From: Lachnospiraceae bacterium
GTDB lineage: Bacteria; Bacillota; Clostridia; Lachnospirales; Lachnospiraceae
Direction of reading: 5' to 3'
Length of the DNA stretch: 64,000 nucleotides
Assembly: GCA_017889125.1 (NCBI GenBank)
Contig: JAGHER010000088.1
Span: forward strand, 2,566 to 66,565
The stretch's first letter is position 1. Each line of letters starts with the position of its first letter. Positions 1 to 64,000 of this stretch are shown here, piece by piece. Below the pieces are notes generated by a model, which was given only the letters and a program-made list of their open reading frames with translations, did no database searches and had not been told where the DNA came from. The position numbers were made by a program, and so were the translations under genes.

Positions 1-1
1 A

Positions 2-298
2 CTTTTTCTGCTGCTCCATATCGGTGGAAGTTATGAGAAATACATTGAGGGAAATGAAGAAAATTTTTTAAAGCTGGATGAAAAGAATCGGTATGGATAT
101 GCGTACAAGGTTTTGCTGGAGGCGACGGGGATGAATGCGAAGAAGAATTCAGATATAGGAAATCTGGCGGAACATGTCATGGTAGCGATACGGCAAGAGA
201 AGCGGATTAATCAGGATATCCATCAGATAAAGGGAAAGGTTAGCAGCAATGTAGGTATGATTATTGAATCAATTATGAATGAAGAACCGGATATTTAA
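2..298 (+). CDS. 3' end of an unidentified protein-coding gene cut by the window edge
   Basis: Reading frame 2 is open from base 2 to TAA 296-298; the track ORF 113..298 is only the part after an internal TTG. No motif I recognise. Confidence 0.3.
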   Translation, partial: LFLLLHIGGSYEKYIEGNEENFLKLDEKNRYGYAYKVLLEATGMNAKKNSDIGNLAEHVMVAIRQEKRINQDIHQIKGKVSSNVGMIIESIMNEEPDI

Positions 299-325
299 CG
301 TTTTGACAGTTGCAGACAGAAGATT

Positions 326-366
326 TTGCGCATCTATTGACACATCTGCGCAAATAAGGCATACTT
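326..366 (+). promoter_or_regulatory. Candidate sigma-A promoter with flanking inverted half-sites upstream of the LacI-family gene
   Basis: TTGACA 337-342, 17-nt spacer, CATACT 360-365; half-sites TTGCGCA 326-332 and TGCGCAA 347-353 bracket the -35 box. Confidence 0.3.
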
Positions 367-417
367 AAGAAAGGAGTGAGAAACAAAAAACGAAACGAAG
401 GAAGGGGAGCGAAAGCG

Positions 418-1464
418 ATGGGACAGGGTGAACAAATGCTGGAGGAAGAGAAGAGGAGCGAACGTGCTCCAGGGAAAAAGCTGACCATCAATGATGTGGC
501 GGAAGCCCTTGGCGTATCGGTCAGCACGGTGTCCAGGGCCATATCCGGAAAAGGCAGAATTGGGGAGGCCACCCGCAGGCGCGTTCTTGCTTTTATTGAG
601 GAGAATGACTATCATCCTAACGGTATAGCCAAAAGTCTTGCGCAATCCAGGACAAATAATATTGCAATCATCGTTCCGGATGTAAAAGGTATTGTGGCGG
701 TGCCCTTTTTTTATTTGTGTATGTGCGGCGTTAATGAGGTGGCCCAGGCCAGAGGCTATGACATGTTTGTGGTTTCTACCAGCGGAAAGGATACGAGCCA
801 TTTGGAACGGCTGATTAATGAAAACAAGGTAGACGGGATGATTCTTGGAAGTACCTACAAGGATGATGTTTTTGCGGCATTTCTGAAGGGGAAAGGGCTG
901 CCCTTTGTGACGATCGGCGAGCTGAATGACGAGGATGTGGTGCAGATTGACCATGACAATGAGGGGGCCTGCCGCGATCTTACCGCTATTCTCCTTTCCC
1001 GCCGGTGGAAGCGGATTGCCTACATGGGCGCGTCCAAAAACCTGCTGGTAGACGAGGCAAGGTACAATGGCTATCTTCAGGCCCATCGGGATGTGGGGGT
1101 TCAGGTGGACAAAAATCTTGTGTTCCGGGAAGAGCTCAGTGAGACTGCCATGCGGAGCCATGTAAAAGATATTCTGGACAGAGGGGCAGACTGCATTATC
1201 TGCCAGGATGACGGGGTCTGCAATATTGTTCTTGATGAGCTGCGCATCCAGGGGGCCAGGATCCCGGAGGATATCCGTGTGGCGTCCTGTCATAACAGCA
1301 AGGTATTGGACAATTATCCGGTATCCGTAACCTCTCTTCGCTTTGATAATACAGAGATTGGCCGCGTGGCCTGCTCCGTGCTTCTGGATCTTCTGGAAGG
1401 GAAAGAAGTTCCTCATAAGACGATTCTGGATTATGAGGTGGTGCTGAAAGAGTCGACGAAATAG
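418..1464 (+). CDS. LacI/GalR-family transcriptional repressor, probable regulator of the adjacent galactan operon (GanR-like)
   Basis: HTH LTINDVAEALGVSVSTVSRAISG near the N-terminus, then a sugar-binding periplasmic-binding-protein-like fold. ATG 418 has AGGGGAG 403-409 at 8 nt; the track start GTG 376 overlaps its own AAGGAG (371-376), so 418 is preferred. Confidence 0.85.
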   Translation: MGQGEQMLEEEKRSERAPGKKLTINDVAEALGVSVSTVSRAISGKGRIGEATRRRVLAFIEENDYHPNGIAKSLAQSRTNNIAIIVPDVKGIVAVPFFYLCMCGVNEVAQARGYDMFVVSTSGKDTSHLERLINENKVDGMILGSTYKDDVFAAFLKGKGLPFVTIGELNDEDVVQIDHDNEGACRDLTAILLSRRWKRIAYMGASKNLLVDEARYNGYLQAHRDVGVQVDKNLVFREELSETAMRSHVKDILDRGADCIICQDDGVCNIVLDELRIQGARIPEDIRVASCHNSKVLDNYPVSVTSLRFDNTEIGRVACSVLLDLLEGKEVPHKTILDYEVVLKESTK

Positions 1465-1509
1465 AAAAAAGCAGCAAATAGAGAAAAGCAAGCAGAAAGT
1501 CTTTTGATT

Positions 1510-1524
1510 TGCGCAATTTGCGCA
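1510..1524. promoter_or_regulatory. Perfect 15-bp palindrome TGCGCAA-T-TTGCGCA (candidate operator; could also act as a weak terminator hairpin for the regulator gene)
   Basis: Read directly: tgcgcaatttgcgca, followed by ttttgaaaggcttttttt. Same half-site as at 326-353 and 1637-1643. Confidence 0.4.
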
Positions 1525-1589
1525 TTTTGAAAGGCTTTTTTTGTTGGAAATAGACAAAAACATGATGCGATAAATAGCAATTATAGCTA

Positions 1590-1618
1590 TTGCACAAAAA
1601 TCAGTCTGTGCGTATAAT
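1590..1618 (+). promoter_or_regulatory. Sigma-A type promoter of the galactan operon
   Basis: TTGCAC 1590-1595, exactly 17 nt, TATAAT 1613-1618, about 100 nt upstream of the SBP start. Confidence 0.55.
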
Positions 1619-1629
1619 TACTAACAGAA

Positions 1630-1643
1630 CAAGCGCTTGCGCA
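1630..1643. promoter_or_regulatory. LacI/CcpA-type operator candidate just downstream of the -10 box
   Basis: 10-bp palindrome CAAGCGCTTG (1630-1639) containing the AAGCGCTT core typical of LacI-family/cre operators, overlapping another TTGCGCA half-site (1637-1643). Confidence 0.45.
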
Positions 1644-1717
1644 TAACACAAGGCGAACAGAGCGCAAAAAACGCAAATGCATTATCGGTGCAGGGTTCAC
1701 CGAAGAAGGAGGTTTCT

Positions 1718-3019
1718 ATGAAGAAGGGATTGGTAAGTGTGCTGCTGACGGCGTCGATGGCGTCTATGCTTCTTGCAGGATGCGGAGGCGGCGGTGAGGC
1801 CGCAGACACGCAGGGGCAGGCTGGCGCCCAGACCGGGGAGAAGCAGAATGTTCAGCTGACTGTATGGGGTGCGGAAAATGATCAGGCGATCCTTAAGGAA
1901 TTCGCGGATTCTTTTGCTCAGGAATATGCAGAGTACGCCAACTTTGACATCCAGGTAGGTGTTGAGAGTGAGTCCACGGCAAAGGATACGGTGCTTACTG
2001 ACGTTGAGGCAGCTGCAGATGTGTATTCCTTTGCATCGGATCAGCTGGCAGATCTGGTGAACGCCGGAGCGCTGCAGCCTGTTGATGACATGGATCAGGT
2101 GCTTCAGATGTATGCAGGAAAGACGGTGGATGAGGTAAAGCAGAGCAATACCGAGGGATCTGTTGACGCTGCCATGATGAATGGTAAGCTTTATGCCTTC
2201 CCCAGAACGGCGGACAACGGCTATTTCCTCTACTATGATTCAAACGTGCTTTCAGAGGAGGATGTAAAGTCATGGGATTCTCTTCTGGCAGCAGCGGAGA
2301 GTGCAGGGAAAAAGGTTGGCATGACGCTGGCTTCCGGCTGGTATGATGCTTCCTTCTTCTACAGCGCAGGATTTACCACCAGCCTCAATGAAGATGGCTC
2401 CACCTCCATGGACTGGAATAAGGAGGCAGATTACAGCGGCGTTGATGTGGCGAATGCCATGATCCATATTGCGTCCAGTCCGGCCTTTATGGCAATTGCC
2501 GATGGAGATATCTCCAATCAGCTGGCTTCCGGACAGCTCTGTGCGGCAGTGTCCGGTGTGTGGGATTCTGGTGTGGCTGAGAGTACATACGGCGATGGAT
2601 ATGCGGCTGCGATTCTTCCTACCTTCACGGTGGCCGGTGAGCAGGTACAGCAGCTGTCTGTAGTGGGCTGCAAGCTGGTAGCGGTAAATGCTTATTCAGA
2701 AAATGTAGGCTGGGCAACGCTTTTTGCAGACTGGATCACCAATGAGGAAGCACAGGCAAAGAGCTTTGCGCAGAACGGAACCGGCCCATCCAATGTAAAT
2801 GTGATGAATACAGATGCGGTACAGCAGAATGTTGCCATCGCTACTCTGGGTGAGCAGACCAACTATGGTGTTGTGCAGAGCGTGGGACAAAACTTCTGGG
2901 ATCCGGCAGCTACCTTTGGCGAGATGGTTGCAACTGGTGTGCTGAAGGAAGGAGACACGGCAGGAATACAGGCTGCACTGGATACGCTGGTAGACGGTGT
3001 GACGGCCCCGATCCAGTAA
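1718..3019 (+). CDS. ABC transporter solute-binding lipoprotein, maltodextrin/galacto-oligosaccharide type (CycB/GanS-like)
   Basis: AGGAGG 1707-1712 then ATG 1718. MKKGLVSVLLTASMASMLLAGC is a lipoprotein signal with lipobox LAGC. The track start 1637 lies upstream of the SD. First gene after the promoter. Confidence 0.85.
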   Translation: MKKGLVSVLLTASMASMLLAGCGGGGEAADTQGQAGAQTGEKQNVQLTVWGAENDQAILKEFADSFAQEYAEYANFDIQVGVESESTAKDTVLTDVEAAADVYSFASDQLADLVNAGALQPVDDMDQVLQMYAGKTVDEVKQSNTEGSVDAAMMNGKLYAFPRTADNGYFLYYDSNVLSEEDVKSWDSLLAAAESAGKKVGMTLASGWYDASFFYSAGFTTSLNEDGSTSMDWNKEADYSGVDVANAMIHIASSPAFMAIADGDISNQLASGQLCAAVSGVWDSGVAESTYGDGYAAAILPTFTVAGEQVQQLSVVGCKLVAVNAYSENVGWATLFADWITNEEAQAKSFAQNGTGPSNVNVMNTDAVQQNVAIATLGEQTNYGVVQSVGQNFWDPAATFGEMVATGVLKEGDTAGIQAALDTLVDGVTAPIQ

Positions 3020-3059
3020 GCTGTGCCCTTGCTGCAGGAGAAAAGAAAGGAGAGGGAAG

Positions 3060-4505
3060 ATGGAAAAGGCCAAAACCAAATCAGCGGCAGTATTTGCCGG
3101 GATTGGACATTATTTTGGGGACTTTGGGAGAGCGGTTAAGGATGGAGACCTTTTTGTGAAGCTGTCACTGCTCTGGATGGGAGCGGGATATTTTCGCAGA
3201 AAGCAGTATATCAAATCCATTCTGATCACGATATTTGAGGTATTGATTATTATCTACAGTGTGGTATTCGGTCTGCAGTACGTTCCTAAATTCGGAACGC
3301 TGGGTACGGTGAAGCGGGAAGCGGTCTTCAATCCCATGACCATGAAAAATGAGTTTAATCAATATGACAACTCATTTATGATCCTGTTGTTTTCGGTAAT
3401 CACCTTTGTGATATGGGCGGCATTTCTGGCAATTTACATTTCCAATGTAAAGCGTGCTTATGAGCTGCAGAAAATGGCGGAAAATGGAGAGCACATCAAT
3501 ACCTTCCTGGAGGATGTGAATACCTACCGGAATGAAAATTTCCACAAGACGCTGCTGGCGCTGCCGGTGGCCGGCGTGGTGCTCTTTACCGTGGTGCCCC
3601 TTCTGATCCTTGTGCTGGTTGCATTTACCAATTATGACCAGCAGCATATGCCTCCGGGAGAGCTGTTCACCTGGACTGGCCTCACCAACTTTATCAACCT
3701 GTTCGGCGGAGGCGGCCTCACCATTACCTTCGGCTACGCTTTTGTGCGGGTACTCCTCTGGACACTGGTATGGGCGGTATTTGCCACCTTTACCACCTAC
3801 ATCGGCGGAATCCTGTTATCCCTGCTGATTAACCACAAGCGGGTAAAGGGAAAGAAGATGTGGAGAACGCTGTTCATGGTAACCATTGCCGTGCCGCAGT
3901 TTGTATCCCTCCTTCTGGTTCGGAACTTTTTCGCCAACGGCGGCATCGTGAACACCATCTGCGCCAATATTGGCCTGACGGAATTTCTGCGGAACGCAGG
4001 CATAATCAGCACCTCCTACATTCCCTTCCTGTCCTCACCGGGATGGGCACATGTGATGATTATCCTCATTAATATCTGGGTAGGTGTTCCCTATCAGATG
4101 CTGATTGCCACAGGCGCCCTGATGAATCTGCCCACAGATCAGATCGAGAGTGCGCGCATTGACGGCGCTAATCCGACACAGATTTTCCGGCACATCACCA
4201 TGCCGTACCTGCTCTTTATCACCGGCCCGGCTCTGGTAACGGATTTTGTGAAGAATATCAATAACTTTAATGTAATTTACCTGCTGACACAGGATGTTTA
4301 TACCACCACCAATCAGGCCCTGGCCAATTCCCAGGCCAAAGAGGTGGATCTGCTGGTAACCTGGCTGTTCCGTCTGACGCAGGAATACTACAATTACAAG
4401 ATGGCGGCCGTAATCGGCATTATGGTATTTATTGTATGTGCAGGATTTACCCTGGTTGCTTTTACCCGGATGACAAAGGGGAACAGAGAGGAGGAGTATA
4501 ATTAA
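3060..4505 (+). CDS. ABC sugar permease, MalF/GanP-like
   Basis: Multi-pass membrane protein with ABC-permease EAA loop IESARIDGANPTQIFRHITMPYL; SD AAAGGAGAGGG before ATG 3060. Confidence 0.9.
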   Translation: MEKAKTKSAAVFAGIGHYFGDFGRAVKDGDLFVKLSLLWMGAGYFRRKQYIKSILITIFEVLIIIYSVVFGLQYVPKFGTLGTVKREAVFNPMTMKNEFNQYDNSFMILLFSVITFVIWAAFLAIYISNVKRAYELQKMAENGEHINTFLEDVNTYRNENFHKTLLALPVAGVVLFTVVPLLILVLVAFTNYDQQHMPPGELFTWTGLTNFINLFGGGGLTITFGYAFVRVLLWTLVWAVFATFTTYIGGILLSLLINHKRVKGKKMWRTLFMVTIAVPQFVSLLLVRNFFANGGIVNTICANIGLTEFLRNAGIISTSYIPFLSSPGWAHVMIILINIWVGVPYQMLIATGALMNLPTDQIESARIDGANPTQIFRHITMPYLLFITGPALVTDFVKNINNFNVIYLLTQDVYTTTNQALANSQAKEVDLLVTWLFRLTQEYYNYKMAAVIGIMVFIVCAGFTLVAFTRMTKGNREEEYN

Positions 4506-5347
4506 TGAAGCTGAAAGTGTCCGATATTTTAAGGTATGCACTTCTTGCGTTTTTGGCGCTGATCTGGCTGGTGCCCATTGTGTGGCTGCTGGCTACCTCC
4601 TTCAGCAAATATACCGGGATGAATACCACCACCTTCTTCCCTACAGAGTGGGGAATTGAAAATTACAAAAACCTGCTGTTCGGCGCGGATTCCGTAGCAC
4701 AGTTCCCCCACTGGTTCTGGAATACCATGGTTATTGCCGTATTTACCTGTGTGATTTCCACCGCCTTTGTCCTTATGGTGGCATACGCTACATCCTGCAT
4801 GCGCTTTAAGGGAAGAAAGGCGCTGATGAATATTTCCGTGGTCATCAACCTGTTTCCGGGCGTGCTTGCCATGATTGCGGTGTACTTCATCTTAAAGAGC
4901 TTTGATCTGACCAACAGCTACGTGGGATTAATCCTTGTGTACTCGGCCTCATCAGGACTTGGCTACCTGATTGCCAAGGGCTTTCTGGATACCGTTCCCG
5001 TGTCCCTGCGGGAGGCAGCGTATCTGGACGGCGCCAGCGAGGCCATGGTATTTTTCAAGGTGGTTATGCCCATGAGCAAGCCTATTATCGTGTACACCGT
5101 AATCAGCTCCTTCCTGGTGCCCTGGATGGATTTCGTGTACGCAAAGATGATTCTTAACTCCGGCGTGTCCTCACAGTGGACCGTAGCCATCGGCCTTTAC
5201 AACATGCTGGAAAAAAGCTTAATTAATACTTACTTTACCCAGTTCTGCGCAGGCGGTGTGCTGGTATCCATTCCCATCTCCATTCTGTTCATCATCATGC
5301 AGAAGTTCTATGTGGAGGGAGTTACCGGCGGCGCAGTGAAGGGCTGA
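4505..5347 (+). CDS. ABC sugar permease, MalG/GanQ-like
   Basis: TAATG overlap with the upstream permease (stop 4503-4505, ATG 4505); EAA loop LREAAYLDGASEAMVFFKVVMP; six predicted TM helices. Confidence 0.9.
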   Translation: MKLKVSDILRYALLAFLALIWLVPIVWLLATSFSKYTGMNTTTFFPTEWGIENYKNLLFGADSVAQFPHWFWNTMVIAVFTCVISTAFVLMVAYATSCMRFKGRKALMNISVVINLFPGVLAMIAVYFILKSFDLTNSYVGLILVYSASSGLGYLIAKGFLDTVPVSLREAAYLDGASEAMVFFKVVMPMSKPIIVYTVISSFLVPWMDFVYAKMILNSGVSSQWTVAIGLYNMLEKSLINTYFTQFCAGGVLVSIPISILFIIMQKFYVEGVTGGAVKG

Positions 5348-5363
5348 TGAAAGGAAAAATCAC

Positions 5364-6467
5364 ATGAAACCGTTTATTAAAGGAATGGACGTATCCTCTC
5401 TTAACGAGCTGGAGCAGCTTGGAGCAAAATACTACAAGGATGGGCAGGAGAAGGAGCTTCTGGAAATCCTTAAGGAATACGGGGCAAATTCCGTCCGTCT
5501 GCGGCTCTGGAATGACCCATACAGTGAATCCGGCATTCCTTACGGTGCAGGAACCAATGACTTAAAGACAACCATCAGCCTTGCCAGACGGGCGATGGCT
5601 ATGGGATATGATTTCCTTCTGGATCTGCATTACAGTGATTTCTGGGCAGATCCAGGCAAGCAGAGACTGCCGAAGGCCTGGAGAGACATGGGGGCGGGGC
5701 AGCTGGAGCAGGCTGTTTACGATTTCACCAGAGAGACTCTCCTTGCTCTGCAAAAGGAAAATGTATTCCCCACCATGATTCAGGTGGGAAATGAGCTGTC
5801 CAACGGGCTTTTGTGGCCCTATGGAAAGCGTCCGGATTACGAGAATATCAGCCGGTTTCTGAATGCGGGAATCCGGGCCGTGCGCAGCGTTGACCCAAAG
5901 CTGCCGGTGATGCTCCATCTGGACAATGGAGGGAACAATGCCCTTTACCGGGAATGGTTTGACGCATTTATCAAGTGGGGAGAGGAGTTTGAGGTAATCG
6001 GCTTATCATATTATCCCTTCTGGCACGGTTCTCTTCAGCAGCTGGAGGACAATATGCACGATCTGGCAGAGCGCTACGGCAAGGAGCTGATCGTGGCGGA
6101 GGTATCCATGGGATTTACCCTGGAGGATTACAAGGATTACGAAAAGCTTCCTGACAATGAGCGCAAAGGGATGGCCTCAAAGCCGGAGCTGGCGGCGAAG
6201 GTGGAATATCCCATGACGCCTCAGGGGCAGAGCGATTTTATGGAGGATTTTCTGACGCGGATTTCCCGGGTGAAGGGATGCACAGGATTTTATTACTGGG
6301 AGCCGGGCTGGCTTCCGGTGCCGGGAAGCCAGTGGGCCGGAGAGGAGGCTCTCGCCTACATTGAGGAGAAGGGTCCCGGCGGCAATGAATGGGCAAATCA
6401 GGCGCTCTTTGATTATGAGGGCCATGCCCTGAAGGCTCTTGAGACAATCCGGGATTTTCAGCCGTAA
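5364..6467 (+). CDS. ganB: GH53 arabinogalactan endo-beta-1,4-galactanase, apparently cytoplasmic
   Basis: GH53 blocks GANSVRLRLWNDP, LDLHYSDFWADPGKQ, IQVGNELSNG (acid/base Glu), IGLSYYPFWHG, LIVAEVSMGF (nucleophile Glu). The N-terminus MKPFIKGMDVSSLNE goes straight into the barrel with no signal peptide. Confidence 0.9.
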   Translation: MKPFIKGMDVSSLNELEQLGAKYYKDGQEKELLEILKEYGANSVRLRLWNDPYSESGIPYGAGTNDLKTTISLARRAMAMGYDFLLDLHYSDFWADPGKQRLPKAWRDMGAGQLEQAVYDFTRETLLALQKENVFPTMIQVGNELSNGLLWPYGKRPDYENISRFLNAGIRAVRSVDPKLPVMLHLDNGGNNALYREWFDAFIKWGEEFEVIGLSYYPFWHGSLQQLEDNMHDLAERYGKELIVAEVSMGFTLEDYKDYEKLPDNERKGMASKPELAAKVEYPMTPQGQSDFMEDFLTRISRVKGCTGFYYWEPGWLPVPGSQWAGEEALAYIEEKGPGGNEWANQALFDYEGHALKALETIRDFQP

Positions 6468-6478
6468 CAGGAGATATG

Positions 6479-6499
6479 CGCAGGCGCAGGATGCCTGCG
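6479..6499 (+). other. Intercistronic stem-loop without U-tract between GH53 and the 617-aa gene
   Basis: CGCAGGC 6479-6485 pairs with GCCTGCG 6493-6499 (7-nt loop); followed by gggattatag, so not a canonical terminator. Confidence 0.25.
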
Positions 6500-6532
6500 G
6501 GATTATAGACAGAAAGGTATGGTACAGGAAAG

Positions 6533-8386
6533 ATGGATAAATTTATTGTAAATATTATTCACCGTCCCGAGATGGTGCCGGAATACGCAGAAAAGGTGAC
6601 CGGACACGGGAAAGAGGAGAATATCGGCAGAAAGGCCCTGCTGACCGAATCTCTGGATATTTTTAAGTTTCAGCAGGAAACAGCCCACAAGAACGGCTTA
6701 AAGACCACGATTCAGATGACCTACGCTTCACTCTTTAATGAAGAGGCCATCAGCATTGCCAAAGCGGATCATGAAAAATACGGGGATGAGATTTCTCTGT
6801 CCCTTCTGGGTCTTCCCTGCGAGCAGTTCCGCGAAAAGTACAAGACAAAGGATTTCTGCATCTGGATGTTTTCTATGGAGGATAAGAAATCCATTGTCGA
6901 TGATGTATTCGGCAAGTTTTATGACATATTCGGTTTTTATCCGGAATCCACAGGCTCTTATTATATGGATGCGGAGCTGACCAATTACATTAAGGAGACC
7001 TATCCTTCCGTTAAATGCGCTATTGCTACCTGCTGGGAGGAAGGGCCGAAGGCTTACCACACCTGCAATAATTCCTGGTACACTTTATTTGACGGGGGCC
7101 CCTGGAATCCATGGATTCCTTCAAAGGAAAATACCCATGCTCCTGCAGCTAATGAGGCGGAGGACAGCGGAATTGTGGCAATTCCCCACCTGTCCCGTGA
7201 CCTGCTGGCATGCTATGACGGCAACGGTTCCAATTTCGGCACCCATCCGCAGAATGTACTGCGGGGAATGATTTACGATACCAAGACCTGGGAATTCCCC
7301 TACCTGTACAATCTGATTGACCAGTACCGGTCTCTGGAAAAGTACAACAATGGCTACGCCTACAATATGATGTTTGTGGGCCCAGGCTGGCTGAACAAGA
7401 TGGGACGCTGGGAGGCTCCCTACGAGCTGCTTAAGAAGTCCTACGAGGACGGCATGGCGTATTACGGGAAGCTGAAAAAGGAAGGCAAGCTGGATGATAT
7501 GACCATGGCGGAATTTGCCGATTATTACCGTCAGAAAAAGACCTATACGGAACCGGAGTGTGCGCTGTGGAAGGATGTGCTTTACGGCTCCCAAAAGCAG
7601 GTGTTCTGGTACTGCGATCCCTATATGCGGGCTTGTGTGAATATGGATCAGGGCGGAGCGATTGTGGATCTGCGGCCTTATGCAGCGAAGCTGAAATGGG
7701 AGGTGGGCATCGGCACAAAGCATGTACAGGATGCCTCCTATCCCTTCCTGATTCAGGAAAAATACAGAGCCGGATATTTCACCCATTATGCAGGGGAGGG
7801 TACGGTGCGCAGCGCCAAGATTTCCTACAAGGGTGAAGAGGTAGACCTGTGCCTGTGCCGGACGAAGGCCCATTTCTCTGAGGAGGATATGGGAGATGGA
7901 AAGAAGAGGCGGATTCTGACTCTGGATCCGGTGGATATTGAATTTTATGATCTGACCGTGAAGCTGCAGACGAGAGTAATCTTTTCTGAGGGAAGCTCCG
8001 AGATCCAGATCGAGCGGAGAATCTTAGAGATGAGCGATCCGTCCGCCAAGGTAAGCCTTAACGAATACATGGTGGCCTGCTACGGCACCACAGAGTATCC
8101 GGAGGATATGACCGGCATCACCCTTTCCTGTGAAAAGGCCGGCGAGGAAAAGACCATCTGCTACGAATACAAGTGCAGAGAAGAGGCGCTGGAGGGCGCA
8201 GAGAAGGTAAGCGCAGTTATCCCTGCGATTGAGACAAAGGTATCTATGCGTACAGATAAGGCATCGGCAAAGGGCTATGTCCGGGAAGGCTATGCATTCT
8301 CCCCGATGTTTACGTTAGGATATTCCACAGAAGTTTCTGATAAGGAGGTAGTGTCTACATGGCTCAGTCTGGAAAAGGCAAATTAA
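6533..8386 (+). CDS. Uncharacterised 617-aa cytoplasmic protein embedded in the galactan operon (candidate carbohydrate-active enzyme)
   Basis: Long ORF with normal codon usage between GH53 and GH42, no signal peptide or TM helix. I cannot place it in a family by eye. Confidence 0.8.
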   Translation: MDKFIVNIIHRPEMVPEYAEKVTGHGKEENIGRKALLTESLDIFKFQQETAHKNGLKTTIQMTYASLFNEEAISIAKADHEKYGDEISLSLLGLPCEQFREKYKTKDFCIWMFSMEDKKSIVDDVFGKFYDIFGFYPESTGSYYMDAELTNYIKETYPSVKCAIATCWEEGPKAYHTCNNSWYTLFDGGPWNPWIPSKENTHAPAANEAEDSGIVAIPHLSRDLLACYDGNGSNFGTHPQNVLRGMIYDTKTWEFPYLYNLIDQYRSLEKYNNGYAYNMMFVGPGWLNKMGRWEAPYELLKKSYEDGMAYYGKLKKEGKLDDMTMAEFADYYRQKKTYTEPECALWKDVLYGSQKQVFWYCDPYMRACVNMDQGGAIVDLRPYAAKLKWEVGIGTKHVQDASYPFLIQEKYRAGYFTHYAGEGTVRSAKISYKGEEVDLCLCRTKAHFSEEDMGDGKKRRILTLDPVDIEFYDLTVKLQTRVIFSEGSSEIQIERRILEMSDPSAKVSLNEYMVACYGTTEYPEDMTGITLSCEKAGEEKTICYEYKCREEALEGAEKVSAVIPAIETKVSMRTDKASAKGYVREGYAFSPMFTLGYSTEVSDKEVVSTWLSLEKAN

Positions 8387-8580
8387 ATTACCGCTGCCCG
8401 ATGTGCTTTATGCGGGATTTGGACATTGATATGTTCTATGATAAGGAAAAAAAGGAATATTACTGCATCCGCTGCCAGTATGTAGGCAGCGAGGAGGATG
8501 TGCTCAAGAGAAATGAGATTATCCGCATGAAATACGGAGCAATGATGAAACGGTTTACCATGGAGGAGATTCAGAGCTAA
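8359..8580 (+). CDS. Small (73 aa) CxxC...CxxC zinc-ribbon protein
   Basis: AGGAGG 8343-8348 sits 10 nt before ATG 8359, inside the 3' end of the upstream gene (28-nt overlap). Protein has RCPMC...CIRC pairs. Confidence 0.6.
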   Translation: MAQSGKGKLNYRCPMCFMRDLDIDMFYDKEKKEYYCIRCQYVGSEEDVLKRNEIIRMKYGAMMKRFTMEEIQS

Positions 8581-8605
8581 GGTTTTCGAATTGTGGAGGG
8601 ATGAC

Positions 8606-10714
8606 ATGCTGGGAAAAAGACTGCTTCATGGAGGAGACTATAATCCGGAACAATGGCTGGAATATCCGGAGGTTCTTGAGGAAGATCTGAGACTGATGAA
8701 GGAAGCCGGCGTCAACTGCGTGACCCTGGGGGTATTTTCCTGGGCCATGCTGGAGCCCCGGGAAGGGGAATATGATTTTGACTGGCTGGAGGAGTGCATA
8801 GACCGGCTGGGAAAGGAAGGAATCCAGGTTATCCTGGCAACTCCTTCCGGGGCCATGCCCCATTGGCTTACGCAGAAATATCCGGAGGTCATGCAGGTGC
8901 AGGCAGATGGGAGGAGAAATCTTCCGGGAAAGCGGCACAATTTCTGCTATACCTCTCCGGTGATGCGCCGGAAGATCAGCAGTCTGGACGAACGCCTTTC
9001 TCAGCGGTTTGGCAGCAAGGAGAATGTGATCCTCTGGCATATTTCCAATGAGCTGGGCGGGAACTTTTCTGATGGCGCCTGTCATTGTCCGCTGTGCCAG
9101 GAGGCATTCCGCATCTGGCTGAAGGAAAAGTACGGGACGCTGGAGCGGCTGAATCATGCCTGGTGGGGGCGGTTCTGGAGCCATGTGTATACAGACTGGA
9201 ACCAGATCCACAGCCCCGCGCCAAATGGAGAATGGACCATGACCGGGCTGACCCTTGACTGGAAACGGTTTGTGACCTGGCAGATGAGCAGCTTCTGCCG
9301 GGAGGAAATTGAGGCGGTAAGAAGTGCCTCTTCCCTTCCGGTGACCACGAATCTGATGGGATTTTTTAAGAATCTGGATTACAGCAGGCTGAAAAATCAG
9401 TTTGACCTGATTTCCTGGGACTGTTACCCTTACTGGCACCGGAGCCGGGATGAGGTGCCGGAGGCCGTGTGGGCGGCGGCAGGCCACAGCATGATGCGTT
9501 CCATGAAAAAGGCGCCCTTTCTGCTTATGGAGAGCGTGCCCTCAGCAGTGAATTGGAGAGAGTACAATCCCTTAAAACGGCCAGGGATGCATATGCTGTC
9601 CAGCCTGCAGGCAGTGGCCCATGGTGCAGATTCGGTGCTGTATTTCCAGTGGCGGAAGGGGCGCGGAGCCTATGAGAAATTCCACGGCGCAGTAATCGAT
9701 CATCTGAACGGCAGAGAAACCAGAACATTCCGTGAGGTGGCAGAGGTGGGAGCGGCGCTTCCCCGGCTGGAGCCGTATCTGGAGGGGACGGTGAACCGCC
9801 CGAAGGCAGCTATTGTGTTTGACTGGGAGAACTGGTGGGCGCTGGAGGATACCACAGGCCCCAGGCTTGATCTGGATTATCCGGCCTGCATCGTGGATCA
9901 CTTTCGTGCTTTCTGGGAGGCGGGGATTGAGGCCGATATTATCGGGATGGAGGATTCTCTTGCCGGGTATCAGCTGGTGTCGGCTCCGCTGAATTACATG
10001 TACAGAGGCGATTATGGAGACCGGGTAAGGCAGTTTGTGGAGGAGGGCGGCATTTATGTGACCACCTGCTTTTCCGGCTGCGTGGATGAGTCGGATCTTT
10101 GCTTTACCGGGCACCATCCCCTGGAGGATGTGCTGGGGCTGGTGCCTGAGGAGATTGACGCGCCGTCAGAGGATTTTGCCAACAGCTTCATTTACGGAGA
10201 AAAGGAATATCCGGCGCAGAGACTGTGCGCGGTGGTTCATCCGAAGCCCGGCGCCAGGGTGCTGGCTGCATACGAAAAGGATTTTTATGCCGGCAGTCCG
10301 GCTGTGCTGGAGAATAAGCGGGGGAAGGGAATGGCGTATTTCCTGGCTGCCATATCGAACCTGGATTTTCTCCGGGCCTTTTACCGGGATGTATTCCGGC
10401 AGGCAGGCCTGACCAATGCCCTTGGCATTGATCTTCCTTACGGCGTGACGGTGACGGAGCGGCTGCTGCAGGAGGAGAATGATAATGCAGGAATGGGCGG
10501 CGATGCGGGAATGGGCGGCAAAGCTGGGATGCGCGGCAAAGCAGGAGAGGGGCAAAGTCTGGTCTTTGTCATGAATTTCCGCCATGATCCGGCAGAACTT
10601 TCGGGAATCGGCCAGTGGAGAGATGTCCTGAGCGGCCAGGTCTTTCAGGATGTTCTGCCGATGGATAAGCTGTCCTGCAGAGTTTTGGAAAGAGTGACTG
10701 CGCAGTACTGCTGA
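8606..10714 (+). CDS. ganA: GH42 beta-galactosidase
   Basis: LLHGGDYNPEQW, GVNCVTLGVFSWAMLEPREGEYDF, WHISNELGG (acid/base), FLLMESVPSAVNW (nucleophile). GGAGGG 8595-8600 favours ATG 8606 over the track TTG 8591. Confidence 0.92.
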   Translation: MLGKRLLHGGDYNPEQWLEYPEVLEEDLRLMKEAGVNCVTLGVFSWAMLEPREGEYDFDWLEECIDRLGKEGIQVILATPSGAMPHWLTQKYPEVMQVQADGRRNLPGKRHNFCYTSPVMRRKISSLDERLSQRFGSKENVILWHISNELGGNFSDGACHCPLCQEAFRIWLKEKYGTLERLNHAWWGRFWSHVYTDWNQIHSPAPNGEWTMTGLTLDWKRFVTWQMSSFCREEIEAVRSASSLPVTTNLMGFFKNLDYSRLKNQFDLISWDCYPYWHRSRDEVPEAVWAAAGHSMMRSMKKAPFLLMESVPSAVNWREYNPLKRPGMHMLSSLQAVAHGADSVLYFQWRKGRGAYEKFHGAVIDHLNGRETRTFREVAEVGAALPRLEPYLEGTVNRPKAAIVFDWENWWALEDTTGPRLDLDYPACIVDHFRAFWEAGIEADIIGMEDSLAGYQLVSAPLNYMYRGDYGDRVRQFVEEGGIYVTTCFSGCVDESDLCFTGHHPLEDVLGLVPEEIDAPSEDFANSFIYGEKEYPAQRLCAVVHPKPGARVLAAYEKDFYAGSPAVLENKRGKGMAYFLAAISNLDFLRAFYRDVFRQAGLTNALGIDLPYGVTVTERLLQEENDNAGMGGDAGMGGKAGMRGKAGEGQSLVFVMNFRHDPAELSGIGQWRDVLSGQVFQDVLPMDKLSCRVLERVTAQYC
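10487..10558 (+). repeat. In-frame 18-bp tandem repeat (3-4 copies) inside the GH42 C-terminal domain
   Basis: gcaggaatgggcggcgat / gcgggaatgggcggcaaa / gctgggatgcgcggcaaa / gcaggagaggggcaaagt encode AGMGGD AGMGGK AGMRGK AGEGQS. Confidence 0.8.
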
Positions 10715-10760
10715 ACGGTTCGCATGAAAGATAGAATCAGATACAATTATTTCAGAAAAA

Positions 10761-10785
10761 AGTCAGCGTAAGCTGGCTTTTTTTG
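10761..10785 (+). terminator. Rho-independent terminator of the galactan operon
   Basis: AGTCAGC gtaa GCTGGCT (7 bp with one G-U) followed by TTTTTTT; preceded by an A-run. Confidence 0.65.
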
Positions 10786-10808
10786 CTATAATGGGGTATG
10801 CGGAAAGT

Positions 10809-10869
10809 ATAGCTGATTATCAGGCAGGCGGAATAGATGACTATCGGGCAGGCAGGAGGAATAGCTGAT
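10809..10869 (+). repeat. 24-28 bp degenerate direct repeat (2 full copies + start of a third) running into the SD and start codon of the small ORF
   Basis: atagctgattatcaggcaggcgga (10809-10832), atagatgactatcgggcaggcaggagga (10833-10860), atagctgatg... (10861-). Confidence 0.75.
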
Positions 10870-11062
10870 GAAGGATAAGAGAAAGGATTGGGATATAAGG
10901 GGAGAGGTGCTTTTTGAAGAGGAACTGGAGCGGCGGATCAGACGTCTGGAGGAGCCAGGATATCGGGGGCTTCCGCCCATGAGAAAGAAGGATTACTGGA
11001 TTATGGGCGGAATGGCGCTTGTCAGTCTGGCGGTTTTAATTGCCGGGGTGTGGCTTGACTGA
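10868..11062 (+). CDS. Small (64 aa) membrane-anchored protein, function unknown
   Basis: AGGAGGA 10854-10860 then ATG 10868. Charged N-terminal half and a C-terminal TM helix (WIMGGMALVSLAVLIAGVWL). Stops 20 nt before the next gene. Confidence 0.5.
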   Translation: MKDKRKDWDIRGEVLFEEELERRIRRLEEPGYRGLPPMRKKDYWIMGGMALVSLAVLIAGVWLD

Positions 11063-11081
11063 CCGGAGGCTGGAGGTACAA

Positions 11082-14027
11082 ATGAAAAAAGGAACATGGT
11101 CACAGGGAACACGGTCACAAGGAACACAGCCGCAGGGGATGCCGCCGCAGGGAACGCCGCTGCAGGGAACACAGCCGCAGGGGATGCCGCCGCAGGGAAC
11201 GCCGCTGCAGGGAACACAGCCGCAGGGATCGCGGCCGCTGGAGCAGGAGACGGCCCTGGGAATCCTGCCGGTGATGCCGGAGGAGCGGCGGTACGGCTTT
11301 TGGGATGCGGCGCTGATCCTGTCGGGGTACTGCATTGCCACCTGGAGCTATACCCAGGGGGCTTATCTGGCCACATTGGTGGGATTTCGGCAGCTTTTGG
11401 CGGGCGCCTTTGCGGGAGCGATTTTTATGCTGCTTATTTATCAGCTTCCGGTGGTGCTTTCGGTCCGGTATGGCATTGACATCTGGATCTGGCTCCGGGC
11501 GGTGTTTGGAAGCAGGGGCGTTAAGGTCATGACCCTGGTCATCATTGCTGTGAATTTTCCCTGGTATGCGGTGTGCGGCGAGATGTTTGCCTCTTCTATG
11601 GAAAATCTGGCGGGGATTGCAGGGGTTCCGGTTCCTATAGAGGCGCACCGGCTGCTGGCCCTTCTCTGCGTGGCTGTTGGCAGTCTGATTGCCTTAAAAG
11701 GGCTTGGGCCCATTACCTGGTCCACCAGACTTCTGGTGCCGGCCCTGCTGGCTGTGGGCGTGATTGTGGCTGCGGTGGCATTTACCCAGGTGCCCTTTTC
11801 GGTGATCTGGGATTATGTTCCGAAAAGGCCGCGGTATGATGATCCGCTGATCGCCTACGTGGTATCGGTGGAGGCTAACTTTGCTTTTGTGATTACGCTG
11901 GTGGGAGGTATGGCGGAGGTGCCAAGGCTGGCGCGCACGGAGCGGGGCGGATACCTGGCTGGCGTGGTGGGGCAGGGAATCTCCGGTTCCTTTTTTGTGG
12001 TGCTGGGGGCAGTGATGGCCATCGCTACGGAATATGCCACGGGCGCCATGTCGGAGGATCCGTCGGTGATGATGGCGGCACTGAAGGTACCTTCTCTGGC
12101 TTATACCTCTCTGCTTTTGGTGGCCTTTGCCAATATCGGTACCCAGGCGGTAGGCTCCTATCTTTATGGGGTGATGCTGAAATCCACCTTTCGCCGGGTG
12201 CGCTACGGCTGCCTGGTGGGGGTGCTGGGGCTTTATGTGGGAGCCCTGTGTCTGTGGGGCGGGATTCTGGAGTATTTCGGCGCCTTTTTGACTTTGGGGG
12301 CCTGTGTTTACGGGCCTTTGGCCGGGCTGCTTTTTGCGGATTTCTTTCTGGTGCGGAAGGGGCGCCTGGCTTTCCGGAGCGCTTACGGTGTGAAGGGGCA
12401 TGAGGCCTACCGCTATACCGGCGGCTTTCAGCTGGCAGGATTTTTGTGCCTGGCGGCAGGCATGTGCGCGTCCTTATTTGTCTATGATCCAGTTGGCGGA
12501 GTGGTGCACCGTCCGCTGCTGTTTATGCTTACGCCTACGGGATTGTCATTTCTTACCGCCGGTCTGCTGTACTGGTTTTTGAGCAGTTTGGCGCCTGTGC
12601 GCAGGTATATGCGGAAGGACTTGGCGGAGAGGCCGGATACGAAGCCCTTTGACCGCTTCCGAAGGCCGCCCAGGCAGAATGCATTTGCCATGCCGTTTCT
12701 GTGGCTGGGCTGCTGGGTAATGATGAAGCGGGCTGGACTGGTGATCCGCAAAAGGGGAATGAAGGGCTTAAAGCCGCCTTTCCTTGTGCTGGGAACCCAC
12801 CATTCCTTTACGGATTTTTATGTGACGCCGCTGGCGCTGTTTCCCCATCGGGCCAATTATGTGTCGGAGCTTGAGGGTTTTGAGGCCTTTGGGGAGTGGT
12901 ATTACCGGCAGGCGGGCTGTCTGGGCACCAGGAAGTTTGTGGATGATTTTGCCCTGATCCAGAATATCCGCTGGGTAATGAAGCGCCGGGGGATTCTGGT
13001 TCTTTATCCAGAGGCCCGGTATGCCAATGTGGGAACCAGCTCTGTCCTGCCGGAGTCGGTGGCAAAGCTGGTGAAGGTGCTGAAGGTGCCGGTAGTGACT
13101 TTAAATATGAAGGGAAATTATCTCCGGTCGCCGATCTGGAATACCAGGCTGCGGCGGGAGGTTCGTCTGGAGGCAGAGCTTAGCCTGGCGGTTTCTGGTG
13201 ATGAAGCAGCGCGCCTGGGTGTGCGGGAGATTGGTGAACGGTTGGAAGCATATTTGACTTACGATGAATACGCCTGGCAGAGGGAGAAGAAAATGGCGGT
13301 GACGGTTCCCTGGCGGGCAGAGGGGCTGCATATGCCTTTGTATCAGTGCAGGTGCTGCAGGACAGCCTTTCAGATGCGCTCTCAGGGGAGCAAGCTTTTC
13401 TGCCGCAGCTGCGGCGCCGTCTGGGCGATGGACGAATATGGGACGCTGAAGTTAGAGCGTAGGGGTCTGGATGGTAAAAATGTGGAAGGAAAAAATGCAG
13501 AAGGTAAAACTGTTGAAAACCAAAATCTGGAAAACAAAAATCTGGAAGGCCAAAATCAGGAGAACGTGAAGCCGAAAGGATCCGGGGAACGGGTATATAT
13601 TCCTGATTGGTATGAATGGGAGCGGGAGAATGTGATTCAGGAAATCCGGGAAGGCCGGTACAGCTTAGACTGTCCTGTGCGGGTGGAGGCTTTGCCCAAT
13701 GCGGTGAATTTTATTGACTGCGGAAAGGGAAGGCTGGTGCACGGACGGGACGGCTTTGCATTGACGTTCACCCATTACCAGGATGGAAAGACGAGGACGA
13801 TTCATTTCCCGTCCATCTCTATGACCTCCATTCACACGGAATATAATTATCGCGGAAAAGGACAGTGCGTGGTGCTGTCTGTGCCGGATGACAGCTATTT
13901 CCTGTTTCCTCTTGAGGAGAATGGGTTTAATGCCACCAGAATCCAGTTTGCCGTGGAGGAGCTGTACGCTCTGGCCAAAAGAGAAAAATCCAAAGGAGTA
14001 TCAGATACTTCCGGATGGGTAAAATAA
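11082..14027 (+). CDS. Fusion protein: repeat-rich N-terminus + NCS1-like (purine/cytosine permease type) 12-TM transporter + PlsC/LPLAT-type acyltransferase with zinc ribbon
   Basis: GGAGG 11072-11076 then ATG 11082 (track start 11040 rejected). Permease blocks ERRYGFWDAALILSGYCIATWSY and SVRYGIDIWIWLRAVFGSRG. Acyltransferase HxxxxD in LGTHHSFTDFYV plus LYPEARY block. CRCC...CRSC ribbon. Confidence 0.8.
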   Translation: MKKGTWSQGTRSQGTQPQGMPPQGTPLQGTQPQGMPPQGTPLQGTQPQGSRPLEQETALGILPVMPEERRYGFWDAALILSGYCIATWSYTQGAYLATLVGFRQLLAGAFAGAIFMLLIYQLPVVLSVRYGIDIWIWLRAVFGSRGVKVMTLVIIAVNFPWYAVCGEMFASSMENLAGIAGVPVPIEAHRLLALLCVAVGSLIALKGLGPITWSTRLLVPALLAVGVIVAAVAFTQVPFSVIWDYVPKRPRYDDPLIAYVVSVEANFAFVITLVGGMAEVPRLARTERGGYLAGVVGQGISGSFFVVLGAVMAIATEYATGAMSEDPSVMMAALKVPSLAYTSLLLVAFANIGTQAVGSYLYGVMLKSTFRRVRYGCLVGVLGLYVGALCLWGGILEYFGAFLTLGACVYGPLAGLLFADFFLVRKGRLAFRSAYGVKGHEAYRYTGGFQLAGFLCLAAGMCASLFVYDPVGGVVHRPLLFMLTPTGLSFLTAGLLYWFLSSLAPVRRYMRKDLAERPDTKPFDRFRRPPRQNAFAMPFLWLGCWVMMKRAGLVIRKRGMKGLKPPFLVLGTHHSFTDFYVTPLALFPHRANYVSELEGFEAFGEWYYRQAGCLGTRKFVDDFALIQNIRWVMKRRGILVLYPEARYANVGTSSVLPESVAKLVKVLKVPVVTLNMKGNYLRSPIWNTRLRREVRLEAELSLAVSGDEAARLGVREIGERLEAYLTYDEYAWQREKKMAVTVPWRAEGLHMPLYQCRCCRTAFQMRSQGSKLFCRSCGAVWAMDEYGTLKLERRGLDGKNVEGKNAEGKTVENQNLENKNLEGQNQENVKPKGSGERVYIPDWYEWERENVIQEIREGRYSLDCPVRVEALPNAVNFIDCGKGRLVHGRDGFALTFTHYQDGKTRTIHFPSISMTSIHTEYNYRGKGQCVVLSVPDDSYFLFPLEENGFNATRIQFAVEELYALAKREKSKGVSDTSGWVK
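11121..11228 (+). repeat. 45-bp in-frame tandem repeat, about 2.4 copies
   Basis: ggaacacagccgcaggggatgccgccgcagggaacgccgctgcag at 11121-11165 and identically at 11166-11210, partial third copy to 11228. Encodes (GTQPQGMPPQGTPLQ)n. Confidence 0.95.
13467..13571 (+). repeat. 15-bp in-frame tandem repeat, about 7 degenerate copies
   Basis: ctggatggtaaaaat gtggaaggaaaaaat gcagaaggtaaaact gttgaaaaccaaaat ctggaaaacaaaaat ctggaaggccaaaat caggagaacgtgaag encode LDGKN VEGKN AEGKT VENQN LENKN LEGQN QENVK. Confidence 0.85.
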
Positions 14028-14038
14028 TCGGTGATTTG

Positions 14039-14085
14039 GACAAGCGGCGGGGAGAACAAGCGGCAGAGAGAACAAGCGGTGGAGC
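14039..14085 (+). repeat. Intergenic 15-16 bp tandem repeat, 3 copies
   Basis: gacaagcggcgggga / gaacaagcggcagaga / gaacaagcggtggagc between the fusion gene stop and the next SD. Confidence 0.8.
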
Positions 14086-14116
14086 GAAGGATGCCGCAGA
14101 ATGAAAGGAGCAAATA

Positions 14117-15376
14117 ATGACAACGAAAAGAATACAGAAAGCGGAGCGTGCAGTAATCCGTCTGCCTCATGCACGGTCCTTTGGCGTGATCGGGGATCCG
14201 GGCTGTGATGGCCTTGGCACATATAATATGAAGGTTTATGCCGGCGCCCTGGAGGAGACGGCCGGAGATGACTTTACCCTTATTGCCGGAGATCTGGTTC
14301 CCACGGGAACAGGGCGTTATTACGAGATGATTAATGGAATGACGGAGATTGTGGCGGGGAATCCGGTGTATGTGCTGCGGGGAAATCATGATACCGGCGC
14401 ATACCAGGACTATTACGGACTTCATAATTATGCTTTGCTGCTGGCAGAGGGGCTGGCGCTGATTATCCTGGACAATGCAGGGCGGCGCTTTGAGGCGGAG
14501 GGACTGGCTCTTTTGCCGAAGGTTTTGGCCATGGATGAGGTGAAGCAGGCGGTAATCGCTTTTCATATTCCTGTTCCCAATCATTTTATTCCTAACTCGG
14601 TGTCTAAGGAAGAATACGCGCAGCTGAAAGCAGCCTTTATGCCCTGGAAGGACAAGGTGAAGTGCCTGGTGTGCGGCCATGTGCATTCCCGTTTTGTTGA
14701 TGAGAAGGATGGGATACCCTTAGTCTGCACCGGCGGAGGCGGCGCTTTTATCGAGGATGTGTCTGAGGAAATTCAGGCCTGTGATGTGAATCACCATGTG
14801 GTGCATTTTTATCTGGAAGAGGGACGCGTGATGTGGCGGTTCCAGGATCTGGAGGAGGGCTGCTATGGCCGGGAGAGAAGGGACGGGGTCCTGAAGGAAA
14901 AGCTGGAGGAGACGGTAAAGGCAGAGCTGATGGCCCATTTAAAGTACCTGACCTTTGCGGACCGGGCCAGAAGACGGGGCATGGATAAGATTGGAAATTT
15001 GTTTGAAGCCCTGGCGGCTTCGGAATATTATCATGCCAGAAATTTTTATTCTGTTCTGGCCAAACCGGCGGCGTTTTCCGAGTCGCTGGATGGATTTATC
15101 CGAACGGAAAGTTTTGAACATGAGAAATTTTATCAGATAATGGCGGAGTACGGCAGAGAGCATAAGGCGCCGCTTTCTGCGCAGGCTTATGAGGCGGCGG
15201 CTGCAGCAGAGAAGGTTCACGAGAAGCTCCTTTCCCAGGCGAAGGACATGATGGCCTTTGGGCAGGAGGAAATCCTTGTCTGCCCCATCTGCGGTCATGT
15301 GCTGTATGGCAAAGAAATACCGGACCGCTGCCCGGTGTGCGGCGGTCCGGCAAGACAATTTAAAGCTTTTTCCTGA
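14117..15376 (+). CDS. Calcineurin-like metallophosphoesterase fused to a complete rubrerythrin module
   Basis: AAAGGAG SD before ATG 14117. Phosphoesterase blocks GDPGCDG, IAGDLVPTG, VLRGNHD, CGHVH. C-terminal four-helix pattern E...SEYYH...ESFE...AEKVH (diiron ligands) and CPICGH...CPVCGG rubredoxin-type site. Confidence 0.85.
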   Translation: MTTKRIQKAERAVIRLPHARSFGVIGDPGCDGLGTYNMKVYAGALEETAGDDFTLIAGDLVPTGTGRYYEMINGMTEIVAGNPVYVLRGNHDTGAYQDYYGLHNYALLLAEGLALIILDNAGRRFEAEGLALLPKVLAMDEVKQAVIAFHIPVPNHFIPNSVSKEEYAQLKAAFMPWKDKVKCLVCGHVHSRFVDEKDGIPLVCTGGGGAFIEDVSEEIQACDVNHHVVHFYLEEGRVMWRFQDLEEGCYGRERRDGVLKEKLEETVKAELMAHLKYLTFADRARRRGMDKIGNLFEALAASEYYHARNFYSVLAKPAAFSESLDGFIRTESFEHEKFYQIMAEYGREHKAPLSAQAYEAAAAAEKVHEKLLSQAKDMMAFGQEEILVCPICGHVLYGKEIPDRCPVCGGPARQFKAFS

Positions 15377-15389
15377 GGATCTGCCTTCC

Positions 15390-16277
15390 TTAGCCTAGCT
15401 CGGGAGCCTTGGGTGCAGGTGCGGGAGTTGGATTGGGAGCTTTGGGCGCAGGTGCAGGTGTGGTTCGGATGATTACCCTGGGAACTTCGGCTGGTTCCGG
15501 CTTGGCGGCTGCCGGTTCCTTCTTGGGTGCGGGGGCAGGGGCCGCAGGCGCGGCGTTGACGGCTTTTGGCCCGGCCTGGGGCTGTGGCTCCGGTGCGAGC
15601 TTATCGGCTTTTGGCTCTGGCTTTGGTTCGGCCTTCGGCTGTGGTTCTGGTGCGGGCCTGTCGGCTTTTGGTTCTGGCTTTGGTTCGGCCTGTGGCTGTG
15701 GCTCCGGTGCGGGCTTATCGGCTTTTGGCCCGGCCTTTGGTTCAGCCTTTGGCCCTGCTTTCGGTTCAGCCTTCGGCAGGGCTGCCGGTGCAGACTTGAC
15801 TGCTGCTGATGCGGCTGCCGGAGCTGGTTCATCGGCTTTTGGCTCAGGCTTGGCGGCTGCCGGAGCTGGCTTATCGGCCTTCGGGTCAGGCTTATCAGCA
15901 GCTGGTCCCTCTTTCGGGTCAGGTTTCGCAGCGGCAGGCCCGGCTTTCGGGTCCGGTTTATCTGCTTTCGGGTCTGGTTTATCTGCTTTTGGATCTGGTT
16001 TGTCGGCCTTCGGATCAGGCTTGTGGGCAGCCGGTCCTTCTGCTGGATCTGGTTTATCTGCGGCCAGTCCATCTGCCGGTGCTGGCTTTTCTGCCTCTGT
16101 GCTGGCCGGGGCTGTGGGTTCATCCCCTTCGCCTGACAGCAGAGAAGTGCCGTAGGTTCCGGAAAGGCTTGCTGCCGGTCTTGCCCTGCCTGATGCGATG
16201 GATATGATGCCGAAGATAACTGCGGCCAGAATCAGTCCCCAAATGGTCAGCTTAGCGAAAATTGTTTTTTTACTCAT
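15390..16277 (-). CDS. N-terminally membrane-anchored Pro/Ala/Lys/Glu-repeat protein with no globular domain
   Basis: GGAGGAAG SD then ATG 16277 (MSKKTIFAKLTIWGLILAAVIFGIISIA is a TM anchor). ATGAGTAA overlap with the upstream gene stop. The rest is (KPDPKAD)n and (PEPQPxAEPKPEPKADxxA)n. Track start 16313 lies inside the upstream gene. Confidence 0.7.
   Translation of the reverse strand: MSKKTIFAKLTIWGLILAAVIFGIISIASGRARPAASLSGTYGTSLLSGEGDEPTAPASTEAEKPAPADGLAADKPDPAEGPAAHKPDPKADKPDPKADKPDPKADKPDPKAGPAAAKPDPKEGPAADKPDPKADKPAPAAAKPEPKADEPAPAAASAAVKSAPAALPKAEPKAGPKAEPKAGPKADKPAPEPQPQAEPKPEPKADRPAPEPQPKAEPKPEPKADKLAPEPQPQAGPKAVNAAPAAPAPAPKKEPAAAKPEPAEVPRVIIRTTPAPAPKAPNPTPAPAPKAPELG
15580..15740. 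repeat. 57-bp tandem repeat, about 2.7 copies (coding, minus strand)
   Basis: Units 15580-15636 and 15637-15693 differ at only a few positions; the third unit is diverging. Encodes 19-aa PEPQPxAEPKPEPKADxxA. Confidence 0.9.
15970..16053. repeat. 21-bp tandem repeat, 4 copies (coding, minus strand)
   Basis: ggtccggtttatctgctttcg / ggtctggtttatctgcttttg / gatctggtttgtcggccttcg / gatcaggcttgtgggcagccg encode KPDPKAD heptads. Confidence 0.9.
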
Positions 16278-16917
16278 GAAAATCTTCCTCCTTCCGGGAT
16301 GCGCTGAAGGCAATCCAGGCAGAGATAACCTGGTGCAGAGCGACGGCGCCCGCCGGGATCAGCCATAAGGCTGGATTCAGACGGCGGGAAAAAAGAGCGG
16401 CCAGGAACAGGAGCCCGCAGCCTCCCCAGACCAGCTGGTATGGACGCTGCTCTTTTGGAAGCAGTGGGGCAAAAGATAATCGGTTCCGATGAAGGAAGGC
16501 CCTCATGCCCAGTGCGCCAAGGACTGCGCCCAGAAGGAATGTAGGCAGCCCGCTGGCAAAAAGAAGACCGGGAGCAAGGTAAAACCGGATCAGCCACAGC
16601 AGAAAAAATATGCCGCAGACTGCCGCAGGCCCCCATTTTTGAAAGGATTCGGCGGCAGGAAGGATTTTACTGGAGGAAGGGAGTGCCTTTTCACGATTTT
16701 CTCCGGTAACACTGTCCACCAGCTCGAAAATATCGCCAATCCCGCTGATGGTCGCCTGATAAGCAGCTTCTGGGGAGTGCCCCTTTTCAATGAGTCCCCT
16801 GTACTTCTCCAGTAAATCTGCGCACAGAGCTTCCTTTGCTTCCTCTGTCTTTTCGGCGGCGGGGGAACCGGCAAAGGCGCGGTTAATATAAAGAATGATT
16901 TTTTCTTCCATATTCAT
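16270..16917 (-). CDS. PadR-associated membrane protein (DUF1700-like: soluble N-terminal helix bundle + about four TM helices)
   Basis: ATGA overlap with the padR stop (ATG 16917-16915, TGA 16916-16914). N-terminal EKIILYINRAFAGSP...EALCADLLEKY then hydrophobic helices. Typical second gene of PadR operons. Confidence 0.7.
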   Translation of the reverse strand: MNMEEKIILYINRAFAGSPAAEKTEEAKEALCADLLEKYRGLIEKGHSPEAAYQATISGIGDIFELVDSVTGENREKALPSSSKILPAAESFQKWGPAAVCGIFFLLWLIRFYLAPGLLFASGLPTFLLGAVLGALGMRAFLHRNRLSFAPLLPKEQRPYQLVWGGCGLLFLAALFSRRLNPALWLIPAGAVALHQVISAWIAFSASRKEEDFHE

Positions 16918-17273
16918 GTCTCTGTTTCCTCCTCCTTTTTGTCGATAAAAAATGCGTCCATCAATTGACGGATTTCCTTCCACTCCCGGATGCGCTGCTT
17001 TAAATAGGCGCGGCCTTCCTGGGTGATGGAGTAGTACCTTCGTCTCGGCCCGGAGCTTTCATTTCCCCAATAGGAAGTGACATGGCCCTGCTTTTCCAGC
17101 CTTCGGAAGGTGGTGTAAAGGGTCGCTTCTTTTAACTCGTATTTGAAGCCGGATTTTTCCAGGATGAAATTGTTAATGGCATAGCCGTAGCTGTCCTGCT
17201 CTGACAGGCAGCAGAGAATCATGCCATCGGTATATCCATAGATCATGTCAGATGTGATATTCAATCCGTTCAC
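16914..17273 (-). CDS. PadR-family transcriptional regulator
   Basis: Winged-helix block YGYAINNFILEKSGFKYELKEATLYTTFRRLEKQGHVTSYW; GTG start 17273 preceded by GGAGGTG. Confidence 0.85.
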   Translation of the reverse strand: MNGLNITSDMIYGYTDGMILCCLSEQDSYGYAINNFILEKSGFKYELKEATLYTTFRRLEKQGHVTSYWGNESSGPRRRYYSITQEGRAYLKQRIREWKEIRQLMDAFFIDKKEEETET

Positions 17274-17516
17274 CTCCCTCTATAGCGTATCACAAACTAC
17301 CTCATTATACAATATAGTTCACCATAAATTTTTTGCTAATTTAGGGAAACGCTGATTTAATCAGCGTTTTCTTAGAAATTGAATTGCTGGCGCCGGGATG
17401 CTTTTCAGGCCTTGTAATCCCTTCTTCATTGTGCTAAAATCCTCCTGAAGTACAATGAGGTGATTTGCTGCAGGGCAGCGAACGCCGCATAAAAACAGAA
17501 AAAGAAGGCGTGAATC

Positions 17517-19661
17517 GTGAGAGCGGAAGAGAGACGATATGAGGACAGCCTGGATATGGCGTATTCCTACCAGCTGGCCAAAAGATTGGAGACCTACAAG
17601 ACCAACCCTTGTCTGGGGTACCGGACGGCAGGCTCGGAGGCGGAGCATCTTACCGGGGATATGCTGGCGGAGGAGATGCGGAAAATCGGCCTGCAGCAGG
17701 TGCGCAAGGAGGAAATCACTGTGGATTCCTGGGATTTTCATCACTGCATCATGCGCTACAGGGATAAGGACGGGGTGCTTCATGAGTGCCAGCTGGGTGC
17801 TTATCAGACGAATTTCCAGACAGAGGGCTGGCAGACCTTTCCGGTGGTATTTGCGGGAAAGGGGACGGCGGCGGACTATGAAGGGCTTGATGTGTCGGGA
17901 AAGCTGGTGATGGCCCAAATTAATCAGCGGGATGAGTGGTGGATCAGCTTTCCTGTGTATCAGGCTTACATAAGAGGCGCGGCAGCCTTTATTGCCGTGC
18001 AGGAGGGCGGATACGGGGAGATTGATGATACGGCTTTAAATGCCCAGGACATCGGCGGCCCGGAGTACGCCCCGGCCTTTTCCATGTCCAGAGCGGATGC
18101 GGCACCGTTAAGAGAGCGGCTGGCCGGGGAGGGTGAGGTAACGGTGGAGCTGTCTGCCCGGTCGGTGGTAAGGCGGGACTGCCGCTCCTACAATATCCTG
18201 GGGGAGATACCTGGCCGGGAGAAGGATTCCATGATCCTGCTTTCTGCCCACTATGATTCGTATTTTTCCGGATTCCAGGATGACAATGCGGCCATCGCCC
18301 TGATGTTAGGAATCGGCAGGGCGCTGGTTCGATCTGGCTACAGACCGCAAAAGACCATTGTTTTCTGCGCCATGGCGGCGGAGGAATGGGGGATCACTGA
18401 TTCCAAGTATGACTGGTCCACCGGGGCATGGCAGCAGGTAAGCCGGGTTCATCCAGAATGGCAGGGAAAAGTAATTGCAGATCTGAATTTTGAGCTTCCC
18501 GCCCATGCCCATGGCGCCGCTGACGGCGTGCGGACGGTTTACGAGTATGAGGACTTTATGAAACGGTTTGTGGAAGGGCTGGAGCTGGAGGATGCGGGGG
18601 CGGTATTTCCAGAGGGAATCCGGGTGCTTTGCCCGGTGGAAACCATGTCGGATGATTTCTCCATGGCGATCAGCGGTATTCCTTCCATGGTCAATGACTT
18701 TACGGCCGGGCAGTTTATGGAGACCCATTATCATTCTCAGTTCGACAATGACGATGTATACGATGAGGCAGTATTTGCCTTTCACCATCGGATGTATGGG
18801 CGGCTTGTGATGGCATTTGACCGGCTGGCGGCAGCTCCTCTTGATTTTGGCCGGGTATTTAAGGCTCTGCGGGACTGCGCGGATCTGGAATTTTCCCAGG
18901 CAAAAGGGGCTGACGGGGCGAAACTGTGGCAGCAGGCCGGGGAGGCCATGGAGCTGGGCCAACGGATTTACGGACGGATCCGGGAGATGAATGAGCAGTA
19001 TGCCGCATTCCTGGATGAAGGGAGAGAGAAAGAGGCAGCGGCTCTTCGGGAGAAAGCAAGAAAAAAGGAACAGCTTCTTTTGCAGGCCTTTCGGAAGGAG
19101 CAGGATCATTTCGTCCGCCTGGACTGGCATGACCAGGTGCTCTTCCCCCATCAGGGCGTGCGGGAAAATCTGATTCATCTGGAAAAGGCTATTGCCAGTC
19201 TTGAGAAGGGAGAGGTCCGGCAGGCTCTGGAGGCCATTTATCAGATTGACAATAACCGGTATGCCTTTGAATTTGACCGGGCGGTGTTTGACCATTTTAC
19301 GGATTCGGTGATGAATCAGGCGCCGGAACGGCTTCAGTGGGGGGCCGGGAGGATCATTCACCATGAAAATCTCTTTGAATTGGTGGCATCCCTGAAAGAA
19401 AAGGCGCGAAGGATGGAAGCTTGGCGCCAGGACGCGGCCGGGCATCTGTGTGAAGATTTTGCTGGGGATGAGGCGAGAAATTTGTGTGAAGACGTGTCTG
19501 TGGGTGCGGCTGGAGATTTGTGCATCGATTTTGCTGGGGAGATTGCCGCCCTCAAACAGGTAGAGGCCGCACAGACCGCCTGCTATATTGATGATATTGC
19601 ATATATGCTTCACGGGACAGAGACGGTGATGCAAATTTTAATGGAGACAGAAGAGGACTGA
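17517..19661 (+). CDS. M28-family metallopeptidase with PA domain and a long helical C-terminal extension
   Basis: LLSAHYDSYFSGFQDDNAAIALMLGIGRAL and FCAMAAEEWG (M28 metal-ligand blocks). Start uncertain: GTG 17517 (GAAGG at 8 nt) or ATG 17556. Confidence 0.8.
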   Translation: MRAEERRYEDSLDMAYSYQLAKRLETYKTNPCLGYRTAGSEAEHLTGDMLAEEMRKIGLQQVRKEEITVDSWDFHHCIMRYRDKDGVLHECQLGAYQTNFQTEGWQTFPVVFAGKGTAADYEGLDVSGKLVMAQINQRDEWWISFPVYQAYIRGAAAFIAVQEGGYGEIDDTALNAQDIGGPEYAPAFSMSRADAAPLRERLAGEGEVTVELSARSVVRRDCRSYNILGEIPGREKDSMILLSAHYDSYFSGFQDDNAAIALMLGIGRALVRSGYRPQKTIVFCAMAAEEWGITDSKYDWSTGAWQQVSRVHPEWQGKVIADLNFELPAHAHGAADGVRTVYEYEDFMKRFVEGLELEDAGAVFPEGIRVLCPVETMSDDFSMAISGIPSMVNDFTAGQFMETHYHSQFDNDDVYDEAVFAFHHRMYGRLVMAFDRLAAAPLDFGRVFKALRDCADLEFSQAKGADGAKLWQQAGEAMELGQRIYGRIREMNEQYAAFLDEGREKEAAALREKARKKEQLLLQAFRKEQDHFVRLDWHDQVLFPHQGVRENLIHLEKAIASLEKGEVRQALEAIYQIDNNRYAFEFDRAVFDHFTDSVMNQAPERLQWGAGRIIHHENLFELVASLKEKARRMEAWRQDAAGHLCEDFAGDEARNLCEDVSVGAAGDLCIDFAGEIAALKQVEAAQTACYIDDIAYMLHGTETVMQILMETEED
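19443..19550 (+). repeat. 36-bp in-frame tandem repeat, 3 copies, near the C-terminus of the M28 peptidase
   Basis: Encodes HLCEDFAGDEAR / NLCEDVSVGAAG / DLCIDFAGEIAA; contains GATTTTGCTGGGGA twice (19455-19468, 19527-19540). Confidence 0.8.
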
Positions 19662-19666
19662 CGATT

Positions 19667-20302
19667 ATGGAAAGTGACCGATTGTACCGGGTACAGAAGG
19701 AAGATGTGGGGAGATTGAAGGAGCTGCTGACGGAATGCTTTTCCAGGGATCCCCTGTACTGCAACCTGATTCCCGATGAGGACACCAGAAGGCGGCTCCT
19801 GCCGGAGCTGTTTCAGTGTGATATGGAGGAATTTTTTGAAACCTGTGAGATTTATGCGGACAGTCCGGAGATTAATGGGGTGATTGTGGTGGATGACGAA
19901 TCAGAGCCTTATAATCCCATCCATTATTATCTGGCGGAGGCTATGGCTTCGCTGAAGACGGACAGCTACTTAATTAAAGAGGATCCTTCCTTAAAGACCT
20001 TCTGGAATTTTATCCAGGGGAGAGATTACTTGAATTCCAGCTGGACGGATCAGCTTCACCAGCCAAAGCGCCTCCATGTGATTTATCTGGCGGTGCGGCC
20101 AAGCATGCAGCACCACGGCATATCTGCGGTGCTCCTGAACGAGGTCATCGAATATGCCGGAAAGCATCAGCTGATGATTTCTCTGGAAACTCATAATGAG
20201 AAAAATGTGTCCCTTTACCAGCATTTCGGCTTTAAGCTGTATGGGATTGTGGAAAAGCATTTTCATTTTAAGCAGTATTGTATGGTGAGGGAAATTCAAT
20301 AG
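19667..20302 (+). CDS. GNAT-family N-acetyltransferase
   Basis: Acetyl-CoA binding block VIYLAVRPSMQHHGISAVLLNEVIEYA, then LETHNEKNVSLYQHFGF. Confidence 0.75.
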   Translation: MESDRLYRVQKEDVGRLKELLTECFSRDPLYCNLIPDEDTRRRLLPELFQCDMEEFFETCEIYADSPEINGVIVVDDESEPYNPIHYYLAEAMASLKTDSYLIKEDPSLKTFWNFIQGRDYLNSSWTDQLHQPKRLHVIYLAVRPSMQHHGISAVLLNEVIEYAGKHQLMISLETHNEKNVSLYQHFGFKLYGIVEKHFHFKQYCMVREIQ

Positions 20303-20339
20303 GGAGCCTTGGGCGGGGGAGATAAGCACTGAGGCAGAT

Positions 20340-20368
20340 GAGAGGCGGCCGGGAGGCCGTCTCTTTTT
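20340..20368 (+). terminator. Rho-independent terminator after the GNAT gene
   Basis: GAGA(GG)CGGCC ggga GGCCGTCTC followed by TTTTT (20364-20368). Confidence 0.7.
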
Positions 20369-20554
20369 CGTCAATTTTTGGGAGAAAATATAGTCAAAAT
20401 GGATAGAAAATCATCCTGTTTTCTTTAAAATAAAAGCATAACAGACAAAAAAGTAAAAAAACAGCACAAAAAGTAAAACCAGTTATCTTTTTATTTCCAT
20501 TCCGCAGCCTTATAATGAAGGCAGTTGAAAGCGAGAAAAAAAGGGGTGGTTTTC

Positions 20555-21499
20555 ATGAGCAGCAGGAAGGAAGAGAGCAAGGTTCGGGAGAAGAAGAAAA
20601 CAGGCTTTTCAGGTTTGTGGAGGACCATTTGCCGGCAGAAATATCTGATTCTCATGATGCTCCCGGGGCTATTATGGTTTTTGATTTTCAAATACTGTAC
20701 CTACGCAGGACTTGGACTGGCGTTTACCAATTACGGCTTTAAAAAGAGCGTGGACTTTGTGGGGCTGCGAAATTTCATTCGGCTTTTCCGGGCCCCGCAG
20801 TTCTGGACGGCTTTTAAGAATACGCTCATTATCAGCATCTGCAATATTGTCTTTTATTTTCCATTTCCAATTATTATTGCCCTGTTGATTAATGAGCTGC
20901 GTTCACTGCGGACAAAGCGGGCAGTACAGTTTATGATTTACATTCCGTATTTTTTCTCCTGGGTTGTGGTGGGAACGATCTTTGTGAATATTCTCTCCCC
21001 CTCCAGCGGCGTGGTAAATCAGATATTGAACGCCTTTGGATTTGATTCCATTTACTTTATGGCGGACCCCAAATGGTTTAGGGCGGTGCTGATCCTTTCC
21101 TACATCTGGCGGCAGATGGGATACGGTGCAGTTATCTATGTGGCGACCCTTTCTACAGTGGATGTCCAGTTGTATGAAGCGGCGGCCATCGATGGGTGCA
21201 GCAAGTGGAAGCAGGTATTTTATATCACCCTGCCCTCCATCAAGCCAACCATTGTGACCATGCTGCTGCTGAATTTATCACATGTCCTGCTGATTTTTGA
21301 GCAGATTATGGTTATGTACAATGCCTCCGTTTATTCGGTGAGCGATGTGCTGCAGACCTATACCTACCGAGAGGGAATCCTGTCCGGCAATATTGCCTAT
21401 GGAACGGCGATCAGCCTTTTTACCGGCGTGGTCAGTCTGGTGCTGGTGATGGGAACCAACTGGATTTCCAAGCATTTTCTGGAAGACTCGATTTTGTAG
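20555..21499 (+). CDS. ABC sugar permease, LplB/YtcP-like
   Basis: AAAGGGGTGG SD then ATG 20555 (track start 20525 rejected). Multi-pass membrane protein with EAA loop LYEAAAIDGCSKWKQVFYITLP. Confidence 0.88.
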   Translation: MSSRKEESKVREKKKTGFSGLWRTICRQKYLILMMLPGLLWFLIFKYCTYAGLGLAFTNYGFKKSVDFVGLRNFIRLFRAPQFWTAFKNTLIISICNIVFYFPFPIIIALLINELRSLRTKRAVQFMIYIPYFFSWVVVGTIFVNILSPSSGVVNQILNAFGFDSIYFMADPKWFRAVLILSYIWRQMGYGAVIYVATLSTVDVQLYEAAAIDGCSKWKQVFYITLPSIKPTIVTMLLLNLSHVLLIFEQIMVMYNASVYSVSDVLQTYTYREGILSGNIAYGTAISLFTGVVSLVLVMGTNWISKHFLEDSIL

Positions 21500-21514
21500 G
21501 AAGGGGTGGGGAAG

Positions 21515-22390
21515 ATGAAAAGAAAACCGGCTTCTAACCGGATCCGTGAGTCCGGTGCAAGAAAAATTTTCCGGGTGTTTAATGCCTTATTTCTGGCGGC
21601 GGTCTGTATTGTGATAATCATTCCCATCTGGAATGTGATTGTCACCTCTTTTGCAGAGGATAAGGATGTTATGGGCGGCGTATACCTGCTGATCCCCAAA
21701 TCCTTTACGTTAAAGAATTATATCCGGATTTTCAACAGCGGCTATATGCGGGGATTCTGGAATTCCATGTTTGTGGCGGTGGTAGGCACCGGGCTTGCCA
21801 TGCTGATTACGGTTCCTTTAGGCTATGCCCTGGCACAGAAGAAACTGATTGGCAGAAAGATTATCATGCGGCTGATCAGCATTACCCTGGTATTTGACGC
21901 AGGAATCATGCCCTTTTATATCCTGATTAAGAGCCTGGGACTTATTGATTCCCGCTGGTCACTGATTGTTCCCTTTATGATTTCTACCTTTAATTTGATT
22001 ATTGTAAAAAATTTTATGACCTCTATACCAGAAAGCCTGATTGAGGCGGCCAAGCTGGACGGCTGCAATGACCTGATGACCTTAATCCGGGTGGTGATTC
22101 CCCTTTCTGTGCCGATTCTCTCGGCGGTGATGCTGTTTTATTTTGTATCCTTCTGGAATCGCTATACCGAAGCGGTTATGTTCATCAATAACAGCTCAAA
22201 ATATACCCTGCAGGTAATGCTGCGCTCTCTGGTCTTTCAGAGTGACGGCTCTCTGGGCGAGGGAAACATTGTGTACGATAATATGAAAATGGCAGTAATG
22301 GTTCTGGGCATGCTGCCGGTGCTGGTGATTTACCCATTTGTACAGCGGTATTTTGTCTCTGGACTGATGGTCGGCGGTGTGAAGGAGTAG
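21515..22390 (+). CDS. ABC sugar permease, LplC-like
   Basis: GAAGGGGTGGGG before ATG 21515; EAA loop LIEAAKLDGCNDLMTLIRVVIP. Confidence 0.88.
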   Translation: MKRKPASNRIRESGARKIFRVFNALFLAAVCIVIIIPIWNVIVTSFAEDKDVMGGVYLLIPKSFTLKNYIRIFNSGYMRGFWNSMFVAVVGTGLAMLITVPLGYALAQKKLIGRKIIMRLISITLVFDAGIMPFYILIKSLGLIDSRWSLIVPFMISTFNLIIVKNFMTSIPESLIEAAKLDGCNDLMTLIRVVIPLSVPILSAVMLFYFVSFWNRYTEAVMFINNSSKYTLQVMLRSLVFQSDGSLGEGNIVYDNMKMAVMVLGMLPVLVIYPFVQRYFVSGLMVGGVKE

Positions 22391-22434
22391 CAGGGAAACC
22401 ATGCAATAGATAAAACGATAGGAGGAAGAAAGAA

Positions 22435-23979
22435 ATGAAAAGAAGACAGCTTGCATTAATTCTTGCAGGAGCCATGGCAGTCAGTTCCATGGCGGGATGC
22501 GGCTCATCCAGCTCATCGAGCAGCCAGCAGCCAGCGTCCACAGAGGCGGAAGGCACCGCTGCATCTGGCGGGGAGAGCACGGAGACAGAAGCAGCCGAAG
22601 TCCCGGAGGAGCGGGTAAAGATGACCATTTGCTCTGCAGACAACACCTTTGGCTTAAGTACAGATCCGGATATGCAGCAGGCGGTAATCGACATGCTGGA
22701 GGAGAAGGCTAATGTGGAGCTGGAGGCGGTGATTCCGCCCATCAGCAGTTACAATGACAAACTGGAAACCATGATGGCAGGCGGAGATGTGCCGGATATC
22801 TTTTCTATCTCCCAGGCCATGACCAGGCTGCCAAACTACGTGGCCAGAGAGCAGGTGCTGTGCCTGGATGATTATATTGCGGCGTCGGAAAGCCTGTCGG
22901 CAATTGACAGCTCCTACTATGATGCCCTTGCCATTGACGGGAAGGTTTACGATGTGCCTTATTACTATCCGCGGGTGAAATGTTTGTATCTGCGGAAGGA
23001 TATCATGGAGGAGTACGGCATTAACTTAAGCACGCAGCCCACAACGGAAGAGTTTATCACCGAGATGAGCAAGCTTAAGGGCACCGGCATCATTCCCTTC
23101 AGCTTCCCCAAGTGGATTGACAATTTCCAGTTTTTCATGAATTCCTTCGGCGCATACGCAGGAATCTATAAAAATGCCGATGGCGTGTATGTGGACGGTA
23201 TGCAGGAGGAGCAGATGGTGGATGCGCTGGAGTACTTAAGAGAGCTTTACACCAGCGGCGTGATGGATCAGGAGTTTATTACCACGGAAAATGCAACCAT
23301 GCGGGAGTATGTTTACACCGGCAAGGCTGCCTGCGATATTGATTATGTATCCAACTATTCCAACTACGTGCTCCAGTCTGAAGCTGCCGGAGCGCCCTCA
23401 GACGTACAGCCCATCTACATGCTGGCAGGCCCGGATGGCCTGGGCGGCGGACTGAATGAGTCCATACAGACGGCATGGTGTATTTCTGCAGACTGCGAAT
23501 ATCCCGAGGCGGCCATGCGGGTGATTGAAGTGCTGGTAACGGATCCGGAGATGCACGCAGCATTCTACAATACCGGCGTGGAAGGCATCCATTATACCAT
23601 CGAGGACGGCGTTGCCGTAGCCACGGAAAAGGCAACGAATTCCGGATACTCCATTAAATACAATTATCTGACGGATTCCTTTATTTCCGATTTTTCCTCT
23701 CTTCCCTATCAGCCGGACGAGGAGACGGAGAAGGTGCTGGAAACTCAGCGTGATATTGTGGAGGAGGCCATGGAGCTGAGAGGGGACAAGCAGATGATTC
23801 CTTCCGGCATTTCTACTCTGTATGATGAGACCTCTGCTTCCATCACCAGCACCTGGAAGGAAGTGGTATCGCAGATTGTCCTTGGTTCCGTCAGCGTGGA
23901 GGACGGATTGGCAAATTATAAGAATTTCTGGGACAGCGTGGATGGAGACACAATGCTGAAGGAATTAAACGGCCAGTAA
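22435..23979 (+). CDS. Large extracellular solute-binding lipoprotein, LplA-like
   Basis: AGGAGGAAG SD. MKRRQLALILAGAMAVSSMAGC has lipobox MAGC, followed by a Ser/Glu/Ala-rich linker. The ~510-aa size is typical of LplA/YtcQ-type SBPs. Confidence 0.88.
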   Translation: MKRRQLALILAGAMAVSSMAGCGSSSSSSSQQPASTEAEGTAASGGESTETEAAEVPEERVKMTICSADNTFGLSTDPDMQQAVIDMLEEKANVELEAVIPPISSYNDKLETMMAGGDVPDIFSISQAMTRLPNYVAREQVLCLDDYIAASESLSAIDSSYYDALAIDGKVYDVPYYYPRVKCLYLRKDIMEEYGINLSTQPTTEEFITEMSKLKGTGIIPFSFPKWIDNFQFFMNSFGAYAGIYKNADGVYVDGMQEEQMVDALEYLRELYTSGVMDQEFITTENATMREYVYTGKAACDIDYVSNYSNYVLQSEAAGAPSDVQPIYMLAGPDGLGGGLNESIQTAWCISADCEYPEAAMRVIEVLVTDPEMHAAFYNTGVEGIHYTIEDGVAVATEKATNSGYSIKYNYLTDSFISDFSSLPYQPDEETEKVLETQRDIVEEAMELRGDKQMIPSGISTLYDETSASITSTWKEVVSQIVLGSVSVEDGLANYKNFWDSVDGDTMLKELNGQ

Positions 23980-23989
23980 GAGAGCGAAG

Positions 23990-24018
23990 GAGGCTGCCCA
24001 ACTGCAGGGCGGCCTCTT
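23990..24018 (+). terminator. Stem-loop after the SBP gene (weak terminator or mRNA-stabilising hairpin)
   Basis: GAGGCTGCCC 23990-23999 pairs with GGGCGGCCTC 24007-24016 (one G-U); only TT follows. Confidence 0.35.
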
Positions 24019-24066
24019 GCAATGTGCGGCGCAGATATGATACCATGAAAACCAGGAGACGGAGGA

Positions 24067-25758
24067 ATGGGAATGAAGGGAACCTTAACGCGCAAACAAA
24101 AAATCCGCCCCGTGTATGTATGGTTTTTGGGTACGCTGCTGGTAGCTGCCTTTATCCTGAACCTGGTGTGCATGATTTACTATTCCTACAATGCCAGGAA
24201 GATGGATGAGGACGATCGGACAAGGATATTGAGCCAGACCGTTTCCTTTGTGGACCGGTACATGAAGGAGGTGGAAGAGGGGGCCAGTATGCTGGCGGTG
24301 TCCTCCGATGTCCAAAAGCTGATGACTTACCGGATCGGAAAGAATTACTGGGACTATGTATCCTGCATGAACATGCTGACGGAATACGCCATGACGGTTC
24401 CGAAAATTTACCGCATCGACCTTTACGAGCGGGACAAACGAACGCTGCTCACCTCATCGGAAGGTGTATTTTACGATTTATCCGAGGAGGAGAGCGCCTA
24501 TTACCAGGCCTGCCTGGAACGGGAGGAAAGCTGGTTCTGGGATCCGGATTATGCGGGAAAGGAGCCTAAGCTGGTGTCCCAGACGCGAAACGGCAGGTAC
24601 ATGAGCCTGATTAAGCCGGTATATTCTATGTATACGGGGAAAAAGATGGGGGTGTTGTGCCTTTCCATCGCCCTTTCTGAGCTGGAGAATCTGATGCCTC
24701 AGACAGAGGACGGGGCAGAGGCCTTGTGCCTGACCTATGAGGGAAGGCCGATCCTTGGCGAGGTCCTGGAGACCGGGAAGGTCAGACGGATTTCCATGGC
24801 ATCGGCATACTCCTCCATGGAATTTGACTACTATTTTGTGCCCCGGAGCGTAAGAATTTTCAATCTCCAGTATATTGCCATCATCCTTTTGGTGTTAGCC
24901 TTTTTCGCGGCCATCTTCTTTTCCATTGTCCATATTTCCGAGAGAAAGATGTTTGAACCGGTGGATATGCTTTTGGACGGCTTTCAGAAGGTGGAGCAGG
25001 GGAAATTCGGCGTGCGTCTGGAGGGAGGGCAGCAGGAGCTGTTTCAGGAATTATTTCACGGCTTCAACCATATGGCCAGCACCCTGGAGCGCATGATTAA
25101 TGAGCTGTCCGATGAACGTACACGGCGCAATGAATTTAAGTTTCAGCTGCTGCAGATGCAGATCAAGCCTCATTTTCTTTACAATCTTTTTAATAATATG
25201 ATTTGGATGATGGAGCAGAAGGATTATGAGCGGCTGGGCGTACTGATTCAGTCTACAGCCGGGTATTACAAAACCGCACTGAATTACGGCAATTCAGACA
25301 TTATGCTGATGGACAATGAACGGCAGCTGGAGTATTTTGCGGAGATCCAGAAAATCCGGTTTGGAGACAGGTTTACCTTTTCTGTCTGCATACCGGAGGA
25401 GATGAAGCTTTATGCAATCCCGAATCTTTTGCTGCAGCCTCTGGTGGAAAATGCTATCGTCCACGGCCTTACGGGGATGGAGGAAGTGTGCCATATCCAG
25501 GTAACTGCAGAGGAGGAGGGGAGTTCCCTGGTGCTTTCGGTGGAGGATGACGGCTGCGGCATCAGGCCGGAGGAGCTGGAAAATATCCATCAGGAGCTGG
25601 CCAACTATGAAAAAGACGGAAGCCGGTACTTTGCGCTGGTGAATATTAGGGCCCGTCTGCAGAACCGCTATAAGGGAAAGGCTGATTTTACCATTGTCAG
25701 CCGTCTGAGGCAGGGGACAAGGGCCGTCATAAAAATACCGCTTGAAGAGGTGAGATAA
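24067..25758 (+). CDS. YesM-type sensor histidine kinase
   Basis: Two TM helices flanking an extracytoplasmic domain, HAMP-like linker, His-kinase block IKPHFLYNLFNNM, HATPase VEDDGCGI. ATG 24067 or 24073. Confidence 0.88.
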   Translation: MGMKGTLTRKQKIRPVYVWFLGTLLVAAFILNLVCMIYYSYNARKMDEDDRTRILSQTVSFVDRYMKEVEEGASMLAVSSDVQKLMTYRIGKNYWDYVSCMNMLTEYAMTVPKIYRIDLYERDKRTLLTSSEGVFYDLSEEESAYYQACLEREESWFWDPDYAGKEPKLVSQTRNGRYMSLIKPVYSMYTGKKMGVLCLSIALSELENLMPQTEDGAEALCLTYEGRPILGEVLETGKVRRISMASAYSSMEFDYYFVPRSVRIFNLQYIAIILLVLAFFAAIFFSIVHISERKMFEPVDMLLDGFQKVEQGKFGVRLEGGQQELFQELFHGFNHMASTLERMINELSDERTRRNEFKFQLLQMQIKPHFLYNLFNNMIWMMEQKDYERLGVLIQSTAGYYKTALNYGNSDIMLMDNERQLEYFAEIQKIRFGDRFTFSVCIPEEMKLYAIPNLLLQPLVENAIVHGLTGMEEVCHIQVTAEEEGSSLVLSVEDDGCGIRPEELENIHQELANYEKDGSRYFALVNIRARLQNRYKGKADFTIVSRLRQGTRAVIKIPLEEVR

Positions 25759-26489
25759 TGTATCGGCTGATTATTGCTGACGATGAACGGATTGTGCTGG
25801 ATGGAATTAAAAATACCATTGACTGGAAAGCCCTGGGCGTCCAGGTGGTGGCCTGGGCGCAGGACGGGGAGGAATTTTACCGCAAGGCGGTGGAATGCAC
25901 CCCGGATATTGCACTGGTGGATATCCGGATGCCGGGGATGGATGGGCTGACGGCCATAGGAAAGCTTCGGCCCCTGCTGGATCACTGCCAGTTTATCATC
26001 TTTACGGCTTACGAGGATTTTTCCTACGCCAAGCGGGCGCTGGAGCTGGGAGTGATGGCTTACATCACCAAGCCGGTACTAAAAAGCGAGGTGATCGAAA
26101 AGGTGCAGCTGGCTGTGCGCCGTTTAGAGGATGGAGGACAGGTGCGGCGAAGGGCGGATAAAGGCCAGCCTGCAGCCATCGACCAGATCCGGCGGTATAT
26201 GAAGGCCCATGTGGATTCGGATTACTCCCTGATGGATGTGGCGGAGTACATGCAGATGAATCCAGCTTATTTAAGCCGGTATTTTAAGGAAAAGACCGGC
26301 GAAACCTTCCTGGAATACGACAAAAGGCTTAAGATGGAGCGGGCCCAGGAGCTGCTCTGGACCACCAATATGAAAACCTATGAGATCGCCAACAAGCTGG
26401 GCTACAAAAGCACCCAGCACTTTTCTCGAATTTTCAAAGAATACAACGGCTGTACGCCCATGGAGTACAGACAAAGGAGGACACAATGA
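25758..26489 (+). CDS. YesN-type response regulator (REC + AraC-type HTH)
   Basis: TAATG overlap with the kinase gene. REC block IIADDE...DIALVDIRMPGMDG. C-terminal AraC HTH YLSRYFKEKTGETFLEY...KSTQHFSRIFKEYNGCTP. Confidence 0.88.
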   Translation: MYRLIIADDERIVLDGIKNTIDWKALGVQVVAWAQDGEEFYRKAVECTPDIALVDIRMPGMDGLTAIGKLRPLLDHCQFIIFTAYEDFSYAKRALELGVMAYITKPVLKSEVIEKVQLAVRRLEDGGQVRRRADKGQPAAIDQIRRYMKAHVDSDYSLMDVAEYMQMNPAYLSRYFKEKTGETFLEYDKRLKMERAQELLWTTNMKTYEIANKLGYKSTQHFSRIFKEYNGCTPMEYRQRRTQ

Positions 26490-28627
26490 AGGATGTGGTT
26501 TTATGCAGGGAGGACTTTCAGGATTTTCCTATCGGGGAATTTCCCTATGACCGGGATCACACGGCCATGGGAGAATACCAGTATGTGAGGGCAGAAGGCT
26601 ACCAGGGAAACTGGCTGGATCAGGTCTGCAATTATACCTACAACGGCACCGGCCCCACCTGGCTGATTACCAGCCGGGATGGGCGGCATTACATGGAATC
26701 CATGCGCATCGAGAAGAACCGTCCCCATCGCATGTTCCCTACCCTGGAGACGGGAAAGAAGCAGTGGCGGGACTATCAGGTCTCCGTATCCATGCGCCGG
26801 ATTTCCCAAAAGGGGATGGCTGGTCTTGCGGTGTGCCTGAATCACAGCATTGATACTCTGGTGTTTTATCTGGAAGGAAAGGATAAGGCGGCAGCGGCCT
26901 ACCGCCATAAGGAAGAGGTACATGTATTAAAAGAAGTGGCTTTCCCCCACGGTTGTGATGAGGAATACTGTCTTTCCGTGGACTGTACCGGGCGTCTGGC
27001 CAGATTTTTTGTGGATGGAAAGGAAGTGCTTTCTATCGAGGATGAACTGGTGGAGCGTGGCGGAAAGGTGGGAGTCACCGCTGACTGCCCTACCCAGTTT
27101 ACGGCGTTTATCGTGCAGGTGTCGGCGGAGACGAAGAGAGCCATTGACCGGCAGATGGAGGAGGATCGGCAGCAGGAGCGGCGGGAGATGGAGCGTCATC
27201 CGAAGATGAAGCTCTGGAAGAAGATTGATTTAAAGAACTTTGGCACCAGCCGCCAGGTGCGGTTCGGGCATCTCCTTGGCGGGGAGACCTGGCATGTGGT
27301 GCTGGCTCAGATGCAGAAGCGGGTCAGCCGGGATGCTTACGGAATGATCAGCTGCCTGACGGCTGTGGACTTGGAGGGAAATGTGCTGTGGCAGCTGGGA
27401 GAGCCCTCAGAGCAGACTCAGGTACTGGGAAAGGTTTCGGCGGATATGGCCTTCCAGGTCTACGATATCGACGGAGATGGGAAGGATGAGGTGATCGTGG
27501 GCTGGGATTTTGAGATCCGCATCCTGGACGGAGCTACGGGACGGGTGAAGAAATCGGCCAAAACGCCCTTCTCCGATGAGGATGACCGGGAGCTGATCGG
27601 CGTTCCCTACCAGACCTACGCCTTTGAACGCATCAATCCCGACGGCATCCGCATCTGCAATTTCCGCGGCAAGGAGCGGCCGGCGGATATCCTCATCAAG
27701 GACCGCTACTGCCGGGTCTATGCCCTGGATGAGGATCTGCAGCTGATGTGGAAGTACAAAAGCACCACCAATACCGGCCATTGCCCCCTTCCCGTAGATA
27801 TTGACGGGGATGGGAAGGATGAGCTGCTGGTGGGGTACAAGCTTTTAGACAGCGACGGCACTCTTTTGTGGAGCTATCCCATCACAGAGGATCACACTGA
27901 CGAGATCGTGGCTGGGAAATGGATGCCAGGAGAGGATGAAGGCCATTTTGCCTGCGTATCCGGCACTGAAGGCTTTTTTATCGGCGATTTTTATGGAAAT
28001 ATCCTGATGCGGGATAAGATCGGCCACGCTCAGCGGGTGTCCATCGCCAATTACTGCCCGGAGCGGGAGGGAAGGGAGATTGTGGTTTCGAACTTCTGGG
28101 GTCACCAGGGGGTGATTTTCCTGTATGACTGCTGGGGAAATCCCATCTGGGAGATGCAGAATGAGATGAACGGCAATATCCTGGCTCCGGTCAACTGGGA
28201 CGGAAACGGAGCAGAGCTGATTCTGACCAATGCAGACCCAGAAAAGGGCGGCCTGCTAAATGGCGAGGGTATCCGTACCGTGGAATTTCCTGATGATGGT
28301 CATCCCGTCCTGTGCTGCGAGTCGCTGAATCTTACCGGGGATGAGCGGGACGAGCTGGTGGTGTGGGATTACCATTGGATGTACATATACACCCAGGAGG
28401 ATAATCCCAAGCCTCAGACCTACCATCCGGTGCAGTTTCCGGTGTACAATGCTTCCAATTACCGGGGCGAGTATTCCTTCCCCGATGCTTCTTATCTGGA
28501 ATTTCATGGAGATAAAGCGAAAATGAGGGAGATGGGGAAGAAGGAGAAGCTGGAAAAAGAGCCAAAGAGCAGCGTTAGGAAAGAGGAAAAAGGAAAAGAG
28601 GTAAAGCTGTGCAAGGAGAAGAGATGA
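26486..28627 (+). CDS. 713-aa cytoplasmic protein: N-terminal lectin/ConA-like domain + FG-GAP-type beta-propeller + Lys/Glu-rich tail (candidate glycan-active enzyme)
   Basis: ATGA overlaps at both ends (26486-26489, 28624-28627). Repeated Ca-binding-like loops YDIDGDGKDEVIVG, VDIDGDGKDELLVG, NWDGNGAELIL, LTGDERDELVV. No signal peptide. Confidence 0.75.
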   Translation: MKDVVLCREDFQDFPIGEFPYDRDHTAMGEYQYVRAEGYQGNWLDQVCNYTYNGTGPTWLITSRDGRHYMESMRIEKNRPHRMFPTLETGKKQWRDYQVSVSMRRISQKGMAGLAVCLNHSIDTLVFYLEGKDKAAAAYRHKEEVHVLKEVAFPHGCDEEYCLSVDCTGRLARFFVDGKEVLSIEDELVERGGKVGVTADCPTQFTAFIVQVSAETKRAIDRQMEEDRQQERREMERHPKMKLWKKIDLKNFGTSRQVRFGHLLGGETWHVVLAQMQKRVSRDAYGMISCLTAVDLEGNVLWQLGEPSEQTQVLGKVSADMAFQVYDIDGDGKDEVIVGWDFEIRILDGATGRVKKSAKTPFSDEDDRELIGVPYQTYAFERINPDGIRICNFRGKERPADILIKDRYCRVYALDEDLQLMWKYKSTTNTGHCPLPVDIDGDGKDELLVGYKLLDSDGTLLWSYPITEDHTDEIVAGKWMPGEDEGHFACVSGTEGFFIGDFYGNILMRDKIGHAQRVSIANYCPEREGREIVVSNFWGHQGVIFLYDCWGNPIWEMQNEMNGNILAPVNWDGNGAELILTNADPEKGGLLNGEGIRTVEFPDDGHPVLCCESLNLTGDERDELVVWDYHWMYIYTQEDNPKPQTYHPVQFPVYNASNYRGEYSFPDASYLEFHGDKAKMREMGKKEKLEKEPKSSVRKEEKGKEVKLCKEKR

Positions 28628-30840
28628 CGGCGGAGAGGAACGGAAAGGGCTGCAGGCAGGCTGCCAGACGGCGGGCGGAGAAGCAGGCGAGGGAGCTTTT
28701 GGCCAAGATGACGGTAGAGGAGAAGGCTTCCCTGTTAAAATACGATTCTCCTGCCATCCCGCGTCTGGGCATACCGGAGTACAACTGGTGGAATGAGGCC
28801 CTTCACGGTGTGGCCCGGGCCGGTACCGCTACGGTCTTTCCTGTACCGATCGCCCTTGCGGCCACCTTTGACCGGGAGCTGGCAGAAGCGGTCGGGGACT
28901 GCATTTCCACAGAGGGAAGGGCCAAATACAATGAATTTCAAAAGGAAGGGGATTACGGGATTTATAAGGGCCTTACTTACTGGTCGCCAAACATCAATAT
29001 TTTCCGTGATCCCCGATGGGGAAGGGGCCATGAAACCTTCGGAGAGGATCCGTATCTGACGGGACAGATGGGGGCTGCCTTTATAACCGGCATTCAAGGT
29101 ACAGAGGAGGAATTTCTTAAGGCAGCAGCCTGTGTAAAGCATCTGGCTGTCCATTCCGGCCCTGAGGCCCTCCGCCATGAATTTGACGCCCAGGTAAGCG
29201 AGAAGGACCTGTGGGAAACCTATCTTCCGGCCTTTGCTTACTGCGTCATGGAAGCAGATGTGGAAGGTGCCATGGGCGGCTACAGCAGCTTAAACGGCAC
29301 GCCCCTCTGCGGCAATAAGCGGCTGATCCAGGAAATCCTGCGGGAAAAATGGGGTTTTGCAGGCTATTACGTGTCAGACTGCTGGGCTCTGCGGGATTTC
29401 CATGAGCATCATATGGTCACCAATACTCCGGAGGAGTCTGCTGCCATGGCGATCAAGGCAGGCTGTGACATTAACTGCGGCAGCTGCTACAATCAGCTGA
29501 TGAAGGCTTATTACCGGGGATTGGTAAAGGAAGAGGAAATTGATCAGGCGGCATGCAGGGCGCTGACCACCAGGCTTTTGCTGGGAATGAAGGAAAAAAC
29601 GCCCTGGGATCACCTATCCTGCCGGGATGTGGACGCCCCGGAGGCGGCCAGACTGAATCTCCGGGCAGCAGAGGAGTCCATCGTACTCCTGAAAAATGAG
29701 GGCCTTCTGCCCCTGGATCTGTCTGGGATATCCGCCATTGGCCTGATTGGTCCCAACGCCGATTCTACGGTGGTACTTCACGGTAATTATCACGGCACGG
29801 CATCCCATTATGTGACGGTGGCAGAGGGACTGAAAGCTGCGCTTGAGGCTACATCTAAGGCCGCGTTTGAGAATGCAATGGGAAATCGTGATGTGGGCAG
29901 AGAGATACGTCTTCTCTATGCTCAGGGCAGTGAGATTGTCGAACCGCGTACAGAACGGCTGGCCCGGGAGGGCGACCGGATCGCGGAGGCCAGAGCTGTG
30001 GCAAAGGCCAGCGATGTAGTCATCCTTTGTGTGGGCCTGGATGAGCGCTATGAAGGAGAAGCCCATCACATCAGCACGGGAGAATGTATGGGAGGAGACA
30101 AGGAGGATCTGCAGTTTCCCAAGCCCCAGCGTCGACTTATGGAGGCCGTGCTCTCCTGCGGGAAGCCGGTGGTGATCTGCTGCATGGCCGGGAGCTGTCT
30201 GGATTTAAGCCCCTATGCAGAACAGGCGGCAGCCATTATCCAGTCCTGGTATCCAGGAGCCCAGGGCGGAACCGCCATAGCCCGTATGCTTTTGGGAGAA
30301 TGCTCGCCCTCCGGGAAGCTGCCGGTAACTTTCTACAGTTCCGACTATCAGCTGCCGGAATTTACCGACTATTCCATGAAAAACCGTACCTACCGCTATG
30401 TGGAGAGGGGCGTCCTCTACCCCTTTGGCTATGGCCTGACCTATGGGAATGGGCAGGTGACGGGGGCGTCCTATGACCGTGAGCGTCATGCCGTTCATTT
30501 TGTTATCAAAAATTCCTCGTCGGAGGAAATTACGGAGGTTGTGCAGGTCTATAAACGGAATCCAGAATCGGCCTTTGAGGTGCGCAATACTGCCTTGTGC
30601 GGCTTTAAGCGAGTGAAGCTGATGCCCTGGGAGACAGCCGAAGGGGAGATTCCTTTGGATGAGCAGGCGTTTACCGTGGTAAATGCGGAGGGAGAGAAGG
30701 TACAGGATGGAAACCGGTATCTGCTCTTTGTGGCTGCCCACGGGCCGGATGCACGAAGCGTTCAGCTGACAGGAAGTGAGGCTATTGTCCTGGATGTCTC
30801 AATTGGCAGTTCTGCTGCCAGTGGATGCATGGATACATAG
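28624..30840 (+). CDS. GH3 beta-glucosidase/beta-xylosidase-type exo-glycosidase
   Basis: NIFRDPRWGRGHETFGEDP, KHLAVHSGPE, YYVSDCWA (nucleophile Asp). ATG 28624 overlaps the upstream stop; the track start 28609 is also possible. Confidence 0.88.
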   Translation: MTAERNGKGCRQAARRRAEKQARELLAKMTVEEKASLLKYDSPAIPRLGIPEYNWWNEALHGVARAGTATVFPVPIALAATFDRELAEAVGDCISTEGRAKYNEFQKEGDYGIYKGLTYWSPNINIFRDPRWGRGHETFGEDPYLTGQMGAAFITGIQGTEEEFLKAAACVKHLAVHSGPEALRHEFDAQVSEKDLWETYLPAFAYCVMEADVEGAMGGYSSLNGTPLCGNKRLIQEILREKWGFAGYYVSDCWALRDFHEHHMVTNTPEESAAMAIKAGCDINCGSCYNQLMKAYYRGLVKEEEIDQAACRALTTRLLLGMKEKTPWDHLSCRDVDAPEAARLNLRAAEESIVLLKNEGLLPLDLSGISAIGLIGPNADSTVVLHGNYHGTASHYVTVAEGLKAALEATSKAAFENAMGNRDVGREIRLLYAQGSEIVEPRTERLAREGDRIAEARAVAKASDVVILCVGLDERYEGEAHHISTGECMGGDKEDLQFPKPQRRLMEAVLSCGKPVVICCMAGSCLDLSPYAEQAAAIIQSWYPGAQGGTAIARMLLGECSPSGKLPVTFYSSDYQLPEFTDYSMKNRTYRYVERGVLYPFGYGLTYGNGQVTGASYDRERHAVHFVIKNSSSEEITEVVQVYKRNPESAFEVRNTALCGFKRVKLMPWETAEGEIPLDEQAFTVVNAEGEKVQDGNRYLLFVAAHGPDARSVQLTGSEAIVLDVSIGSSAASGCMDT

Positions 30841-30876
30841 ATACAAAGAAAACAGAAAAACCAAGGAGGAATCAAC

Positions 30877-32292
30877 ATGAAAACCGAACACGGAAAGTGC
30901 AGTGATGTGCGTATCGCCTACATCGGCGGAGGAAGCCACGGATGGGCCTGGACCTTTTTAAAGGATCTGGCCCAGGAGGAGGAGCTGTCCGGCATCGTGG
31001 ATCTTTATGATATTGACCAGCCCATGGCAGAGCAGAACGCGGTGATCGGCAGCCGCCTGTTCGCCCGCCCGGAGGTGAAGGGGCAGTGGGTCTTTCAGGT
31101 CAGCGGCTCGTTAAAAGAACTTTTGGAAAAGCACCCGGACTTCGTAATTATCTCCATCCTGCCGGGAACCTTTGACCATATGGAATCCGATGTGCATCTG
31201 CCGGAGAAATACGGAATCTACCAGTCTGTGGGCGATACGGCAGGCCCCGGCGGTCTGGTGCGGGCACTGCGGACCATTCCCATGTTCGTGGAGATCGCAG
31301 AGGCCATCAAGGCTTACTGCCCGGAGACGCTGGTTATCAATTACACCAACCCCATGTCCCTGTGTGTAAAGACCCTGTACCACGTATTTCCTCAGATCAA
31401 GGCCTTCGGCTGCTGCCATGAGGTGTTTGGCACCCAGAAAATCCTGCGGAATCTCTATGAGATGGCTACTGGAGATACCGGTGTGGACAGAAGCGAGGTA
31501 ATCGTCAATGTGCAGGGAATCAATCACTTCACCTGGTTTGACCGGGCTTCCGTGAGAGGGACAGACCTGTTCCCCATTTACGAAAAGTTTATTGAAGAGC
31601 ATTTTGCCGAAGGGTACAATGATCCGGATCGGAACTGGATGAATGGAACCTTCAACTGTGCTCATCGGGTCAAGATGGATCTGTTCTGCAAATATGGAAA
31701 CATTGCGGCAGCAGGAGACCGTCATCTTGCGGAGTTTATGCCGGGAGAGATTTATCTGCGGGATCCGGAGCAGGTGCGGGAATGGAAGTTTGCCCTGACT
31801 ACTGTGGATTGGAGAAAGGAGCGGCAGGAGGAGAAGAATGCCCAGGCCAGACGGCTGGCTGCCGGTGAGGAGGAGCTTTCGCTGGAAGCCACCGGCGAGG
31901 AGGGAATCCTGTTAATTAAGGCTCTCTGCGGTCTGCGGCGGATGGTAAGCAATGTCAATATTCCCAATACTGGCAGACAGATCTCCAACCTGCCGTCTAC
32001 AGCTGTGGTGGAAACGAATGCGGTCTTTTCCAAGGGATCTATCCAGCCTGTTTTTGCCGGAGAGATGAAGCCGGTGATCCGCGATCTGGTTATGCCCCAT
32101 GTGATCAATCACGAGCGGATCCTGGAGGCAGCCATAAAGCCAAACTTTAGTCTGGCTCTGGAAGCCTTTATGGATGATCCTCTGGTAAAGGGAAGGATTT
32201 CCCGGGAGGATGGGGAGAAGCTTTTGAAAGAAATGATTAGAAATACCCTGGACATTCTGCCGGAGGAGTGGAAAGCGCAGATGGTTTATTAA
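30877..32292 (+). CDS. GH4 NAD/Mn-dependent glycosidase, LplD (alpha-galacturonidase)-like
   Basis: AAGGAGGA SD. N-terminal Rossmann IAYIGGGSHGW, then INYTNPM and GCCHEV blocks typical of GH4. Confidence 0.85.
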   Translation: MKTEHGKCSDVRIAYIGGGSHGWAWTFLKDLAQEEELSGIVDLYDIDQPMAEQNAVIGSRLFARPEVKGQWVFQVSGSLKELLEKHPDFVIISILPGTFDHMESDVHLPEKYGIYQSVGDTAGPGGLVRALRTIPMFVEIAEAIKAYCPETLVINYTNPMSLCVKTLYHVFPQIKAFGCCHEVFGTQKILRNLYEMATGDTGVDRSEVIVNVQGINHFTWFDRASVRGTDLFPIYEKFIEEHFAEGYNDPDRNWMNGTFNCAHRVKMDLFCKYGNIAAAGDRHLAEFMPGEIYLRDPEQVREWKFALTTVDWRKERQEEKNAQARRLAAGEEELSLEATGEEGILLIKALCGLRRMVSNVNIPNTGRQISNLPSTAVVETNAVFSKGSIQPVFAGEMKPVIRDLVMPHVINHERILEAAIKPNFSLALEAFMDDPLVKGRISREDGEKLLKEMIRNTLDILPEEWKAQMVY

Positions 32293-33656
32293 CATCTTTC
32301 CAGCTCAAAAAATCCCTGGAATTCCTGAAAATATGTCTCCTCAACCTTTCGCATATACACGGTGGCCTTCGCCTCATCCAGATGAATCAGAATGTGGATG
32401 GAGCCCACACACTCGTCCGCCAGCTGGATGGGAAGGTAAAGGGAATCCTTATCCAGGAAGCGGGCCTGGACGGCAATCCGCTGCTGGTATCCCTCCAGCA
32501 CGCTCACCGTCGGAAGGCGGAAGGAGAAGGGGATGGTGAAAGTCAGATCTTCCTTTTTCAGCTTAAGGAGGCCGTCCTCTCCCTGGTAGGAAAGCTCCAT
32601 GCCGCAGAAGCCTTTGCTATTGCTGCAGAAGCGGTAGCTGGCGGAAAATGGAGGATACCATATGGGAGATGCGGCTGCCGCTGGAGAATCGCTCCCCGTC
32701 TCAGTTTCGGCCAGGAAGGGTGTCAGGCACTCATGCACCAGATCCAGAAGCTTCTGGTATCCGCCCTTGTAATTCTGTGTATCGGCGGTCATCACCAGCA
32801 CCAGATCCAGCTGCGGATAGAAGAGGACATACTGTCCGCCCATTCCATACATGGCAAAGCCATCGCGGATCTGCCAGAACTGGTAGCCGTAGCCCTGCTG
32901 CTCATCCGGGGTCTGCCCGGAGTGGGCGGTGGGCACCAGGCAGGAGACGGCCTCCCGCAGGTAATCGGCAAAGACGCCTTCTCCCCTGAGGATGGTGTCC
33001 ATGCAGAAGCGGCCGGTTTTTAACAGATCCATGGGCAGGGCCATCAAGCCGGAGCCGCCCATTTCTGCGCCGAAGGGATCGGTGATCAAGTAGGCTGCCT
33101 TTGAAAAGCCCAGAGAATCCAGACATTTTTCCCGGAGATAATCCAGCACGCCTTTTCCTGACAGTTTTTTTACCAGGGCAGCCAGGGTGTGGCTGGATGA
33201 GGTGTCATACTGAAAGATCTGCCCGCTGCGATGGCTGGGGGCAGTGGTGAAGAAGCTTTCTACCCAGTTCTTTCCCATGTCGGCCTTGTAGGTGGTGGAA
33301 GAGTAGCAGGTTTCCATGGAAAGCATATGGCGGATCGTCATCGCTTCCAGCCAGGGATGAATGGGCCGGTCTGGATTCTGGCAGTATTCCGGGAAATAGT
33401 CCGTAATCCGGTCATCCAGGGAAAGCTTTCCCTCATCCAGAAGAAAGCCCACCGCCAGGGAGCAGAAGCTCTTGGTGATGGAGAACATCCGGTGCAAGTC
33501 CTGGGGGCCGTAGGGCGCTTTGTACTGCTCCAGAAGAATGCGCCCGCCCTGGTCAGCCAGCAGGCTGTGAACAGGAAGGCCGCAGCGGGACAGGGAGTCC
33601 CAAAGCTCATTTACCGCAGGCCCCAGGGCCTGAATATCCTTATTTTGCATTTGCAT
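32289..33656 (-). CDS. Beta-lactamase-fold serine hydrolase (class C/esterase-like)
   Basis: SxxK motif in MFSITKSFCSLAVGF. 455 aa, no signal peptide. Overlaps the upstream AraC gene by 17 nt. Confidence 0.75.
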   Translation of the reverse strand: MQMQNKDIQALGPAVNELWDSLSRCGLPVHSLLADQGGRILLEQYKAPYGPQDLHRMFSITKSFCSLAVGFLLDEGKLSLDDRITDYFPEYCQNPDRPIHPWLEAMTIRHMLSMETCYSSTTYKADMGKNWVESFFTTAPSHRSGQIFQYDTSSSHTLAALVKKLSGKGVLDYLREKCLDSLGFSKAAYLITDPFGAEMGGSGLMALPMDLLKTGRFCMDTILRGEGVFADYLREAVSCLVPTAHSGQTPDEQQGYGYQFWQIRDGFAMYGMGGQYVLFYPQLDLVLVMTADTQNYKGGYQKLLDLVHECLTPFLAETETGSDSPAAAASPIWYPPFSASYRFCSNSKGFCGMELSYQGEDGLLKLKKEDLTFTIPFSFRLPTVSVLEGYQQRIAVQARFLDKDSLYLPIQLADECVGSIHILIHLDEAKATVYMRKVEETYFQEFQGFFELERC

Positions 33657-35892
33657 TAATGTTATCCCTCATTTCCTTCGGCGACACGCCGAAATTTTTC
33701 TTAAATGCCCGCCGGAAAGAAGCGGCGTTGTTGTAGCCCAGATGCTGGTACAGGGTGGAAAGGCTTACGTTGGAATCCAGAATCATTTCCTTGGCCTTTG
33801 CCATACGCAGCCGCTCCAGATAGGTGGAAAAATTCTCCGATACTTCCTTTTTAAATAAGTAGCTGAAGTAATTTTCCGAGATTCCGAATTCGTCGGAAAT
33901 CTTGGTCAGTCCCAGATTGGGATCCGGGTAGTTGTTGTTGATGTATTCCTGGATTTTCAGGATCAGCTCATTTCCCTCAGAGGAATCGCCGCACACATCA
34001 CACAGCTCAGCGGCGATGGTATTCAGGCTGGTCAGGCTCATCTCTCCTTCAAACTGGCGGTCGATGAGATCCAGGATCTTAAGCCGCTCGCTGTCCAGAT
34101 CATCTACGGCAATGCTGTGGCGCTTCTTAAACAGGGTGCTTCGCACATCGGAGATCAGCCATCGCTGCTGGGTATAGGAGAGGCTGCGCTTAACGGTATT
34201 CTCCTTTCGGATCAGCTTAAACAGCTCATTCACCTGATCCTTGCTTCCCGTGGAGATAAAGCCGCCCAGCTGGACAGAAAGGCTGTCCGGGAAATAGTAA
34301 ACATCTGTAGAATGGGCAAAATCCACACTGCTTAAGATGTATTTGTCGGCAGTTGTTATGGATTTGGCATCCTTTGCCTGCTGATAGGATTTCCAGGTGT
34401 AGGAAATCAGGCCGTTGCGGGCGCCCAGGCCGCCGCGGATCCAAATGCCGTAATTCTCCAGCAGCTCCTTGTGAAGAGCGATAAAGACCTCCCGGTCATG
34501 ATTAACCACCTGCTCAAAGGGTACGGCCTTGTCTGAAGCGATGAGGACAGCGAAAGCCCGGTCTGAGGGCTTGTAAATGTAGCCGGTGTCCGGATAATAC
34601 CGTTTAAGCGCTTCTCTCACCAGCGTATCATAATTCTGGATAGCCAGCTCCATATCGGCAGAATGAACGCTGTTCCCCTCGGAAGGAGAAACCTCCGTAT
34701 ACAGCACATGGAACTTGGTATCCGGCCGGTCCAGAGAAAGCTCCTTGATAATATACTGCATCTCTTCATTGGTGGTGATGCTGCCCTCCATGATACGCCG
34801 CATGTAGGTCTCAATAACCATGGGCTTCTGCTTCTGCACCAGGAGATTCAGTGAAGTATTCATGGACTCGGTGGCGGAGAGCTCATCGGAGAGACGGGTA
34901 AATCTGCGGTTCCCCATAATTACGGATACAGCTGCAATGACCCCTCCCGCAGCCAGGGCTGCGATGGTAATCAGGGTGAACAGCCGCTGGTAAAGGGAGA
35001 TGGAGTAATATGCGCTGTTCTCCGGCTGCACCAGATAATACTGCCACCCATTGTAAGTAGAGACATTCTTCGTGACCAGCAGACTGGCGCCGCTGTCATC
35101 GGTGAGATGCGCGATGGAATCCGTGTAGGAAAGGCCGGAGAGGAGCGTGTAATCGGCAGCTGCGCCGGATTCAGATAAAAGCAGCATCAGAGAACCATTT
35201 TTATCAAAAATTGCCAGATAACCGGTGGTGTAACGGTTCAGATCAGCAAAAATCCGCTCCAGGCTTGCTGAGGTGATCTCATAACACATAATGGATTTAT
35301 TCTCTCTAAGCGAAACGTCAAAGATTGCCGGCGGACAGAGATAAAGATATTCCGCGGGCTTTGGCTGATCTGGCTGCAGGGGAAGCAGCTTGTTCCAGAA
35401 GCGCTGGTCCTGAAGCATGGCGCGCAGCTCCTCCGGAGCAATCCCGTAGGTAATCTCATTTAAAACATAGGAGTCAAAATTGACAAAACGGGTTGAAGAA
35501 ATTATGTAATTATTATCATACATGTAAAGGTAGGAATTGGCCGAGGGAAGCAGGAGCTCAACGGGCGTCAGGGACTTTAAGCTGGTCTGGGCGTTAAAGG
35601 CCTGATAAAAGAACGTGGGATCCTGGGAGGTAGTCAGCTCCGAGAGCTGGCGGAATTCCCGGTTAGAGGCTACCTGGCGGGAGGCTGCGCTCATCAGAGC
35701 CAGATTACTGTCCATTTCCGTGATGGCAGTGGAAAGCGCCTGCCGGTTCTGCTGATGGGTTCCATTCTTAACCTGCTGATAGGTAGCATAATAAAGGGCC
35801 ACACCAATGATCAGGATCAGCCCCAGGATTAAAATATAGGAAATTAAAAACTGGCTTTTGGAAAGCCGGCTGTTTTTTAGAGATTTTATCAT
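33640..35892 (-). CDS. Membrane-spanning one-component AraC-family regulator (two TM helices flanking a ~270-aa extracytoplasmic domain, C-terminal AraC HTH)
   Basis: TM1 FLISYILILGLILIIGVALYY, TM2 LFTLITIAALAAGGVIAAVSVIM. C-terminal YFSYLFKKEVSENFSTYLERLRM...GYNNAASFRRAFKKNFGVSP. Confidence 0.85.
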   Translation of the reverse strand: MIKSLKNSRLSKSQFLISYILILGLILIIGVALYYATYQQVKNGTHQQNRQALSTAITEMDSNLALMSAASRQVASNREFRQLSELTTSQDPTFFYQAFNAQTSLKSLTPVELLLPSANSYLYMYDNNYIISSTRFVNFDSYVLNEITYGIAPEELRAMLQDQRFWNKLLPLQPDQPKPAEYLYLCPPAIFDVSLRENKSIMCYEITSASLERIFADLNRYTTGYLAIFDKNGSLMLLLSESGAAADYTLLSGLSYTDSIAHLTDDSGASLLVTKNVSTYNGWQYYLVQPENSAYYSISLYQRLFTLITIAALAAGGVIAAVSVIMGNRRFTRLSDELSATESMNTSLNLLVQKQKPMVIETYMRRIMEGSITTNEEMQYIIKELSLDRPDTKFHVLYTEVSPSEGNSVHSADMELAIQNYDTLVREALKRYYPDTGYIYKPSDRAFAVLIASDKAVPFEQVVNHDREVFIALHKELLENYGIWIRGGLGARNGLISYTWKSYQQAKDAKSITTADKYILSSVDFAHSTDVYYFPDSLSVQLGGFISTGSKDQVNELFKLIRKENTVKRSLSYTQQRWLISDVRSTLFKKRHSIAVDDLDSERLKILDLIDRQFEGEMSLTSLNTIAAELCDVCGDSSEGNELILKIQEYINNNYPDPNLGLTKISDEFGISENYFSYLFKKEVSENFSTYLERLRMAKAKEMILDSNVSLSTLYQHLGYNNAASFRRAFKKNFGVSPKEMRDNINANAK

Positions 35893-36176
35893 ATTGTTAT
35901 TACCACACTTTTTTTGATTAACGTACTTTATTCTAATATGAAATTATAGAGGGAAAACGGAAGAAAAGCAACCAAAAAACGCAGAAAAAATGAAAATTTG
36001 CAAGGGAATCGTAAGATATGTACGCTGCTTTTGACCAGAATGCTGGCCTGGGAGACAGTGGTTTTTTGAAGTTCTTCCTATTATATAAAAAAAGAAAAAC
36101 ATGCAAAATGACCAGCGGATAAGAGAAAAACCATGCATTTTAGATAAAAGTGAACAAGAATATGAAAAAGTGTGCG

Positions 36177-36205
36177 TTGAAAATGTTCCAAAAGGATGAT
36201 ATGAT
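36177..36205 (+). promoter_or_regulatory. Extended -10 sigma-A promoter of the second LplABC-type locus
   Basis: TTGAAA 36177-36182, 17 nt, TGa-TATGAT (TG 36197-36198, hexamer 36200-36205). Upstream direct repeats GAAAAAC(C)ATGCA at 36094 and 36125 (31 bp apart) are candidate AraC sites. Confidence 0.5.
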
Positions 36206-36218
36206 AGCACTGTAAAAA

Positions 36219-36230
36219 AGGTGCGCACCT
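36219..36230. promoter_or_regulatory. 12-bp perfect palindrome in the 5' leader
   Basis: AGGTGCGCACCT flanked by A-runs, about 14 nt downstream of the -10 box. Confidence 0.3.
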
Positions 36231-36262
36231 AAAAACAAAAAAGAAATACAGGGAGGTAAAAC

Positions 36263-37861
36263 ATGAAGGTTAAGAAAATGCTTGCTGCCGGTATGGCTGC
36301 AACAATGGTAGCTTCTCTTGGACTGACCGGATGCTCCGGTTCTTCTAATGACAGCGCAGACACCAACACTCAGGCAAACAGCGAGACTGCTGCACAGGGC
36401 GGTGACAGTGCTGAGACTGAGGCAGATGCTTCTGCAGAGAGCGATGTTGAGAAGCCGGAAAAGATTAAGATCATGGTAGACGGTACCGTGTTCACCCAGG
36501 CTAATGCCAGAGATAAGTTCGAGGCAAGATGGGAGGAGCTGACCGGTATCGATCTGGAGATCATTCAGCCTGACCATGATGCTTACTATGATGTAGTTGG
36601 ACAGACCTTCGCATCTGGCCCAGAGAACTGGCCGGACGCAATGATCCTTTCTTCTTCCTATTATACTGGATATGCTGAGGAGGGCGCTCTCTGGGATATG
36701 ACTGCTGCCTGGGAGAATTCTGATCTGAAGGCTTCCGGACGGGTTACCGGCGAGGATGTTATTGAGAACATGAAGATCGACGGACAGTTATACGGCTTCC
36801 CGGTTACCAGAGGTAACGGCTGTATCACCTACGTAAAGAAGGCATGGTTAGACAACTGCGGTCTTGAGGCTCCCACCAACTACGAAGAGTACCTGGCTAT
36901 GCTGGAAGCCTTCACCACTGGCGATCCCGATGGAAACGGCGTTAACGGCGATACCTACGGTGTATCCGCAGCAGGCATCATCGCAGCTGAGGCTCCTTAT
37001 ACCAACTATCTGCCTGAATTCTACCAGGATGCATATTCTTCCTTCATTAAGGGCGATGACGGTGTTTGGTATGACGGCTTTACTCAGGACAACTTCAAGG
37101 ATGCTTTAGGCAGACTGAGAGAAGCATATGCAGCAGGCTACATTGATAAGGAAAGCTTAACCAATGGTACCAACGACTGCCGCAACAAGTTCTATGAGGA
37201 TAAGTTCGGCGTATTCACCTACTGGGCAGGTACCTGGAACACCAACTTAAAGACCAACCTGGAAGCACAGGGACTTGACGGCGAGTTAGTTGCCCTGCCG
37301 CCGATTGCTGAGCTTGGTGCTTACACCGAGAGAAACTCACCGGTATGGTGCATCACCGCTACCTGTGAGAATCCGGAAGGCGTATTTAAGTATCTCATCG
37401 AGTCCATGTTAGACGGCGGCGACATGCAGACCTTATGGACCTACGGTGTAGAGGATGTTCACTGGTCCACCAAGGCCGAGACCGTTTGCGACAACACCTA
37501 CGAAGAGGGCCAGTTCCACTTTGAGGAGAGTCTGGAGAGACCTGGCACCCAGTATACCAAGGCTCACATCGATCCCATGCTGTCTATCGTAACCTGGGAA
37601 AATGATCCGGGCAGCGCGGCTATCCCGGAGGAGAGCAAGAACTCTCAGCAGATTTTCAACGATAACTGTGTACAGGCACAGCTGGTTCCCTCTACTGAGG
37701 AGATGGCTACCTACAACGGCGACCTGACCACACTGAAGAACTCCATCATCGCTGATGTAGTTGTACAGGGTATTTCCATTGATGAGGCTTATGCACGCTT
37801 CGAGTCCGAGGGCGGTGCTCAGTGGTCTCAGATGATCGTTGATTCTCTGAACGCACAGTAA
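36263..37861 (+). CDS. Large extracellular solute-binding lipoprotein, LplA-like
   Basis: GGGAGG SD; MKVKKMLAAGMAATMVASLGLTGC has lipobox LTGC; 532 aa. Confidence 0.88.
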   Translation: MKVKKMLAAGMAATMVASLGLTGCSGSSNDSADTNTQANSETAAQGGDSAETEADASAESDVEKPEKIKIMVDGTVFTQANARDKFEARWEELTGIDLEIIQPDHDAYYDVVGQTFASGPENWPDAMILSSSYYTGYAEEGALWDMTAAWENSDLKASGRVTGEDVIENMKIDGQLYGFPVTRGNGCITYVKKAWLDNCGLEAPTNYEEYLAMLEAFTTGDPDGNGVNGDTYGVSAAGIIAAEAPYTNYLPEFYQDAYSSFIKGDDGVWYDGFTQDNFKDALGRLREAYAAGYIDKESLTNGTNDCRNKFYEDKFGVFTYWAGTWNTNLKTNLEAQGLDGELVALPPIAELGAYTERNSPVWCITATCENPEGVFKYLIESMLDGGDMQTLWTYGVEDVHWSTKAETVCDNTYEEGQFHFEESLERPGTQYTKAHIDPMLSIVTWENDPGSAAIPEESKNSQQIFNDNCVQAQLVPSTEEMATYNGDLTTLKNSIIADVVVQGISIDEAYARFESEGGAQWSQMIVDSLNAQ

Positions 37862-37891
37862 TTTTAGCGCCTGTTTAGGGAGGTATTTGTA

Positions 37892-38857
37892 ATGAGCAAA
37901 AAAGGAAAGGGTTCTGCAGTAGCAGTAAATGCTGCAGGCGAGAACAAACGTCCTCTTTTAGTATCTCTTCATTATTACAGAGGATTTTATGTGATGTTTC
38001 TCCCGGTACTGATTTTCGCGGTAGTGTTCCACTATCTGCCTATGGTTGGTATCCGGTACGCTTTCTGCACCTACAAGGGTATCAAGGCCCCGGAATTTAT
38101 CGGTCTGGGAAACTTTGAGAAGATGATCAGCATGCCAGGCTTCTGGAGTGCTTTTGGCAACACCCTTGTAATCAGTATTGTTAAGCTGCTTTTAAACACG
38201 TTCATGGCAGTTATTCTTTCGATCCTGCTGAACGAGCTCCGCAATCTGAAATTTAAGAAGTTTGCGCAGACAGTGGTATATCTTCCCCACTTTATGTCCT
38301 GGGTAGTTACGGCATCTGTATTTACCCTGATTCTGTCCCCTACCAACGCAGGTCTGGTTAACTCCATCCTGATTAAGCTGGGGATCCTTGATGAAGGTGT
38401 TTACTTCCTGGGATCTCAGGACTGGTGGCGGCCCATGTACTACGTGATCAATGTGTGGAAGGATACTGGATGGGGAACGATCATCTTCATGGCAACCCTT
38501 TCCGGAATCAGCCCCGAGCTTTATGAGGCGGCATCCATGGACGGCGCCGGACGCTGGAACTGCATGCGCTATATCACGCTTCCTGCGCTGGCCAACACCA
38601 TTATTACGGTTCTGATTCTTAACCTGGCCAAGATCATGAATCTGTTCGAGTCTGTATTCGTATTACAGAATGACGCGGTTGTTAAGCAGGCGGACGTACT
38701 TCAGACTTACATTTATACACAGACATTCAACTCCGGAGCCCTTCCGGACTACGGTTATACGACGGCAGTAGGTCTTGCCTCCTCTATCGTAGGCTGTATT
38801 CTGGTTCTTGTCTGCAACAAGGCAAGCTATAAGGTTCGCGGCAGAGGTATCGTATAA
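37892..38857 (+). CDS. ABC sugar permease, LplB-like
   Basis: Multi-pass membrane protein, EAA loop LYEAASMDGAGRWNCMRYITLP. Confidence 0.88.
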   Translation: MSKKGKGSAVAVNAAGENKRPLLVSLHYYRGFYVMFLPVLIFAVVFHYLPMVGIRYAFCTYKGIKAPEFIGLGNFEKMISMPGFWSAFGNTLVISIVKLLLNTFMAVILSILLNELRNLKFKKFAQTVVYLPHFMSWVVTASVFTLILSPTNAGLVNSILIKLGILDEGVYFLGSQDWWRPMYYVINVWKDTGWGTIIFMATLSGISPELYEAASMDGAGRWNCMRYITLPALANTIITVLILNLAKIMNLFESVFVLQNDAVVKQADVLQTYIYTQTFNSGALPDYGYTTAVGLASSIVGCILVLVCNKASYKVRGRGIV

Positions 38858-38872
38858 GGAGGAGGGGAAAAC

Positions 38873-39712
38873 ATGAAGACTAAGAAAGCAACCGCATTTG
38901 ACTATGTGTTGGTGCTGATATTCGTGTTAATTTGTTTTATCATGATTATCCCCATCTACAAAGTCCTGATTGACTCGCTTGACTTAAAGACGGCTTATGG
39001 TATGAAGCTTCTGCCGGAGCAGTTTGGTCTGGCTGGCTACAAGTCGGTATTTACTAATCCGACCCTGTACCGTCCGTTCCTGGTATCCTGCCTTACCACG
39101 GTAGCAGGTACCTTCTGCGGTCTGGCAATTTCCACTCTGGGCGCTTACGTGCTGATTCAGTGGAAGATGCCCGGAAGAAACTTTTTTGCAAACCTTCTGC
39201 TCTTTACAATGATTTTCAACGGTGGTATGATTCCTACATACCTGGTTATGAGGAGCCTGCACCTGACGAATACATTGTGGGTAGTAATTCTTCTTCCGGC
39301 AATTAACGTTTACAACCTGGTTCTGATGAGAAACTTCTTCGAAGGAATCCCGGGAAGCTTGTTTGAGTCAGCAGAGATGGATGGATGCTCTCCCATGAGA
39401 ATCTTCTTCCAGATCGTGCTTCCGCTTTCCAAGGCGGCTCTGACAGCGATCGGTCTGATGTTCGCAGTTTCTTACTGGAACGATTACACCAACTACAAGC
39501 TGTATATCACAAATGAGAACCTGTATAACTTCCAGATGAAGCTGAGATCCGTTATCATGGGTAGCGATTTGCCTACAGCAGTTGGCGGCGCAACGGAGAA
39601 CACGGTAAAGAACGCTGCAGTTATCGTAGCTATCCTTCCGTTCATGATTATCTATCCGTTCTGCCAGCAGTATTTCATCCAGGGTGTTAATATCGGAGCC
39701 GTAAAGGAATAA
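38873..39712 (+). CDS. ABC sugar permease, LplC-like
   Basis: EAA loop LFESAEMDGCSPMRIFFQIVLP; GGAGGGG SD. Confidence 0.88.
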   Translation: MKTKKATAFDYVLVLIFVLICFIMIIPIYKVLIDSLDLKTAYGMKLLPEQFGLAGYKSVFTNPTLYRPFLVSCLTTVAGTFCGLAISTLGAYVLIQWKMPGRNFFANLLLFTMIFNGGMIPTYLVMRSLHLTNTLWVVILLPAINVYNLVLMRNFFEGIPGSLFESAEMDGCSPMRIFFQIVLPLSKAALTAIGLMFAVSYWNDYTNYKLYITNENLYNFQMKLRSVIMGSDLPTAVGGATENTVKNAAVIVAILPFMIIYPFCQQYFIQGVNIGAVKE

Positions 39713-39722
39713 TGGCTTTTTC

Positions 39723-39751
39723 AAAAAGGGGCAGGTATACTGCCCCTTTTT
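39723..39751 (+). terminator. Strong rho-independent terminator (A-run/stem/T-run, potentially bidirectional)
   Basis: AAAAAGGGGCAG gtata CTGCCCCTTTTT, perfect 12-bp arms. Confidence 0.85.
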
Positions 39752-39836
39752 GCTTGATTAGGGCAGAAAATGACATAAATTAAATTTCGGCTGGAATTCG
39801 GCTAGACCTGGTATCCAGCCAGACATGGAGGGAAAA

Positions 39837-41357
39837 ATGTACCAGAACCCAATTTTGTATGCTGACTATTCAGATCCGGACGTAGTCCGGGTAGGAGAGG
39901 ATTACTATATGGTAGCCTCTTCTTTTACTTATCTGCCGGGAGTGCCTCTTCTTCATTCGAAGGATCTGGTTCACTGGGAGATTATCAATTACTGTGTGCG
40001 CTCACTTCCTTTTGAGAAGTATAATAAGCCGTCCCATGGCTCCGGCACCTGGGCGCCGTCTATCCGGTATCATCAGGGAACCTTTTATGTGTTTGTTCCT
40101 CTTCCGGATGAGGGGATCTTTGTGGCCCGCTCCACTGACCCTTACGGCGAGTTTACCCTGAACTGCATCCAGGAGGCAAAGGGCTGGATCGATCCCTGCC
40201 CGCTGTGGGATGATGATGGAAAGGCTTACATGATCTTTGCTTATGCCAGAAGCCGGGCAGGAATCAAGCACCGTCTGATGGTGGCGGAGATTGATCCGGA
40301 ATGCACGAAGTTACTTACGGAGCCGAGACTGGTATTTGACGGAGAGCAGCTGGGCCCCACTACCGAAGGCCCCAAATTCTACAAGTATGACGGCTGGTAC
40401 TATGTGCTGATGCCCTCTGGCGGTGTGGCTACTGGATGGCAGTCGGCCCTGCGCTCTAAGTCGGTGTACGGCCCCTATGAGTACCGGATTGTTATGCATC
40501 AGGGTGGGACAGAGGTAAATGGCCCCCATCAGGGCGGCTGGGTAACCGGCACAGATGGACGGCACTGGTTTGTTCATTTCCAGGATGTGATTGAGCTGGG
40601 ACGGATCACCCACCTGCAGCCCATGTGCTTTAACGCAGGCTGGCCCTTCATCGGCGAAGAGAAGAATGGGGACGGCATCGGTGAGCCGGTAGAGGAGTGG
40701 AGCCTCCCCGCAGAGGGACAGCCCCTTTACCAGATTGCCCAGTCGGATGATTTCGCGGATACCAAGCTGGGTCTCCAGTGGCAGTGGCAGGCGAATCCCG
40801 ATGATTCCAATTATGAACTGGATGGGAAGACTGGCCTTCACCTGTTCTGCAAGGCAAATGATACCCGGGAAAATCTTCTGTGGTATGCGCCCAATGCACT
40901 GACCCAGATTCCCCAGCATCAGGCGCTGTTTATGACGGCAAAGATCCAGCTGTGTGCTGCAGAGCAGGGAGACCTGGCGGCCCTGGGCATGATCGGCCAC
41001 AAGTATGCTTACGCCGGACTGGAGAAGACGGCGGAGGGGAACCGTCTGGTGCTTTATACAGGCACGGTGACCAACAAAGATCTGGAGGGAGAGGCTGTGG
41101 AGACCCTGGCGGAGACCTGCGCTTATGAGGGGGATACGGTTTATATTCGGATGGAGCTTTCCGAGAAGAAGGCCTACCGCTTCCAGTGGTCTCAGGACGG
41201 CATCCGCTATCACCGGTTTGGTGAGGATCAGCCCCTGCATCGTGCTACCTGGACGGGAGCTAAGCTGTGTCTGTGGAGTGCCAACAAAGAAAATCGGAAA
41301 TCGGAGGGATACGGCCGGTATGATTTTGTACACATCGAAGACCGAAGCGGCTGCTAA
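39837..41357 (+). CDS. GH43 beta-xylosidase/alpha-L-arabinofuranosidase-type enzyme with C-terminal beta-sandwich
   Basis: NPILYADYSDPDVVRVGEDYYM, TWAPSIRYHQGTFYVF, IDPCPLWDDDGKAYM, EGPKFYKYDGWYYVLM. GGAGGG 39827-39832 favours ATG 39837 over 39825. Confidence 0.88.
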   Translation: MYQNPILYADYSDPDVVRVGEDYYMVASSFTYLPGVPLLHSKDLVHWEIINYCVRSLPFEKYNKPSHGSGTWAPSIRYHQGTFYVFVPLPDEGIFVARSTDPYGEFTLNCIQEAKGWIDPCPLWDDDGKAYMIFAYARSRAGIKHRLMVAEIDPECTKLLTEPRLVFDGEQLGPTTEGPKFYKYDGWYYVLMPSGGVATGWQSALRSKSVYGPYEYRIVMHQGGTEVNGPHQGGWVTGTDGRHWFVHFQDVIELGRITHLQPMCFNAGWPFIGEEKNGDGIGEPVEEWSLPAEGQPLYQIAQSDDFADTKLGLQWQWQANPDDSNYELDGKTGLHLFCKANDTRENLLWYAPNALTQIPQHQALFMTAKIQLCAAEQGDLAALGMIGHKYAYAGLEKTAEGNRLVLYTGTVTNKDLEGEAVETLAETCAYEGDTVYIRMELSEKKAYRFQWSQDGIRYHRFGEDQPLHRATWTGAKLCLWSANKENRKSEGYGRYDFVHIEDRSGC

Positions 41358-43182
41358 GAAGACGTATCAGGCAGCGCTGGAAGGGGATTATGAGCAGGTT
41401 CGCAGGCTGATCGACCATACCTTTAATACAGAGGACTGCGATCCGGAGGGGAACAGCCTTCTTCACTACGCTGTCCGGGGCGGCAGCCTTGAGCTGGTGA
41501 AGTATCTGGTGGAGGCCTGCGGCATGAGTCCGGTGTGGGCCAATGCCCAGATGGTTACCCCTTATGACGAGGCCTTTGCCCTTACTGAGGGAGAGAAGGC
41601 CAGAGCGATTCAGGACTATTTTTATCAGGTCTGCGGCTTTTCGCGGGAGGAATGCTACCGGAATCCCGTGGGCCGGGGGATGCATGCGGACCCCAGCATT
41701 ATCCGGGTGGGCGAGGATTACTATATGGTTAATTCCAGCTTTGTCTACTTCCCCTGTATTCCTATTTCCCATTCCCGTGATCTGGTGCACTGGGAGGTGA
41801 TCGGGCATGCGGTAACTGACCGGAAGTGGGCCGAGGAGCACCTGGGCGGCTTGGAGGGCGGCCGGGGCTTCTGGGCGCCGGATATCAGCTATTATGAAGG
41901 GCGGTTTTACATCTGTGCCACCCTTCGCAACAATGATGATGCGCCCTACATCCAGACCCAGATGGTCACCAGCGCGTCCCGGCCAGAGGGCCCCTATGAC
42001 ACGCCGGTGATTCACAATGTGCTGGGAATCGATCCCTCTATCTTTACGGATGATGACGGACGGCGGTATATGCTCATCAATCGCGGAGCACGGATTATGG
42101 AGATTTCTCCTGACGGAAAGGAGATCCTCTCCGAACCCCAATTAATCTGGTACGGCCATTCTGGCCATGCGCCGGAGGGGCCCCATCTGTTAAAGAAGGA
42201 TGGGTATTATTACTGCTTCCTGGCCGAGGGCGGCACGGGCAAGGGGCATATGATTACCGTGGGCAGATCAAGGAACCTGATGGGCCCCTATGAGGACTGC
42301 CCATACAATCCCATCATGACCCAGAAGGATGAGATTGCCTCTATCCAGTGCTGCGGCCACGGAAAGCCGGTGCAGATCCACGACGGCAGATGGTACATTA
42401 CGTATCTGTGCTCCCGGTTCCTGGAGGGACAGTGGGGGATGCTGGGCCGGGAGACCTGCCTGGATGAGATCACCTGGACGCCGGACGGATGGCCGGTGAT
42501 TAACCAGGGGAGAGGGCCTTCGTATATGGCGCCTCTGCCTTTTGGAGGCAAGGGGGCAGCAGGCAGCGAAGGTACTCCGGAAGGCGAATGGTCTGCAGGC
42601 AGTGAAGGGGAGCCTGGCGGCAGCCATAAAATGACGGAAGCTGGCTGGATGTCCCCGCGAACCATCGACCCGGAGCGGATTACGGTGGGAGCGGATGGCT
42701 GGATCCAGATCCGCGGCGACGGACAGGATCTGTGCAGACGGGACTGCAGGAGTCTTCTGGTGCGCTGCCAGCCGGATTTTGACTTTCAGTTTTCCTTCCA
42801 GATGGAATGGATGAAGGAAGGGGACGCAGGCATGCCCTTTGCCGGAGATGCAGGCGTGGTCTTATATTATGACGAGAACACTTATGTGAAATTCGGCGTC
42901 ACCAGGGATCAGGTCTTTGCGGCGGAGTATGTGGATGACCGGTATGTCCGGCAGGAAACATTGCCGGAAAGCTTTTCCGGACAGTGCCTCTTTACGGTGA
43001 AGACCAGAGGGCTTAGACGGGAATTCTACTATAATAATACGCTTCTGTGGACCTGGGACAGGGTTACCAGCATCTGCTCGGAGGGCCTTGTCAAGGGTAA
43101 GCGGTTCACGGGGGCCATGTATGGAGTGTACGTAAATGGCAGCAATCTTTTACGCTGGAGACAGCACGGTGAAATTCAATAA
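41320..43182 (+). CDS. Ankyrin-repeat N-terminal module fused to a GH43 catalytic domain and C-terminal beta-sandwich
   Basis: GGAGGG 41303-41308 then ATG 41320 (38-nt overlap with the upstream GH43; track start 41125 rejected). ANK-like GNSLLHYAVRGGSLELVKYLVEACG. GH43 blocks HADPSIIRVGEDYYM, FWAPDISYYEGRFY, IDPSIFTDDDGRRYM, EGPHLLKKDGYYYCF. Confidence 0.82.
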   Translation: MILYTSKTEAAAKKTYQAALEGDYEQVRRLIDHTFNTEDCDPEGNSLLHYAVRGGSLELVKYLVEACGMSPVWANAQMVTPYDEAFALTEGEKARAIQDYFYQVCGFSREECYRNPVGRGMHADPSIIRVGEDYYMVNSSFVYFPCIPISHSRDLVHWEVIGHAVTDRKWAEEHLGGLEGGRGFWAPDISYYEGRFYICATLRNNDDAPYIQTQMVTSASRPEGPYDTPVIHNVLGIDPSIFTDDDGRRYMLINRGARIMEISPDGKEILSEPQLIWYGHSGHAPEGPHLLKKDGYYYCFLAEGGTGKGHMITVGRSRNLMGPYEDCPYNPIMTQKDEIASIQCCGHGKPVQIHDGRWYITYLCSRFLEGQWGMLGRETCLDEITWTPDGWPVINQGRGPSYMAPLPFGGKGAAGSEGTPEGEWSAGSEGEPGGSHKMTEAGWMSPRTIDPERITVGADGWIQIRGDGQDLCRRDCRSLLVRCQPDFDFQFSFQMEWMKEGDAGMPFAGDAGVVLYYDENTYVKFGVTRDQVFAAEYVDDRYVRQETLPESFSGQCLFTVKTRGLRREFYYNNTLLWTWDRVTSICSEGLVKGKRFTGAMYGVYVNGSNLLRWRQHGEIQ

Positions 43183-43816
43183 AATTGATTCTTATCCCCA
43201 GACGGGGATTTCCCAGGCCATGCTCCTGTTTTTAAAGGACGGGGTAGCTATGCGCAGCTTTGCTCAGAATGGGCGGAGCACCAAGTCCTTTATCGACGAG
43301 GGCCGGCTGGATGGAATTGCCAGGGAAATCGGAGAAGGCGATTTTCTGTTTATTCAGTTTGGGCATAATGATGAGAAGGATGATCCGGAGCGGCACACGG
43401 ATCCGGAAACCACCTTTCCGGAGAATCTAATGAAATTTATCCAGACTGCAAGGGATAAAGGCGCTTATCCGGTGCTGATTACGCCCATTGCCCGCAGGCT
43501 TTTCGATGAGAAGGGGAACTTTCGTCCGGGAAGCCACGGCCCCTATCCGGAGGCCATCCGGGAGACCGGCCGCAGGGCTGGCGTTCCGGTGATTGATCTG
43601 ACTGCCATAACGGAAGGTTATCTGGCCGAGCTGGGAGATATTGCTTCCAAAGCCTACTTTATGTGGCCTAAGGACAATACCCATTTAAAGCCGGAGGGCG
43701 CTGTGCTGATGGCAGATTTCCTCTGCAGGGAGCTGGAAAAGCTGGGAGAGCCTTATTCCGGGCTTCTGGCAAGCCGGGCTTTCCAGGAAGAAAATAAAGG
43801 ACTGGATGTATCCTAG
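43136..43816 (+). CDS. SGNH/GDSL hydrolase, rhamnogalacturonan acetylesterase (CE12, YesT/RhgT)-like
   Basis: Block I IFYAGDSTV at the extreme N-terminus forces ATG 43136 (47-nt overlap with the upstream gene). Block III FIQFGHNDE, block V KDNTHLKPEGA. Confidence 0.82.
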   Translation: MAAIFYAGDSTVKFNKIDSYPQTGISQAMLLFLKDGVAMRSFAQNGRSTKSFIDEGRLDGIAREIGEGDFLFIQFGHNDEKDDPERHTDPETTFPENLMKFIQTARDKGAYPVLITPIARRLFDEKGNFRPGSHGPYPEAIRETGRRAGVPVIDLTAITEGYLAELGDIASKAYFMWPKDNTHLKPEGAVLMADFLCRELEKLGEPYSGLLASRAFQEENKGLDVS

Positions 43817-43827
43817 GAGCGTGTACC

Positions 43828-45615
43828 ATGGACAGATATGAAGAGACGGAACAGCGGTTTATCCGGTGTTATCAGAAATACGGGGATAAGTCGGTGCGTG
43901 TGCTCCTTTCCTTTTACCGGGGCCAGTACCACAAATTTCTTATTTCCACCTTGTTTTTCGTCATCAAGCATTCGCCCAGCCTTTTTTCTTCCCTGCTGAT
44001 TGCCAATGTGATTAACGGTGTTCTGGAGGGCGGCGACAGTGCAGTGCATGCCATCATCCTGAATGTGGGCATCTGGCTGGTGCTTCTGGCCATCCATCTT
44101 CCGGCCAACTGGCTGCACAATGTGTACAAAAATCGGGTGATCCGCCAGACGGAGGCGGGCCTTCGAGGGGCGCTGGTGCGCAAGCTTCAGGAGCTTTCCA
44201 TCCCTTACCATATGGAAACCCAGTCAGGGCGGCTCCAGTCCAAGATCATCCGGGATGTGGAGGCGGTGGAAACCCTTTCCTCCCAGCTGTTTGTGAATCT
44301 GATGAACATCACCATGAACCTGGTGATCACCCTGTCCATCACAGCGGTGAAGAATCGAATCATCCTGCTGTTTTTCATCCTGGTGGCTCCGGTGGCGTCA
44401 GTGACGGTAGTGGCCTTCCGCCGCCGGATCCACAAGGTGAACCGGGCTTTCCGGCGGGAAATGGAGGAGACCAGCGCCAGGGTCATGGAGATGGTAGAGT
44501 TAGTACCCGTTACCCGTGCCCATGCCTTAGAGCAGAAGGAAGTGGAAAAGATCAAGAGCCAGCTGGAGGAGACGGCGGACCGGGGATACCGCCTGGATAT
44601 GATCCAGTCCCACTTCGGCGCAGTCAGCTGGTGCGTATTCCAGGTGTTCCAGGCCCTTTGCCTGGGCTTTTCCGGCTGGATGGCTCTGCGCGGATTGATA
44701 AAAATCGGCGATGTGACCTTTTACCAGTCCAGCTTTACCACGGTGGTGAACCAGTTTTCCGCTTTAATTAACCTGCTTCCCATCCTGACCAAGGGCCTGG
44801 AGTCGGTGTCCTCCATCGGCGAGGTGCTGATTTCCGATGATGTGGAGCATAATGAGGGAAAGCTGGAGCTGACGAAGCTGGAAGGAAATTATACCTTCCG
44901 AAACGTGGCCTTTTCCTACCGGGATTCGGATCAATCGGTATTAAATGGGTTTAATCTGGAAGTCAAGGCAGGGGAGACCATTGCTCTGGTGGGTGAGTCC
45001 GGATCTGGAAAGACGACGGCTTTGAATCTGGTGATCGGTTTCATCACCCCCACGGATGGTCATCTGCTGATTGACGGTCATGATGTAAATGATCTGAATC
45101 TGCGAAGCTACCGGCATTTTATTTCCGTGGTGCCCCAGACGCCCATCCTTTTTACGGGGACGGTTCGGGATAACATCACCTACGGAATGGAAAACGTGAC
45201 GGAGGAGGAGATTGCCCATGCGGTGGAGGCGGCAAACTTAAAATCAGTGATTGCCAAGCTGCCTAACGGGCTGGATACCATGATCGAGGAGCACGGGGCG
45301 AACTTAAGCGGCGGCCAGCGGCAGAGGATTTCCATTGCCCGGGCCATTATCCGCAATCCGCGGGTGGTTATTCTGGATGAGGCCACCTCGGCTCTGGATA
45401 CCATTTCCGAAAAGGAGATCCAGGATGCGTTAGACCGGCTGCTTAAAGGAAGAACCACCTTTATTGTGGCCCACCGTCTGTCCACCGTCAGAGGTGCAGA
45501 CCGGATTGTGGTGTTGGATAAAGGAAAAATCAGAGAGGAGGGAAGCTATCAGGAGCTGATGGACCTGAAAGGGGAATTCTACGAGATGGAGCGGCTCCAG
45601 ATGGCATTGCGATAG
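43828..45615 (+). CDS. ABC exporter half-transporter (fused TMD-NBD, MsbA/MdlB-like)
   Basis: Six N-terminal TM helices; Walker A GESGSGKTT, signature LSGGQRQRISIARA, Walker B VVILDEATSALD; AGGAG SD. Confidence 0.88.
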   Translation: MDRYEETEQRFIRCYQKYGDKSVRVLLSFYRGQYHKFLISTLFFVIKHSPSLFSSLLIANVINGVLEGGDSAVHAIILNVGIWLVLLAIHLPANWLHNVYKNRVIRQTEAGLRGALVRKLQELSIPYHMETQSGRLQSKIIRDVEAVETLSSQLFVNLMNITMNLVITLSITAVKNRIILLFFILVAPVASVTVVAFRRRIHKVNRAFRREMEETSARVMEMVELVPVTRAHALEQKEVEKIKSQLEETADRGYRLDMIQSHFGAVSWCVFQVFQALCLGFSGWMALRGLIKIGDVTFYQSSFTTVVNQFSALINLLPILTKGLESVSSIGEVLISDDVEHNEGKLELTKLEGNYTFRNVAFSYRDSDQSVLNGFNLEVKAGETIALVGESGSGKTTALNLVIGFITPTDGHLLIDGHDVNDLNLRSYRHFISVVPQTPILFTGTVRDNITYGMENVTEEEIAHAVEAANLKSVIAKLPNGLDTMIEEHGANLSGGQRQRISIARAIIRNPRVVILDEATSALDTISEKEIQDALDRLLKGRTTFIVAHRLSTVRGADRIVVLDKGKIREEGSYQELMDLKGEFYEMERLQMALR

Positions 45616-45621
45616 ACAGGC

Positions 45622-46398
45622 ATGAATGACGGGATATTTCAGATTAATGGTCCGCTGTGGCGGTTTTTAAGCGCGCTGTTTGACATGATCGTGCTTCATA
45701 TTCTGTGGCTGATCTGCTGCATTCCGGTGGTGACCATCGGGCCCGCCACCACGGCGGCCCATTATGTGGCCATGAAGAAGATTGTAAAGGATGAGGGGCG
45801 GAATGTATGGAGCCTGTATTTTAAATCCTTTCGGGAAAACTTTAAGCAGGGAATGATCCTTGGCATTATTTTTACGGTAATCGGCCTTTTCCTGGGGCTG
45901 GATTTCTACCTCTGCCTTTATAAGCTGGAGGAGGGAAACATGTTTAACCTGGTCATGTTTTCTGCACTGGGATTTCTGGCCATTGTGTATCTGGTCATGA
46001 TGATTTACCTGTGGGCGGTGCTGGCCAGATTCAACAATTCTCTGAAGCAGACGGTGCTGAATGCATTCTTTATTGCCATGAGCAATCTTCGGGATACCTC
46101 GATCCTGCTGGCGTCGGATATCCTGATTGCGGTGGTAGCGGTTGTGTCCATGGCCTTTATTCCGCAGATGGCGGTGCTCTTTACTATATTCGGCGTGCCG
46201 CTGTTCTTTGTGGTGAACAGCCTGCGGCTTGCGGATATTCTTGACCGGTATGTTTATGGGAAGGAAGACGGAGAGAACGCTGGGGAATTTGGCACAGAGG
46301 CGGCTGCCGGAGAGCGGTCTGCCCAGGCTGGCATAGAGCAGGAAACCGGGGAAACGGCTGTCAAAGCGGGAGGGACCGCAGAAGCCAGGGAGCGCTGA
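45622..46398 (+). CDS. DUF624 (YesL-like) membrane protein with acidic/Ala-rich C-terminal tail
   Basis: N-terminus INGPLWRFLSALFDMIVLHILWLICCIPVVTIGPATTAAHYV is the typical YesL-family opening; 5-6 TM helices. Confidence 0.75.
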   Translation: MNDGIFQINGPLWRFLSALFDMIVLHILWLICCIPVVTIGPATTAAHYVAMKKIVKDEGRNVWSLYFKSFRENFKQGMILGIIFTVIGLFLGLDFYLCLYKLEEGNMFNLVMFSALGFLAIVYLVMMIYLWAVLARFNNSLKQTVLNAFFIAMSNLRDTSILLASDILIAVVAVVSMAFIPQMAVLFTIFGVPLFFVVNSLRLADILDRYVYGKEDGENAGEFGTEAAAGERSAQAGIEQETGETAVKAGGTAEARER

Positions 46399-46416
46399 TA
46401 AAAGGGGGTTTTTCAT

Positions 46417-47232
46417 ATGGAATTGATGAGAAAGATCTATATCTGCTTTCCAGAGGGAAAGCATAAGGTGCTGACCATGAGCTACGATGACGGGAAGCTG
46501 GAGGATAGGCAGCTGGTGGAGATCTTTAACCGTTACGGGATAAAGGGAACCTTTCACTTAAATTCCGGCCTGGTGGATCAGGACAACCGGCTGAAGCCGG
46601 AGGAATGGAAGGAGCTGTATCAGGGGCATGAGATTTCCTGCCATACGGTACTGCACCCCACCATTGCCCGCTGTCCCCTGCCTCATGTGGCCTTGCAGAT
46701 TTTAGAAGATAGACGAAATCTGGAGCGGGCTGCCGGGCTGCCCATCCGGGGCATGTCTTACCCCAACGGCTCCTACAGCCAGGAAATCGTGGATATGCTT
46801 CCCGGGCTGGGAATCGAGTACTGCCGGGTGGTGGGTGACACGGACGATTTTGCCATGCCGGAAAACTTCCTTTTGTGGAAGGCTACCTGCCACCACAATC
46901 ACAACCTGTTAGAAAACGGACGGCGGTTCGTGGATCTTCACAAGACCCAGTATCTGTACATGATGTACGTGTGGGGACACAGCTACGAGTTCCCGCGGGA
47001 CGATAACTGGGGAATGATGGAGGAATTCTGCCAGATGGCGGGAAACCAGCCGGATATCTGGTACGCCACCAATATCCAGATCGTGGATTACATGAAGGCG
47101 GCAAAGTCCCTGAAATTCACTGTGGATGGAGATCTGGTTTACAATCCCTCCGCCTTAAGCGTGTGGATCAATGCAGACGGCGCCATCTTGGAGGTAAAGG
47201 GCGGAGAGCTGCGGGAAATTCCAACTGCGTGA
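46417..47232 (+). CDS. Polysaccharide deacetylase family protein (CE4-like)
   Basis: LTMSYDDG (Asp-Asp motif), ISCHTVLHP (His-His motif), MSYPNGSY; no signal peptide. Confidence 0.8.
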   Translation: MELMRKIYICFPEGKHKVLTMSYDDGKLEDRQLVEIFNRYGIKGTFHLNSGLVDQDNRLKPEEWKELYQGHEISCHTVLHPTIARCPLPHVALQILEDRRNLERAAGLPIRGMSYPNGSYSQEIVDMLPGLGIEYCRVVGDTDDFAMPENFLLWKATCHHNHNLLENGRRFVDLHKTQYLYMMYVWGHSYEFPRDDNWGMMEEFCQMAGNQPDIWYATNIQIVDYMKAAKSLKFTVDGDLVYNPSALSVWINADGAILEVKGGELREIPTA

Positions 47233-47248
47233 GAAAGGAGGATGGAGG

Positions 47249-47563
47249 ATGATTCGAAAAGGTTTTCGGATGAAGCTTTATCCGGGGATGGCCAAGGAGT
47301 ATGAGAAGCGCCACAATGCCCTGTGGCCGGAGATGAAGGAGATGATTCATCAATACGGCGGGCACAATTACTCCATATTTCTGGATCAGGAGACCAATGT
47401 GCTTTACGGTTATCTGGAGATCGAGGATGAAGCCCGCTGGGCCGCCTCGGCGGATACGCCCATTAACCGGAAGTGGTGGGATTATATGGCAGATATTATG
47501 GAGACCAATCCGGACAACAGTCCGGTATCGATCGACCTTATGCCGGTGTTTCATCTGGATTGA
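47249..47563 (+). CDS. rhaM: L-rhamnose mutarotase
   Basis: 104-aa protein MIRKGFRMKLYPGMAKEYEKRHNALWPEM...HNYSIFLD...WWDYMADIM, full-length match to my memory of the RhaM family. Confidence 0.88.
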   Translation: MIRKGFRMKLYPGMAKEYEKRHNALWPEMKEMIHQYGGHNYSIFLDQETNVLYGYLEIEDEARWAASADTPINRKWWDYMADIMETNPDNSPVSIDLMPVFHLD

Positions 47564-47608
47564 GAAAGGGCTTGCAGCGGCGTTTGGTTGTTTGGTTATG
47601 CGGGGGAA

Positions 47609-47704
47609 GGATTTTACAGAAAAAGATTTCTGCGGAAAATGGATTTTGCAGAAGAAGGATTTTGTCGGAGAAAGAATTTCAGAAGAAAGGGATTTTGCCG
47701 GGGA
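47609..47704 (+). repeat. Six degenerate 15-17 bp tandem units; the last one is the left arm of the terminator
   Basis: ggattttacagaaaaa / gatttctgcggaaaat / ggattttgcagaagaa / ggattttgtcggagaaa / gaatttcagaagaaa / gggattttgccgggga. Confidence 0.8.
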
Positions 47705-47730
47705 TTGCTCCCGCGGCAGAATCCCTTTTT
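47689..47730. terminator. Bidirectional rho-independent terminator between convergent rhaM and recombinase genes
   Basis: GGGATTTTGCCG 47689-47700 pairs with CGGCAGAATCCC 47714-47725 (one G-U), 13-nt loop. TTTTT on the plus strand, TTTCTTCT on the minus strand. Confidence 0.75.
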
Positions 47731-47796
47731 GCATACGCCTGCGGCGGCTGCATTAGCGGTTATGCTCTGGCTGATGTTCTTCTGCGCATCCTGCCC

Positions 47797-48405
47797 TTAC
47801 TGCAGAGTCATCCGATAGCGGCTTACCCGCTTATAAAAGCCCTGTCGGGAGAGGCCGCAGCGCCTTGCTGCCTCGGCGGCGGAGATATCCTGATTTTCCC
47901 AGAGCAGGTAGCTCTTTTCAAATTCCGGGATTTCCCGCTCGTGACGGCCGAAGCGTGTGCCCCGTGCTCTGGCAGAGGCAATGCCCTCTAACTGGCGCTG
48001 GCGGATATTTTCCCTTTCCGTCTGGGCCACGTAGGAGAGAATCTGCAGCACCAGATCGGCGATGAAGGTGCCGGTGAGATCCTTTCCCTGGATCCGGGTA
48101 TCCAGAAGGGGCATATCCAGGATCCGGATGTGAATGCCCATCTCCTTGGTGAGAAGCTGCCACTGCTCCAGGATGTCATCGTAGTTGCGGCCCAGGCGGT
48201 CGATGGATTTTACCACCAGAAGGTCCCCTTCATGTACCTGGGTCAGCATCTGGTGCCAGGCTGGGCGCTCGAAGTCCTTCCCGCTCTTCTTGTCAATGAA
48301 GATGTTTTCCAGAGGGATGGGGTACTCGGTCAGCGCATCCAGCTGACGGGCCTCATTCTGATCCTTGGATGATACGCGGGCGTATCCGTAAGTTTTCTGT
48401 TTCAT
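47797..48405 (-). CDS. Small serine recombinase (resolvase/invertase family)
   Basis: YGYARVSSKDQNEARQ (catalytic Ser), VVKSIDRLGRN, C-terminal HTH ISAAEAARRCGLSRQGFYKRV; AAAGGAGGAA SD. GC looks like the host genome. Confidence 0.9.
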   Translation of the reverse strand: MKQKTYGYARVSSKDQNEARQLDALTEYPIPLENIFIDKKSGKDFERPAWHQMLTQVHEGDLLVVKSIDRLGRNYDDILEQWQLLTKEMGIHIRILDMPLLDTRIQGKDLTGTFIADLVLQILSYVAQTERENIRQRQLEGIASARARGTRFGRHEREIPEFEKSYLLWENQDISAAEAARRCGLSRQGFYKRVSRYRMTLQ

Positions 48406-48463
48406 TCCAGTTCCTCCTTTGAAATAGTTGATAAATTGCCGCCATTTTTGGCAAGCTTTTTTA

Positions 48464-48492
48464 ATTCTAGCGGAATTAATTGAAATTGTGAA
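48464..48492 (-). promoter_or_regulatory. Candidate promoter of the recombinase gene with overlapping palindrome
   Basis: On the minus strand TTCACA (48492-48487), 17 nt, TAGAAT (48469-48464). The inverted repeat TTAATTC-tagcg-GAATTAA (48461-48479) overlaps the -10 box. Confidence 0.45.
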
Positions 48493-48510
48493 AAGAATTT
48501 AACATATATT
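48480..48510 (+). promoter_or_regulatory. Candidate divergent plus-strand promoter driving the unexplained leader upstream of plsX
   Basis: TTGAAA 48480-48485, 18-19 nt, ATATAT/TATATT 48504-48510. Confidence 0.3.
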
Positions 48511-48674
48511 GATTATTTGTGACTTTCCATAGGAAATATGGTATGATAAATCATCGAATACCTTAGAAAGTGAGGGAAACTGGACGATTTGTCCGAATTG
48601 TGGATACGAAAGAGAAGGGGAGTGCTGTGCCTGTTACTGTGCCTGGTGTGGGTGCAGCTTGTGAAAAAAGGATA

Positions 48675-48703
48675 TTGATTTATACCCTGATATTTAGTAT
48701 AGT
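48675..48703 (+). promoter_or_regulatory. Sigma-A promoter of the plsX-acpP operon
   Basis: TTGATT 48675-48680, 17 nt, TATAGT 48698-48703, 38 nt upstream of the plsX ATG. Confidence 0.55.
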
Positions 48704-48740
48704 AATTCATGAGATTAGATAGCCGAAGGGGGAACCAGTG

Positions 48741-49751
48741 ATGATAAAGGTAGCAGTCGATGCCATGGGAGGCGACTACGCGCCGGGCGAGATGGTTGCC
48801 GGGGCGGTTGAGGCGGTAAATGCCCAGCCGGGTATCCAGGTGCTTTTGGTGGGCAAGGAGGACATTGTCAATGCAGAGCTGTCCAAGCATACCTACGAGA
48901 AAGACCGGATCCAGGTAGTCAATGCCACGGAGGTGATCGCCACGGAGGAGCCGCCGGTGAATGCCATCCGCAAGAAGAAGGATTCATCCATTGTGGTAGG
49001 CATGAACCTGGTAAAGAAGAAGGAAGCAGATGCCTTCGTGTCTGCAGGCAGCTCAGGCGCCATTTTGGTGGGCGGCCAGGTGATCGTAGGAAGAAGCAAA
49101 GGCGTGGAGCGTCCGCCCCTGGCGCCGCTTATCCCTACGGAAAAGGGAGTATCCCTGCTCATCGACTGCGGTGCCAATGTGGATGCCAGGCCTTCTCACC
49201 TGGTGCAGTTTGCCCAGATGGGATCGATTTATATGGAAAATGTGATGAAGGTGAAGAATCCGCGGGTAGCCATCGTGAATATCGGCGCCGAGGAGGAGAA
49301 GGGGAACGCCCTGGTGAAGGAGACCTTTCCTTTGCTGAAGGAGTGCCCCGGCATCAACTTCATCGGAAGCATCGAGGCCAGGGAGATTCCCCACGGGGGA
49401 GCAGATGTGATTGTCTGCGAGGCCTTTGTGGGAAATGTGATCTTAAAGCTGTATGAGGGTGTGGGCGCTACCTTGCTCAGCAAGGTTAAGGGCGCGATGA
49501 TGACGAGCCTTCGCAGCAAGATCGGCGCGCTGTTAGTGAAACCAGCCTTAAAGACCACGCTGAAATCCTTTGATGCCAGCCGCTACGGCGGGGCTCCGCT
49601 TCTGGGCTTAAACGGTCTGGTGGTGAAGACCCACGGCAATTCCAAGGCTAACGAGGTGAAGAACTCGATCATTCAGTGCGTGACCTTCAAGGAGCAGGGC
49701 ATAAACGAAAAAATCAGGGAAAGTCTTAACGCAGACCGTGAGCATGAATAG
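48741..49751 (+). CDS. plsX: Phosphate acyltransferase PlsX
   Basis: [14 protein letters not shown]-terminal signature, full-length ~335 aa. AAGGGGGA SD favours ATG 48741 over GTG 48738. Followed by acpP. Confidence 0.93.
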
Positions 49752-49765
49752 GAGGGAAGAATTTT

Positions 49766-49996
49766 ATGGAGTTTGAGAAATTACAGGGAATTATTGCGGA
49801 GGTATTGAACCTTGAGCCGGATGAGATTACCATGGCGGCCACCTTTGTGGATGATTTGGGCGCAGATTCTCTGGATGTGTTCCAGATCATCATGGGGATT
49901 GAAGAGGAGTTTGACATCGAGATCCCCAATGAGACAGCCGAGAAGATCGTGACGGTAGGCGACGCCGTAGAGGCGATCCGGAATGCGATGAATTAA
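49766..49996 (+). CDS. acpP: Acyl carrier protein
   Basis: 76 aa with phosphopantetheine site LGADSLDVF; GGAGGGAAG SD. Confidence 0.93.
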
Positions 49997-50008
49997 TCAA
50001 ACGGAATG

Positions 50009-50048
50009 AGAGGGGGCAGGCGCAGATGTCTGGGCTGCCCTCTTTTCT
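50009..50048 (+). terminator. Rho-independent terminator after acpP
   Basis: AGAGGG(GG)CAG 50009-50019 pairs with CTGCCCTCT 50035-50043, followed by TTTTCT. Confidence 0.55.
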
Positions 50049-50111
50049 GCTTTCGGACAGGGCTGCCGGAGGCAGAAAAATGCAGCAGATGCATGGAAGG
50101 AGGAAGAAGTT

Positions 50112-50810
50112 TTGAATCGAGACTTAAAGAAACTGGAGGAAACCATCGGGTATTCCTTCCGCAATAAACGGCTGTTAAGCCATGCCATGACCCACAGCTC
50201 CTACGCCAATGAGCGCCGGTGGGAAAAGACCAGGTGCAATGAGCGGCTGGAATTTCTTGGCGATGCGGTGTTAGAGCTGGTGAGCAGTGATTTTTTATTT
50301 CACACCTATGGGGAGCTTCCGGAGGGTGACCTGACTAAGATCCGGGCCAGCCTGGTGTGCGAGCCCACCCTGGCCTTCTGCGCGGAGCAGATCGAGCTGG
50401 GTGAGTATCTGTTCCTGGGAAAGGGCGAGGAGGCCACAGGCGGAAGGATGCGCCATTCGGTGGTTTCTGATGGAATGGAAGCCCTCATCGGGGCGATCTA
50501 TCTGGACGGTGGTTTTGCTAATGCGAAAGAGTTTATTCTCCGCTTTATTTTAAATGACATCGAGCACAAGCAGCTCTTTTACGATAGCAAGACTATCTTA
50601 CAGGAAATGGTGCAGAGCCGGTACGAGGAGCCTTTGACCTACCAGCTGTTAAAGGAGGAGGGGCCAGATCACAACAAATCCTTTGAGGTCTGCGCCCTCA
50701 TCGGCAGCCGGGAGATCGGAAAGGGAAGCGGAAGGACAAAGAAGGCCGCAGAGCAGGTGGCCGCCTACAACGGAATCTTGACCATAAAGGACAGCCAGGT
50801 ATGTATTTAA
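50112..50810 (+). CDS. rnc: Ribonuclease III
   Basis: NERLEFLGDAVLEL catalytic signature, C-terminal dsRBD (KSFEV...GSGRTKKAAEQVAA). TTG start 50112 with GGAGG at 8 nt. Confidence 0.92.
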   Translation: MNRDLKKLEETIGYSFRNKRLLSHAMTHSSYANERRWEKTRCNERLEFLGDAVLELVSSDFLFHTYGELPEGDLTKIRASLVCEPTLAFCAEQIELGEYLFLGKGEEATGGRMRHSVVSDGMEALIGAIYLDGGFANAKEFILRFILNDIEHKQLFYDSKTILQEMVQSRYEEPLTYQLLKEEGPDHNKSFEVCALIGSREIGKGSGRTKKAAEQVAAYNGILTIKDSQVCI

Positions 50811-53800
50811 AGAGTATAGAGATTCAGGGATTTAAGTCATTTGCCAATAAGATCGTATTTGAATTTCACAATGGAATCACCGGCATCGTAGGCCCCAACG
50901 GCAGCGGAAAGAGCAATGTAGCCGATGCTGTCCGCTGGGTGCTTGGCGAGCAGCGGGTGAAGCAGCTGCGGGGCGGCTCCATGCAGGACGTGATTTTCTC
51001 CGGAACGGAATTGCGGAAGCCCCAGGGCTTTGCCTACGTTGCCATTACCCTGGACAATGGCGACCACCAGCTGGCCATTGACTATGACCAGGTGACCGTG
51101 TCCAGGAGACTTTACCGCTCCGGCGAGAGCGAGTACCGGATCAATGGAAGCCCCTGCCGGTTAAAGGATGTGAATGAATTATTTTACGATACGGGTATCG
51201 GAAAGGAAGGCTACTCCATCATCGGCCAGGGCCAGATCGACAAGATCTTAAGCGGAAAGCCGGAGGAGCGGCGGGAGCTTTTTGACGAGGCAGCGGGCAT
51301 TGTAAAGTTTAAGCGCCGGAAGGCCATCGCCCAGAAAAAGCTGGAGGACGAAAAGCAGAATCTGGTGCGGATCAACGATATTCTGGCAGAGTTGGAAAAG
51401 CAGGTGGGCCCTCTGGCCCGCCAGGCAGAAGCTGCTAAAAAGTTCCTGCAGCTTAAAGAGGAGCTTAAGCGGTACGATGCCAATGCCTTCCTTTTAGAGA
51501 GCGCTGGAATCAAGGAGCAGTTAAAGGAGCTTTCTGATCGGGAGCAGATCGTAAGCGGAGATTTGGCGGACGCCAAGGCTCAGGCTGAACAGATTCGGAC
51601 GGATTATGACCGGCTGGATGAGGAAAGCCGCAGCCTGGAGGAAAAGCTTACGGAAAGCCGCAGTCAGTTAAGCCAGGAGAAGGTCAATAAAGGAAATCTG
51701 GAAGGCCGCATCAATGTGTTAAACGAGCAGATCAACACCGAGCGGATGAATGCGGAGCATATCGAGAACCGCCGGGGGGCCATCCAGAAGGAAATCGGCG
51801 AGAAGGATGAGCAGCTTGCCGGTTACGGGGAGCAGAGAAGCCAGCTTTCGGCGGCGGCAGAGGAAGTGCTGAACCGGCAAAAGGAAGCGGAGATCACCCT
51901 GATGGATGCGGATGTGGCCTTAGAGGAGCTGGAGGAGGGAATCGAGACGGCCAAGGGCCGGATCATCGACGCCTTAAACCAGCGGGCAGGCGTCACCGCC
52001 AGACAGCAGCGGTTTGAAACACTTTTAGAGCAGGTGAACGTGCGGCGCAGCGAGGTGAGCCAGAAGCTGTTAAAGATCCGCAGCGACGAGTCTGTCCAGG
52101 AAGAGCAGTTAAAGGATGAGGAAGAAAAGCTTCGCCGACTCACCGGGCAGATGGAGGAGCAGGCTAAGGCCAGGAAGGCCTTAGAGGAGCGGGAGAGCCA
52201 GTTAGACGGGGAAATCCGGCGGCTTAACCGAAATCTAAGCGAGCGGCAGCGGGAGTACCAGACCAGCTACACCAAGCTAGAGTCCCTGCGCAATATTGCC
52301 GAGCGGTATGAGGGCTACGGCAACAGCATCCGCCGGGTCATGGAGGTAAAGGACCGGATTCACGGCATTCACGGCGTGGTGGCGGATTTGATTACCACGG
52401 AAAAGCAGTATGAGACGGCGGTAGAGACGGCTCTGGGCGGAAGCATTCAGAACATTGTTACCGACTCGGAGCAGACGGCCAAGCAGCTGATCGAATATCT
52501 GAAGAAGAACCGGTACGGCCGGGCCACCTTCCTGCCCCTGACCAGCATTGGAAATAAAAATACCTTTCACCAGGAGCAGGCCCTGAAGGAGCCTGGGGTG
52601 GTGGGCCTTGCCAGCCAGCTGGTGCGCACCAGGCCGGAGTATGAGGGGCTAATGAAGTACCTTTTAGGCCGGGTGGTGGTGGCGGATACCATTGACCACG
52701 CCATCAGCCTGGCAAAGAAGTACCAGTACAGCCTGCGGATCGTAACCCTGGAGGGCGAGCTGTTAAGCCCCGGCGGCTCCATGACCGGCGGCGCCTTTAA
52801 AAACAGCAGCAACCTCCTGGGAAGAAAGCGGGAGATCGAGGAGCTGGAGGCGGCCTGTGAAAAGACCATGAAGGCCTCGGAGCGTGCACAGAAGGAGCTG
52901 TCCCAGGCGGAGGAGGATTTGAAAAAGGTCCGGGTAGACCTGGAGGCTTTGCGGGCAGAGCAGCAGAAGGCCTCCTTAAGCCACAATACCCTGACCATAA
53001 ACATCAGCCAGATCAACAGCCGGAAGGCGGAAATCCGGGAGTCCGGTCAGGATCTGGACCGGGAATACCGGCAGTTAGCCGATCAGCAGACGGAGCTTAA
53101 GGAGAACCGAGAGGCCCTGGAGCAGGAGATTGCCGCTTTGGAGGGGCAAAATACCCAGGCAGAGCAGGAGATCCACCGGATGCAGGAGGAGCTGGAGGGA
53201 AAGAAGCAGGAGCGGGAGCAGTTGGCCAAGACCTTGTCGGCTATCCAGCTGGAAACTGCAGGCTACCAGCAGAAATTTGACTTTATTAAAGAAAACATCA
53301 GCCGTGTCCATGCGGAGATCCGCCGGCTTAAGGAAGAGCTGGAGGGACTTGAGCAGGGAAGCGGCGATTCGGAGAAAAATATCGCCCTGCGCCAGGAGGA
53401 AATCCAGCAGGTGAAGGAGTCCATCCTCCAGACGGAGGAGCGGATGCAGGCCCTGGAAGCGACTATCCAGGAGCAGGATGTGCGCCGGGAGGAGACCGGC
53501 AAGCGGCAGAAGGCCCTCTTTGTTAAGCGGGAGGAGGTAACCGAGCGAATCCAGGCTCTGGATAAGGATGCCTTCCGGCTGCAGAATCAGAAAGAAAAGC
53601 TGGACGAAAAGCTGGAACATCAGGTAAACTATATGTGGAGCGAGTACGAGCTGACCTACTCCACGGCGGAAAAGCTTAAGGATCCGGAACTTACCTCCCT
53701 GGCGGAGATGAAGAAGGCGATTGAGGGCCTTAAGAATTCCATCCGCGGCCTGGGCAATGTGAATGTCAACGCCATCGAGGATTACCGGGAGGTTTCCGAG

Positions 53801-54361
53801 CGGTATGAATTTTTAAACGGCCAGCATGAGGATCTTCTCCAGGCTGAGGCGGCGCTCCTTAAGATTATTGACGAGCTGGATACCGGCATGCGCAGGCAGT
53901 TTACCGAGCAGTTTGCCCGCATCCGGCAGGAGTTTGACAAGGTATTTCGGGAGCTGTTCGGCGGCGGCCGGGGAACCTTAGAGCTTATGGAGGATGAGGA
54001 TATCCTGGAGGCGGGAATCCAGATCATTTCCCAGCCCCCGGGAAAGAAGCTGCAGAACATGATGCAGCTTTCCGGCGGGGAGAAGGCCCTGACGGCCATT
54101 GCTTTGCTGTTTGCCATCCAGAATCTGAAGCCGTCCCCATTCTGTCTGCTGGACGAGATTGAGGCGGCCTTAGACGACTCCAACGTGGACCGTTTTGCCG
54201 GGTATCTTCACAAGCTCACAAAGAATACCCAGTTTATCGTCATTACCCACCGTAGAGGCACCATGGTGGCCTCTGACCGGCTGTACGGAATTACCATGCA
54301 GGAGAAGGGCGTATCGACTCTGGTATCGGTGAACTTAATTGAGGCAGATTTGGATAAATAG
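50801..54361 (+). CDS. smc: Chromosome partition protein Smc
   Basis: 1186 aa. Walker A GPNGSGKSN, long coiled coils, hinge around GIHGVVADLI, signature LSGGEKALTAIALLFA, Walker B FCLLDEIEAALD. Confidence 0.95.
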   Translation: MYLKSIEIQGFKSFANKIVFEFHNGITGIVGPNGSGKSNVADAVRWVLGEQRVKQLRGGSMQDVIFSGTELRKPQGFAYVAITLDNGDHQLAIDYDQVTVSRRLYRSGESEYRINGSPCRLKDVNELFYDTGIGKEGYSIIGQGQIDKILSGKPEERRELFDEAAGIVKFKRRKAIAQKKLEDEKQNLVRINDILAELEKQVGPLARQAEAAKKFLQLKEELKRYDANAFLLESAGIKEQLKELSDREQIVSGDLADAKAQAEQIRTDYDRLDEESRSLEEKLTESRSQLSQEKVNKGNLEGRINVLNEQINTERMNAEHIENRRGAIQKEIGEKDEQLAGYGEQRSQLSAAAEEVLNRQKEAEITLMDADVALEELEEGIETAKGRIIDALNQRAGVTARQQRFETLLEQVNVRRSEVSQKLLKIRSDESVQEEQLKDEEEKLRRLTGQMEEQAKARKALEERESQLDGEIRRLNRNLSERQREYQTSYTKLESLRNIAERYEGYGNSIRRVMEVKDRIHGIHGVVADLITTEKQYETAVETALGGSIQNIVTDSEQTAKQLIEYLKKNRYGRATFLPLTSIGNKNTFHQEQALKEPGVVGLASQLVRTRPEYEGLMKYLLGRVVVADTIDHAISLAKKYQYSLRIVTLEGELLSPGGSMTGGAFKNSSNLLGRKREIEELEAACEKTMKASERAQKELSQAEEDLKKVRVDLEALRAEQQKASLSHNTLTINISQINSRKAEIRESGQDLDREYRQLADQQTELKENREALEQEIAALEGQNTQAEQEIHRMQEELEGKKQEREQLAKTLSAIQLETAGYQQKFDFIKENISRVHAEIRRLKEELEGLEQGSGDSEKNIALRQEEIQQVKESILQTEERMQALEATIQEQDVRREETGKRQKALFVKREEVTERIQALDKDAFRLQNQKEKLDEKLEHQVNYMWSEYELTYSTAEKLKDPELTSLAEMKKAIEGLKNSIRGLGNVNVNAIEDYREVSERYEFLNGQHEDLLQAEAALLKIIDELDTGMRRQFTEQFARIRQEFDKVFRELFGGGRGTLELMEDEDILEAGIQIISQPPGKKLQNMMQLSGGEKALTAIALLFAIQNLKPSPFCLLDEIEAALDDSNVDRFAGYLHKLTKNTQFIVITHRRGTMVASDRLYGITMQEKGVSTLVSVNLIEADLDK

Positions 54362-54378
54362 AAATAAGGAGGATGAGT

Positions 54379-55314
54379 ATGGGCGAGGGAAAGAAAGGGT
54401 TTTTCGGGCGTCTGGTAGAAGGCCTGACCAAGACCCGGAACAATATCGTATCAGGAATCGACTCGATTTTCAGCGGCTTTTCCGCCATCGACGATGACTT
54501 TTACGAGGAGATCGAGGAGACCTTAATCATGGGAGATCTGGGGATTCAGACCACCATGGCCATCGTGGAGGATCTTCGGAAGAAGGTGAAGGAGCAGCAC
54601 ATTAAGGAGCCATCCCAGTGCAAGGAGGTGCTGATTGAGAGCATCAAGGAGCAGATGAACCTGGGAGAGAATGCCTACGAGTTTGAGAACCGCACCTCTG
54701 TGGTGCTGGTCATCGGCGTAAACGGCGTGGGAAAGACCACCTCCGTGGGAAAGCTTGCCGGGCAGCTTAAGGATCAGGGGAAAAAGGTGATGCTTGCGGC
54801 TGCGGATACCTTCCGGGCGGCGGCTATCGAGCAGCTGACCGAGTGGGCCAACCGGGCCGGCGTGGAGATCATCGCCCAGCAGGAGGGCTCTGACCCGGCC
54901 GCTGTAGTTTATGACGCAGTGCAGGCGGCCAAATCCAGGCGGGCTGACGTGCTGATCTGCGATACCGCCGGACGGCTCCACAATAAGAAAAATCTGATGG
55001 AAGAATTAAAGAAGATCAACCGGATCATCGACAAGGAGTATCCGGAGGCCTACCGGGAGACCCTGGTGGTCCTTGACGGAACCACCGGCCAGAACGCCAT
55101 GGCCCAGGCCAGACAATTTATGGAGGTGGCCGATATTACCGGCATTATCCTGACCAAGCTTGATGGTACGGCCAAGGGCGGCATCGCGGTGGCCATCCAG
55201 TCGGAGTTAGGAATCCCGGTAAAATATGTGGGTATCGGCGAGAAGATCGACGACCTGCAGAAATTTGATGCAAATGACTTTGTCAACGCCCTGTTTCATG
55301 TAAAGGAAGGATGA
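54379..55314 (+). CDS. ftsY: Signal recognition particle receptor FtsY
   Basis: [33 protein letters not shown] 54366-54372 abuts ATG 54373, so ATG 54379 (6-nt spacing) is preferred. Confidence 0.92.
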
Positions 55315-55468
55315 ATCTGCCGCAGTGAAGAAGTTCCGGATACGGCGGTAAAAAGGGCTAGATGCAGGTAAAGGTAAAATATAGGATCAGACAAAAGGGT
55401 TCAGACAAAAAACAGGGCCGGTCAAAAGCACAGGCCTGAAAAACTACAGACAGATGGAGGATACGGAA

Positions 55469-56698
55469 ATGGAAGAACTGACACTGGAGAAATTTGAAGA
55501 AGCCTCTGAGGTGGTCCGCCAGGTGACCTCGGAAACGAAGCTGGTCTACAGCGAGTATTTTTCCGCACAGACGGGAAACAAGGTTTATTTTAAGCCGGAG
55601 AATATGCAGTACACCGGCGCATACAAGGTAAGAGGCGCTTACTATAAGATCAGCACCCTGACCCCGGAGGAGAAGGAGAGGGGCCTGATCACCGCATCCG
55701 CAGGAAACCATGCCCAGGGCGTGGCCTATGCGGCCCGTCTGGCAGGCGTGAAGGCCGTGGTGGTGATGCCTACCACTACACCTTTAATGAAGGTAAACCG
55801 CACCAAGAGCTACGGCGCTGAGGTGATTCTGGAAGGGGATGTCTTTGACGAGGCCTGCGCTTATGCCTACAAGCTTGCGGAGGAGAAGGGTTATACCTTC
55901 GTTCATCCCTTTGACGATCTGACGGTAGCCACCGGCCAGGGAACCATTTCCATGGAGATCATCAAGGAGCTTCCCACCGTGGACTACATCCTGGTGCCCA
56001 TCGGCGGCGGCGGCCTCTGCACCGGCGTTTCCGTCCTGGCAAAGCTTTTGAATCCAAAGATCAAGGTGATCGGCGTGGAACCGGCAGGGGCAGCCTGCAT
56101 GAAGGCTTCCTTAAAGGCTGGGGAGGTGGTAAGCCTTCCATCCGTAAACACCATTGCCGACGGTACGGCGGTAAAGCGTCCCGGCGAGAAGCTGTTCCCC
56201 TACATTCAGCAGAATGTGGATGACATCATCACTGTGGAGGACTCCGAGCTGATCGTGGCCTTCCTAGACATGGTGGAGAACCACAAGATGATCGTGGAGA
56301 ATTCCGGCCTTCTGACCGTAGCGGCCTTAAAGCACATGAATGTGGAGAAGAAGAAAATTGTCTCCATCTTAAGCGGCGGAAATATGGACGTGATTACCAT
56401 GGCTTCTGTGATCCAGCACGGTCTGATTCAGAGAGACAGAGTATTTACCGTATCCGTCCTTCTGCCGGATAAGCCCGGTGAGCTGGCTGCCGTATCTACC
56501 CTTCTTGCTAAGGAGCAGGGCAACGTCATCAAGCTGGAGCACAACCAGTTTATCAGCATCAACCGGAACGCGGCAGTGGAGCTGCGGATTACCATGGAGG
56601 CCTTCGGCACGGAGCATAAGAATGCGATTGTGGCAGCGCTTAATGAGGCGGGATACCGGCCGAAGTTAGTAAAGTCTAAAGGAATTTACAGCGAGTAA
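55469..56698 (+). CDS. ilvA: Threonine ammonia-lyase (threonine dehydratase) with C-terminal ACT-like domain
   Basis: PLP-lysine block YFKPENMQYTGAYKVRGAY, GGGGL loop, ~80-aa C-terminal regulatory domain. GGAGG 55456-55460 favours ATG 55469 over 55454. Confidence 0.85.
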   Translation: MEELTLEKFEEASEVVRQVTSETKLVYSEYFSAQTGNKVYFKPENMQYTGAYKVRGAYYKISTLTPEEKERGLITASAGNHAQGVAYAARLAGVKAVVVMPTTTPLMKVNRTKSYGAEVILEGDVFDEACAYAYKLAEEKGYTFVHPFDDLTVATGQGTISMEIIKELPTVDYILVPIGGGGLCTGVSVLAKLLNPKIKVIGVEPAGAACMKASLKAGEVVSLPSVNTIADGTAVKRPGEKLFPYIQQNVDDIITVEDSELIVAFLDMVENHKMIVENSGLLTVAALKHMNVEKKKIVSILSGGNMDVITMASVIQHGLIQRDRVFTVSVLLPDKPGELAAVSTLLAKEQGNVIKLEHNQFISINRNAAVELRITMEAFGTEHKNAIVAALNEAGYRPKLVKSKGIYSE

Positions 56699-56707
56699 AC
56701 GGAAGAA

Positions 56708-56788
56708 ATTTGCGCGGCGGGAAAGAAGGCTTGCAGGCAGGAAAGCGGATTTGCTGCCAGGAGAAAAATTTGCTGTCAGCAGAGAAAA
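56708..56788 (+). repeat. Four degenerate ~20-bp tandem units in the ilvA-ClC intergenic region
   Basis: atttgcgcggcgggaaagaagg / cttgcaggcaggaaagcgg / atttgctgccaggagaaaa / atttgctgtcagcagagaaaa; TTGC cores at 56710, 56731, 56751, 56770. Confidence 0.7.
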
Positions 56789-56806
56789 TACAGGGGTGGG
56801 CGATAA

Positions 56807-58063
56807 ATGAGTCTTTTTGAGATGAGAAAGCCGTTAGAGGATAATATACACTACTTTTTGAAATGGACGGTCCTTGCCGGGATCATTGGCGGCCTGGGGG
56901 GCCTTGCGGGGGGCTGCTTTGCCCGGAGCGTGGTCTGGGCCACCGGTTTCCGGCAGGATAATGGCTGGACGCTGTATCTGATGCCCATCGCGGGCCTGCT
57001 CATTGTCTTTCTTTATCGCCTTTTGGGGGAGGAAAAAAACCGGGGCACCAATATGGTCATTGAATCCATCTCTGCACAGGAGGAGGTAACGCCCGCTACC
57101 GCACCATTAATCTTTATTGCCACGGTGCTCACCCACCTGACTGGCGGTTCTGCCGGACGTGAGGGGGCGGCCCTGCAGCTGGGAGGCAGCATCGGCAGTA
57201 TGATCGGGAAGCGGATTGACCTGGATGAGAAGGATTTAAAGATTGCCGTCATGTGCGGGATGAGCGCAGTCTTTGGCGCCCTCTTCGGTACGCCGGTGGC
57301 GGCAGGGGTCTTTTCCATGGAGGTCATCAGCATCGGCGTCATGTATTACGCGGCGCTGGTGCCCTGCCTGTTTTCCGCCTTTCTTGGCGCTGAGATCTCC
57401 AGTCTTCTGGGGGTAGAGGGAGAGCGGTATCAGATTCTGGATATTCCCTCCTTCAGTCTGTCCTCTGCGGCCTATGTGGTCTTTCTTGGCATGCTCTGTG
57501 CAGTGGTCAGCATCGGCTTCTGTATGCTCCTTCACCGGTCAGAGCATCTTTGGCGGGAGAAAATTCCTAATTCCTGGGTGAGAATCTTGGCGGCCAGCGG
57601 GGTGTTAATCCTTCTGACGCTGCTCTGCGGCACCCGGGATTACAACGGCGGCAGCATGATGCTGATCGAGCACGCCATGGAAGGCCATGCCCGATATCAG
57701 GACTTTCTGTTGAAGGCGCTGTTTACGGCCGTCACCTTAAGCGGCGGCTTTAAGGGCGGAGAGATCGTCCCCACTCTTTGTGTGGGATCTACCCTTGGCT
57801 GTGTGGCGGGCCAGCTGATGGGCATATCCCCATCCTTTTCCGCGGCCTGCGGCATGGCGGCTCTTTTTGTAGGGGTGACCAACTGTCCCATCTCCTCGCT
57901 GATTATTGCTCTGGAGATGTTTGGCGGGGAGGCGCTGCCCTTCTTTGCCATTGTGGTGGCGGTGTCCTTCACTCTGTCGGGGTATTACGGCCTTTACAGC
58001 AGCCAGAAATTTGTGTATTCGAAAACAAGGACGGAATTTATTAACCGGAAGACCAATGAGTAG
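56807..58063 (+). CDS. ClC/EriC-family anion channel or antiporter
   Basis: About 10-12 TM helices; LTGGSAGREGAALQLGG and GGFKGGEIVPT selectivity-filter-like blocks. Confidence 0.85.
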   Translation: MSLFEMRKPLEDNIHYFLKWTVLAGIIGGLGGLAGGCFARSVVWATGFRQDNGWTLYLMPIAGLLIVFLYRLLGEEKNRGTNMVIESISAQEEVTPATAPLIFIATVLTHLTGGSAGREGAALQLGGSIGSMIGKRIDLDEKDLKIAVMCGMSAVFGALFGTPVAAGVFSMEVISIGVMYYAALVPCLFSAFLGAEISSLLGVEGERYQILDIPSFSLSSAAYVVFLGMLCAVVSIGFCMLLHRSEHLWREKIPNSWVRILAASGVLILLTLLCGTRDYNGGSMMLIEHAMEGHARYQDFLLKALFTAVTLSGGFKGGEIVPTLCVGSTLGCVAGQLMGISPSFSAACGMAALFVGVTNCPISSLIIALEMFGGEALPFFAIVVAVSFTLSGYYGLYSSQKFVYSKTRTEFINRKTNE

Positions 58064-58120
58064 TTTTGGCGGTGTATCTGACTGCCGAGCACATGAAGGT
58101 TTAGAAAAGGAGGGGTATGC

Positions 58121-59452
58121 TTGCTTTTGCGATATATTGTAAGTAATTTTAAGTCCATTGGACACCCGCTGGAGTTTAATATGTTCCCAACAGAAGAAAG
58201 CACTGATGAGCGATTTTTAAAAACAATTGAAACAAGGGCCGGTGAGTGGAAGGTATTGCAGAGGGGAGCCTTATTTGGCCCTAATGCATCGGGAAAATCC
58301 TCCTTTATTGAGTCAGTTGGCTTTGCACGGGATTATCTTGTCTCTGGACAAAAAAGCGGAAAAGGGACTGGCGTTAATCAGTTCAGAGGTGATTTTGAAG
58401 ACCTTGAGGGGATTTCATCATTTCAATTCATGTTTTATCTCAATGGTGAGGTTTATGAATATGGTTTTTCCTTGGATCGGCGCCAGGTACATGAAGAATG
58501 GCTGATGGAGCTAAGTGAATGCGAGCTTGAGCCATTATTTACCCGTGTTACTGATGCAGATGGAAAAACGGAGATTGAAATTGAATCGAGATTTGCAGAC
58601 AGCCAGTCCAAGGATAGAATTTTAGCGGATGTACTGAAAAGCAGTATTCAGGAAAACCAGAAGAATCAGCTTTTCTTATATAAGCTTTACGATAATGGAA
58701 TAAAAAAAGCAGAAGAAATCGTTGACTGGTTTAAGAATCTTCAGATTATATTCCCTGAGACAACTGTCCAGGCACTGCCGATTCGCATGCGGGCAGATGA
58801 AAACATGCGCAATTACATTGCAGAAATGCTGGATCAGATGGATACTGGTGTTTATGGGATATCTGTTGCAAGCGATGAAATTGACTTTCATGAATTTGCG
58901 GAAAAGCTGGATTTACCGAAAGAGTTTGTGGATGATATTGAAGAAATTAAGAATGGAATTGTAAATATAGCAGGCCGGTATTTTATCTTTTCTGAAAATG
59001 AAAAGAAAAAGACCATTTTGGTTCAGCTGAAATTCAATCATCAGCTGAACCGAAAAAATGTTCAATTCAATATTGATGAAGAATCGGACGGCACGCAGCG
59101 CCTGGTTGATTTGCTTCCAATGCTGTTTACCATTGGGAAAACACCGGCGATTTATTTTGTTGATGAAATTGACAGAAGCCTGCATACAAAGCTGTCGCAG
59201 TTTTTGCTGGATGAATTTGCCTCAAAAGCAGAGGATGGAGAGAATCAGATTGTTTTTACTGCACATGATGTAAGTTTAATTAATCTGGAACAGTTCCGTC
59301 AGGACGAAATCTGGTTTATTGAGAAAACACAAACAGGAGAATCGACGATAAAGCCATTTTCTGATTTTTCGGTCAAAGAAGGCCAAGATACACTGAAAGC
59401 GTATTTAAATGGCAGGTTTGGAGCCGTTCCGATGATAAGGGGGATGCAGTAA
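58121..59452 (+). CDS. ABC-type AAA ATPase (AAA_15/AAA_21 class; AbiLi/RloA/OLD-ATPase-like)
   Basis: TTG start with GGAGG at 7 nt; opening MLLRYIVSNFKSIG. Walker A GPNASGKSS, signature-like ESDGTQRL, Walker B IYFVDEIDRSLH, H-loop FTAHD. Confidence 0.8.
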   Translation: MLLRYIVSNFKSIGHPLEFNMFPTEESTDERFLKTIETRAGEWKVLQRGALFGPNASGKSSFIESVGFARDYLVSGQKSGKGTGVNQFRGDFEDLEGISSFQFMFYLNGEVYEYGFSLDRRQVHEEWLMELSECELEPLFTRVTDADGKTEIEIESRFADSQSKDRILADVLKSSIQENQKNQLFLYKLYDNGIKKAEEIVDWFKNLQIIFPETTVQALPIRMRADENMRNYIAEMLDQMDTGVYGISVASDEIDFHEFAEKLDLPKEFVDDIEEIKNGIVNIAGRYFIFSENEKKKTILVQLKFNHQLNRKNVQFNIDEESDGTQRLVDLLPMLFTIGKTPAIYFVDEIDRSLHTKLSQFLLDEFASKAEDGENQIVFTAHDVSLINLEQFRQDEIWFIEKTQTGESTIKPFSDFSVKEGQDTLKAYLNGRFGAVPMIRGMQ

Positions 59453-60078
59453 TGCCGCTTTTAAGAAGCCGGGTGCCCTTTACGCCCCAGCATCCGTTTC
59501 GCCAGGTCAGGCCAAAAACCAGCAAAATTATTTTTCTTTCTTGTGAGGGCAGTGTTACTGAGGAAGAGTATTTTGTGCTCATTTCGGATATTTACAGAGA
59601 GGTTAAAAGCAAAATCCAATTTATTTCCGTGGCGGAAGATGCGGTTTTTACTGATCCGAAACACAGGACAAAAGATCAGGCAAAGATGCTCAGTAAGGTG
59701 CGTCCGAAACATTTGGTTGAGCGAATCGATCAATTTAAAGCAGAAAAAGAATCAATTTATCAGTTTTCGAAATATCCGGTATCTGCAGGGCATCCTTATG
59801 AAAAAACTGACCATTTTCGCACAAGACTTGCAAGTCTCGGTGCACCGTTGAAGGAGAAGAAGCATATTCGCTTTTCGGATTACAGCGACGAAAAGATTAA
59901 ATTGGCGATTCACCGGGCAGAGGAGCTGCATGTGGATAAGCAGGATTTGTGCCCACAATATTTTGCAACTACCGTATATTTGCTTTTGCAGAAGATCATG
60001 ATTATGCTGCCGGAAGAGGATATCGTAAAGAGGGCAGCAGAAGCCGATACAGAAGAGATGAAATTTTCCAGGATTTAA
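59452..60078 (+). CDS. RloB/AbiLii-like protein (divergent)
   Basis: TAATG coupling to the ATPase gene. N-terminal KIIFLSCEGSVTEEEYF resembles the RloB hallmark (CEGxxTExxYF). C-terminal ATTVYLLLQKI resembles the family's C-terminal helix. The central acidic core was not recognised. Confidence 0.6.
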   Translation: MPLLRSRVPFTPQHPFRQVRPKTSKIIFLSCEGSVTEEEYFVLISDIYREVKSKIQFISVAEDAVFTDPKHRTKDQAKMLSKVRPKHLVERIDQFKAEKESIYQFSKYPVSAGHPYEKTDHFRTRLASLGAPLKEKKHIRFSDYSDEKIKLAIHRAEELHVDKQDLCPQYFATTVYLLLQKIMIMLPEEDIVKRAAEADTEEMKFSRI

Positions 60079-60091
60079 GGAGGGAATAGTG

Positions 60092-60763
60092 ATGAAAAAA
60101 TGGATTCATTTTGCCTCTGCCGGACTGCTGGCCCTTTGCCTTGTCAGCTGCCAGAGTGCGGGAAGTGGCCAGCAGGGAGGGGCTTCAGAGAATGGGGCGT
60201 CGGCTGGAACGGAAGCGCAGGTCGGGGCGGAAGGCCAGCCAAGCGGCGAGGCGGAAGCAAAAGATAAAGGGGAAGGGGACGCTGTGCAGGAAACAGATGC
60301 ATCCGCAGAGACGAAGGTGGAAGCCGGAGTCCAGATTCCCAATCCCATGGAGGAAGCAGAGGACGGGGAATCCTTAGAGGCCATCGGCCTTTCCATGGCA
60401 GTTCCGGAGGATGCTTCGGATGTGGAATACTATGTGATCAGCGATGTGGTAGGACAGATGTCTTTTGTCTGGGAGGATCATGTCTTTACCTGCAGAGGCT
60501 CCGCTACGGCAGAGGATTTTGCGGGGATTTTTGAGGAATTTGAGGAGACGGAGACGGTTTTTGACGCAGAAGGCACTGACGAAGGCGTCCGGGTCCGCTC
60601 TACGGTAAGCGGCGGCCGCCTGGCGGACTGGAGCATTGATGGCGTAAAGTATACGCTGTATACACCGGATTCTGTGGAAGAGGAAATCATGGAGGGGCTT
60701 TGCCTGGAGATTTCCGGAATATCTTCGGAAACGGAGCCTTTGGCAGAAGGAGAAGGGGAATAA
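60092..60763 (+). CDS. Lipoprotein with acidic low-complexity linker, function unknown
   Basis: AAGGAGGG then ATG 60092. MKKWIHFASAGLLALCLVSC has lipobox LVSC, then a Gly/Glu/Ala-rich stretch and a ~110-aa C-terminal domain. Confidence 0.75.
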   Translation: MKKWIHFASAGLLALCLVSCQSAGSGQQGGASENGASAGTEAQVGAEGQPSGEAEAKDKGEGDAVQETDASAETKVEAGVQIPNPMEEAEDGESLEAIGLSMAVPEDASDVEYYVISDVVGQMSFVWEDHVFTCRGSATAEDFAGIFEEFEETETVFDAEGTDEGVRVRSTVSGGRLADWSIDGVKYTLYTPDSVEEEIMEGLCLEISGISSETEPLAEGEGE

Positions 60764-60774
60764 GGAGGTAGCGT

Positions 60775-62772
60775 ATGGCACTGTATGATTATAACCGGGC
60801 GCAGAAGCTTGGAAAAAAGCAGTATCAGGCATCGTTGATGAAGGGCGAGCATCCCTATCTTCCGGTGCTGGATGACATTCTTTCTTATACGGATATTGTG
60901 TCGGAGGTAAATCTGGGGCTGGTGGATATTCCCCTGAAGCGGATTGTAGGAACCGTCACCCAGGGAAGAACCAATGCCTTTGCCAGCAACTTTATGCCTC
61001 TCCTTCCGGACAGAACGGAATTTGGTGCCAAATGGTCGGCTCTCTATGACCATCAGCTGCGGGACGGCATCCATGATCCCATCATTGCCTACGAGTTTAT
61101 GAACAAGTATTATGTGCAGGAGGGAAATAAGCGGGTCAGCGTTCTGAAATACTTAAATGCCTTCAGCATTCCGGGAATTGTGACCCGCCTTATGCCCAGG
61201 CGGAGCGATGATAAGGAAAACAAGCTGTATTATGAATTCCTGGATTTTTATCAGGTGTCCTTTAACAGCGATGTATGGTTCAGCCAGGAGGGAAGCTACA
61301 AGCGCCTTCTGGAGGTAATGGGACTTAAGCCGGATCAGGTGTGGGATGATGACACCCGCCTGTACTTCAAGGCGGTTTATGAGCGATTTTCCAAGGTCTT
61401 TGATGAAAAGGGCGGCAATGCCATCGGGATTACCTGTTCAGATGCCTTCTTAACTTATGCGGAGATCTTTGGCTATGACACGGTGAAGGAAAAGACAGAG
61501 ACGGAGATTCAGAAGGACCTGACCAAGATCTGGAAGGAGTTGGTATTAAAGAGCCAGGGCGGAAAGGTAGCGCTGGTGGAGCAGCCGGAGGAAGTGCGTC
61601 AGTCCTCCTCCAAGAATCTGATTAATCTGATTCTGCCGGGAAGCGGTGAATCGGAGCATCTGAAGGTTTCCTTCGTGTATGCCAAGACACCGGAGACCTC
61701 CAGCTGGACCTATGGCCATGAGCTGGGGCGGCTTTATCTGGAGCAGACCTTCCCGGGAGAGATTGAGACGGCCTGCTTTTCCAATGCCGACACGGAGACC
61801 GCCATCCAGCAGTCCATCGATATGGCCATTGCGGCGGGCAGCGACATTATCTTTACCACCACACCAAGGATGATTCAGGCCAGTGTGAAGGCTGCGGTGC
61901 AGCACCCAGAGGTAAAGATCTTAAACTGCAATGTCAATACCTCCTATTCCTCTGTGCGTACTTATTACCGGCGGATGCATGAGGCCAAATTTCTCATGGG
62001 CGCCATTGCGGCGGCCATGGATCAGAGCGGTCGGCTGGGGTATATCGCCGATTACCCCATTTACGGCTCCCTGGCAAATGTAAATGCCTTTGCCATCGGC
62101 GCCCGGATGATTGATCCCCGGGTGAAGGTTTTCCTGAAGTGGAAGTGCGTGAAGGATGCAGATGCTTTGGAGGAGCTTCTGGAGGAGGGGGTTAACTACA
62201 TCTCTGCCGATGATATGATTACGCCCAATTCTCCCTCCAGGGAGTTCGGGCTGTTTCATCGAGAGGAGGACGGAAGTCTTTCCACTCTGGCCACGCCTAT
62301 CTGTGACTGGGGAAAATTCTATGTGCGGATCGTAAAGATTATCCGTCAGGGCGGCTGGAATACGCTGGATACCAAGGGAAAACAGGCGGTAAATTACTGG
62401 TGGGGAATGTCGGCGGACGTAATCGATGTGATCTGTTCCCAGAATCTTCCCCAGGGAACCAACCGGCTGATTACCTTCCTTAAAAATTCCATTCGGTCGG
62501 GAAGCTTCCAGCCCTTCGAGTGTGATGTATACTCCAGGGATGGCGTGCTTCGCTGCAGTGAGAGCAAAAAGCTGTCGCCGGAGGAGATTGTAACCATGAA
62601 CTGGCTGGCGGAAAATGTGGTTGGCACTGTGCCGCCGGCAGATGAGCTCACAGAAGAGGGCCAGGATCTGGTACGTCTTCAGGGGATAAAATTGGATGAG
62701 AATACGGAGGCAGTAATAGGAGATAATGAAGATTCTGGTAGTAGCGGACGAGGAGTCCAAGATCCTTTATGA
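60775..62772 (+). CDS. Cytoplasmic 665-aa protein: ParB/Srx-like N-terminal domain + BMP/PnrA-like periplasmic-binding-fold domain
   Basis: AAGGAGG SD. DPIIAYEFMNKYYVQEGNKRVSVLKYL resembles the ParB N-terminal box. The C-terminal half (VSFVYAKTPETSSWTYGH...LGYIADYPIYGSLANVNAFAIGA) resembles BMP-family lipoproteins, but there is no signal peptide. Confidence 0.65.
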   Translation: MALYDYNRAQKLGKKQYQASLMKGEHPYLPVLDDILSYTDIVSEVNLGLVDIPLKRIVGTVTQGRTNAFASNFMPLLPDRTEFGAKWSALYDHQLRDGIHDPIIAYEFMNKYYVQEGNKRVSVLKYLNAFSIPGIVTRLMPRRSDDKENKLYYEFLDFYQVSFNSDVWFSQEGSYKRLLEVMGLKPDQVWDDDTRLYFKAVYERFSKVFDEKGGNAIGITCSDAFLTYAEIFGYDTVKEKTETEIQKDLTKIWKELVLKSQGGKVALVEQPEEVRQSSSKNLINLILPGSGESEHLKVSFVYAKTPETSSWTYGHELGRLYLEQTFPGEIETACFSNADTETAIQQSIDMAIAAGSDIIFTTTPRMIQASVKAAVQHPEVKILNCNVNTSYSSVRTYYRRMHEAKFLMGAIAAAMDQSGRLGYIADYPIYGSLANVNAFAIGARMIDPRVKVFLKWKCVKDADALEELLEEGVNYISADDMITPNSPSREFGLFHREEDGSLSTLATPICDWGKFYVRIVKIIRQGGWNTLDTKGKQAVNYWWGMSADVIDVICSQNLPQGTNRLITFLKNSIRSGSFQPFECDVYSRDGVLRCSESKKLSPEEIVTMNWLAENVVGTVPPADELTEEGQDLVRLQGIKLDENTEAVIGDNEDSGSSGRGVQDPL

Positions 62773-63322
62773 TTTTTATAAGCCCGGGATGCTGGATGAT
62801 ATCGATCTGATACTGGCCTGCGGCGATCTGAAGGCAGGGTATCTGTCCTTCCTGGTAACCATGTCCCATGCGCCGGTTCTGTATGTGTGCGGAAACCACG
62901 ATCATTATGACAGTCACTCCATGAATGGATGCATCTGTGTGGAGGATGATATTTATGTCTATAAGGGGGTGCGGATCCTGGGGTTGGGCGGTTCCATGCA
63001 GTACATCCCCAGGGCAGATAACCAGTACACGGAGCGTGCCATGAGCCGGCGGATCCGCCGGCTCTGGTGGAAGCTTTTCCGAAGCGGCGGGTTTGACATC
63101 CTTATGACCCATGCTCCGGCCTTTGAGCTGAATGACATGGAGGATCTTCCCCACCGGGGATTTAAAAGCTTCCTGAAGCTGATGGATAAATACAAGCCGA
63201 AATTTTTCGTGCACGGACATATTCATGCCACATACGGCGGCAAATTCAAGCGGCTGGATCACTATAAGGATACCACTGTTGTGAATGCTTACGAAAAGTA
63301 CATAATCGAATATCCGGATTAA
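62726..63322 (+). CDS. Small metallophosphoesterase
   Basis: MKILVVADEE..., ILACGDL, VCGNHD, VHGHIH blocks; 47-nt overlap with the upstream gene. Confidence 0.8.
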   Translation: MKILVVADEESKILYDFYKPGMLDDIDLILACGDLKAGYLSFLVTMSHAPVLYVCGNHDHYDSHSMNGCICVEDDIYVYKGVRILGLGGSMQYIPRADNQYTERAMSRRIRRLWWKLFRSGGFDILMTHAPAFELNDMEDLPHRGFKSFLKLMDKYKPKFFVHGHIHATYGGKFKRLDHYKDTTVVNAYEKYIIEYPD

Positions 63323-64000
63323 GCCTCATAAGAGGGCGGGCTGAAGGTTTTCTTCAGGGCCAGATATTCGTCATCGGAGAGGGAGGCTCCCTTTCCGGCA
63401 ACTACCCGGGAGGCCACCGCGTTTGCGCTGCGGATGGCCTCTTTTAGTGTTGTATGGCTGCTCAGGGAGGCCAGGATCTGGCCGATGTGGGAGTCTCCCG
63501 CGCCGATGGTGTCCACCACCTGGGCAGGGACGCCGGGAATTCTGTAGGCAGTGCCGTCCTTTTCCATGCAGAAGGCACCCTCATCCCCCAGGGTGACGAT
63601 GACGGTATTTCCCGTAACGGCGTGAAGTGCCTCCACCGCTTCGCGAAGGCCTTCCCGTCCGCTTAATTCTGCCGCCTCCTGCCGGTTGATGTGAAGGACA
63701 GGGCTTAAGGCCAGGACCCGCTCAAGACGGCCGTCTGGGATATGTACGCCTCTTGGTCCGGGAGCAAAGTAGATTTCCAGCTGGCGGTTTTCTTCAAGAA
63801 ACTCTACAAGCTCGCCGCCGGTAGGCGCCTCAACCTCCAGGCCGCAGATGTAAACCATGGAATAGCGGTGAAGATCCAGCCCCTTCATCCATTCCTTGTG
63901 AAAGCTGTATTCCGGCCCGTGGCAGGAGAGGAAGGTGCGCTCCCCGCTTTCCTCCACCAGGCAGTAGCAGCAGCCGTTCTCCTCCTGCTGGCGGGGAATG
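63319..64000 (-). CDS. PfkB-family carbohydrate kinase, N-terminus beyond the window
   Basis: VDTIGAGDSHIG anion-hole motif near the C-terminus. The frame stays open to the window end, so the track Met at 63957 is probably internal. Confidence 0.75.
   Translation of the reverse strand, partial: IPRQQEENGCCYCLVEESGERTFLSCHGPEYSFHKEWMKGLDLHRYSMVYICGLEVEAPTGGELVEFLEENRQLEIYFAPGPRGVHIPDGRLERVLALSPVLHINRQEAAELSGREGLREAVEALHAVTGNTVIVTLGDEGAFCMEKDGTAYRIPGVPAQVVDTIGAGDSHIGQILASLSSHTTLKEAIRSANAVASRVVAGKGASLSDDEYLALKKTFSPPSYEA

Follow-up and report, generated by a model that had tools for sequence, protein, structure and literature searches.

The question raised by this locus is what a single protein could do in which a carrier of the nucleobase:cation symporter-1 type (NCS1; Pfam PF02133, TCDB 2.A.39) is joined to a PlsC-type acyltransferase. 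The fusion ORF is located on the + strand of the window, the 64,000-nucleotide stretch of a Lachnospiraceae contig that was analysed, and runs from either an ATG at 11082 or a TTG at 11040 to position 14027. Translation likely starts at the ATG, as this codon is preceded by a GGAGG 5–6 nt upstream and by a conserved small ORF that ends at 11062. From there (11082..14027), the product is 981 aa in length and comprises a carrier, an acyltransferase, a zinc ribbon and a PH-like domain. An earlier note, made from the sequence alone, had read the ORF as a 12-TM NCS1-like carrier, a PlsC-type HX4D acyltransferase, and a zinc ribbon followed by a beta-rich domain. All the peptide strings that it quoted are found in the ORF translation, and the architecture is borne out by Pfam, sequence alignment, Foldseek and profile comparisons.

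The 981-aa ORF is real and a genuine fusion, and no frameshift or assembly join is evident. More than 115 full-length homologues, sharing 54–97% identity with it, are found in independent assemblies. The junction between carrier and acyltransferase is colinear and conserved across 37 aligned homologues, and the same conserved junction occurs in 59 fused loci, drawn both from independent metagenomes and from isolate genomes, the latter including Acetivibrio mesophilus, Enterocloster asparagiformis and Pilibacter termitis. Eight of the nine members of the window's own 70%-identity cluster are fused, i.e., every member with a contig covering the junction; the contig of the ninth (L155) stops about 140 nt past the carrier gene. 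The fusion proteins are already present in public databases, under the sole name “cytosine permease”. Most homologues are about 880 aa in length, and the greater length of the window copy is explained by two lineage-specific low-complexity tandem-repeat inserts. The N-terminal insert (QGT/PQG; 11103..11238, +), in which TRF finds nine copies of a 15-nt unit and 2.4 exact copies of a 45-nt unit, is disordered (pLDDT <50); most homologues lack it, and in the alignment the 97%-identical homologue P0001 has a different number of copies. The second insert, also found by TRF (GKNxEG/ENxNL; 13468..13565, +), lies in the loop that connects ribbon and PH-like domain (pLDDT <50), where other homologues, P0004 and P0008 among them, often carry unrelated inserts.

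Upstream of the fusion, direct reading of the sequence points to a 7-bp hairpin at 10761–10778, followed by a T-run to 10784 and an extended −10 box, TGCTATAAT, at 10784–10792 (10761..10792, +). Weak terminator-like Rfam matches overlap 10727–10787, while the hairpin is absent from the list returned by a pattern scan. This region likely marks the end of the upstream transcription unit and the start of a two-gene operon, in which the fusion gene is second. The first gene is a small ORF of 64 aa, hereafter S (10868..11062, +), with an AGGAGG 9 nt upstream of its ATG; it was not mentioned in the earlier note. S comprises an acidic helical N-terminal part (EELERRI...), a K-x-D-Y motif and one transmembrane helix, and a Pfam search with it returned no family match. 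Of 88 loci, 85 have a homologue of S (49–95 aa) immediately ahead of the carrier gene, and the three loci without one (L142, L151 and L160) start in or at the carrier gene. S is likely an accessory subunit of the carrier. An analogous arrangement is seen in SGLT1/2-MAP17, in which a LeuT-fold secondary carrier is likewise paired with a small single-pass membrane protein, and SGLT-MAP17 structures are among the Foldseek matches for the carrier half. This likeness is an analogy only, and there is no sequence relationship.

The carrier domain corresponds to residues about 55–515 (11244..12626, +). Its PF02133 (Transp_cyt_pur) match, at 57.8 bits (cut-off 23.5), extends over residues 63–468, or profile positions 1–417 of 440, which places the N-terminal half in a transporter family. 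Its sequence is colinear with residues 19–426 of Mhp1, the benzyl-hydantoin/Na+ transporter. Its AF2 model contains 12 TM helices with the LeuT fold and is matched by Foldseek to Mhp1 (TMt 0.75–0.79) and to the cytosine transporter CodB (TMt 0.85–0.86) with E = 1e-10 to 1e-12. The carrier shares just 16–19% identity with these proteins, and unlike them it has an acyltransferase as a fused or coupled partner and a small TM protein encoded ahead of it. It scores 54 bits against TIGR00800 (ncs1), far below the cut-off of 353, and likewise falls short of the NCBIfam subfamily or equivalog models for cytosine or allantoin permeases (40 versus 326 and 16 versus 620). Judged by these sequence scores, it is a divergent NCS1 subfamily, and the database name “cytosine permease” is therefore unjustified. 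Long invariant blocks are found in the alignment in TM1, TM3, TM6 and TM8, the helices that form the NCS1 substrate site, and these blocks, which include W161 in TM3 (Mhp1 W117), point to a specific ligand site. In a single pairwise HMMER alignment, Mhp1 site residues W117, I41, A309 and T313 are kept as W161, I85, A350 and T354, of which I85, A350 and T354 represent part of the Mhp1 Na+ site. Most of the ligand-contact residues are not the same, and the changes at the ligand and Na+ sites in that alignment are Q42 to A86, Q121 to C165, W220 to N266, N318 to S359 and S312 to G353.

The carrier is followed by a linker (12627..12737, +) that is equivalent to the N-terminus of standalone acyltransferases. 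It contains a “PFDR..PP+QN” motif, with which standalone homologues also open, and a hydrophobic or amphipathic helix (residues 537–549) that is visible in structure models. Where the two genes are split, the first stops and the second starts just ahead of this motif. The acyltransferase domain of the PlsC/LPLAT superfamily (residues about 553–740; 12738..13301, +) is identified by motifs, fold and profiles. Its HX4D motif (H573-HSFT-D578; 12798–12815, +) is joined by motif II GCLGTRKF (R617), motif III YPEARY (R646) and motif IV VPVVTLNM. No variation is seen at H573 and D578 among 38 fusion proteins and 48 diverse members of the family, or at R617 and R646 among members of the fusion clade. 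On its own, the window protein scores only 14 bits against PF01553 (Acyltransferase; residues 564–676), below the cut-off of 23, which homologues P0123, P0125, P0144 and P0258 pass with 24–42 bits. The family profile matches Thermotoga maritima PlsC (5kym) at E = 4e-7 over all four motifs, with GcipkRkF, yPEArys and vPVV colinear with PlsC GvflDRk, fPEGTRS and vPVlpv. Foldseek matches the AF2 model at probability 1.00 to LpxM (5knk), PlsC (5kym, TMt 0.54–0.57) and GPAT1 (8e4y), and at 0.96–0.99 to PatA. The domain shares with this superfamily the HX4D dyad, four colinear motifs, an alpha/beta fold and a hydrophobic helix ahead of the catalytic core, which is N-terminal in standalone family members. 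It differs from PlsC in the zinc ribbon and PH-like domain added to it, and in having PEARY in place of PEGTR, with the arginine of motif III displaced by one position as in Aas. With hhalign, the family profile matches residues 27–143 of E. coli Aas with 94.2% probability (E = 1.1e-7) and E. coli PlsC with a weak 13% (E = 2e-3), scores that are rough since the templates are single sequences. The best NCBIfam matches of relatives are also of the Aas type (PRK08043, PRK08633 and PRK06814), although far below the cut-offs.

The CRCC...CRSC element proves to be a CxxC-(14)-CxxC ribbon (13347..13412, +), whose four cysteines (C756, C759, C774 and C777) are unchanged throughout the fusion clade and the 48 diverse family members; zinc-ribbon profile matches are weak. 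The beta-rich domain (residues about 836–972; 13587..13997, +) is modelled as a beta sandwich with a long C-terminal helix as its cap, with pLDDT mostly 87–97, and Foldseek matches it to PTB, EVH1 and PH domains at TMt 0.4–0.55. Acyltransferase, ribbon and PH-like domain together reproduce in full a standalone protein family of about 420 aa, which comprises more than 2000 representative clusters and is found in Clostridia, Acholeplasmataceae, spirochaetes and Bacteroidales. This very large family is still uncharacterised. In its gene neighbourhoods, no linkage to the carrier or to any transporter was found.

In a survey of 88 loci, carrier and acyltransferase are fused in 59 and encoded by adjacent split genes in 22, while the S–carrier pair occurs alone in two (L160 and L161). 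Many of the split pairs have a 4-nt overlap (ATGA) or a Shine-Dalgarno sequence within a 10–33-nt spacer. The link between carrier and acyltransferase is strong, and the split genes are translationally coupled. S, carrier and acyltransferase are found together, fused or split, in five 70%-identity clusters and four singleton loci, and represent a real, conserved gene module of gut and rumen Clostridia. As each also occurs without the other, S–carrier and acyltransferase appear to be independently functional units that have been joined repeatedly, for which a shared substrate would be the simplest reason. The split forms, the C-terminal half as a copy of a standalone family and the database presence as “cytosine permease” were all absent from the earlier note. 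Neither gene neighbourhoods nor riboswitch scans nor the binding-site comparison identified the substrate. One fused clade adjoins a canonical PlsC gene and a FadD-like ligase gene, a synteny found only in loci with carrier domains at least 88% identical; among the loci examined, there are no lipid-metabolism neighbours conserved across clades.

The reading that we favour, with a probability of roughly 0.45, is an uptake-coupled acylation of an exogenous lipid acceptor by S and the carrier–acyltransferase fusion, by analogy with LplT-Aas. The data themselves establish the domain identities, the intact catalytic motifs, the linkage of S, carrier and acyltransferase in fused and split loci, and the similarity to Aas; what we infer is the transport direction, the substrate and acyl donor, and what S, ribbon and PH-like domain each contribute. 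An exogenous or outer-leaflet acyl acceptor with a polar head would be bound by the 12-TM LeuT-fold carrier, which probably has S as an accessory subunit, and be moved to the cytoplasmic face. This acceptor would most likely be a lysophospholipid or a related lipid precursor, e.g., a glycerophosphodiester. A hydrophobic helix at its N-terminus and the PH-like domain would keep the tethered acyltransferase membrane-bound, and its HX4D dyad would transfer an acyl chain, probably from acyl-ACP, so that the substrate is trapped as a membrane lipid. The module would thus be LplT-Aas-like in its working, with another carrier fold and no acyl-ACP synthetase domain. The interpretation in the earlier note, an import-coupled acylation of a lipid or another amine/hydroxyl substrate, is in this respect supported in part, namely in the architecture, the fusion and the link between carrier and acyltransferase. 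Counted against a lipid acceptor are the lack of lipid neighbours across clades, the lack of an acyl-ACP synthetase domain and the divergence of the carrier from TIGR00800. We know of no NCS1 or LeuT-fold protein that moves lipids, and the substrates of characterised NCS1 members are all small and polar (nucleobases, hydantoins, allantoin and vitamins).

These substrates bring up an unlikely alternative, in which a nucleobase-, hydantoin- or vitamin-like solute is imported and then O- or N-acylated, resulting in its trapping or in a novel acylated metabolite or signalling lipid. Such a group translocation would suit the NCS1 fold and family membership of the carrier, the retained ring-stacking W161, the polar invariant residues in TM1, TM6 and TM8, and the occurrence of S–carrier pairs without an acyltransferase. 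Locus L091 adjoins a pyrimidine-catabolism-like cluster of dihydropyrimidinase-like, DHO_dh+Fer4, M20 and aminotransferase genes, and an adenosine deaminase gene is found near the module in four to six loci, both of which hint at a nucleobase-like substrate. However, the other Mhp1 ligand residues are replaced (A86, C165, N266 and S359), and no riboswitch indicative of a nucleobase or vitamin ligand was found in the scans. The acyltransferase also speaks against this alternative, being most similar to that of Aas and having standalone relatives without transporter linkage. The acceptors of characterised PlsC-superfamily enzymes are lipids, with the exception of G3P and DHAP.

It is distinctly improbable that nothing is handed over at all, and that a standard importer of solutes and a lipid enzyme with a housekeeping or remodelling role are joined only for co-localisation, anchoring or co-regulation, e.g., with the carrier as an anchor or sensor. 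The acyltransferase family does work alone in hundreds of species, and no common pathway emerges from the gene neighbourhoods. Against this, the same partners and S are kept together across the five clusters and four singletons, whether fused or translationally coupled, and the residues of linker and junction are conserved. Moreover, standalone enzymes carry a membrane-binding helix and a PH-like domain of their own, and would not need an extra anchor.

An even less probable reading reverses the direction, such that an acylated lipid is made on the inner leaflet and is then moved by the N-terminal membrane domain to the outer leaflet or out of the cell. This is how MprF works, a lipid-modifying enzyme fused to a flippase that exports its product. 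The domain order is the same, with an N-terminal polytopic membrane domain and a C-terminal cytoplasmic lipid-acting enzyme, but the likeness is an analogy between unrelated folds and chemistries, and the membrane domain is not homologous to the flippase of MprF. Transport by characterised NCS1 members is inward and driven by Na+ or H+, and part of the Mhp1 Na+ site is kept in the carrier. Finally, a merger of two genes by an assembly join or a sequencing frameshift can be dismissed: although the same two genes occur split elsewhere, a single conserved junction is shared by the 59 independently assembled fused loci, isolate genomes included, and by all junction-covering members of the window's cluster.

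Uptake-coupled acylation of a lipid would make the module the first “uptake by acylation” machine for lysolipids or glycerophosphodiesters in Gram-positive bacteria, and its carrier the first lipid-handling NCS1 family member. The broader proposition, that an NCS1 carrier with a single-pass subunit serves either as a translocator of lipids or lipid precursors feeding an Aas-like acyltransferase or in a group translocation that traps a small solute by acylation, is tentative and rather doubtful. If the carrier handles lipids, or if acylation traps solutes, the functional range of NCS1/LeuT-fold transporters would be wider. A literature search found no paper on an NCS1–acyltransferase pairing or on the S–carrier–acyltransferase module.

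Transporter-coupled re-acylation of lysophospholipids is established solely for the MFS-based LplT-Aas system, which according to the literature is known only in Gram-negative bacteria. Streptococcal work describes the lysoPC/GPC transporters and acyltransferases of Gram-positive bacteria as unidentified, and the LplT-Aas paper itself suggests that other carriers may exist elsewhere. In LplT-Aas and in the present module alike, a carrier is genetically coupled, as an adjacent or fused gene, to an HX4D acyltransferase that is located peripherally on the cytoplasmic side. In the uncharacterised single-ORF LplT-Aas fusions (NCBIfam PRK08633 and PRK06814), the carrier is also N-terminal to the enzyme. 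The comparison with LplT-Aas that had been drawn from the sequence holds for the enzyme, given the 94% hhalign probability with the Aas acyltransferase domain versus 13% with PlsC, and the “PE[GA]R” form of motif III common to both. It fails for the carrier, which has the NCS1/LeuT fold instead of being an MFS protein (no MFS family match was found in the fusion ORF), and for the acyl-ACP synthetase (AMP-binding) domain of Aas, which Pfam does not detect in the fusion ORF. A separate FadD-like gene is found near the module solely in one narrow clade. The zinc ribbon, the PH-like domain and the small membrane protein are additional, and the hosts are Gram-positive anaerobes. By analogy, the module may be a Gram-positive counterpart of LplT-Aas: a concrete, conserved candidate in abundant gut and rumen Clostridia that combines another carrier fold, an Aas-like enzyme and a small subunit unnoticed before.

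The fusion gene lies on the forward strand of the window, in an unbroken ORF that ends at 14027 and begins either at a TTG (11040) or at an ATG (11082). The ATG is probably the true start, since it has a GGAGG just 5′ of it and follows a conserved small ORF (S) ending at 11062; counted from this codon, the protein has 981 aa. All peptide blocks quoted in the earlier note are found in its translation, and the single ORF described there, joining a permease, an acyltransferase and a zinc ribbon, is confirmed by its relatives. Among 5.8 billion proteins searched there are more than 115 clusters of homologues that span the full fusion, about 880 aa long and 54–97% identical, from Lachnospiraceae, Enterocloster asparagiformis, Lachnospira, Acetivibrio mesophilus, Saccharofermentans, Eubacterium and Pilibacter termitis, several of them from isolate genomes. 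The alignment of 38 proteins (the window ORF and 37 homologues) is colinear across the carrier/acyltransferase junction, where the linker residues TPTG, Y497 and the motif PFDR..PP.QN are conserved. With 37 aligned homologues and 59 fused loci, an assembly join or junction frameshift can be regarded as excluded for practical purposes, its probability being negligible. The fusion proteins are already present in public databases, though they have been neither recognised nor studied.

The window copy is approximately 100 aa longer than most of its homologues and contains two lineage-specific, in-frame, low-complexity tandem-repeat inserts with a 15-nt period (11103–11238 and 13468–13565, forward strand). 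Both are predicted to be disordered in the AF2 models and are missing or different in relatives, P0001 (97% identical) differing in copy number. In other homologues, unrelated inserts are likewise found in the loop that joins ribbon and PH-like domain.

The phyletic survey of fused versus split genes proposed in the earlier note covered 88 loci: the window, 80 found by scanning metagenomes and 7 retrieved one by one. Carrier and acyltransferase form one ORF in 59 of these, while 22 have a carrier gene (468–495 aa) followed by an adjacent acyltransferase gene (419–477 aa). The carrier was seen alone in the other 7, of which 5 are contig ends; in the metagenomic loci L160 (26–1453) and L161 (6777–8413) it is genuinely without an adjacent acyltransferase, and its neighbours are generic ABC transporters. 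These two loci suggest that the pair of S and carrier can stand alone. Stop-codon readthrough or recoding of in-frame “split” loci was ruled out: all three stop codons are used, several spacers contain at least two stops, many pairs restart through an ATGA overlap or have a Shine-Dalgarno sequence inside a 10–33-nt spacer, and the split carriers share a natural, conserved C-terminus (...RDRxE[LI]TV). The two states sort by clade, with fused genes in three 70%-identity clusters and 3 of 4 singleton loci, and split genes in two clusters; the association of S, carrier and acyltransferase is therefore ancient and maintained, with fusion a variable state. The pattern is a classic Rosetta-stone argument for shared function.

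Directly 5′ of the fusion gene, S (10868–11062, forward strand) encodes a 64-aa single-pass membrane protein and has a good Shine-Dalgarno sequence. Counterparts of S are found at the corresponding site in Acetivibrio, Pilibacter, Enterocloster and metagenomic loci, and comprise an acidic ELExRI helix, then K-x-D-Y-I-I, then one TM helix. A Pfam search with S proteins returned no family and nothing meaningful. For 85 of the 88 loci, an HMM built from eight S sequences detected an S-type ORF directly 5′ of the carrier gene; in the remaining three (L142, L151 and L160), the sequence begins in or at the carrier gene. S is thus counted as a third, previously unnoticed component of the module. Read from the sequence, a hairpin with a T-run and then an extended −10 box part the window operon from the upstream GH42 gene; the same hairpin is absent from the pattern-scan output.

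The carrier half matches PF02133 (cytosine, purine, uracil, thiamine and allantoin permeases) over residues 63–468 with 57.8 bits (cut-off 23.5). Its scores against the NCBIfam models for NCS1, cytosine permease and allantoin permease are far under their cut-offs, making it a divergent NCS1 member, and the database name “cytosine permease” given to fusion proteins lacks specific support. The full-length AF2 model (pLDDT 78.3, pTM 0.69) has as its top matches Mhp1 (TMt 0.75–0.79) and CodB (TMt 0.85–0.86), with further LeuT-fold carriers next in rank. Aligned pairwise with Mhp1, the carrier is colinear with residues 19–426 of that protein; the ring-stacking W117 is kept as the invariant W161, and the Na+ site is retained in part (I85, A350, T354), while Q42, Q121, W220 and N318 are all substituted. 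No invariant blocks in the protein are longer than those in the NCS1 ligand-site helices (SGYCIATWSYTQG, NFPWYAVC, EANFAFVITLVGGM and FANIGTQAVGSY), which points to a carrier that binds a specific ligand.

The acyltransferase half of the window protein alone scores 14 bits against PF01553 over residues 564–676, under the cut-off of 23, which is passed by several members of a standalone family. Residues 516–981, used as query in an exhaustive HMMER search, matched 2028 representative clusters (E < 1e-3); almost without exception these are proteins of 415–440 aa that likewise comprise an acyltransferase, a zinc ribbon and a PH-like domain. These begin with a “PFDR..PP.QN + hydrophobic helix” segment corresponding to the linker of the fusion, and the C-terminal half is a complete copy of this large family. 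In the AF2 model of residues 516–981 (pLDDT 80.8, pTM 0.81), compared with the PDB, the first domain matches LpxM, PlsC (5kym, TMt 0.54–0.57), GPAT1 and PatA, and the last matches PH, PTB and EVH1 domains; a single-sequence PDB search with the C-terminal half returned low-complexity noise and nothing else. Among 48 diverse family members, the His and Asp of HX4D do not vary, nor do the four cysteines of the ribbon, and the motif II Arg and motif III Pro-Glu are nearly invariant. The family profile matches Thermotoga maritima PlsC with E = 4e-7, covering all four motifs.

With each species represented by one genome, a scan built on 11 sequences found the standalone gene in at least 583 species, whose hosts include Clostridia, Acholeplasmataceae and other Tenericutes, Bacilli, Treponema, Sphaerochaeta, Bacteroidales and Anaerolineaceae. 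Across 80 loci/genomes it had no carrier within 5 kb, no common operon and no broadly conserved neighbour. Two single-lineage hints were seen: a cardiolipin-synthase-like ORF lies nearby in 8 related loci, and at L093 (4491–7398) the gene for P0124, which among standalone proteins is closest to the acyltransferase half (45% identity), begins 13 nt past that of a 498-aa kinase of the FGGY family, similar in size to glycerol kinase. The latter adjacency is one hint that an acceptor of glycerol-phosphate type may serve some members of the family. Other N-terminal extensions occur in P0144 (585 aa), whose tail is rich in Lys and whose ribbon and PH-like domain are separated by a long coiled insert, and in P0258 and P0264 (about 590 aa), with the ~220-aa extension of P0258 having a multi-TM look by eye. 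Given these varied extensions, the enzyme has therefore likely been joined to membrane modules more than once.

Neighbours of the fused or split module show only lineage-specific synteny and differ between clades. In the largest fused clade, PadR-HAAS is found upstream and a canonical PlsC and FadD-like ligase downstream; this is weak evidence, because all loci with this block have carrier domains that share at least 88% identity. At L091 (1–5550), the fused locus lies just 3′ of a cluster resembling reductive pyrimidine catabolism (amidohydrolase, DHO_dh with 4Fe-4S domains, M20 peptidase and class III aminotransferase), and adenosine deaminase is found near a few module loci. These hints diverge and therefore indicate no single substrate. 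Upstream sequence of the window (searched in E-value mode) and of 7 related loci yielded no riboswitch or ligand-naming leader; L091 has an FMN riboswitch that lies 3′ of the fusion gene and is unrelated.

Related loci do not share the window’s own neighbours, a GH42 beta-galactosidase (8591–10714) and a metallophosphoesterase-rubrerythrin fusion. The latter gene (14117–15376, forward strand) starts 90 nt past the fusion ORF, without an evident terminator in the gap, and combines calcineurin-like, rubrerythrin and rubredoxin-like domains, an unusual combination. On the reverse strand (15390–16313), downstream of a PadR regulator (16914–17273) and a 237-aa membrane protein (16270–16983), is the gene for a 307-aa protein with an N-terminal TM/signal segment followed by long Pro/Lys/Ala/Asp-rich tandem repeats (PKADKPDP...; TRF arrays at 15565–16094). 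A 617-aa protein (6533–8386, forward strand), encoded directly 5′ of the GH42 gene, may be an uncharacterised glycoside-related enzyme. Neither protein matched a Pfam family.

In profile–profile comparison, the family profile matched the acyltransferase domain of E. coli Aas with 94% probability (E = 1e-7) versus 13% (E = 2e-3) for E. coli PlsC. The motif III form PE[GA]R is seen in alignment to be common to Aas and the family, and the best NCBIfam matches of relatives are Aas-type models, including MFS-Aas fusion models, with scores far under cut-offs. Of the earlier interpretation, the architecture, the linkage of carrier and acyltransferase and the analogy with Aas are borne out; the import-coupled acylation that it suggested is retained as a tentative reading.

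Carrier-delivered acylation, following an LplT-Aas-like logic, is the most economical reading of the module (probability roughly 45%), because its units are independently functional elsewhere and repeatedly joined, and its enzyme is Aas-like. The carrier, with S, would pass an acyl acceptor from outside to the acyltransferase; acylation at the cytoplasmic face would then retain it. This acceptor would most likely be a lysophospholipid or a glycerophosphodiester-type precursor. NCS1 members are not known to handle lipids, which is the main argument against a lipid; a small non-lipid solute, taken in and trapped by acylation, is, set beside an Aas-like enzyme, unlikely. Carrier and acyltransferase could also be merely co-localised, with no hand-over; the acyltransferase does occur alone, and given their recurrent joining this is rather improbable. 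Product export in the style of MprF is very unlikely.

A 2024 paper on LplT-Aas describes the system as known only in Gram-negative bacteria, with single-ORF LplT-Aas fusions that exist but are uncharacterised, and states that Gram-positive bacteria may have other lysolipid transporters. In 2019 work on mitis-group streptococci, the transporters and acyltransferases for GPC and lysoPC are described as unidentified. Nothing was found in the literature on an NCS1-acyltransferase architecture. The module would represent a variant of transporter-acyltransferase systems that is unstudied though present in public databases: it differs from LplT-Aas in using a LeuT-fold carrier and in lacking the acyl-ACP synthetase domain, and would resemble it in the logic of carrier-fed acylation.

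Follow-up and report, generated by a model that had tools for sequence, protein, structure and literature searches.

A probably disarmed AbiL/RloAB-type cassette, its RloB gene lacking the conserved core, inserted in a housekeeping operon of a gut Lachnospiraceae species

The DNA analysed here, a window of 64,000 nucleotides from a Lachnospiraceae bacterium (contig JAGHER010000088.1), carries between a ClC chloride channel gene and a lipoprotein gene a low-GC islet with two genes, which encode an ABC-type ATPase (gene 1, 443 aa) and an RloB-family protein (gene 2, 208 aa). The TAATG overlap at 59450-59454, through which the genes are translationally coupled, was as an earlier note on this DNA had given it, and all the motifs that it had quoted for genes 1 and 2 were present in the respective proteins. 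The features are collected in Table 1. On the left side, the FtsY-ThrDH-ClC synteny was kept in about 80 Lachnospiraceae loci. On the right side, the lipoprotein gene starts with an ATG, not with the GTG at 60089, and now lies 3' of the cassette; no terminator was detected between the two.

Table 1. Features of the islet and its flanks in the window, and other RloB proteins with core deletions
Feature	Position	Strand	Remarks
ClC chloride channel gene, left flank	56807..58063	+	Pfam Voltage_CLC
Inserted low-GC islet	58064..60078	+	Follows ClC stop TAG (58061-58063), precedes the native GGAGGG SD of the lipoprotein gene
Leader, 57 nt	58064..58120	+	Aligned with regions upstream of the ATPase genes of relatives
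Gene 1, AbiLi-type ABC (AAA_21) ATPase, 443 aa, full-length	58121..59452	+	Pfam, PADLOC
Gene 1, Walker A GPNASGKS	58277-58300	+	aa 53-60
Gene 1, signature-like ESDGTQRL	59081-59104	+	aa 321-328
Gene 1, Walker B FVDEID	59156-59173	+	aa 346-351
Gene 1, H-loop FTAHD	59255-59269	+	aa 379-383
Gene 2, RloB/AbiLii-type effector gene remnant, 208 aa	59452..60078	+	Pfam RloB, PADLOC AbiLii
Deletion junction in gene 2	59778..59779	+	Reads KYP/VSAGHPYEK; lost, residues 110-180 of P0003
Native SD and spacer (GGAGGGAATAGTG) of the lipoprotein gene	60079..60091	+	Left over from the uninterrupted operon
Lipoprotein gene, 223 aa, right flank	60092..60763	+	Called 223 aa in all related contigs
Other core-deleted RloB, P0061/P0074			Residues 110-137 lost
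Other core-deleted RloB, P0018			Residues 98-137 lost
Other core-deleted RloB, P0013			Possible case only

Profile searches agreed with the earlier reading of gene 1 as an ABC/AAA ATPase gene, its product being matched by the PADLOC AbiLi model (2.5e-71, 238 bits) and by Pfam AAA_21 (3.5e-31). The start codon is TTG (GTG in relatives) and the protein was colinear with relatives of 443-448 aa, to which it was 72-85% identical. With every motif kept and the full length of its relatives, the ATPase appears to be intact.

The foreign composition proposed for the islet was confirmed by windowed GC calculations. Its 2,015 bp (58064-60078) have a GC content of 0.41 (41%) vs 0.54-0.55 in the flanks (0.548 in the 5 kb to the left and 0.537 to the right; 0.524 in the whole window), and 400-nt windows over 58000-60000 gave 0.375-0.43, against 0.55-0.58 immediately outside. 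That it is the only segment of the window with a foreign appearance was roughly right, as its 1-kb bins had the lowest GC of all, the next lowest being that of 20001-21000 at 0.436.

The comparison of ClC-lipoprotein adjacency among related genomes, which had been proposed as a check, revealed empty sites in L044 and at least seven other relatives, the lipoprotein gene coming directly after the ClC gene in L010, L012-L014, L021, L022, L044 and L063. In L044, the nearest species found (Ca. Caccovicinus merdipullorum), only 12 nt separate the ClC stop from the lipoprotein ATG; the sequence reads ...AATGAC TGA GGAGGGAAGATA ATGAAAAAATGG, so that the same GGAGGGAAGATA-ATG arrangement as in the window stands directly after the ClC stop. 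As L044 and the other relatives lack the insert, the islet is best described as an insertion specific to one lineage and, as its composition indicates, horizontally acquired. The insertion point is immediately past the ClC stop, in the ClC-lipoprotein-Bmp operon of a Candidatus Caccovicinus-like gut Lachnospiraceae species.

Within the leader, the alignment showed no homology to other cassettes from 58064 to about 58093; the conserved cassette leader starts at about 58094 and has its SD, GGAGGGG, at 58109-58115, and blastn homology with other cassettes begins at 58101. The motif AAGGAGGG occurs exactly twice in the whole window, at 58107 and 60077, and it had been proposed that the lipoprotein gene's SD was the exact landing site of the cassette, which now supplies the upstream one. 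This proposal was not sustained, since the upstream AAGGAGGG is the ribosome-binding site of gene 1 itself, located 43 nt inside the insert and kept in relatives, and the downstream copy is formed by the stop codon TAA of gene 2 and the adjoining native GGAGGG of the lipoprotein gene, a sequence that the empty site has as well. A target-site duplication made of the two AAGGAGGG copies was consequently ruled out, these being two unrelated SD sites.

Direct, inverted or terminal repeats and target-site duplications were searched for at the ends of the islet, and only short repeats at chance level were found. The content of the insert is the two genes only, with no integrase, transposase or recombinase; no tRNA or Rfam elements were detected across the whole window, and the search for a donor element among plasmids and phages returned only matches below 32% identity. 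Promoter-like and terminator-like sites in the cassette were not in excess of those of shuffled sequence. We also considered a recombination tract co-transferred around the insertion, a candidate that was dropped because no clear tract was seen in the sliding identity to L044, which was roughly 78-88% in most windows on either side and dropped in intergenic regions and other divergent stretches. The one part near the junction that stood out in that scan was the N-terminal half of the lipoprotein, which is of low complexity.

The assignment of gene 2 to RloB/AbiLii, made in the earlier note from the opening of the protein (IIFLSCEGSVTEEEYF, aa 26-41), was supported by Pfam RloB (PF13707; 47.4 bits, gathering score 31.5) and by PADLOC AbiLii (3.9e-5), but an in-frame internal deletion of 213 bp, or 71 codons, relative to relatives of 260-271 aa had been overlooked. 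The Pfam match consists of two fragments, the better one covering profile positions 1-58, whereas the intact relative P0003 matches the whole profile (1-195) with 109.4 bits; the AbiLii score is 22.4 bits, vs 64-101 bits in intact proteins. The deletion was placed between 59778 and 59779 by protein alignment (A1), by DNA alignment with L009 and by an exact blastn split at 59779, and in tblastn residues 1-109 and 179-260 of P0003 matched either side of the junction. No copy of the deleted segment was found elsewhere in the window by tblastn, and no repeats that could collapse in assembly were found flanking the deletion.

The lost segment includes EDEFWILTDVDQNWS and YAVSNPFFEIWLLLHHD, and with it the invariant DVD (DxD) and SNPFFEIWLLLHH (SNPxFExWLLLH) motifs are gone, while gene 2 retains the N-terminal CEGxxTEEEYF (59542-59574) and the C-terminal helices. 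Both DxD and SNPFFE[IVMA]W are kept in 115 of the 120 best RloB clusters, and residues D118, D120, N158, F160, F161, W164, L165 and L166 were invariant or nearly so in 82 relatives, all of which, like gene 2, matched Pfam RloB; the DxD and SNPxFExW motifs are conserved even in the distant RloB proteins L105 and L104. In the AF2 model of P0003 (pLDDT 78.8, pTM 0.79), residues 110-180 form a strand (112-118, ending in DVD), a helix (136-150), a second strand (153-157) and a second helix (159-166), so the deletion is predicted to take out two of the four core beta-strands. When the 208-aa protein was modelled with nearly the same alignment, the result had a pLDDT of 51.2, a pTM of 0.36 and no beta-sheet, although such confidence values from AF2 do not measure how stable a protein is. 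Since gene 2 lacks the invariant DxD and SNPxFExWLLLH core, its product is very probably dead as an effector, that is, unable to cleave, and on the same grounds we do not follow the earlier note in regarding the pair as a plausible defence module.

The 443-aa and 208-aa pair was present in 18 of the 18 listed places with the exact ClC or lipoprotein protein, which come from Logan and ENA samples, more than 15 in number, assembled by two pipelines (Logan, ENA/SPAdes). The deleted allele was also present in a strain variant differing by 8 SNPs; 3 of these SNPs fall in gene 2 (2 nonsynonymous and 1 synonymous) and constitute the only within-species comparison. No full-length allele of gene 2 was found at the locus among the listed contigs with exact flanking proteins, nor a near-identical full-length protein in the database searched, in which the nearest intact relative was about 79% identical. 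The disarmed allele is thus the sole one in the sampled population. The dN of the remnant to L009 was 0.112, vs 0.115 for L090-L009, showing that nonsynonymous divergence was not accelerated, and dS was saturated against all available relatives, so that constraint after the deletion is not measurable from it. The unaccelerated dN implies a recent deletion or, alternatively, continuing constraint on what is left of gene 2.

Taken together, these results indicate that the pair is probably an acquired AbiL/RloA-RloB-type cassette whose effector has lost its core, a disarmed relic without AbiL-type protection. Core deletions are not confined to this locus, as independent in-frame ones were found in two or three other lineages (Table 1), the P0074 allele in 13 contigs and the P0018 allele in 2 samples, and the ATPase was full-length in both of the lineages whose contigs were inspected, giving a hint of recurrent effector-first decay. 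The same observations could be read as the core-less remnant being kept for a non-nuclease role, with ATPase and remnant forming a repurposed module; the remnant might be an adaptor or regulator that binds the ATPase, or it might act as a dominant-negative (antitoxin-like) protein blunting related incoming AbiL systems. We consider this repurposing unlikely. The deletion did leave an open frame of 208 aa with the coupling preserved, and the remnant shows no raised dN, but one third of random deletions are in-frame by chance and a protein search under-samples frameshifted alleles, so that in-frame cases are enriched by ascertainment. Moreover, the saturated dS hides whatever constraint has acted since the deletion, the three within-species changes in the remnant are too few to judge, and little order is predicted for the remnant. 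The broader proposal that an in-frame core-less RloB beside an intact ATPase is a recurrent, selected state and not decay seems to us still a little less likely. If it were true, a disarmed module could sense phage through the ATPase and a non-catalytic partner on behalf of an effector in trans, or it could guard, in a dominant-negative way, against incoming cassettes of a related type.

That the pair might instead be a working AbiL abortive-infection module, the 208-aa protein being a naturally short but active RloB effector, is very improbable. Gene 2 does exceed the Pfam RloB gathering score and keeps the N-terminal catalytic-type glutamate motif CEGxxTE, both genes are intact, coupled reading frames, and the 208-aa allele is fixed in the sampled population. 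Nevertheless, the residues lost are invariant or nearly so in the 82 relatives and persist even in RloB proteins that are very distant, two of the four core strands are missing and the predicted fold of the remnant collapses, and the AbiLii score falls from 64-101 bits in intact proteins to 22 bits. Finally, an assembly or binning artefact behind the deletion or the entire islet (a chimeric low-GC join or a collapsed repeat), which the sharp GC break at both junctions and the origin of the sequences in metagenome assemblies might suggest, can hardly be entertained, because the deleted allele is in every listed contig with the neighbouring genes, junctions and deletion are identical in the independently assembled contigs and in the SNP-bearing variant, and there is no deletion-flanking repeat to cause a collapse.

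A disarmed relic could have arisen in the following way. By analogy with PARIS and in line with the literature on toxin neutralisation, the ATPase of the intact relatives would be both sensor and antitoxin, restraining an OLD/Toprim-like RloB nuclease; a phage cue would then free the nuclease, and the infection would be aborted. In the window copy the effector would be unable to cleave and no AbiL-type protection would be expected. The cassette lies within a host operon and shows no evident promoter or terminator of its own, so that a toxic effector expressed by read-through may have been selected against, while losing the neutralising ATPase first would have been harmful.

The locus has some practical meaning. 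Automated annotation could count it as AbiL, given that it passes the Pfam RloB cut-off and matches both PADLOC AbiLi and AbiLii. Because these models are matched by an effector that lacks its conserved core, censuses of defence systems in gut metagenomes need domain-coverage checks, for which this locus is a clear example. It also documents the clean insertion of a promoter-less defence cassette within a housekeeping operon, and it provides a small, testable hint that modules of an ATPase and a toxic nuclease may decay effector-first, as would be expected if the ATPase is the antitoxin.

AbiL has been classed with the ABC ATPase + TOPRIM systems, beside PARIS (PMC11464382). In other pairs, of the type II toxin-antitoxin-like kind (NetFlax D29-type), TOPRIM_OLD toxins are neutralised by AAA ATPases, and HHpred relates RloB to OLD_TOPRIM (PMC10440598); an AbiLii model superimposes on the OLD nuclease 6NJV (PMC13064643), and the mechanism of lactococcal AbiL itself is uncharacterised according to a 2026 review. 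A Toprim fold is recognised by a parallel sheet of four strands, in which strand 1 is followed by a conserved Glu and strand 3 by DxD, and by a detectable similarity to solved Toprim/OLD structures. Foldseek of the model of the intact relative gave nothing significant against the PDB (best E 0.02, unrelated folds) and only another RloB-like protein against BFVD. The hhalign comparison of the RloB alignment with P2 Old gave a probability of 0.1, with a profile of low diversity (Neff 2.0) and a single-sequence target, and a profile search of PDB sequences gave no match. The Toprim-like character of RloB is hence taken from the literature.

The closest known system is AbiL (AbiLi and AbiLii) of Lactococcus lactis (plasmid pND861; homologues e.g. 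ORF55/ORF56 of prophage proPhi7), whose layout is the same as that of the window pair: the gene of an AAA_21 ABC ATPase (about 410-450 aa) comes first and overlaps an RloB-family gene, both in a small low-GC accessory cassette. The AbiLi model gave 238 bits with the window protein and 254 bits with the lactococcal prophage protein, and the AbiLii model 66-72 bits with intact clostridial partners and 64 bits with ORF56. As the intact relatives score like the lactococcal pair and the cassette is a frequent one in gut Clostridia, with 330 matches, the divergent kind of module put forward earlier finds no support. Elsewhere the cassette sits in unrelated housekeeping contexts, its GC always below that of the host flanks. 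With respect to AbiL, the clostridial clade has two additions, a conserved N-terminal extension of 25 aa and, at aa 59-105, a helical insert (about 45 aa) that L104 and L105 lack; the window ATPase is only about 23% identical to the lactococcal protein, and its partner, unlike the intact relatives, has lost the equivalent of residues 110-180 (DxD, SNPxFExWLLLH).

RloA/RloB of the type I restriction-modification loci of Campylobacter jejuni likewise combines an RloB protein (PF13707) with an AAA_21-type ATPase, but the window cassette stands alone in a housekeeping operon with no restriction-modification gene nearby. The two-gene logic of PARIS, with an ATPase sensor and a Toprim-superfamily effector (AriA, an ABC ATPase, and AriB, a DUF4435 Toprim tRNase), would be the same, but its effector is DUF4435 and that of the window a shortened RloB. 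Neither gene 2 nor its intact relatives matched DUF4435/AriB in Pfam or PADLOC, and the match of gene 1 to PADLOC AriA (6.6e-30) comes from the generic AAA_21 core, that to AbiLi being far stronger. OLD nucleases and Gabija GajA have the same class of ATPase, but fused to the Toprim domain and not encoded by two genes as in the window, and GajA models matched gene 1 only marginally (0.0011). The window locus is a degenerate example of the ordinary AbiL/RloAB family and represents no new type of system.

Windowed GC analysis (400-nt windows) showed that the low-GC segment claimed by the earlier note is real and located where it had been placed: GC falls from 0.55-0.58 to 0.375-0.43 over approximately 58000-60000 and returns to 0.56 afterwards. 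The islet, which is filled by two ORFs, has a mean GC of 0.41, against 0.548 on its left, 0.537 on its right and 0.524 in the whole window, and contains the lowest-GC 1-kb bins of the 64 kb. The next-lowest bin, 20001-21000 (0.436), coincides with a GNAT-like ORF and with the first part of a sugar ABC permease pair, and the GC of 35001-40000 is also rather low (0.465-0.49). ARAGORN detected neither tRNA nor tmRNA in the whole 64-kb window, where none of the Rfam families reached its gathering score either.

Coordinates of the features discussed in the text (window positions, except for P0003)
Feature	Position	Length	Remarks
GNAT-like ORF	19667-20302
Sugar ABC permease pair	20525-22390
Insert	58064-60078	2,015 bp	starts right after the ClC stop codon; ends at the gene 2 stop codon
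AAGGAGGG, first copy	58107		43 nt into the insert
Gene 1 (ATPase)	58121-59452	443 aa	TTG start
Gene 2 (RloB/AbiLii type)	59452-60078	208 aa	coupled to gene 1 via TAATG at 59450-59454
Deletion junction, gene 2	between 59778 and 59779	213 bp missing	in-frame
AAGGAGGG, second copy	60077
Lipoprotein gene	60092-60763
Bmp-family gene	60775-62772
Metallophosphoesterase gene	62726-63322
Overlap of the last two	62726-62772	47 nt	different frames
P0003 strand	residues 112-118		DVD at its end; under the deletion
P0003 helix	residues 136-150		under the deletion
P0003 strand	residues 153-157		under the deletion
P0003 helix	residues 159-166		under the deletion

For the empty-site search, the ClC protein was scanned against one genome per species and its neighbours were then placed by tblastn. 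The closest species found, Candidatus Caccovicinus merdipullorum (locus L044), shares with the window 98% protein identity in FtsY and ThrDH, 93% in Bmp and 89% in ClC, and approximately 78-88% DNA identity in most 300-nt windows. There, GGAGGGAAGATA and the lipoprotein ATG come directly after the ClC stop codon, and the ClC-lipoprotein-Bmp-metallophosphoesterase order without the insert was also seen in L010, L012-L014, L021, L022 and L063. This uninterrupted gene order defined the limits of the insert, whose last stop codon abuts the native Shine-Dalgarno (SD) sequence of the lipoprotein gene. The AbiL/RloAB-type cassette was acquired horizontally and is now inside a host operon. The insert brings neither a recombinase gene nor a tRNA and is not bounded by terminal repeats, and signals for a promoter or terminator of the cassette are not conspicuous. 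The octamer AAGGAGGG, found twice, was rejected as a target-site duplication, as one copy is unrelated to the other: at 58107 it is the cassette's own ribosome-binding site, conserved across other cassettes, and at 60077 it is a TAA followed by the resident GGAGGG.

Downstream of the islet, the lipoprotein shares only some 49% identity with its L044 orthologue (9267-9764), against 89-98% for the neighbouring genes; its N-terminal half is low-complexity, Gly/Glu/Ala-rich and essentially unalignable to L044 (DNA identity 0.34-0.47), and the protein resembles a rapidly evolving surface protein. The overlap between the Bmp-family and metallophosphoesterase genes is shared by relatives such as L044 (Bmp end 11793, next gene start 11750), indicating a conserved overlap and not a miscalled start. 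Lachnospiraceae-type FtsY-ThrDH-ClC synteny, with FtsY and ThrDH 85-92% identical, also occurred in JAWZDV010000021.1 (L025, labelled Bacteroides thetaiotaomicron MAG) and CAVHPN010000026.1 (L067, labelled Prevotella sp. CAG:279), probably through mis-binning of these contigs in public MAGs.

Gene 1 encodes an AbiLi-type ABC ATPase (PADLOC AbiLi, 2.5e-71, 238 bits; Pfam AAA_21, 3.5e-31), with weaker matches to the AriA, HEC-01A, MADS3 and PtuA models. It is full-length and colinear with relatives of 443-448 aa (72-85% identity), all motifs being intact. Its start call is sound, because relatives begin at the homologous position behind a conserved GGAGGGG site. Four of them (L090, L093, L098 and others) have GTG there; with TTG, the disarmed cassette may have a weaker start codon. 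Gene 2 matched Pfam RloB (47.4 bits, threshold 31.5) and, weakly, PADLOC AbiLii (3.9e-5, 22 bits). The pairing of an ABC-type ATPase with an RloB/AbiLii partner had been correctly recognised, and every motif quoted for the two genes was present.

The RloB match of gene 2 consisted of two fragments, the better one covering only profile positions 1-58. Almost all of the 330 relatives obtained by database search have 250-271 aa, and the stretch that BLASTP aligned without interruption made up only about 52% of the query. In the alignment, gene 2 lacks 71 residues found in relatives, corresponding to residues 110-180 of P0003 (an intact relative) and reading EDEFWILTDVDQNWS ... YAVSNPFFEIWLLLHHD ... 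FA. Comparison of the DNA with L009, a relative's cassette, gave a clean gap, and blastn and tblastn both broke at the same base as its junction; the flanks have at most weak microhomology (TATCC/TATGC), and tblastn found the missing segment nowhere else in the window. Columns invariant in 82 relatives were lost (D118, D120, N158, F160, F161, W164, L165 and L166). The motifs DxD and SNPFFE[IVMA]W are both kept in 115 of the 120 best clusters and persist in very distant RloB proteins of a Clostridium estertheticum plasmid and a Lactococcus prophage. Because these conserved residues are lost, the scores of gene 2 fall below those of intact proteins, which reach 109.4 bits with Pfam RloB (P0003, profile 1-195) and 64-101 bits with PADLOC AbiLii. 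In the AlphaFold2 model of P0003 (pLDDT 78.8, pTM 0.79) the deletion takes two of the four core strands. The model of gene 2, from nearly the same alignment, had a pLDDT of 51.2, a pTM of 0.36 and no predicted sheet, a collapse consistent with loss of the fold, short of proof. Judged by its sequence, the putative effector has lost its conserved core.

Places with the exact ClC protein or lipoprotein were drawn from two assembly sources and >15 samples. Every place returned for the ClC protein (8 shown; 23 contigs read) and for the lipoprotein (10 shown) has the 443 + 208-aa pair, and the deletion recurs in a strain variant that differs by 8 SNPs over 1,655 nt. Neither a full-length gene 2 allele nor an empty site was seen within the species among the places shown. 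The deletion is not an artefact.

AbiL has been classed among the ABC-ATPase + TOPRIM systems; in PARIS, which belongs to them, AriB is sequestered by AriA until a phage trigger frees the tRNase (PMC11464382). In toxicity assays, TOPRIM_OLD toxins are neutralised by AAA ATPases, and HHpred relates RloB to OLD_TOPRIM (PMC10440598); an AbiLii model superimposes on the OLD nuclease 6NJV, the AbiL mechanism itself being still untested (PMC13064643). Our own searches and comparisons did not recover the Toprim relationship of RloB, and this link comes from the literature. In intact relatives, the ATPase would be the sensor and antitoxin and its partner the nuclease effector, a step that the window copy presumably could not execute. 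Decay would have started at the effector gene, because a cell that lost the neutralising ATPase first would be harmed and because read-through inside the host operon may have put a cost on the toxin.

Other lineages of this RloB clade carry internal, in-frame deletions, each different, by which either the SNPFFEIW motif or the DxD strand was lost (residues 110-137 in P0061/P0074, 98-137 in P0018 and 156-184 in P0013). P0074 was found on 13 contigs of several samples (L115-L118) and P0018 in two samples (L119-L120), following ATPases of 455 and 443 aa, respectively; in both lineages, those with contigs examined, the ATPase ahead of the deleted gene is full-length and the chromosomal context is another one. 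This recurrence fits effector-first decay. Selection of the disarmed state, or repurposing of the cassette, is an improbable alternative, although the two are not distinguished by these data because the protein search favours in-frame alleles and, in the gene 2 remnant, dS is saturated and dN is not accelerated.

Intact cassettes elsewhere stand alone as two genes at unrelated chromosomal sites of other gut Clostridia, with GC below that of the host in every case compared. On sequenced plasmids and phages all matches were <32% identical, none of them a close relative. In L090-L092, the closest intact relatives with the full cassette, a Peptidase_M78 (ImmA-like) gene (approximately 1116-1673) lies immediately upstream of the ATPase, a hint that regulatory modules of a prophage- or ICE-like kind carry some copies.

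The earlier note had proposed a plausible, divergent defence module, a reading that is only partly supported; the AbiL/RloAB-type cassette stands, but it is an ordinary one whose effector has lost the conserved core, a degenerate member of a known family. The AbiL-like pair annotated in a Lactococcus prophage occupies a moron position, and its scores on AbiL models were equivalent to those of the clostridial clade. A helical insert and a conserved N-terminal extension set the clostridial clade apart from canonical RloB; on these profile and alignment comparisons, the clade is a subclade of the known family and no new kind.
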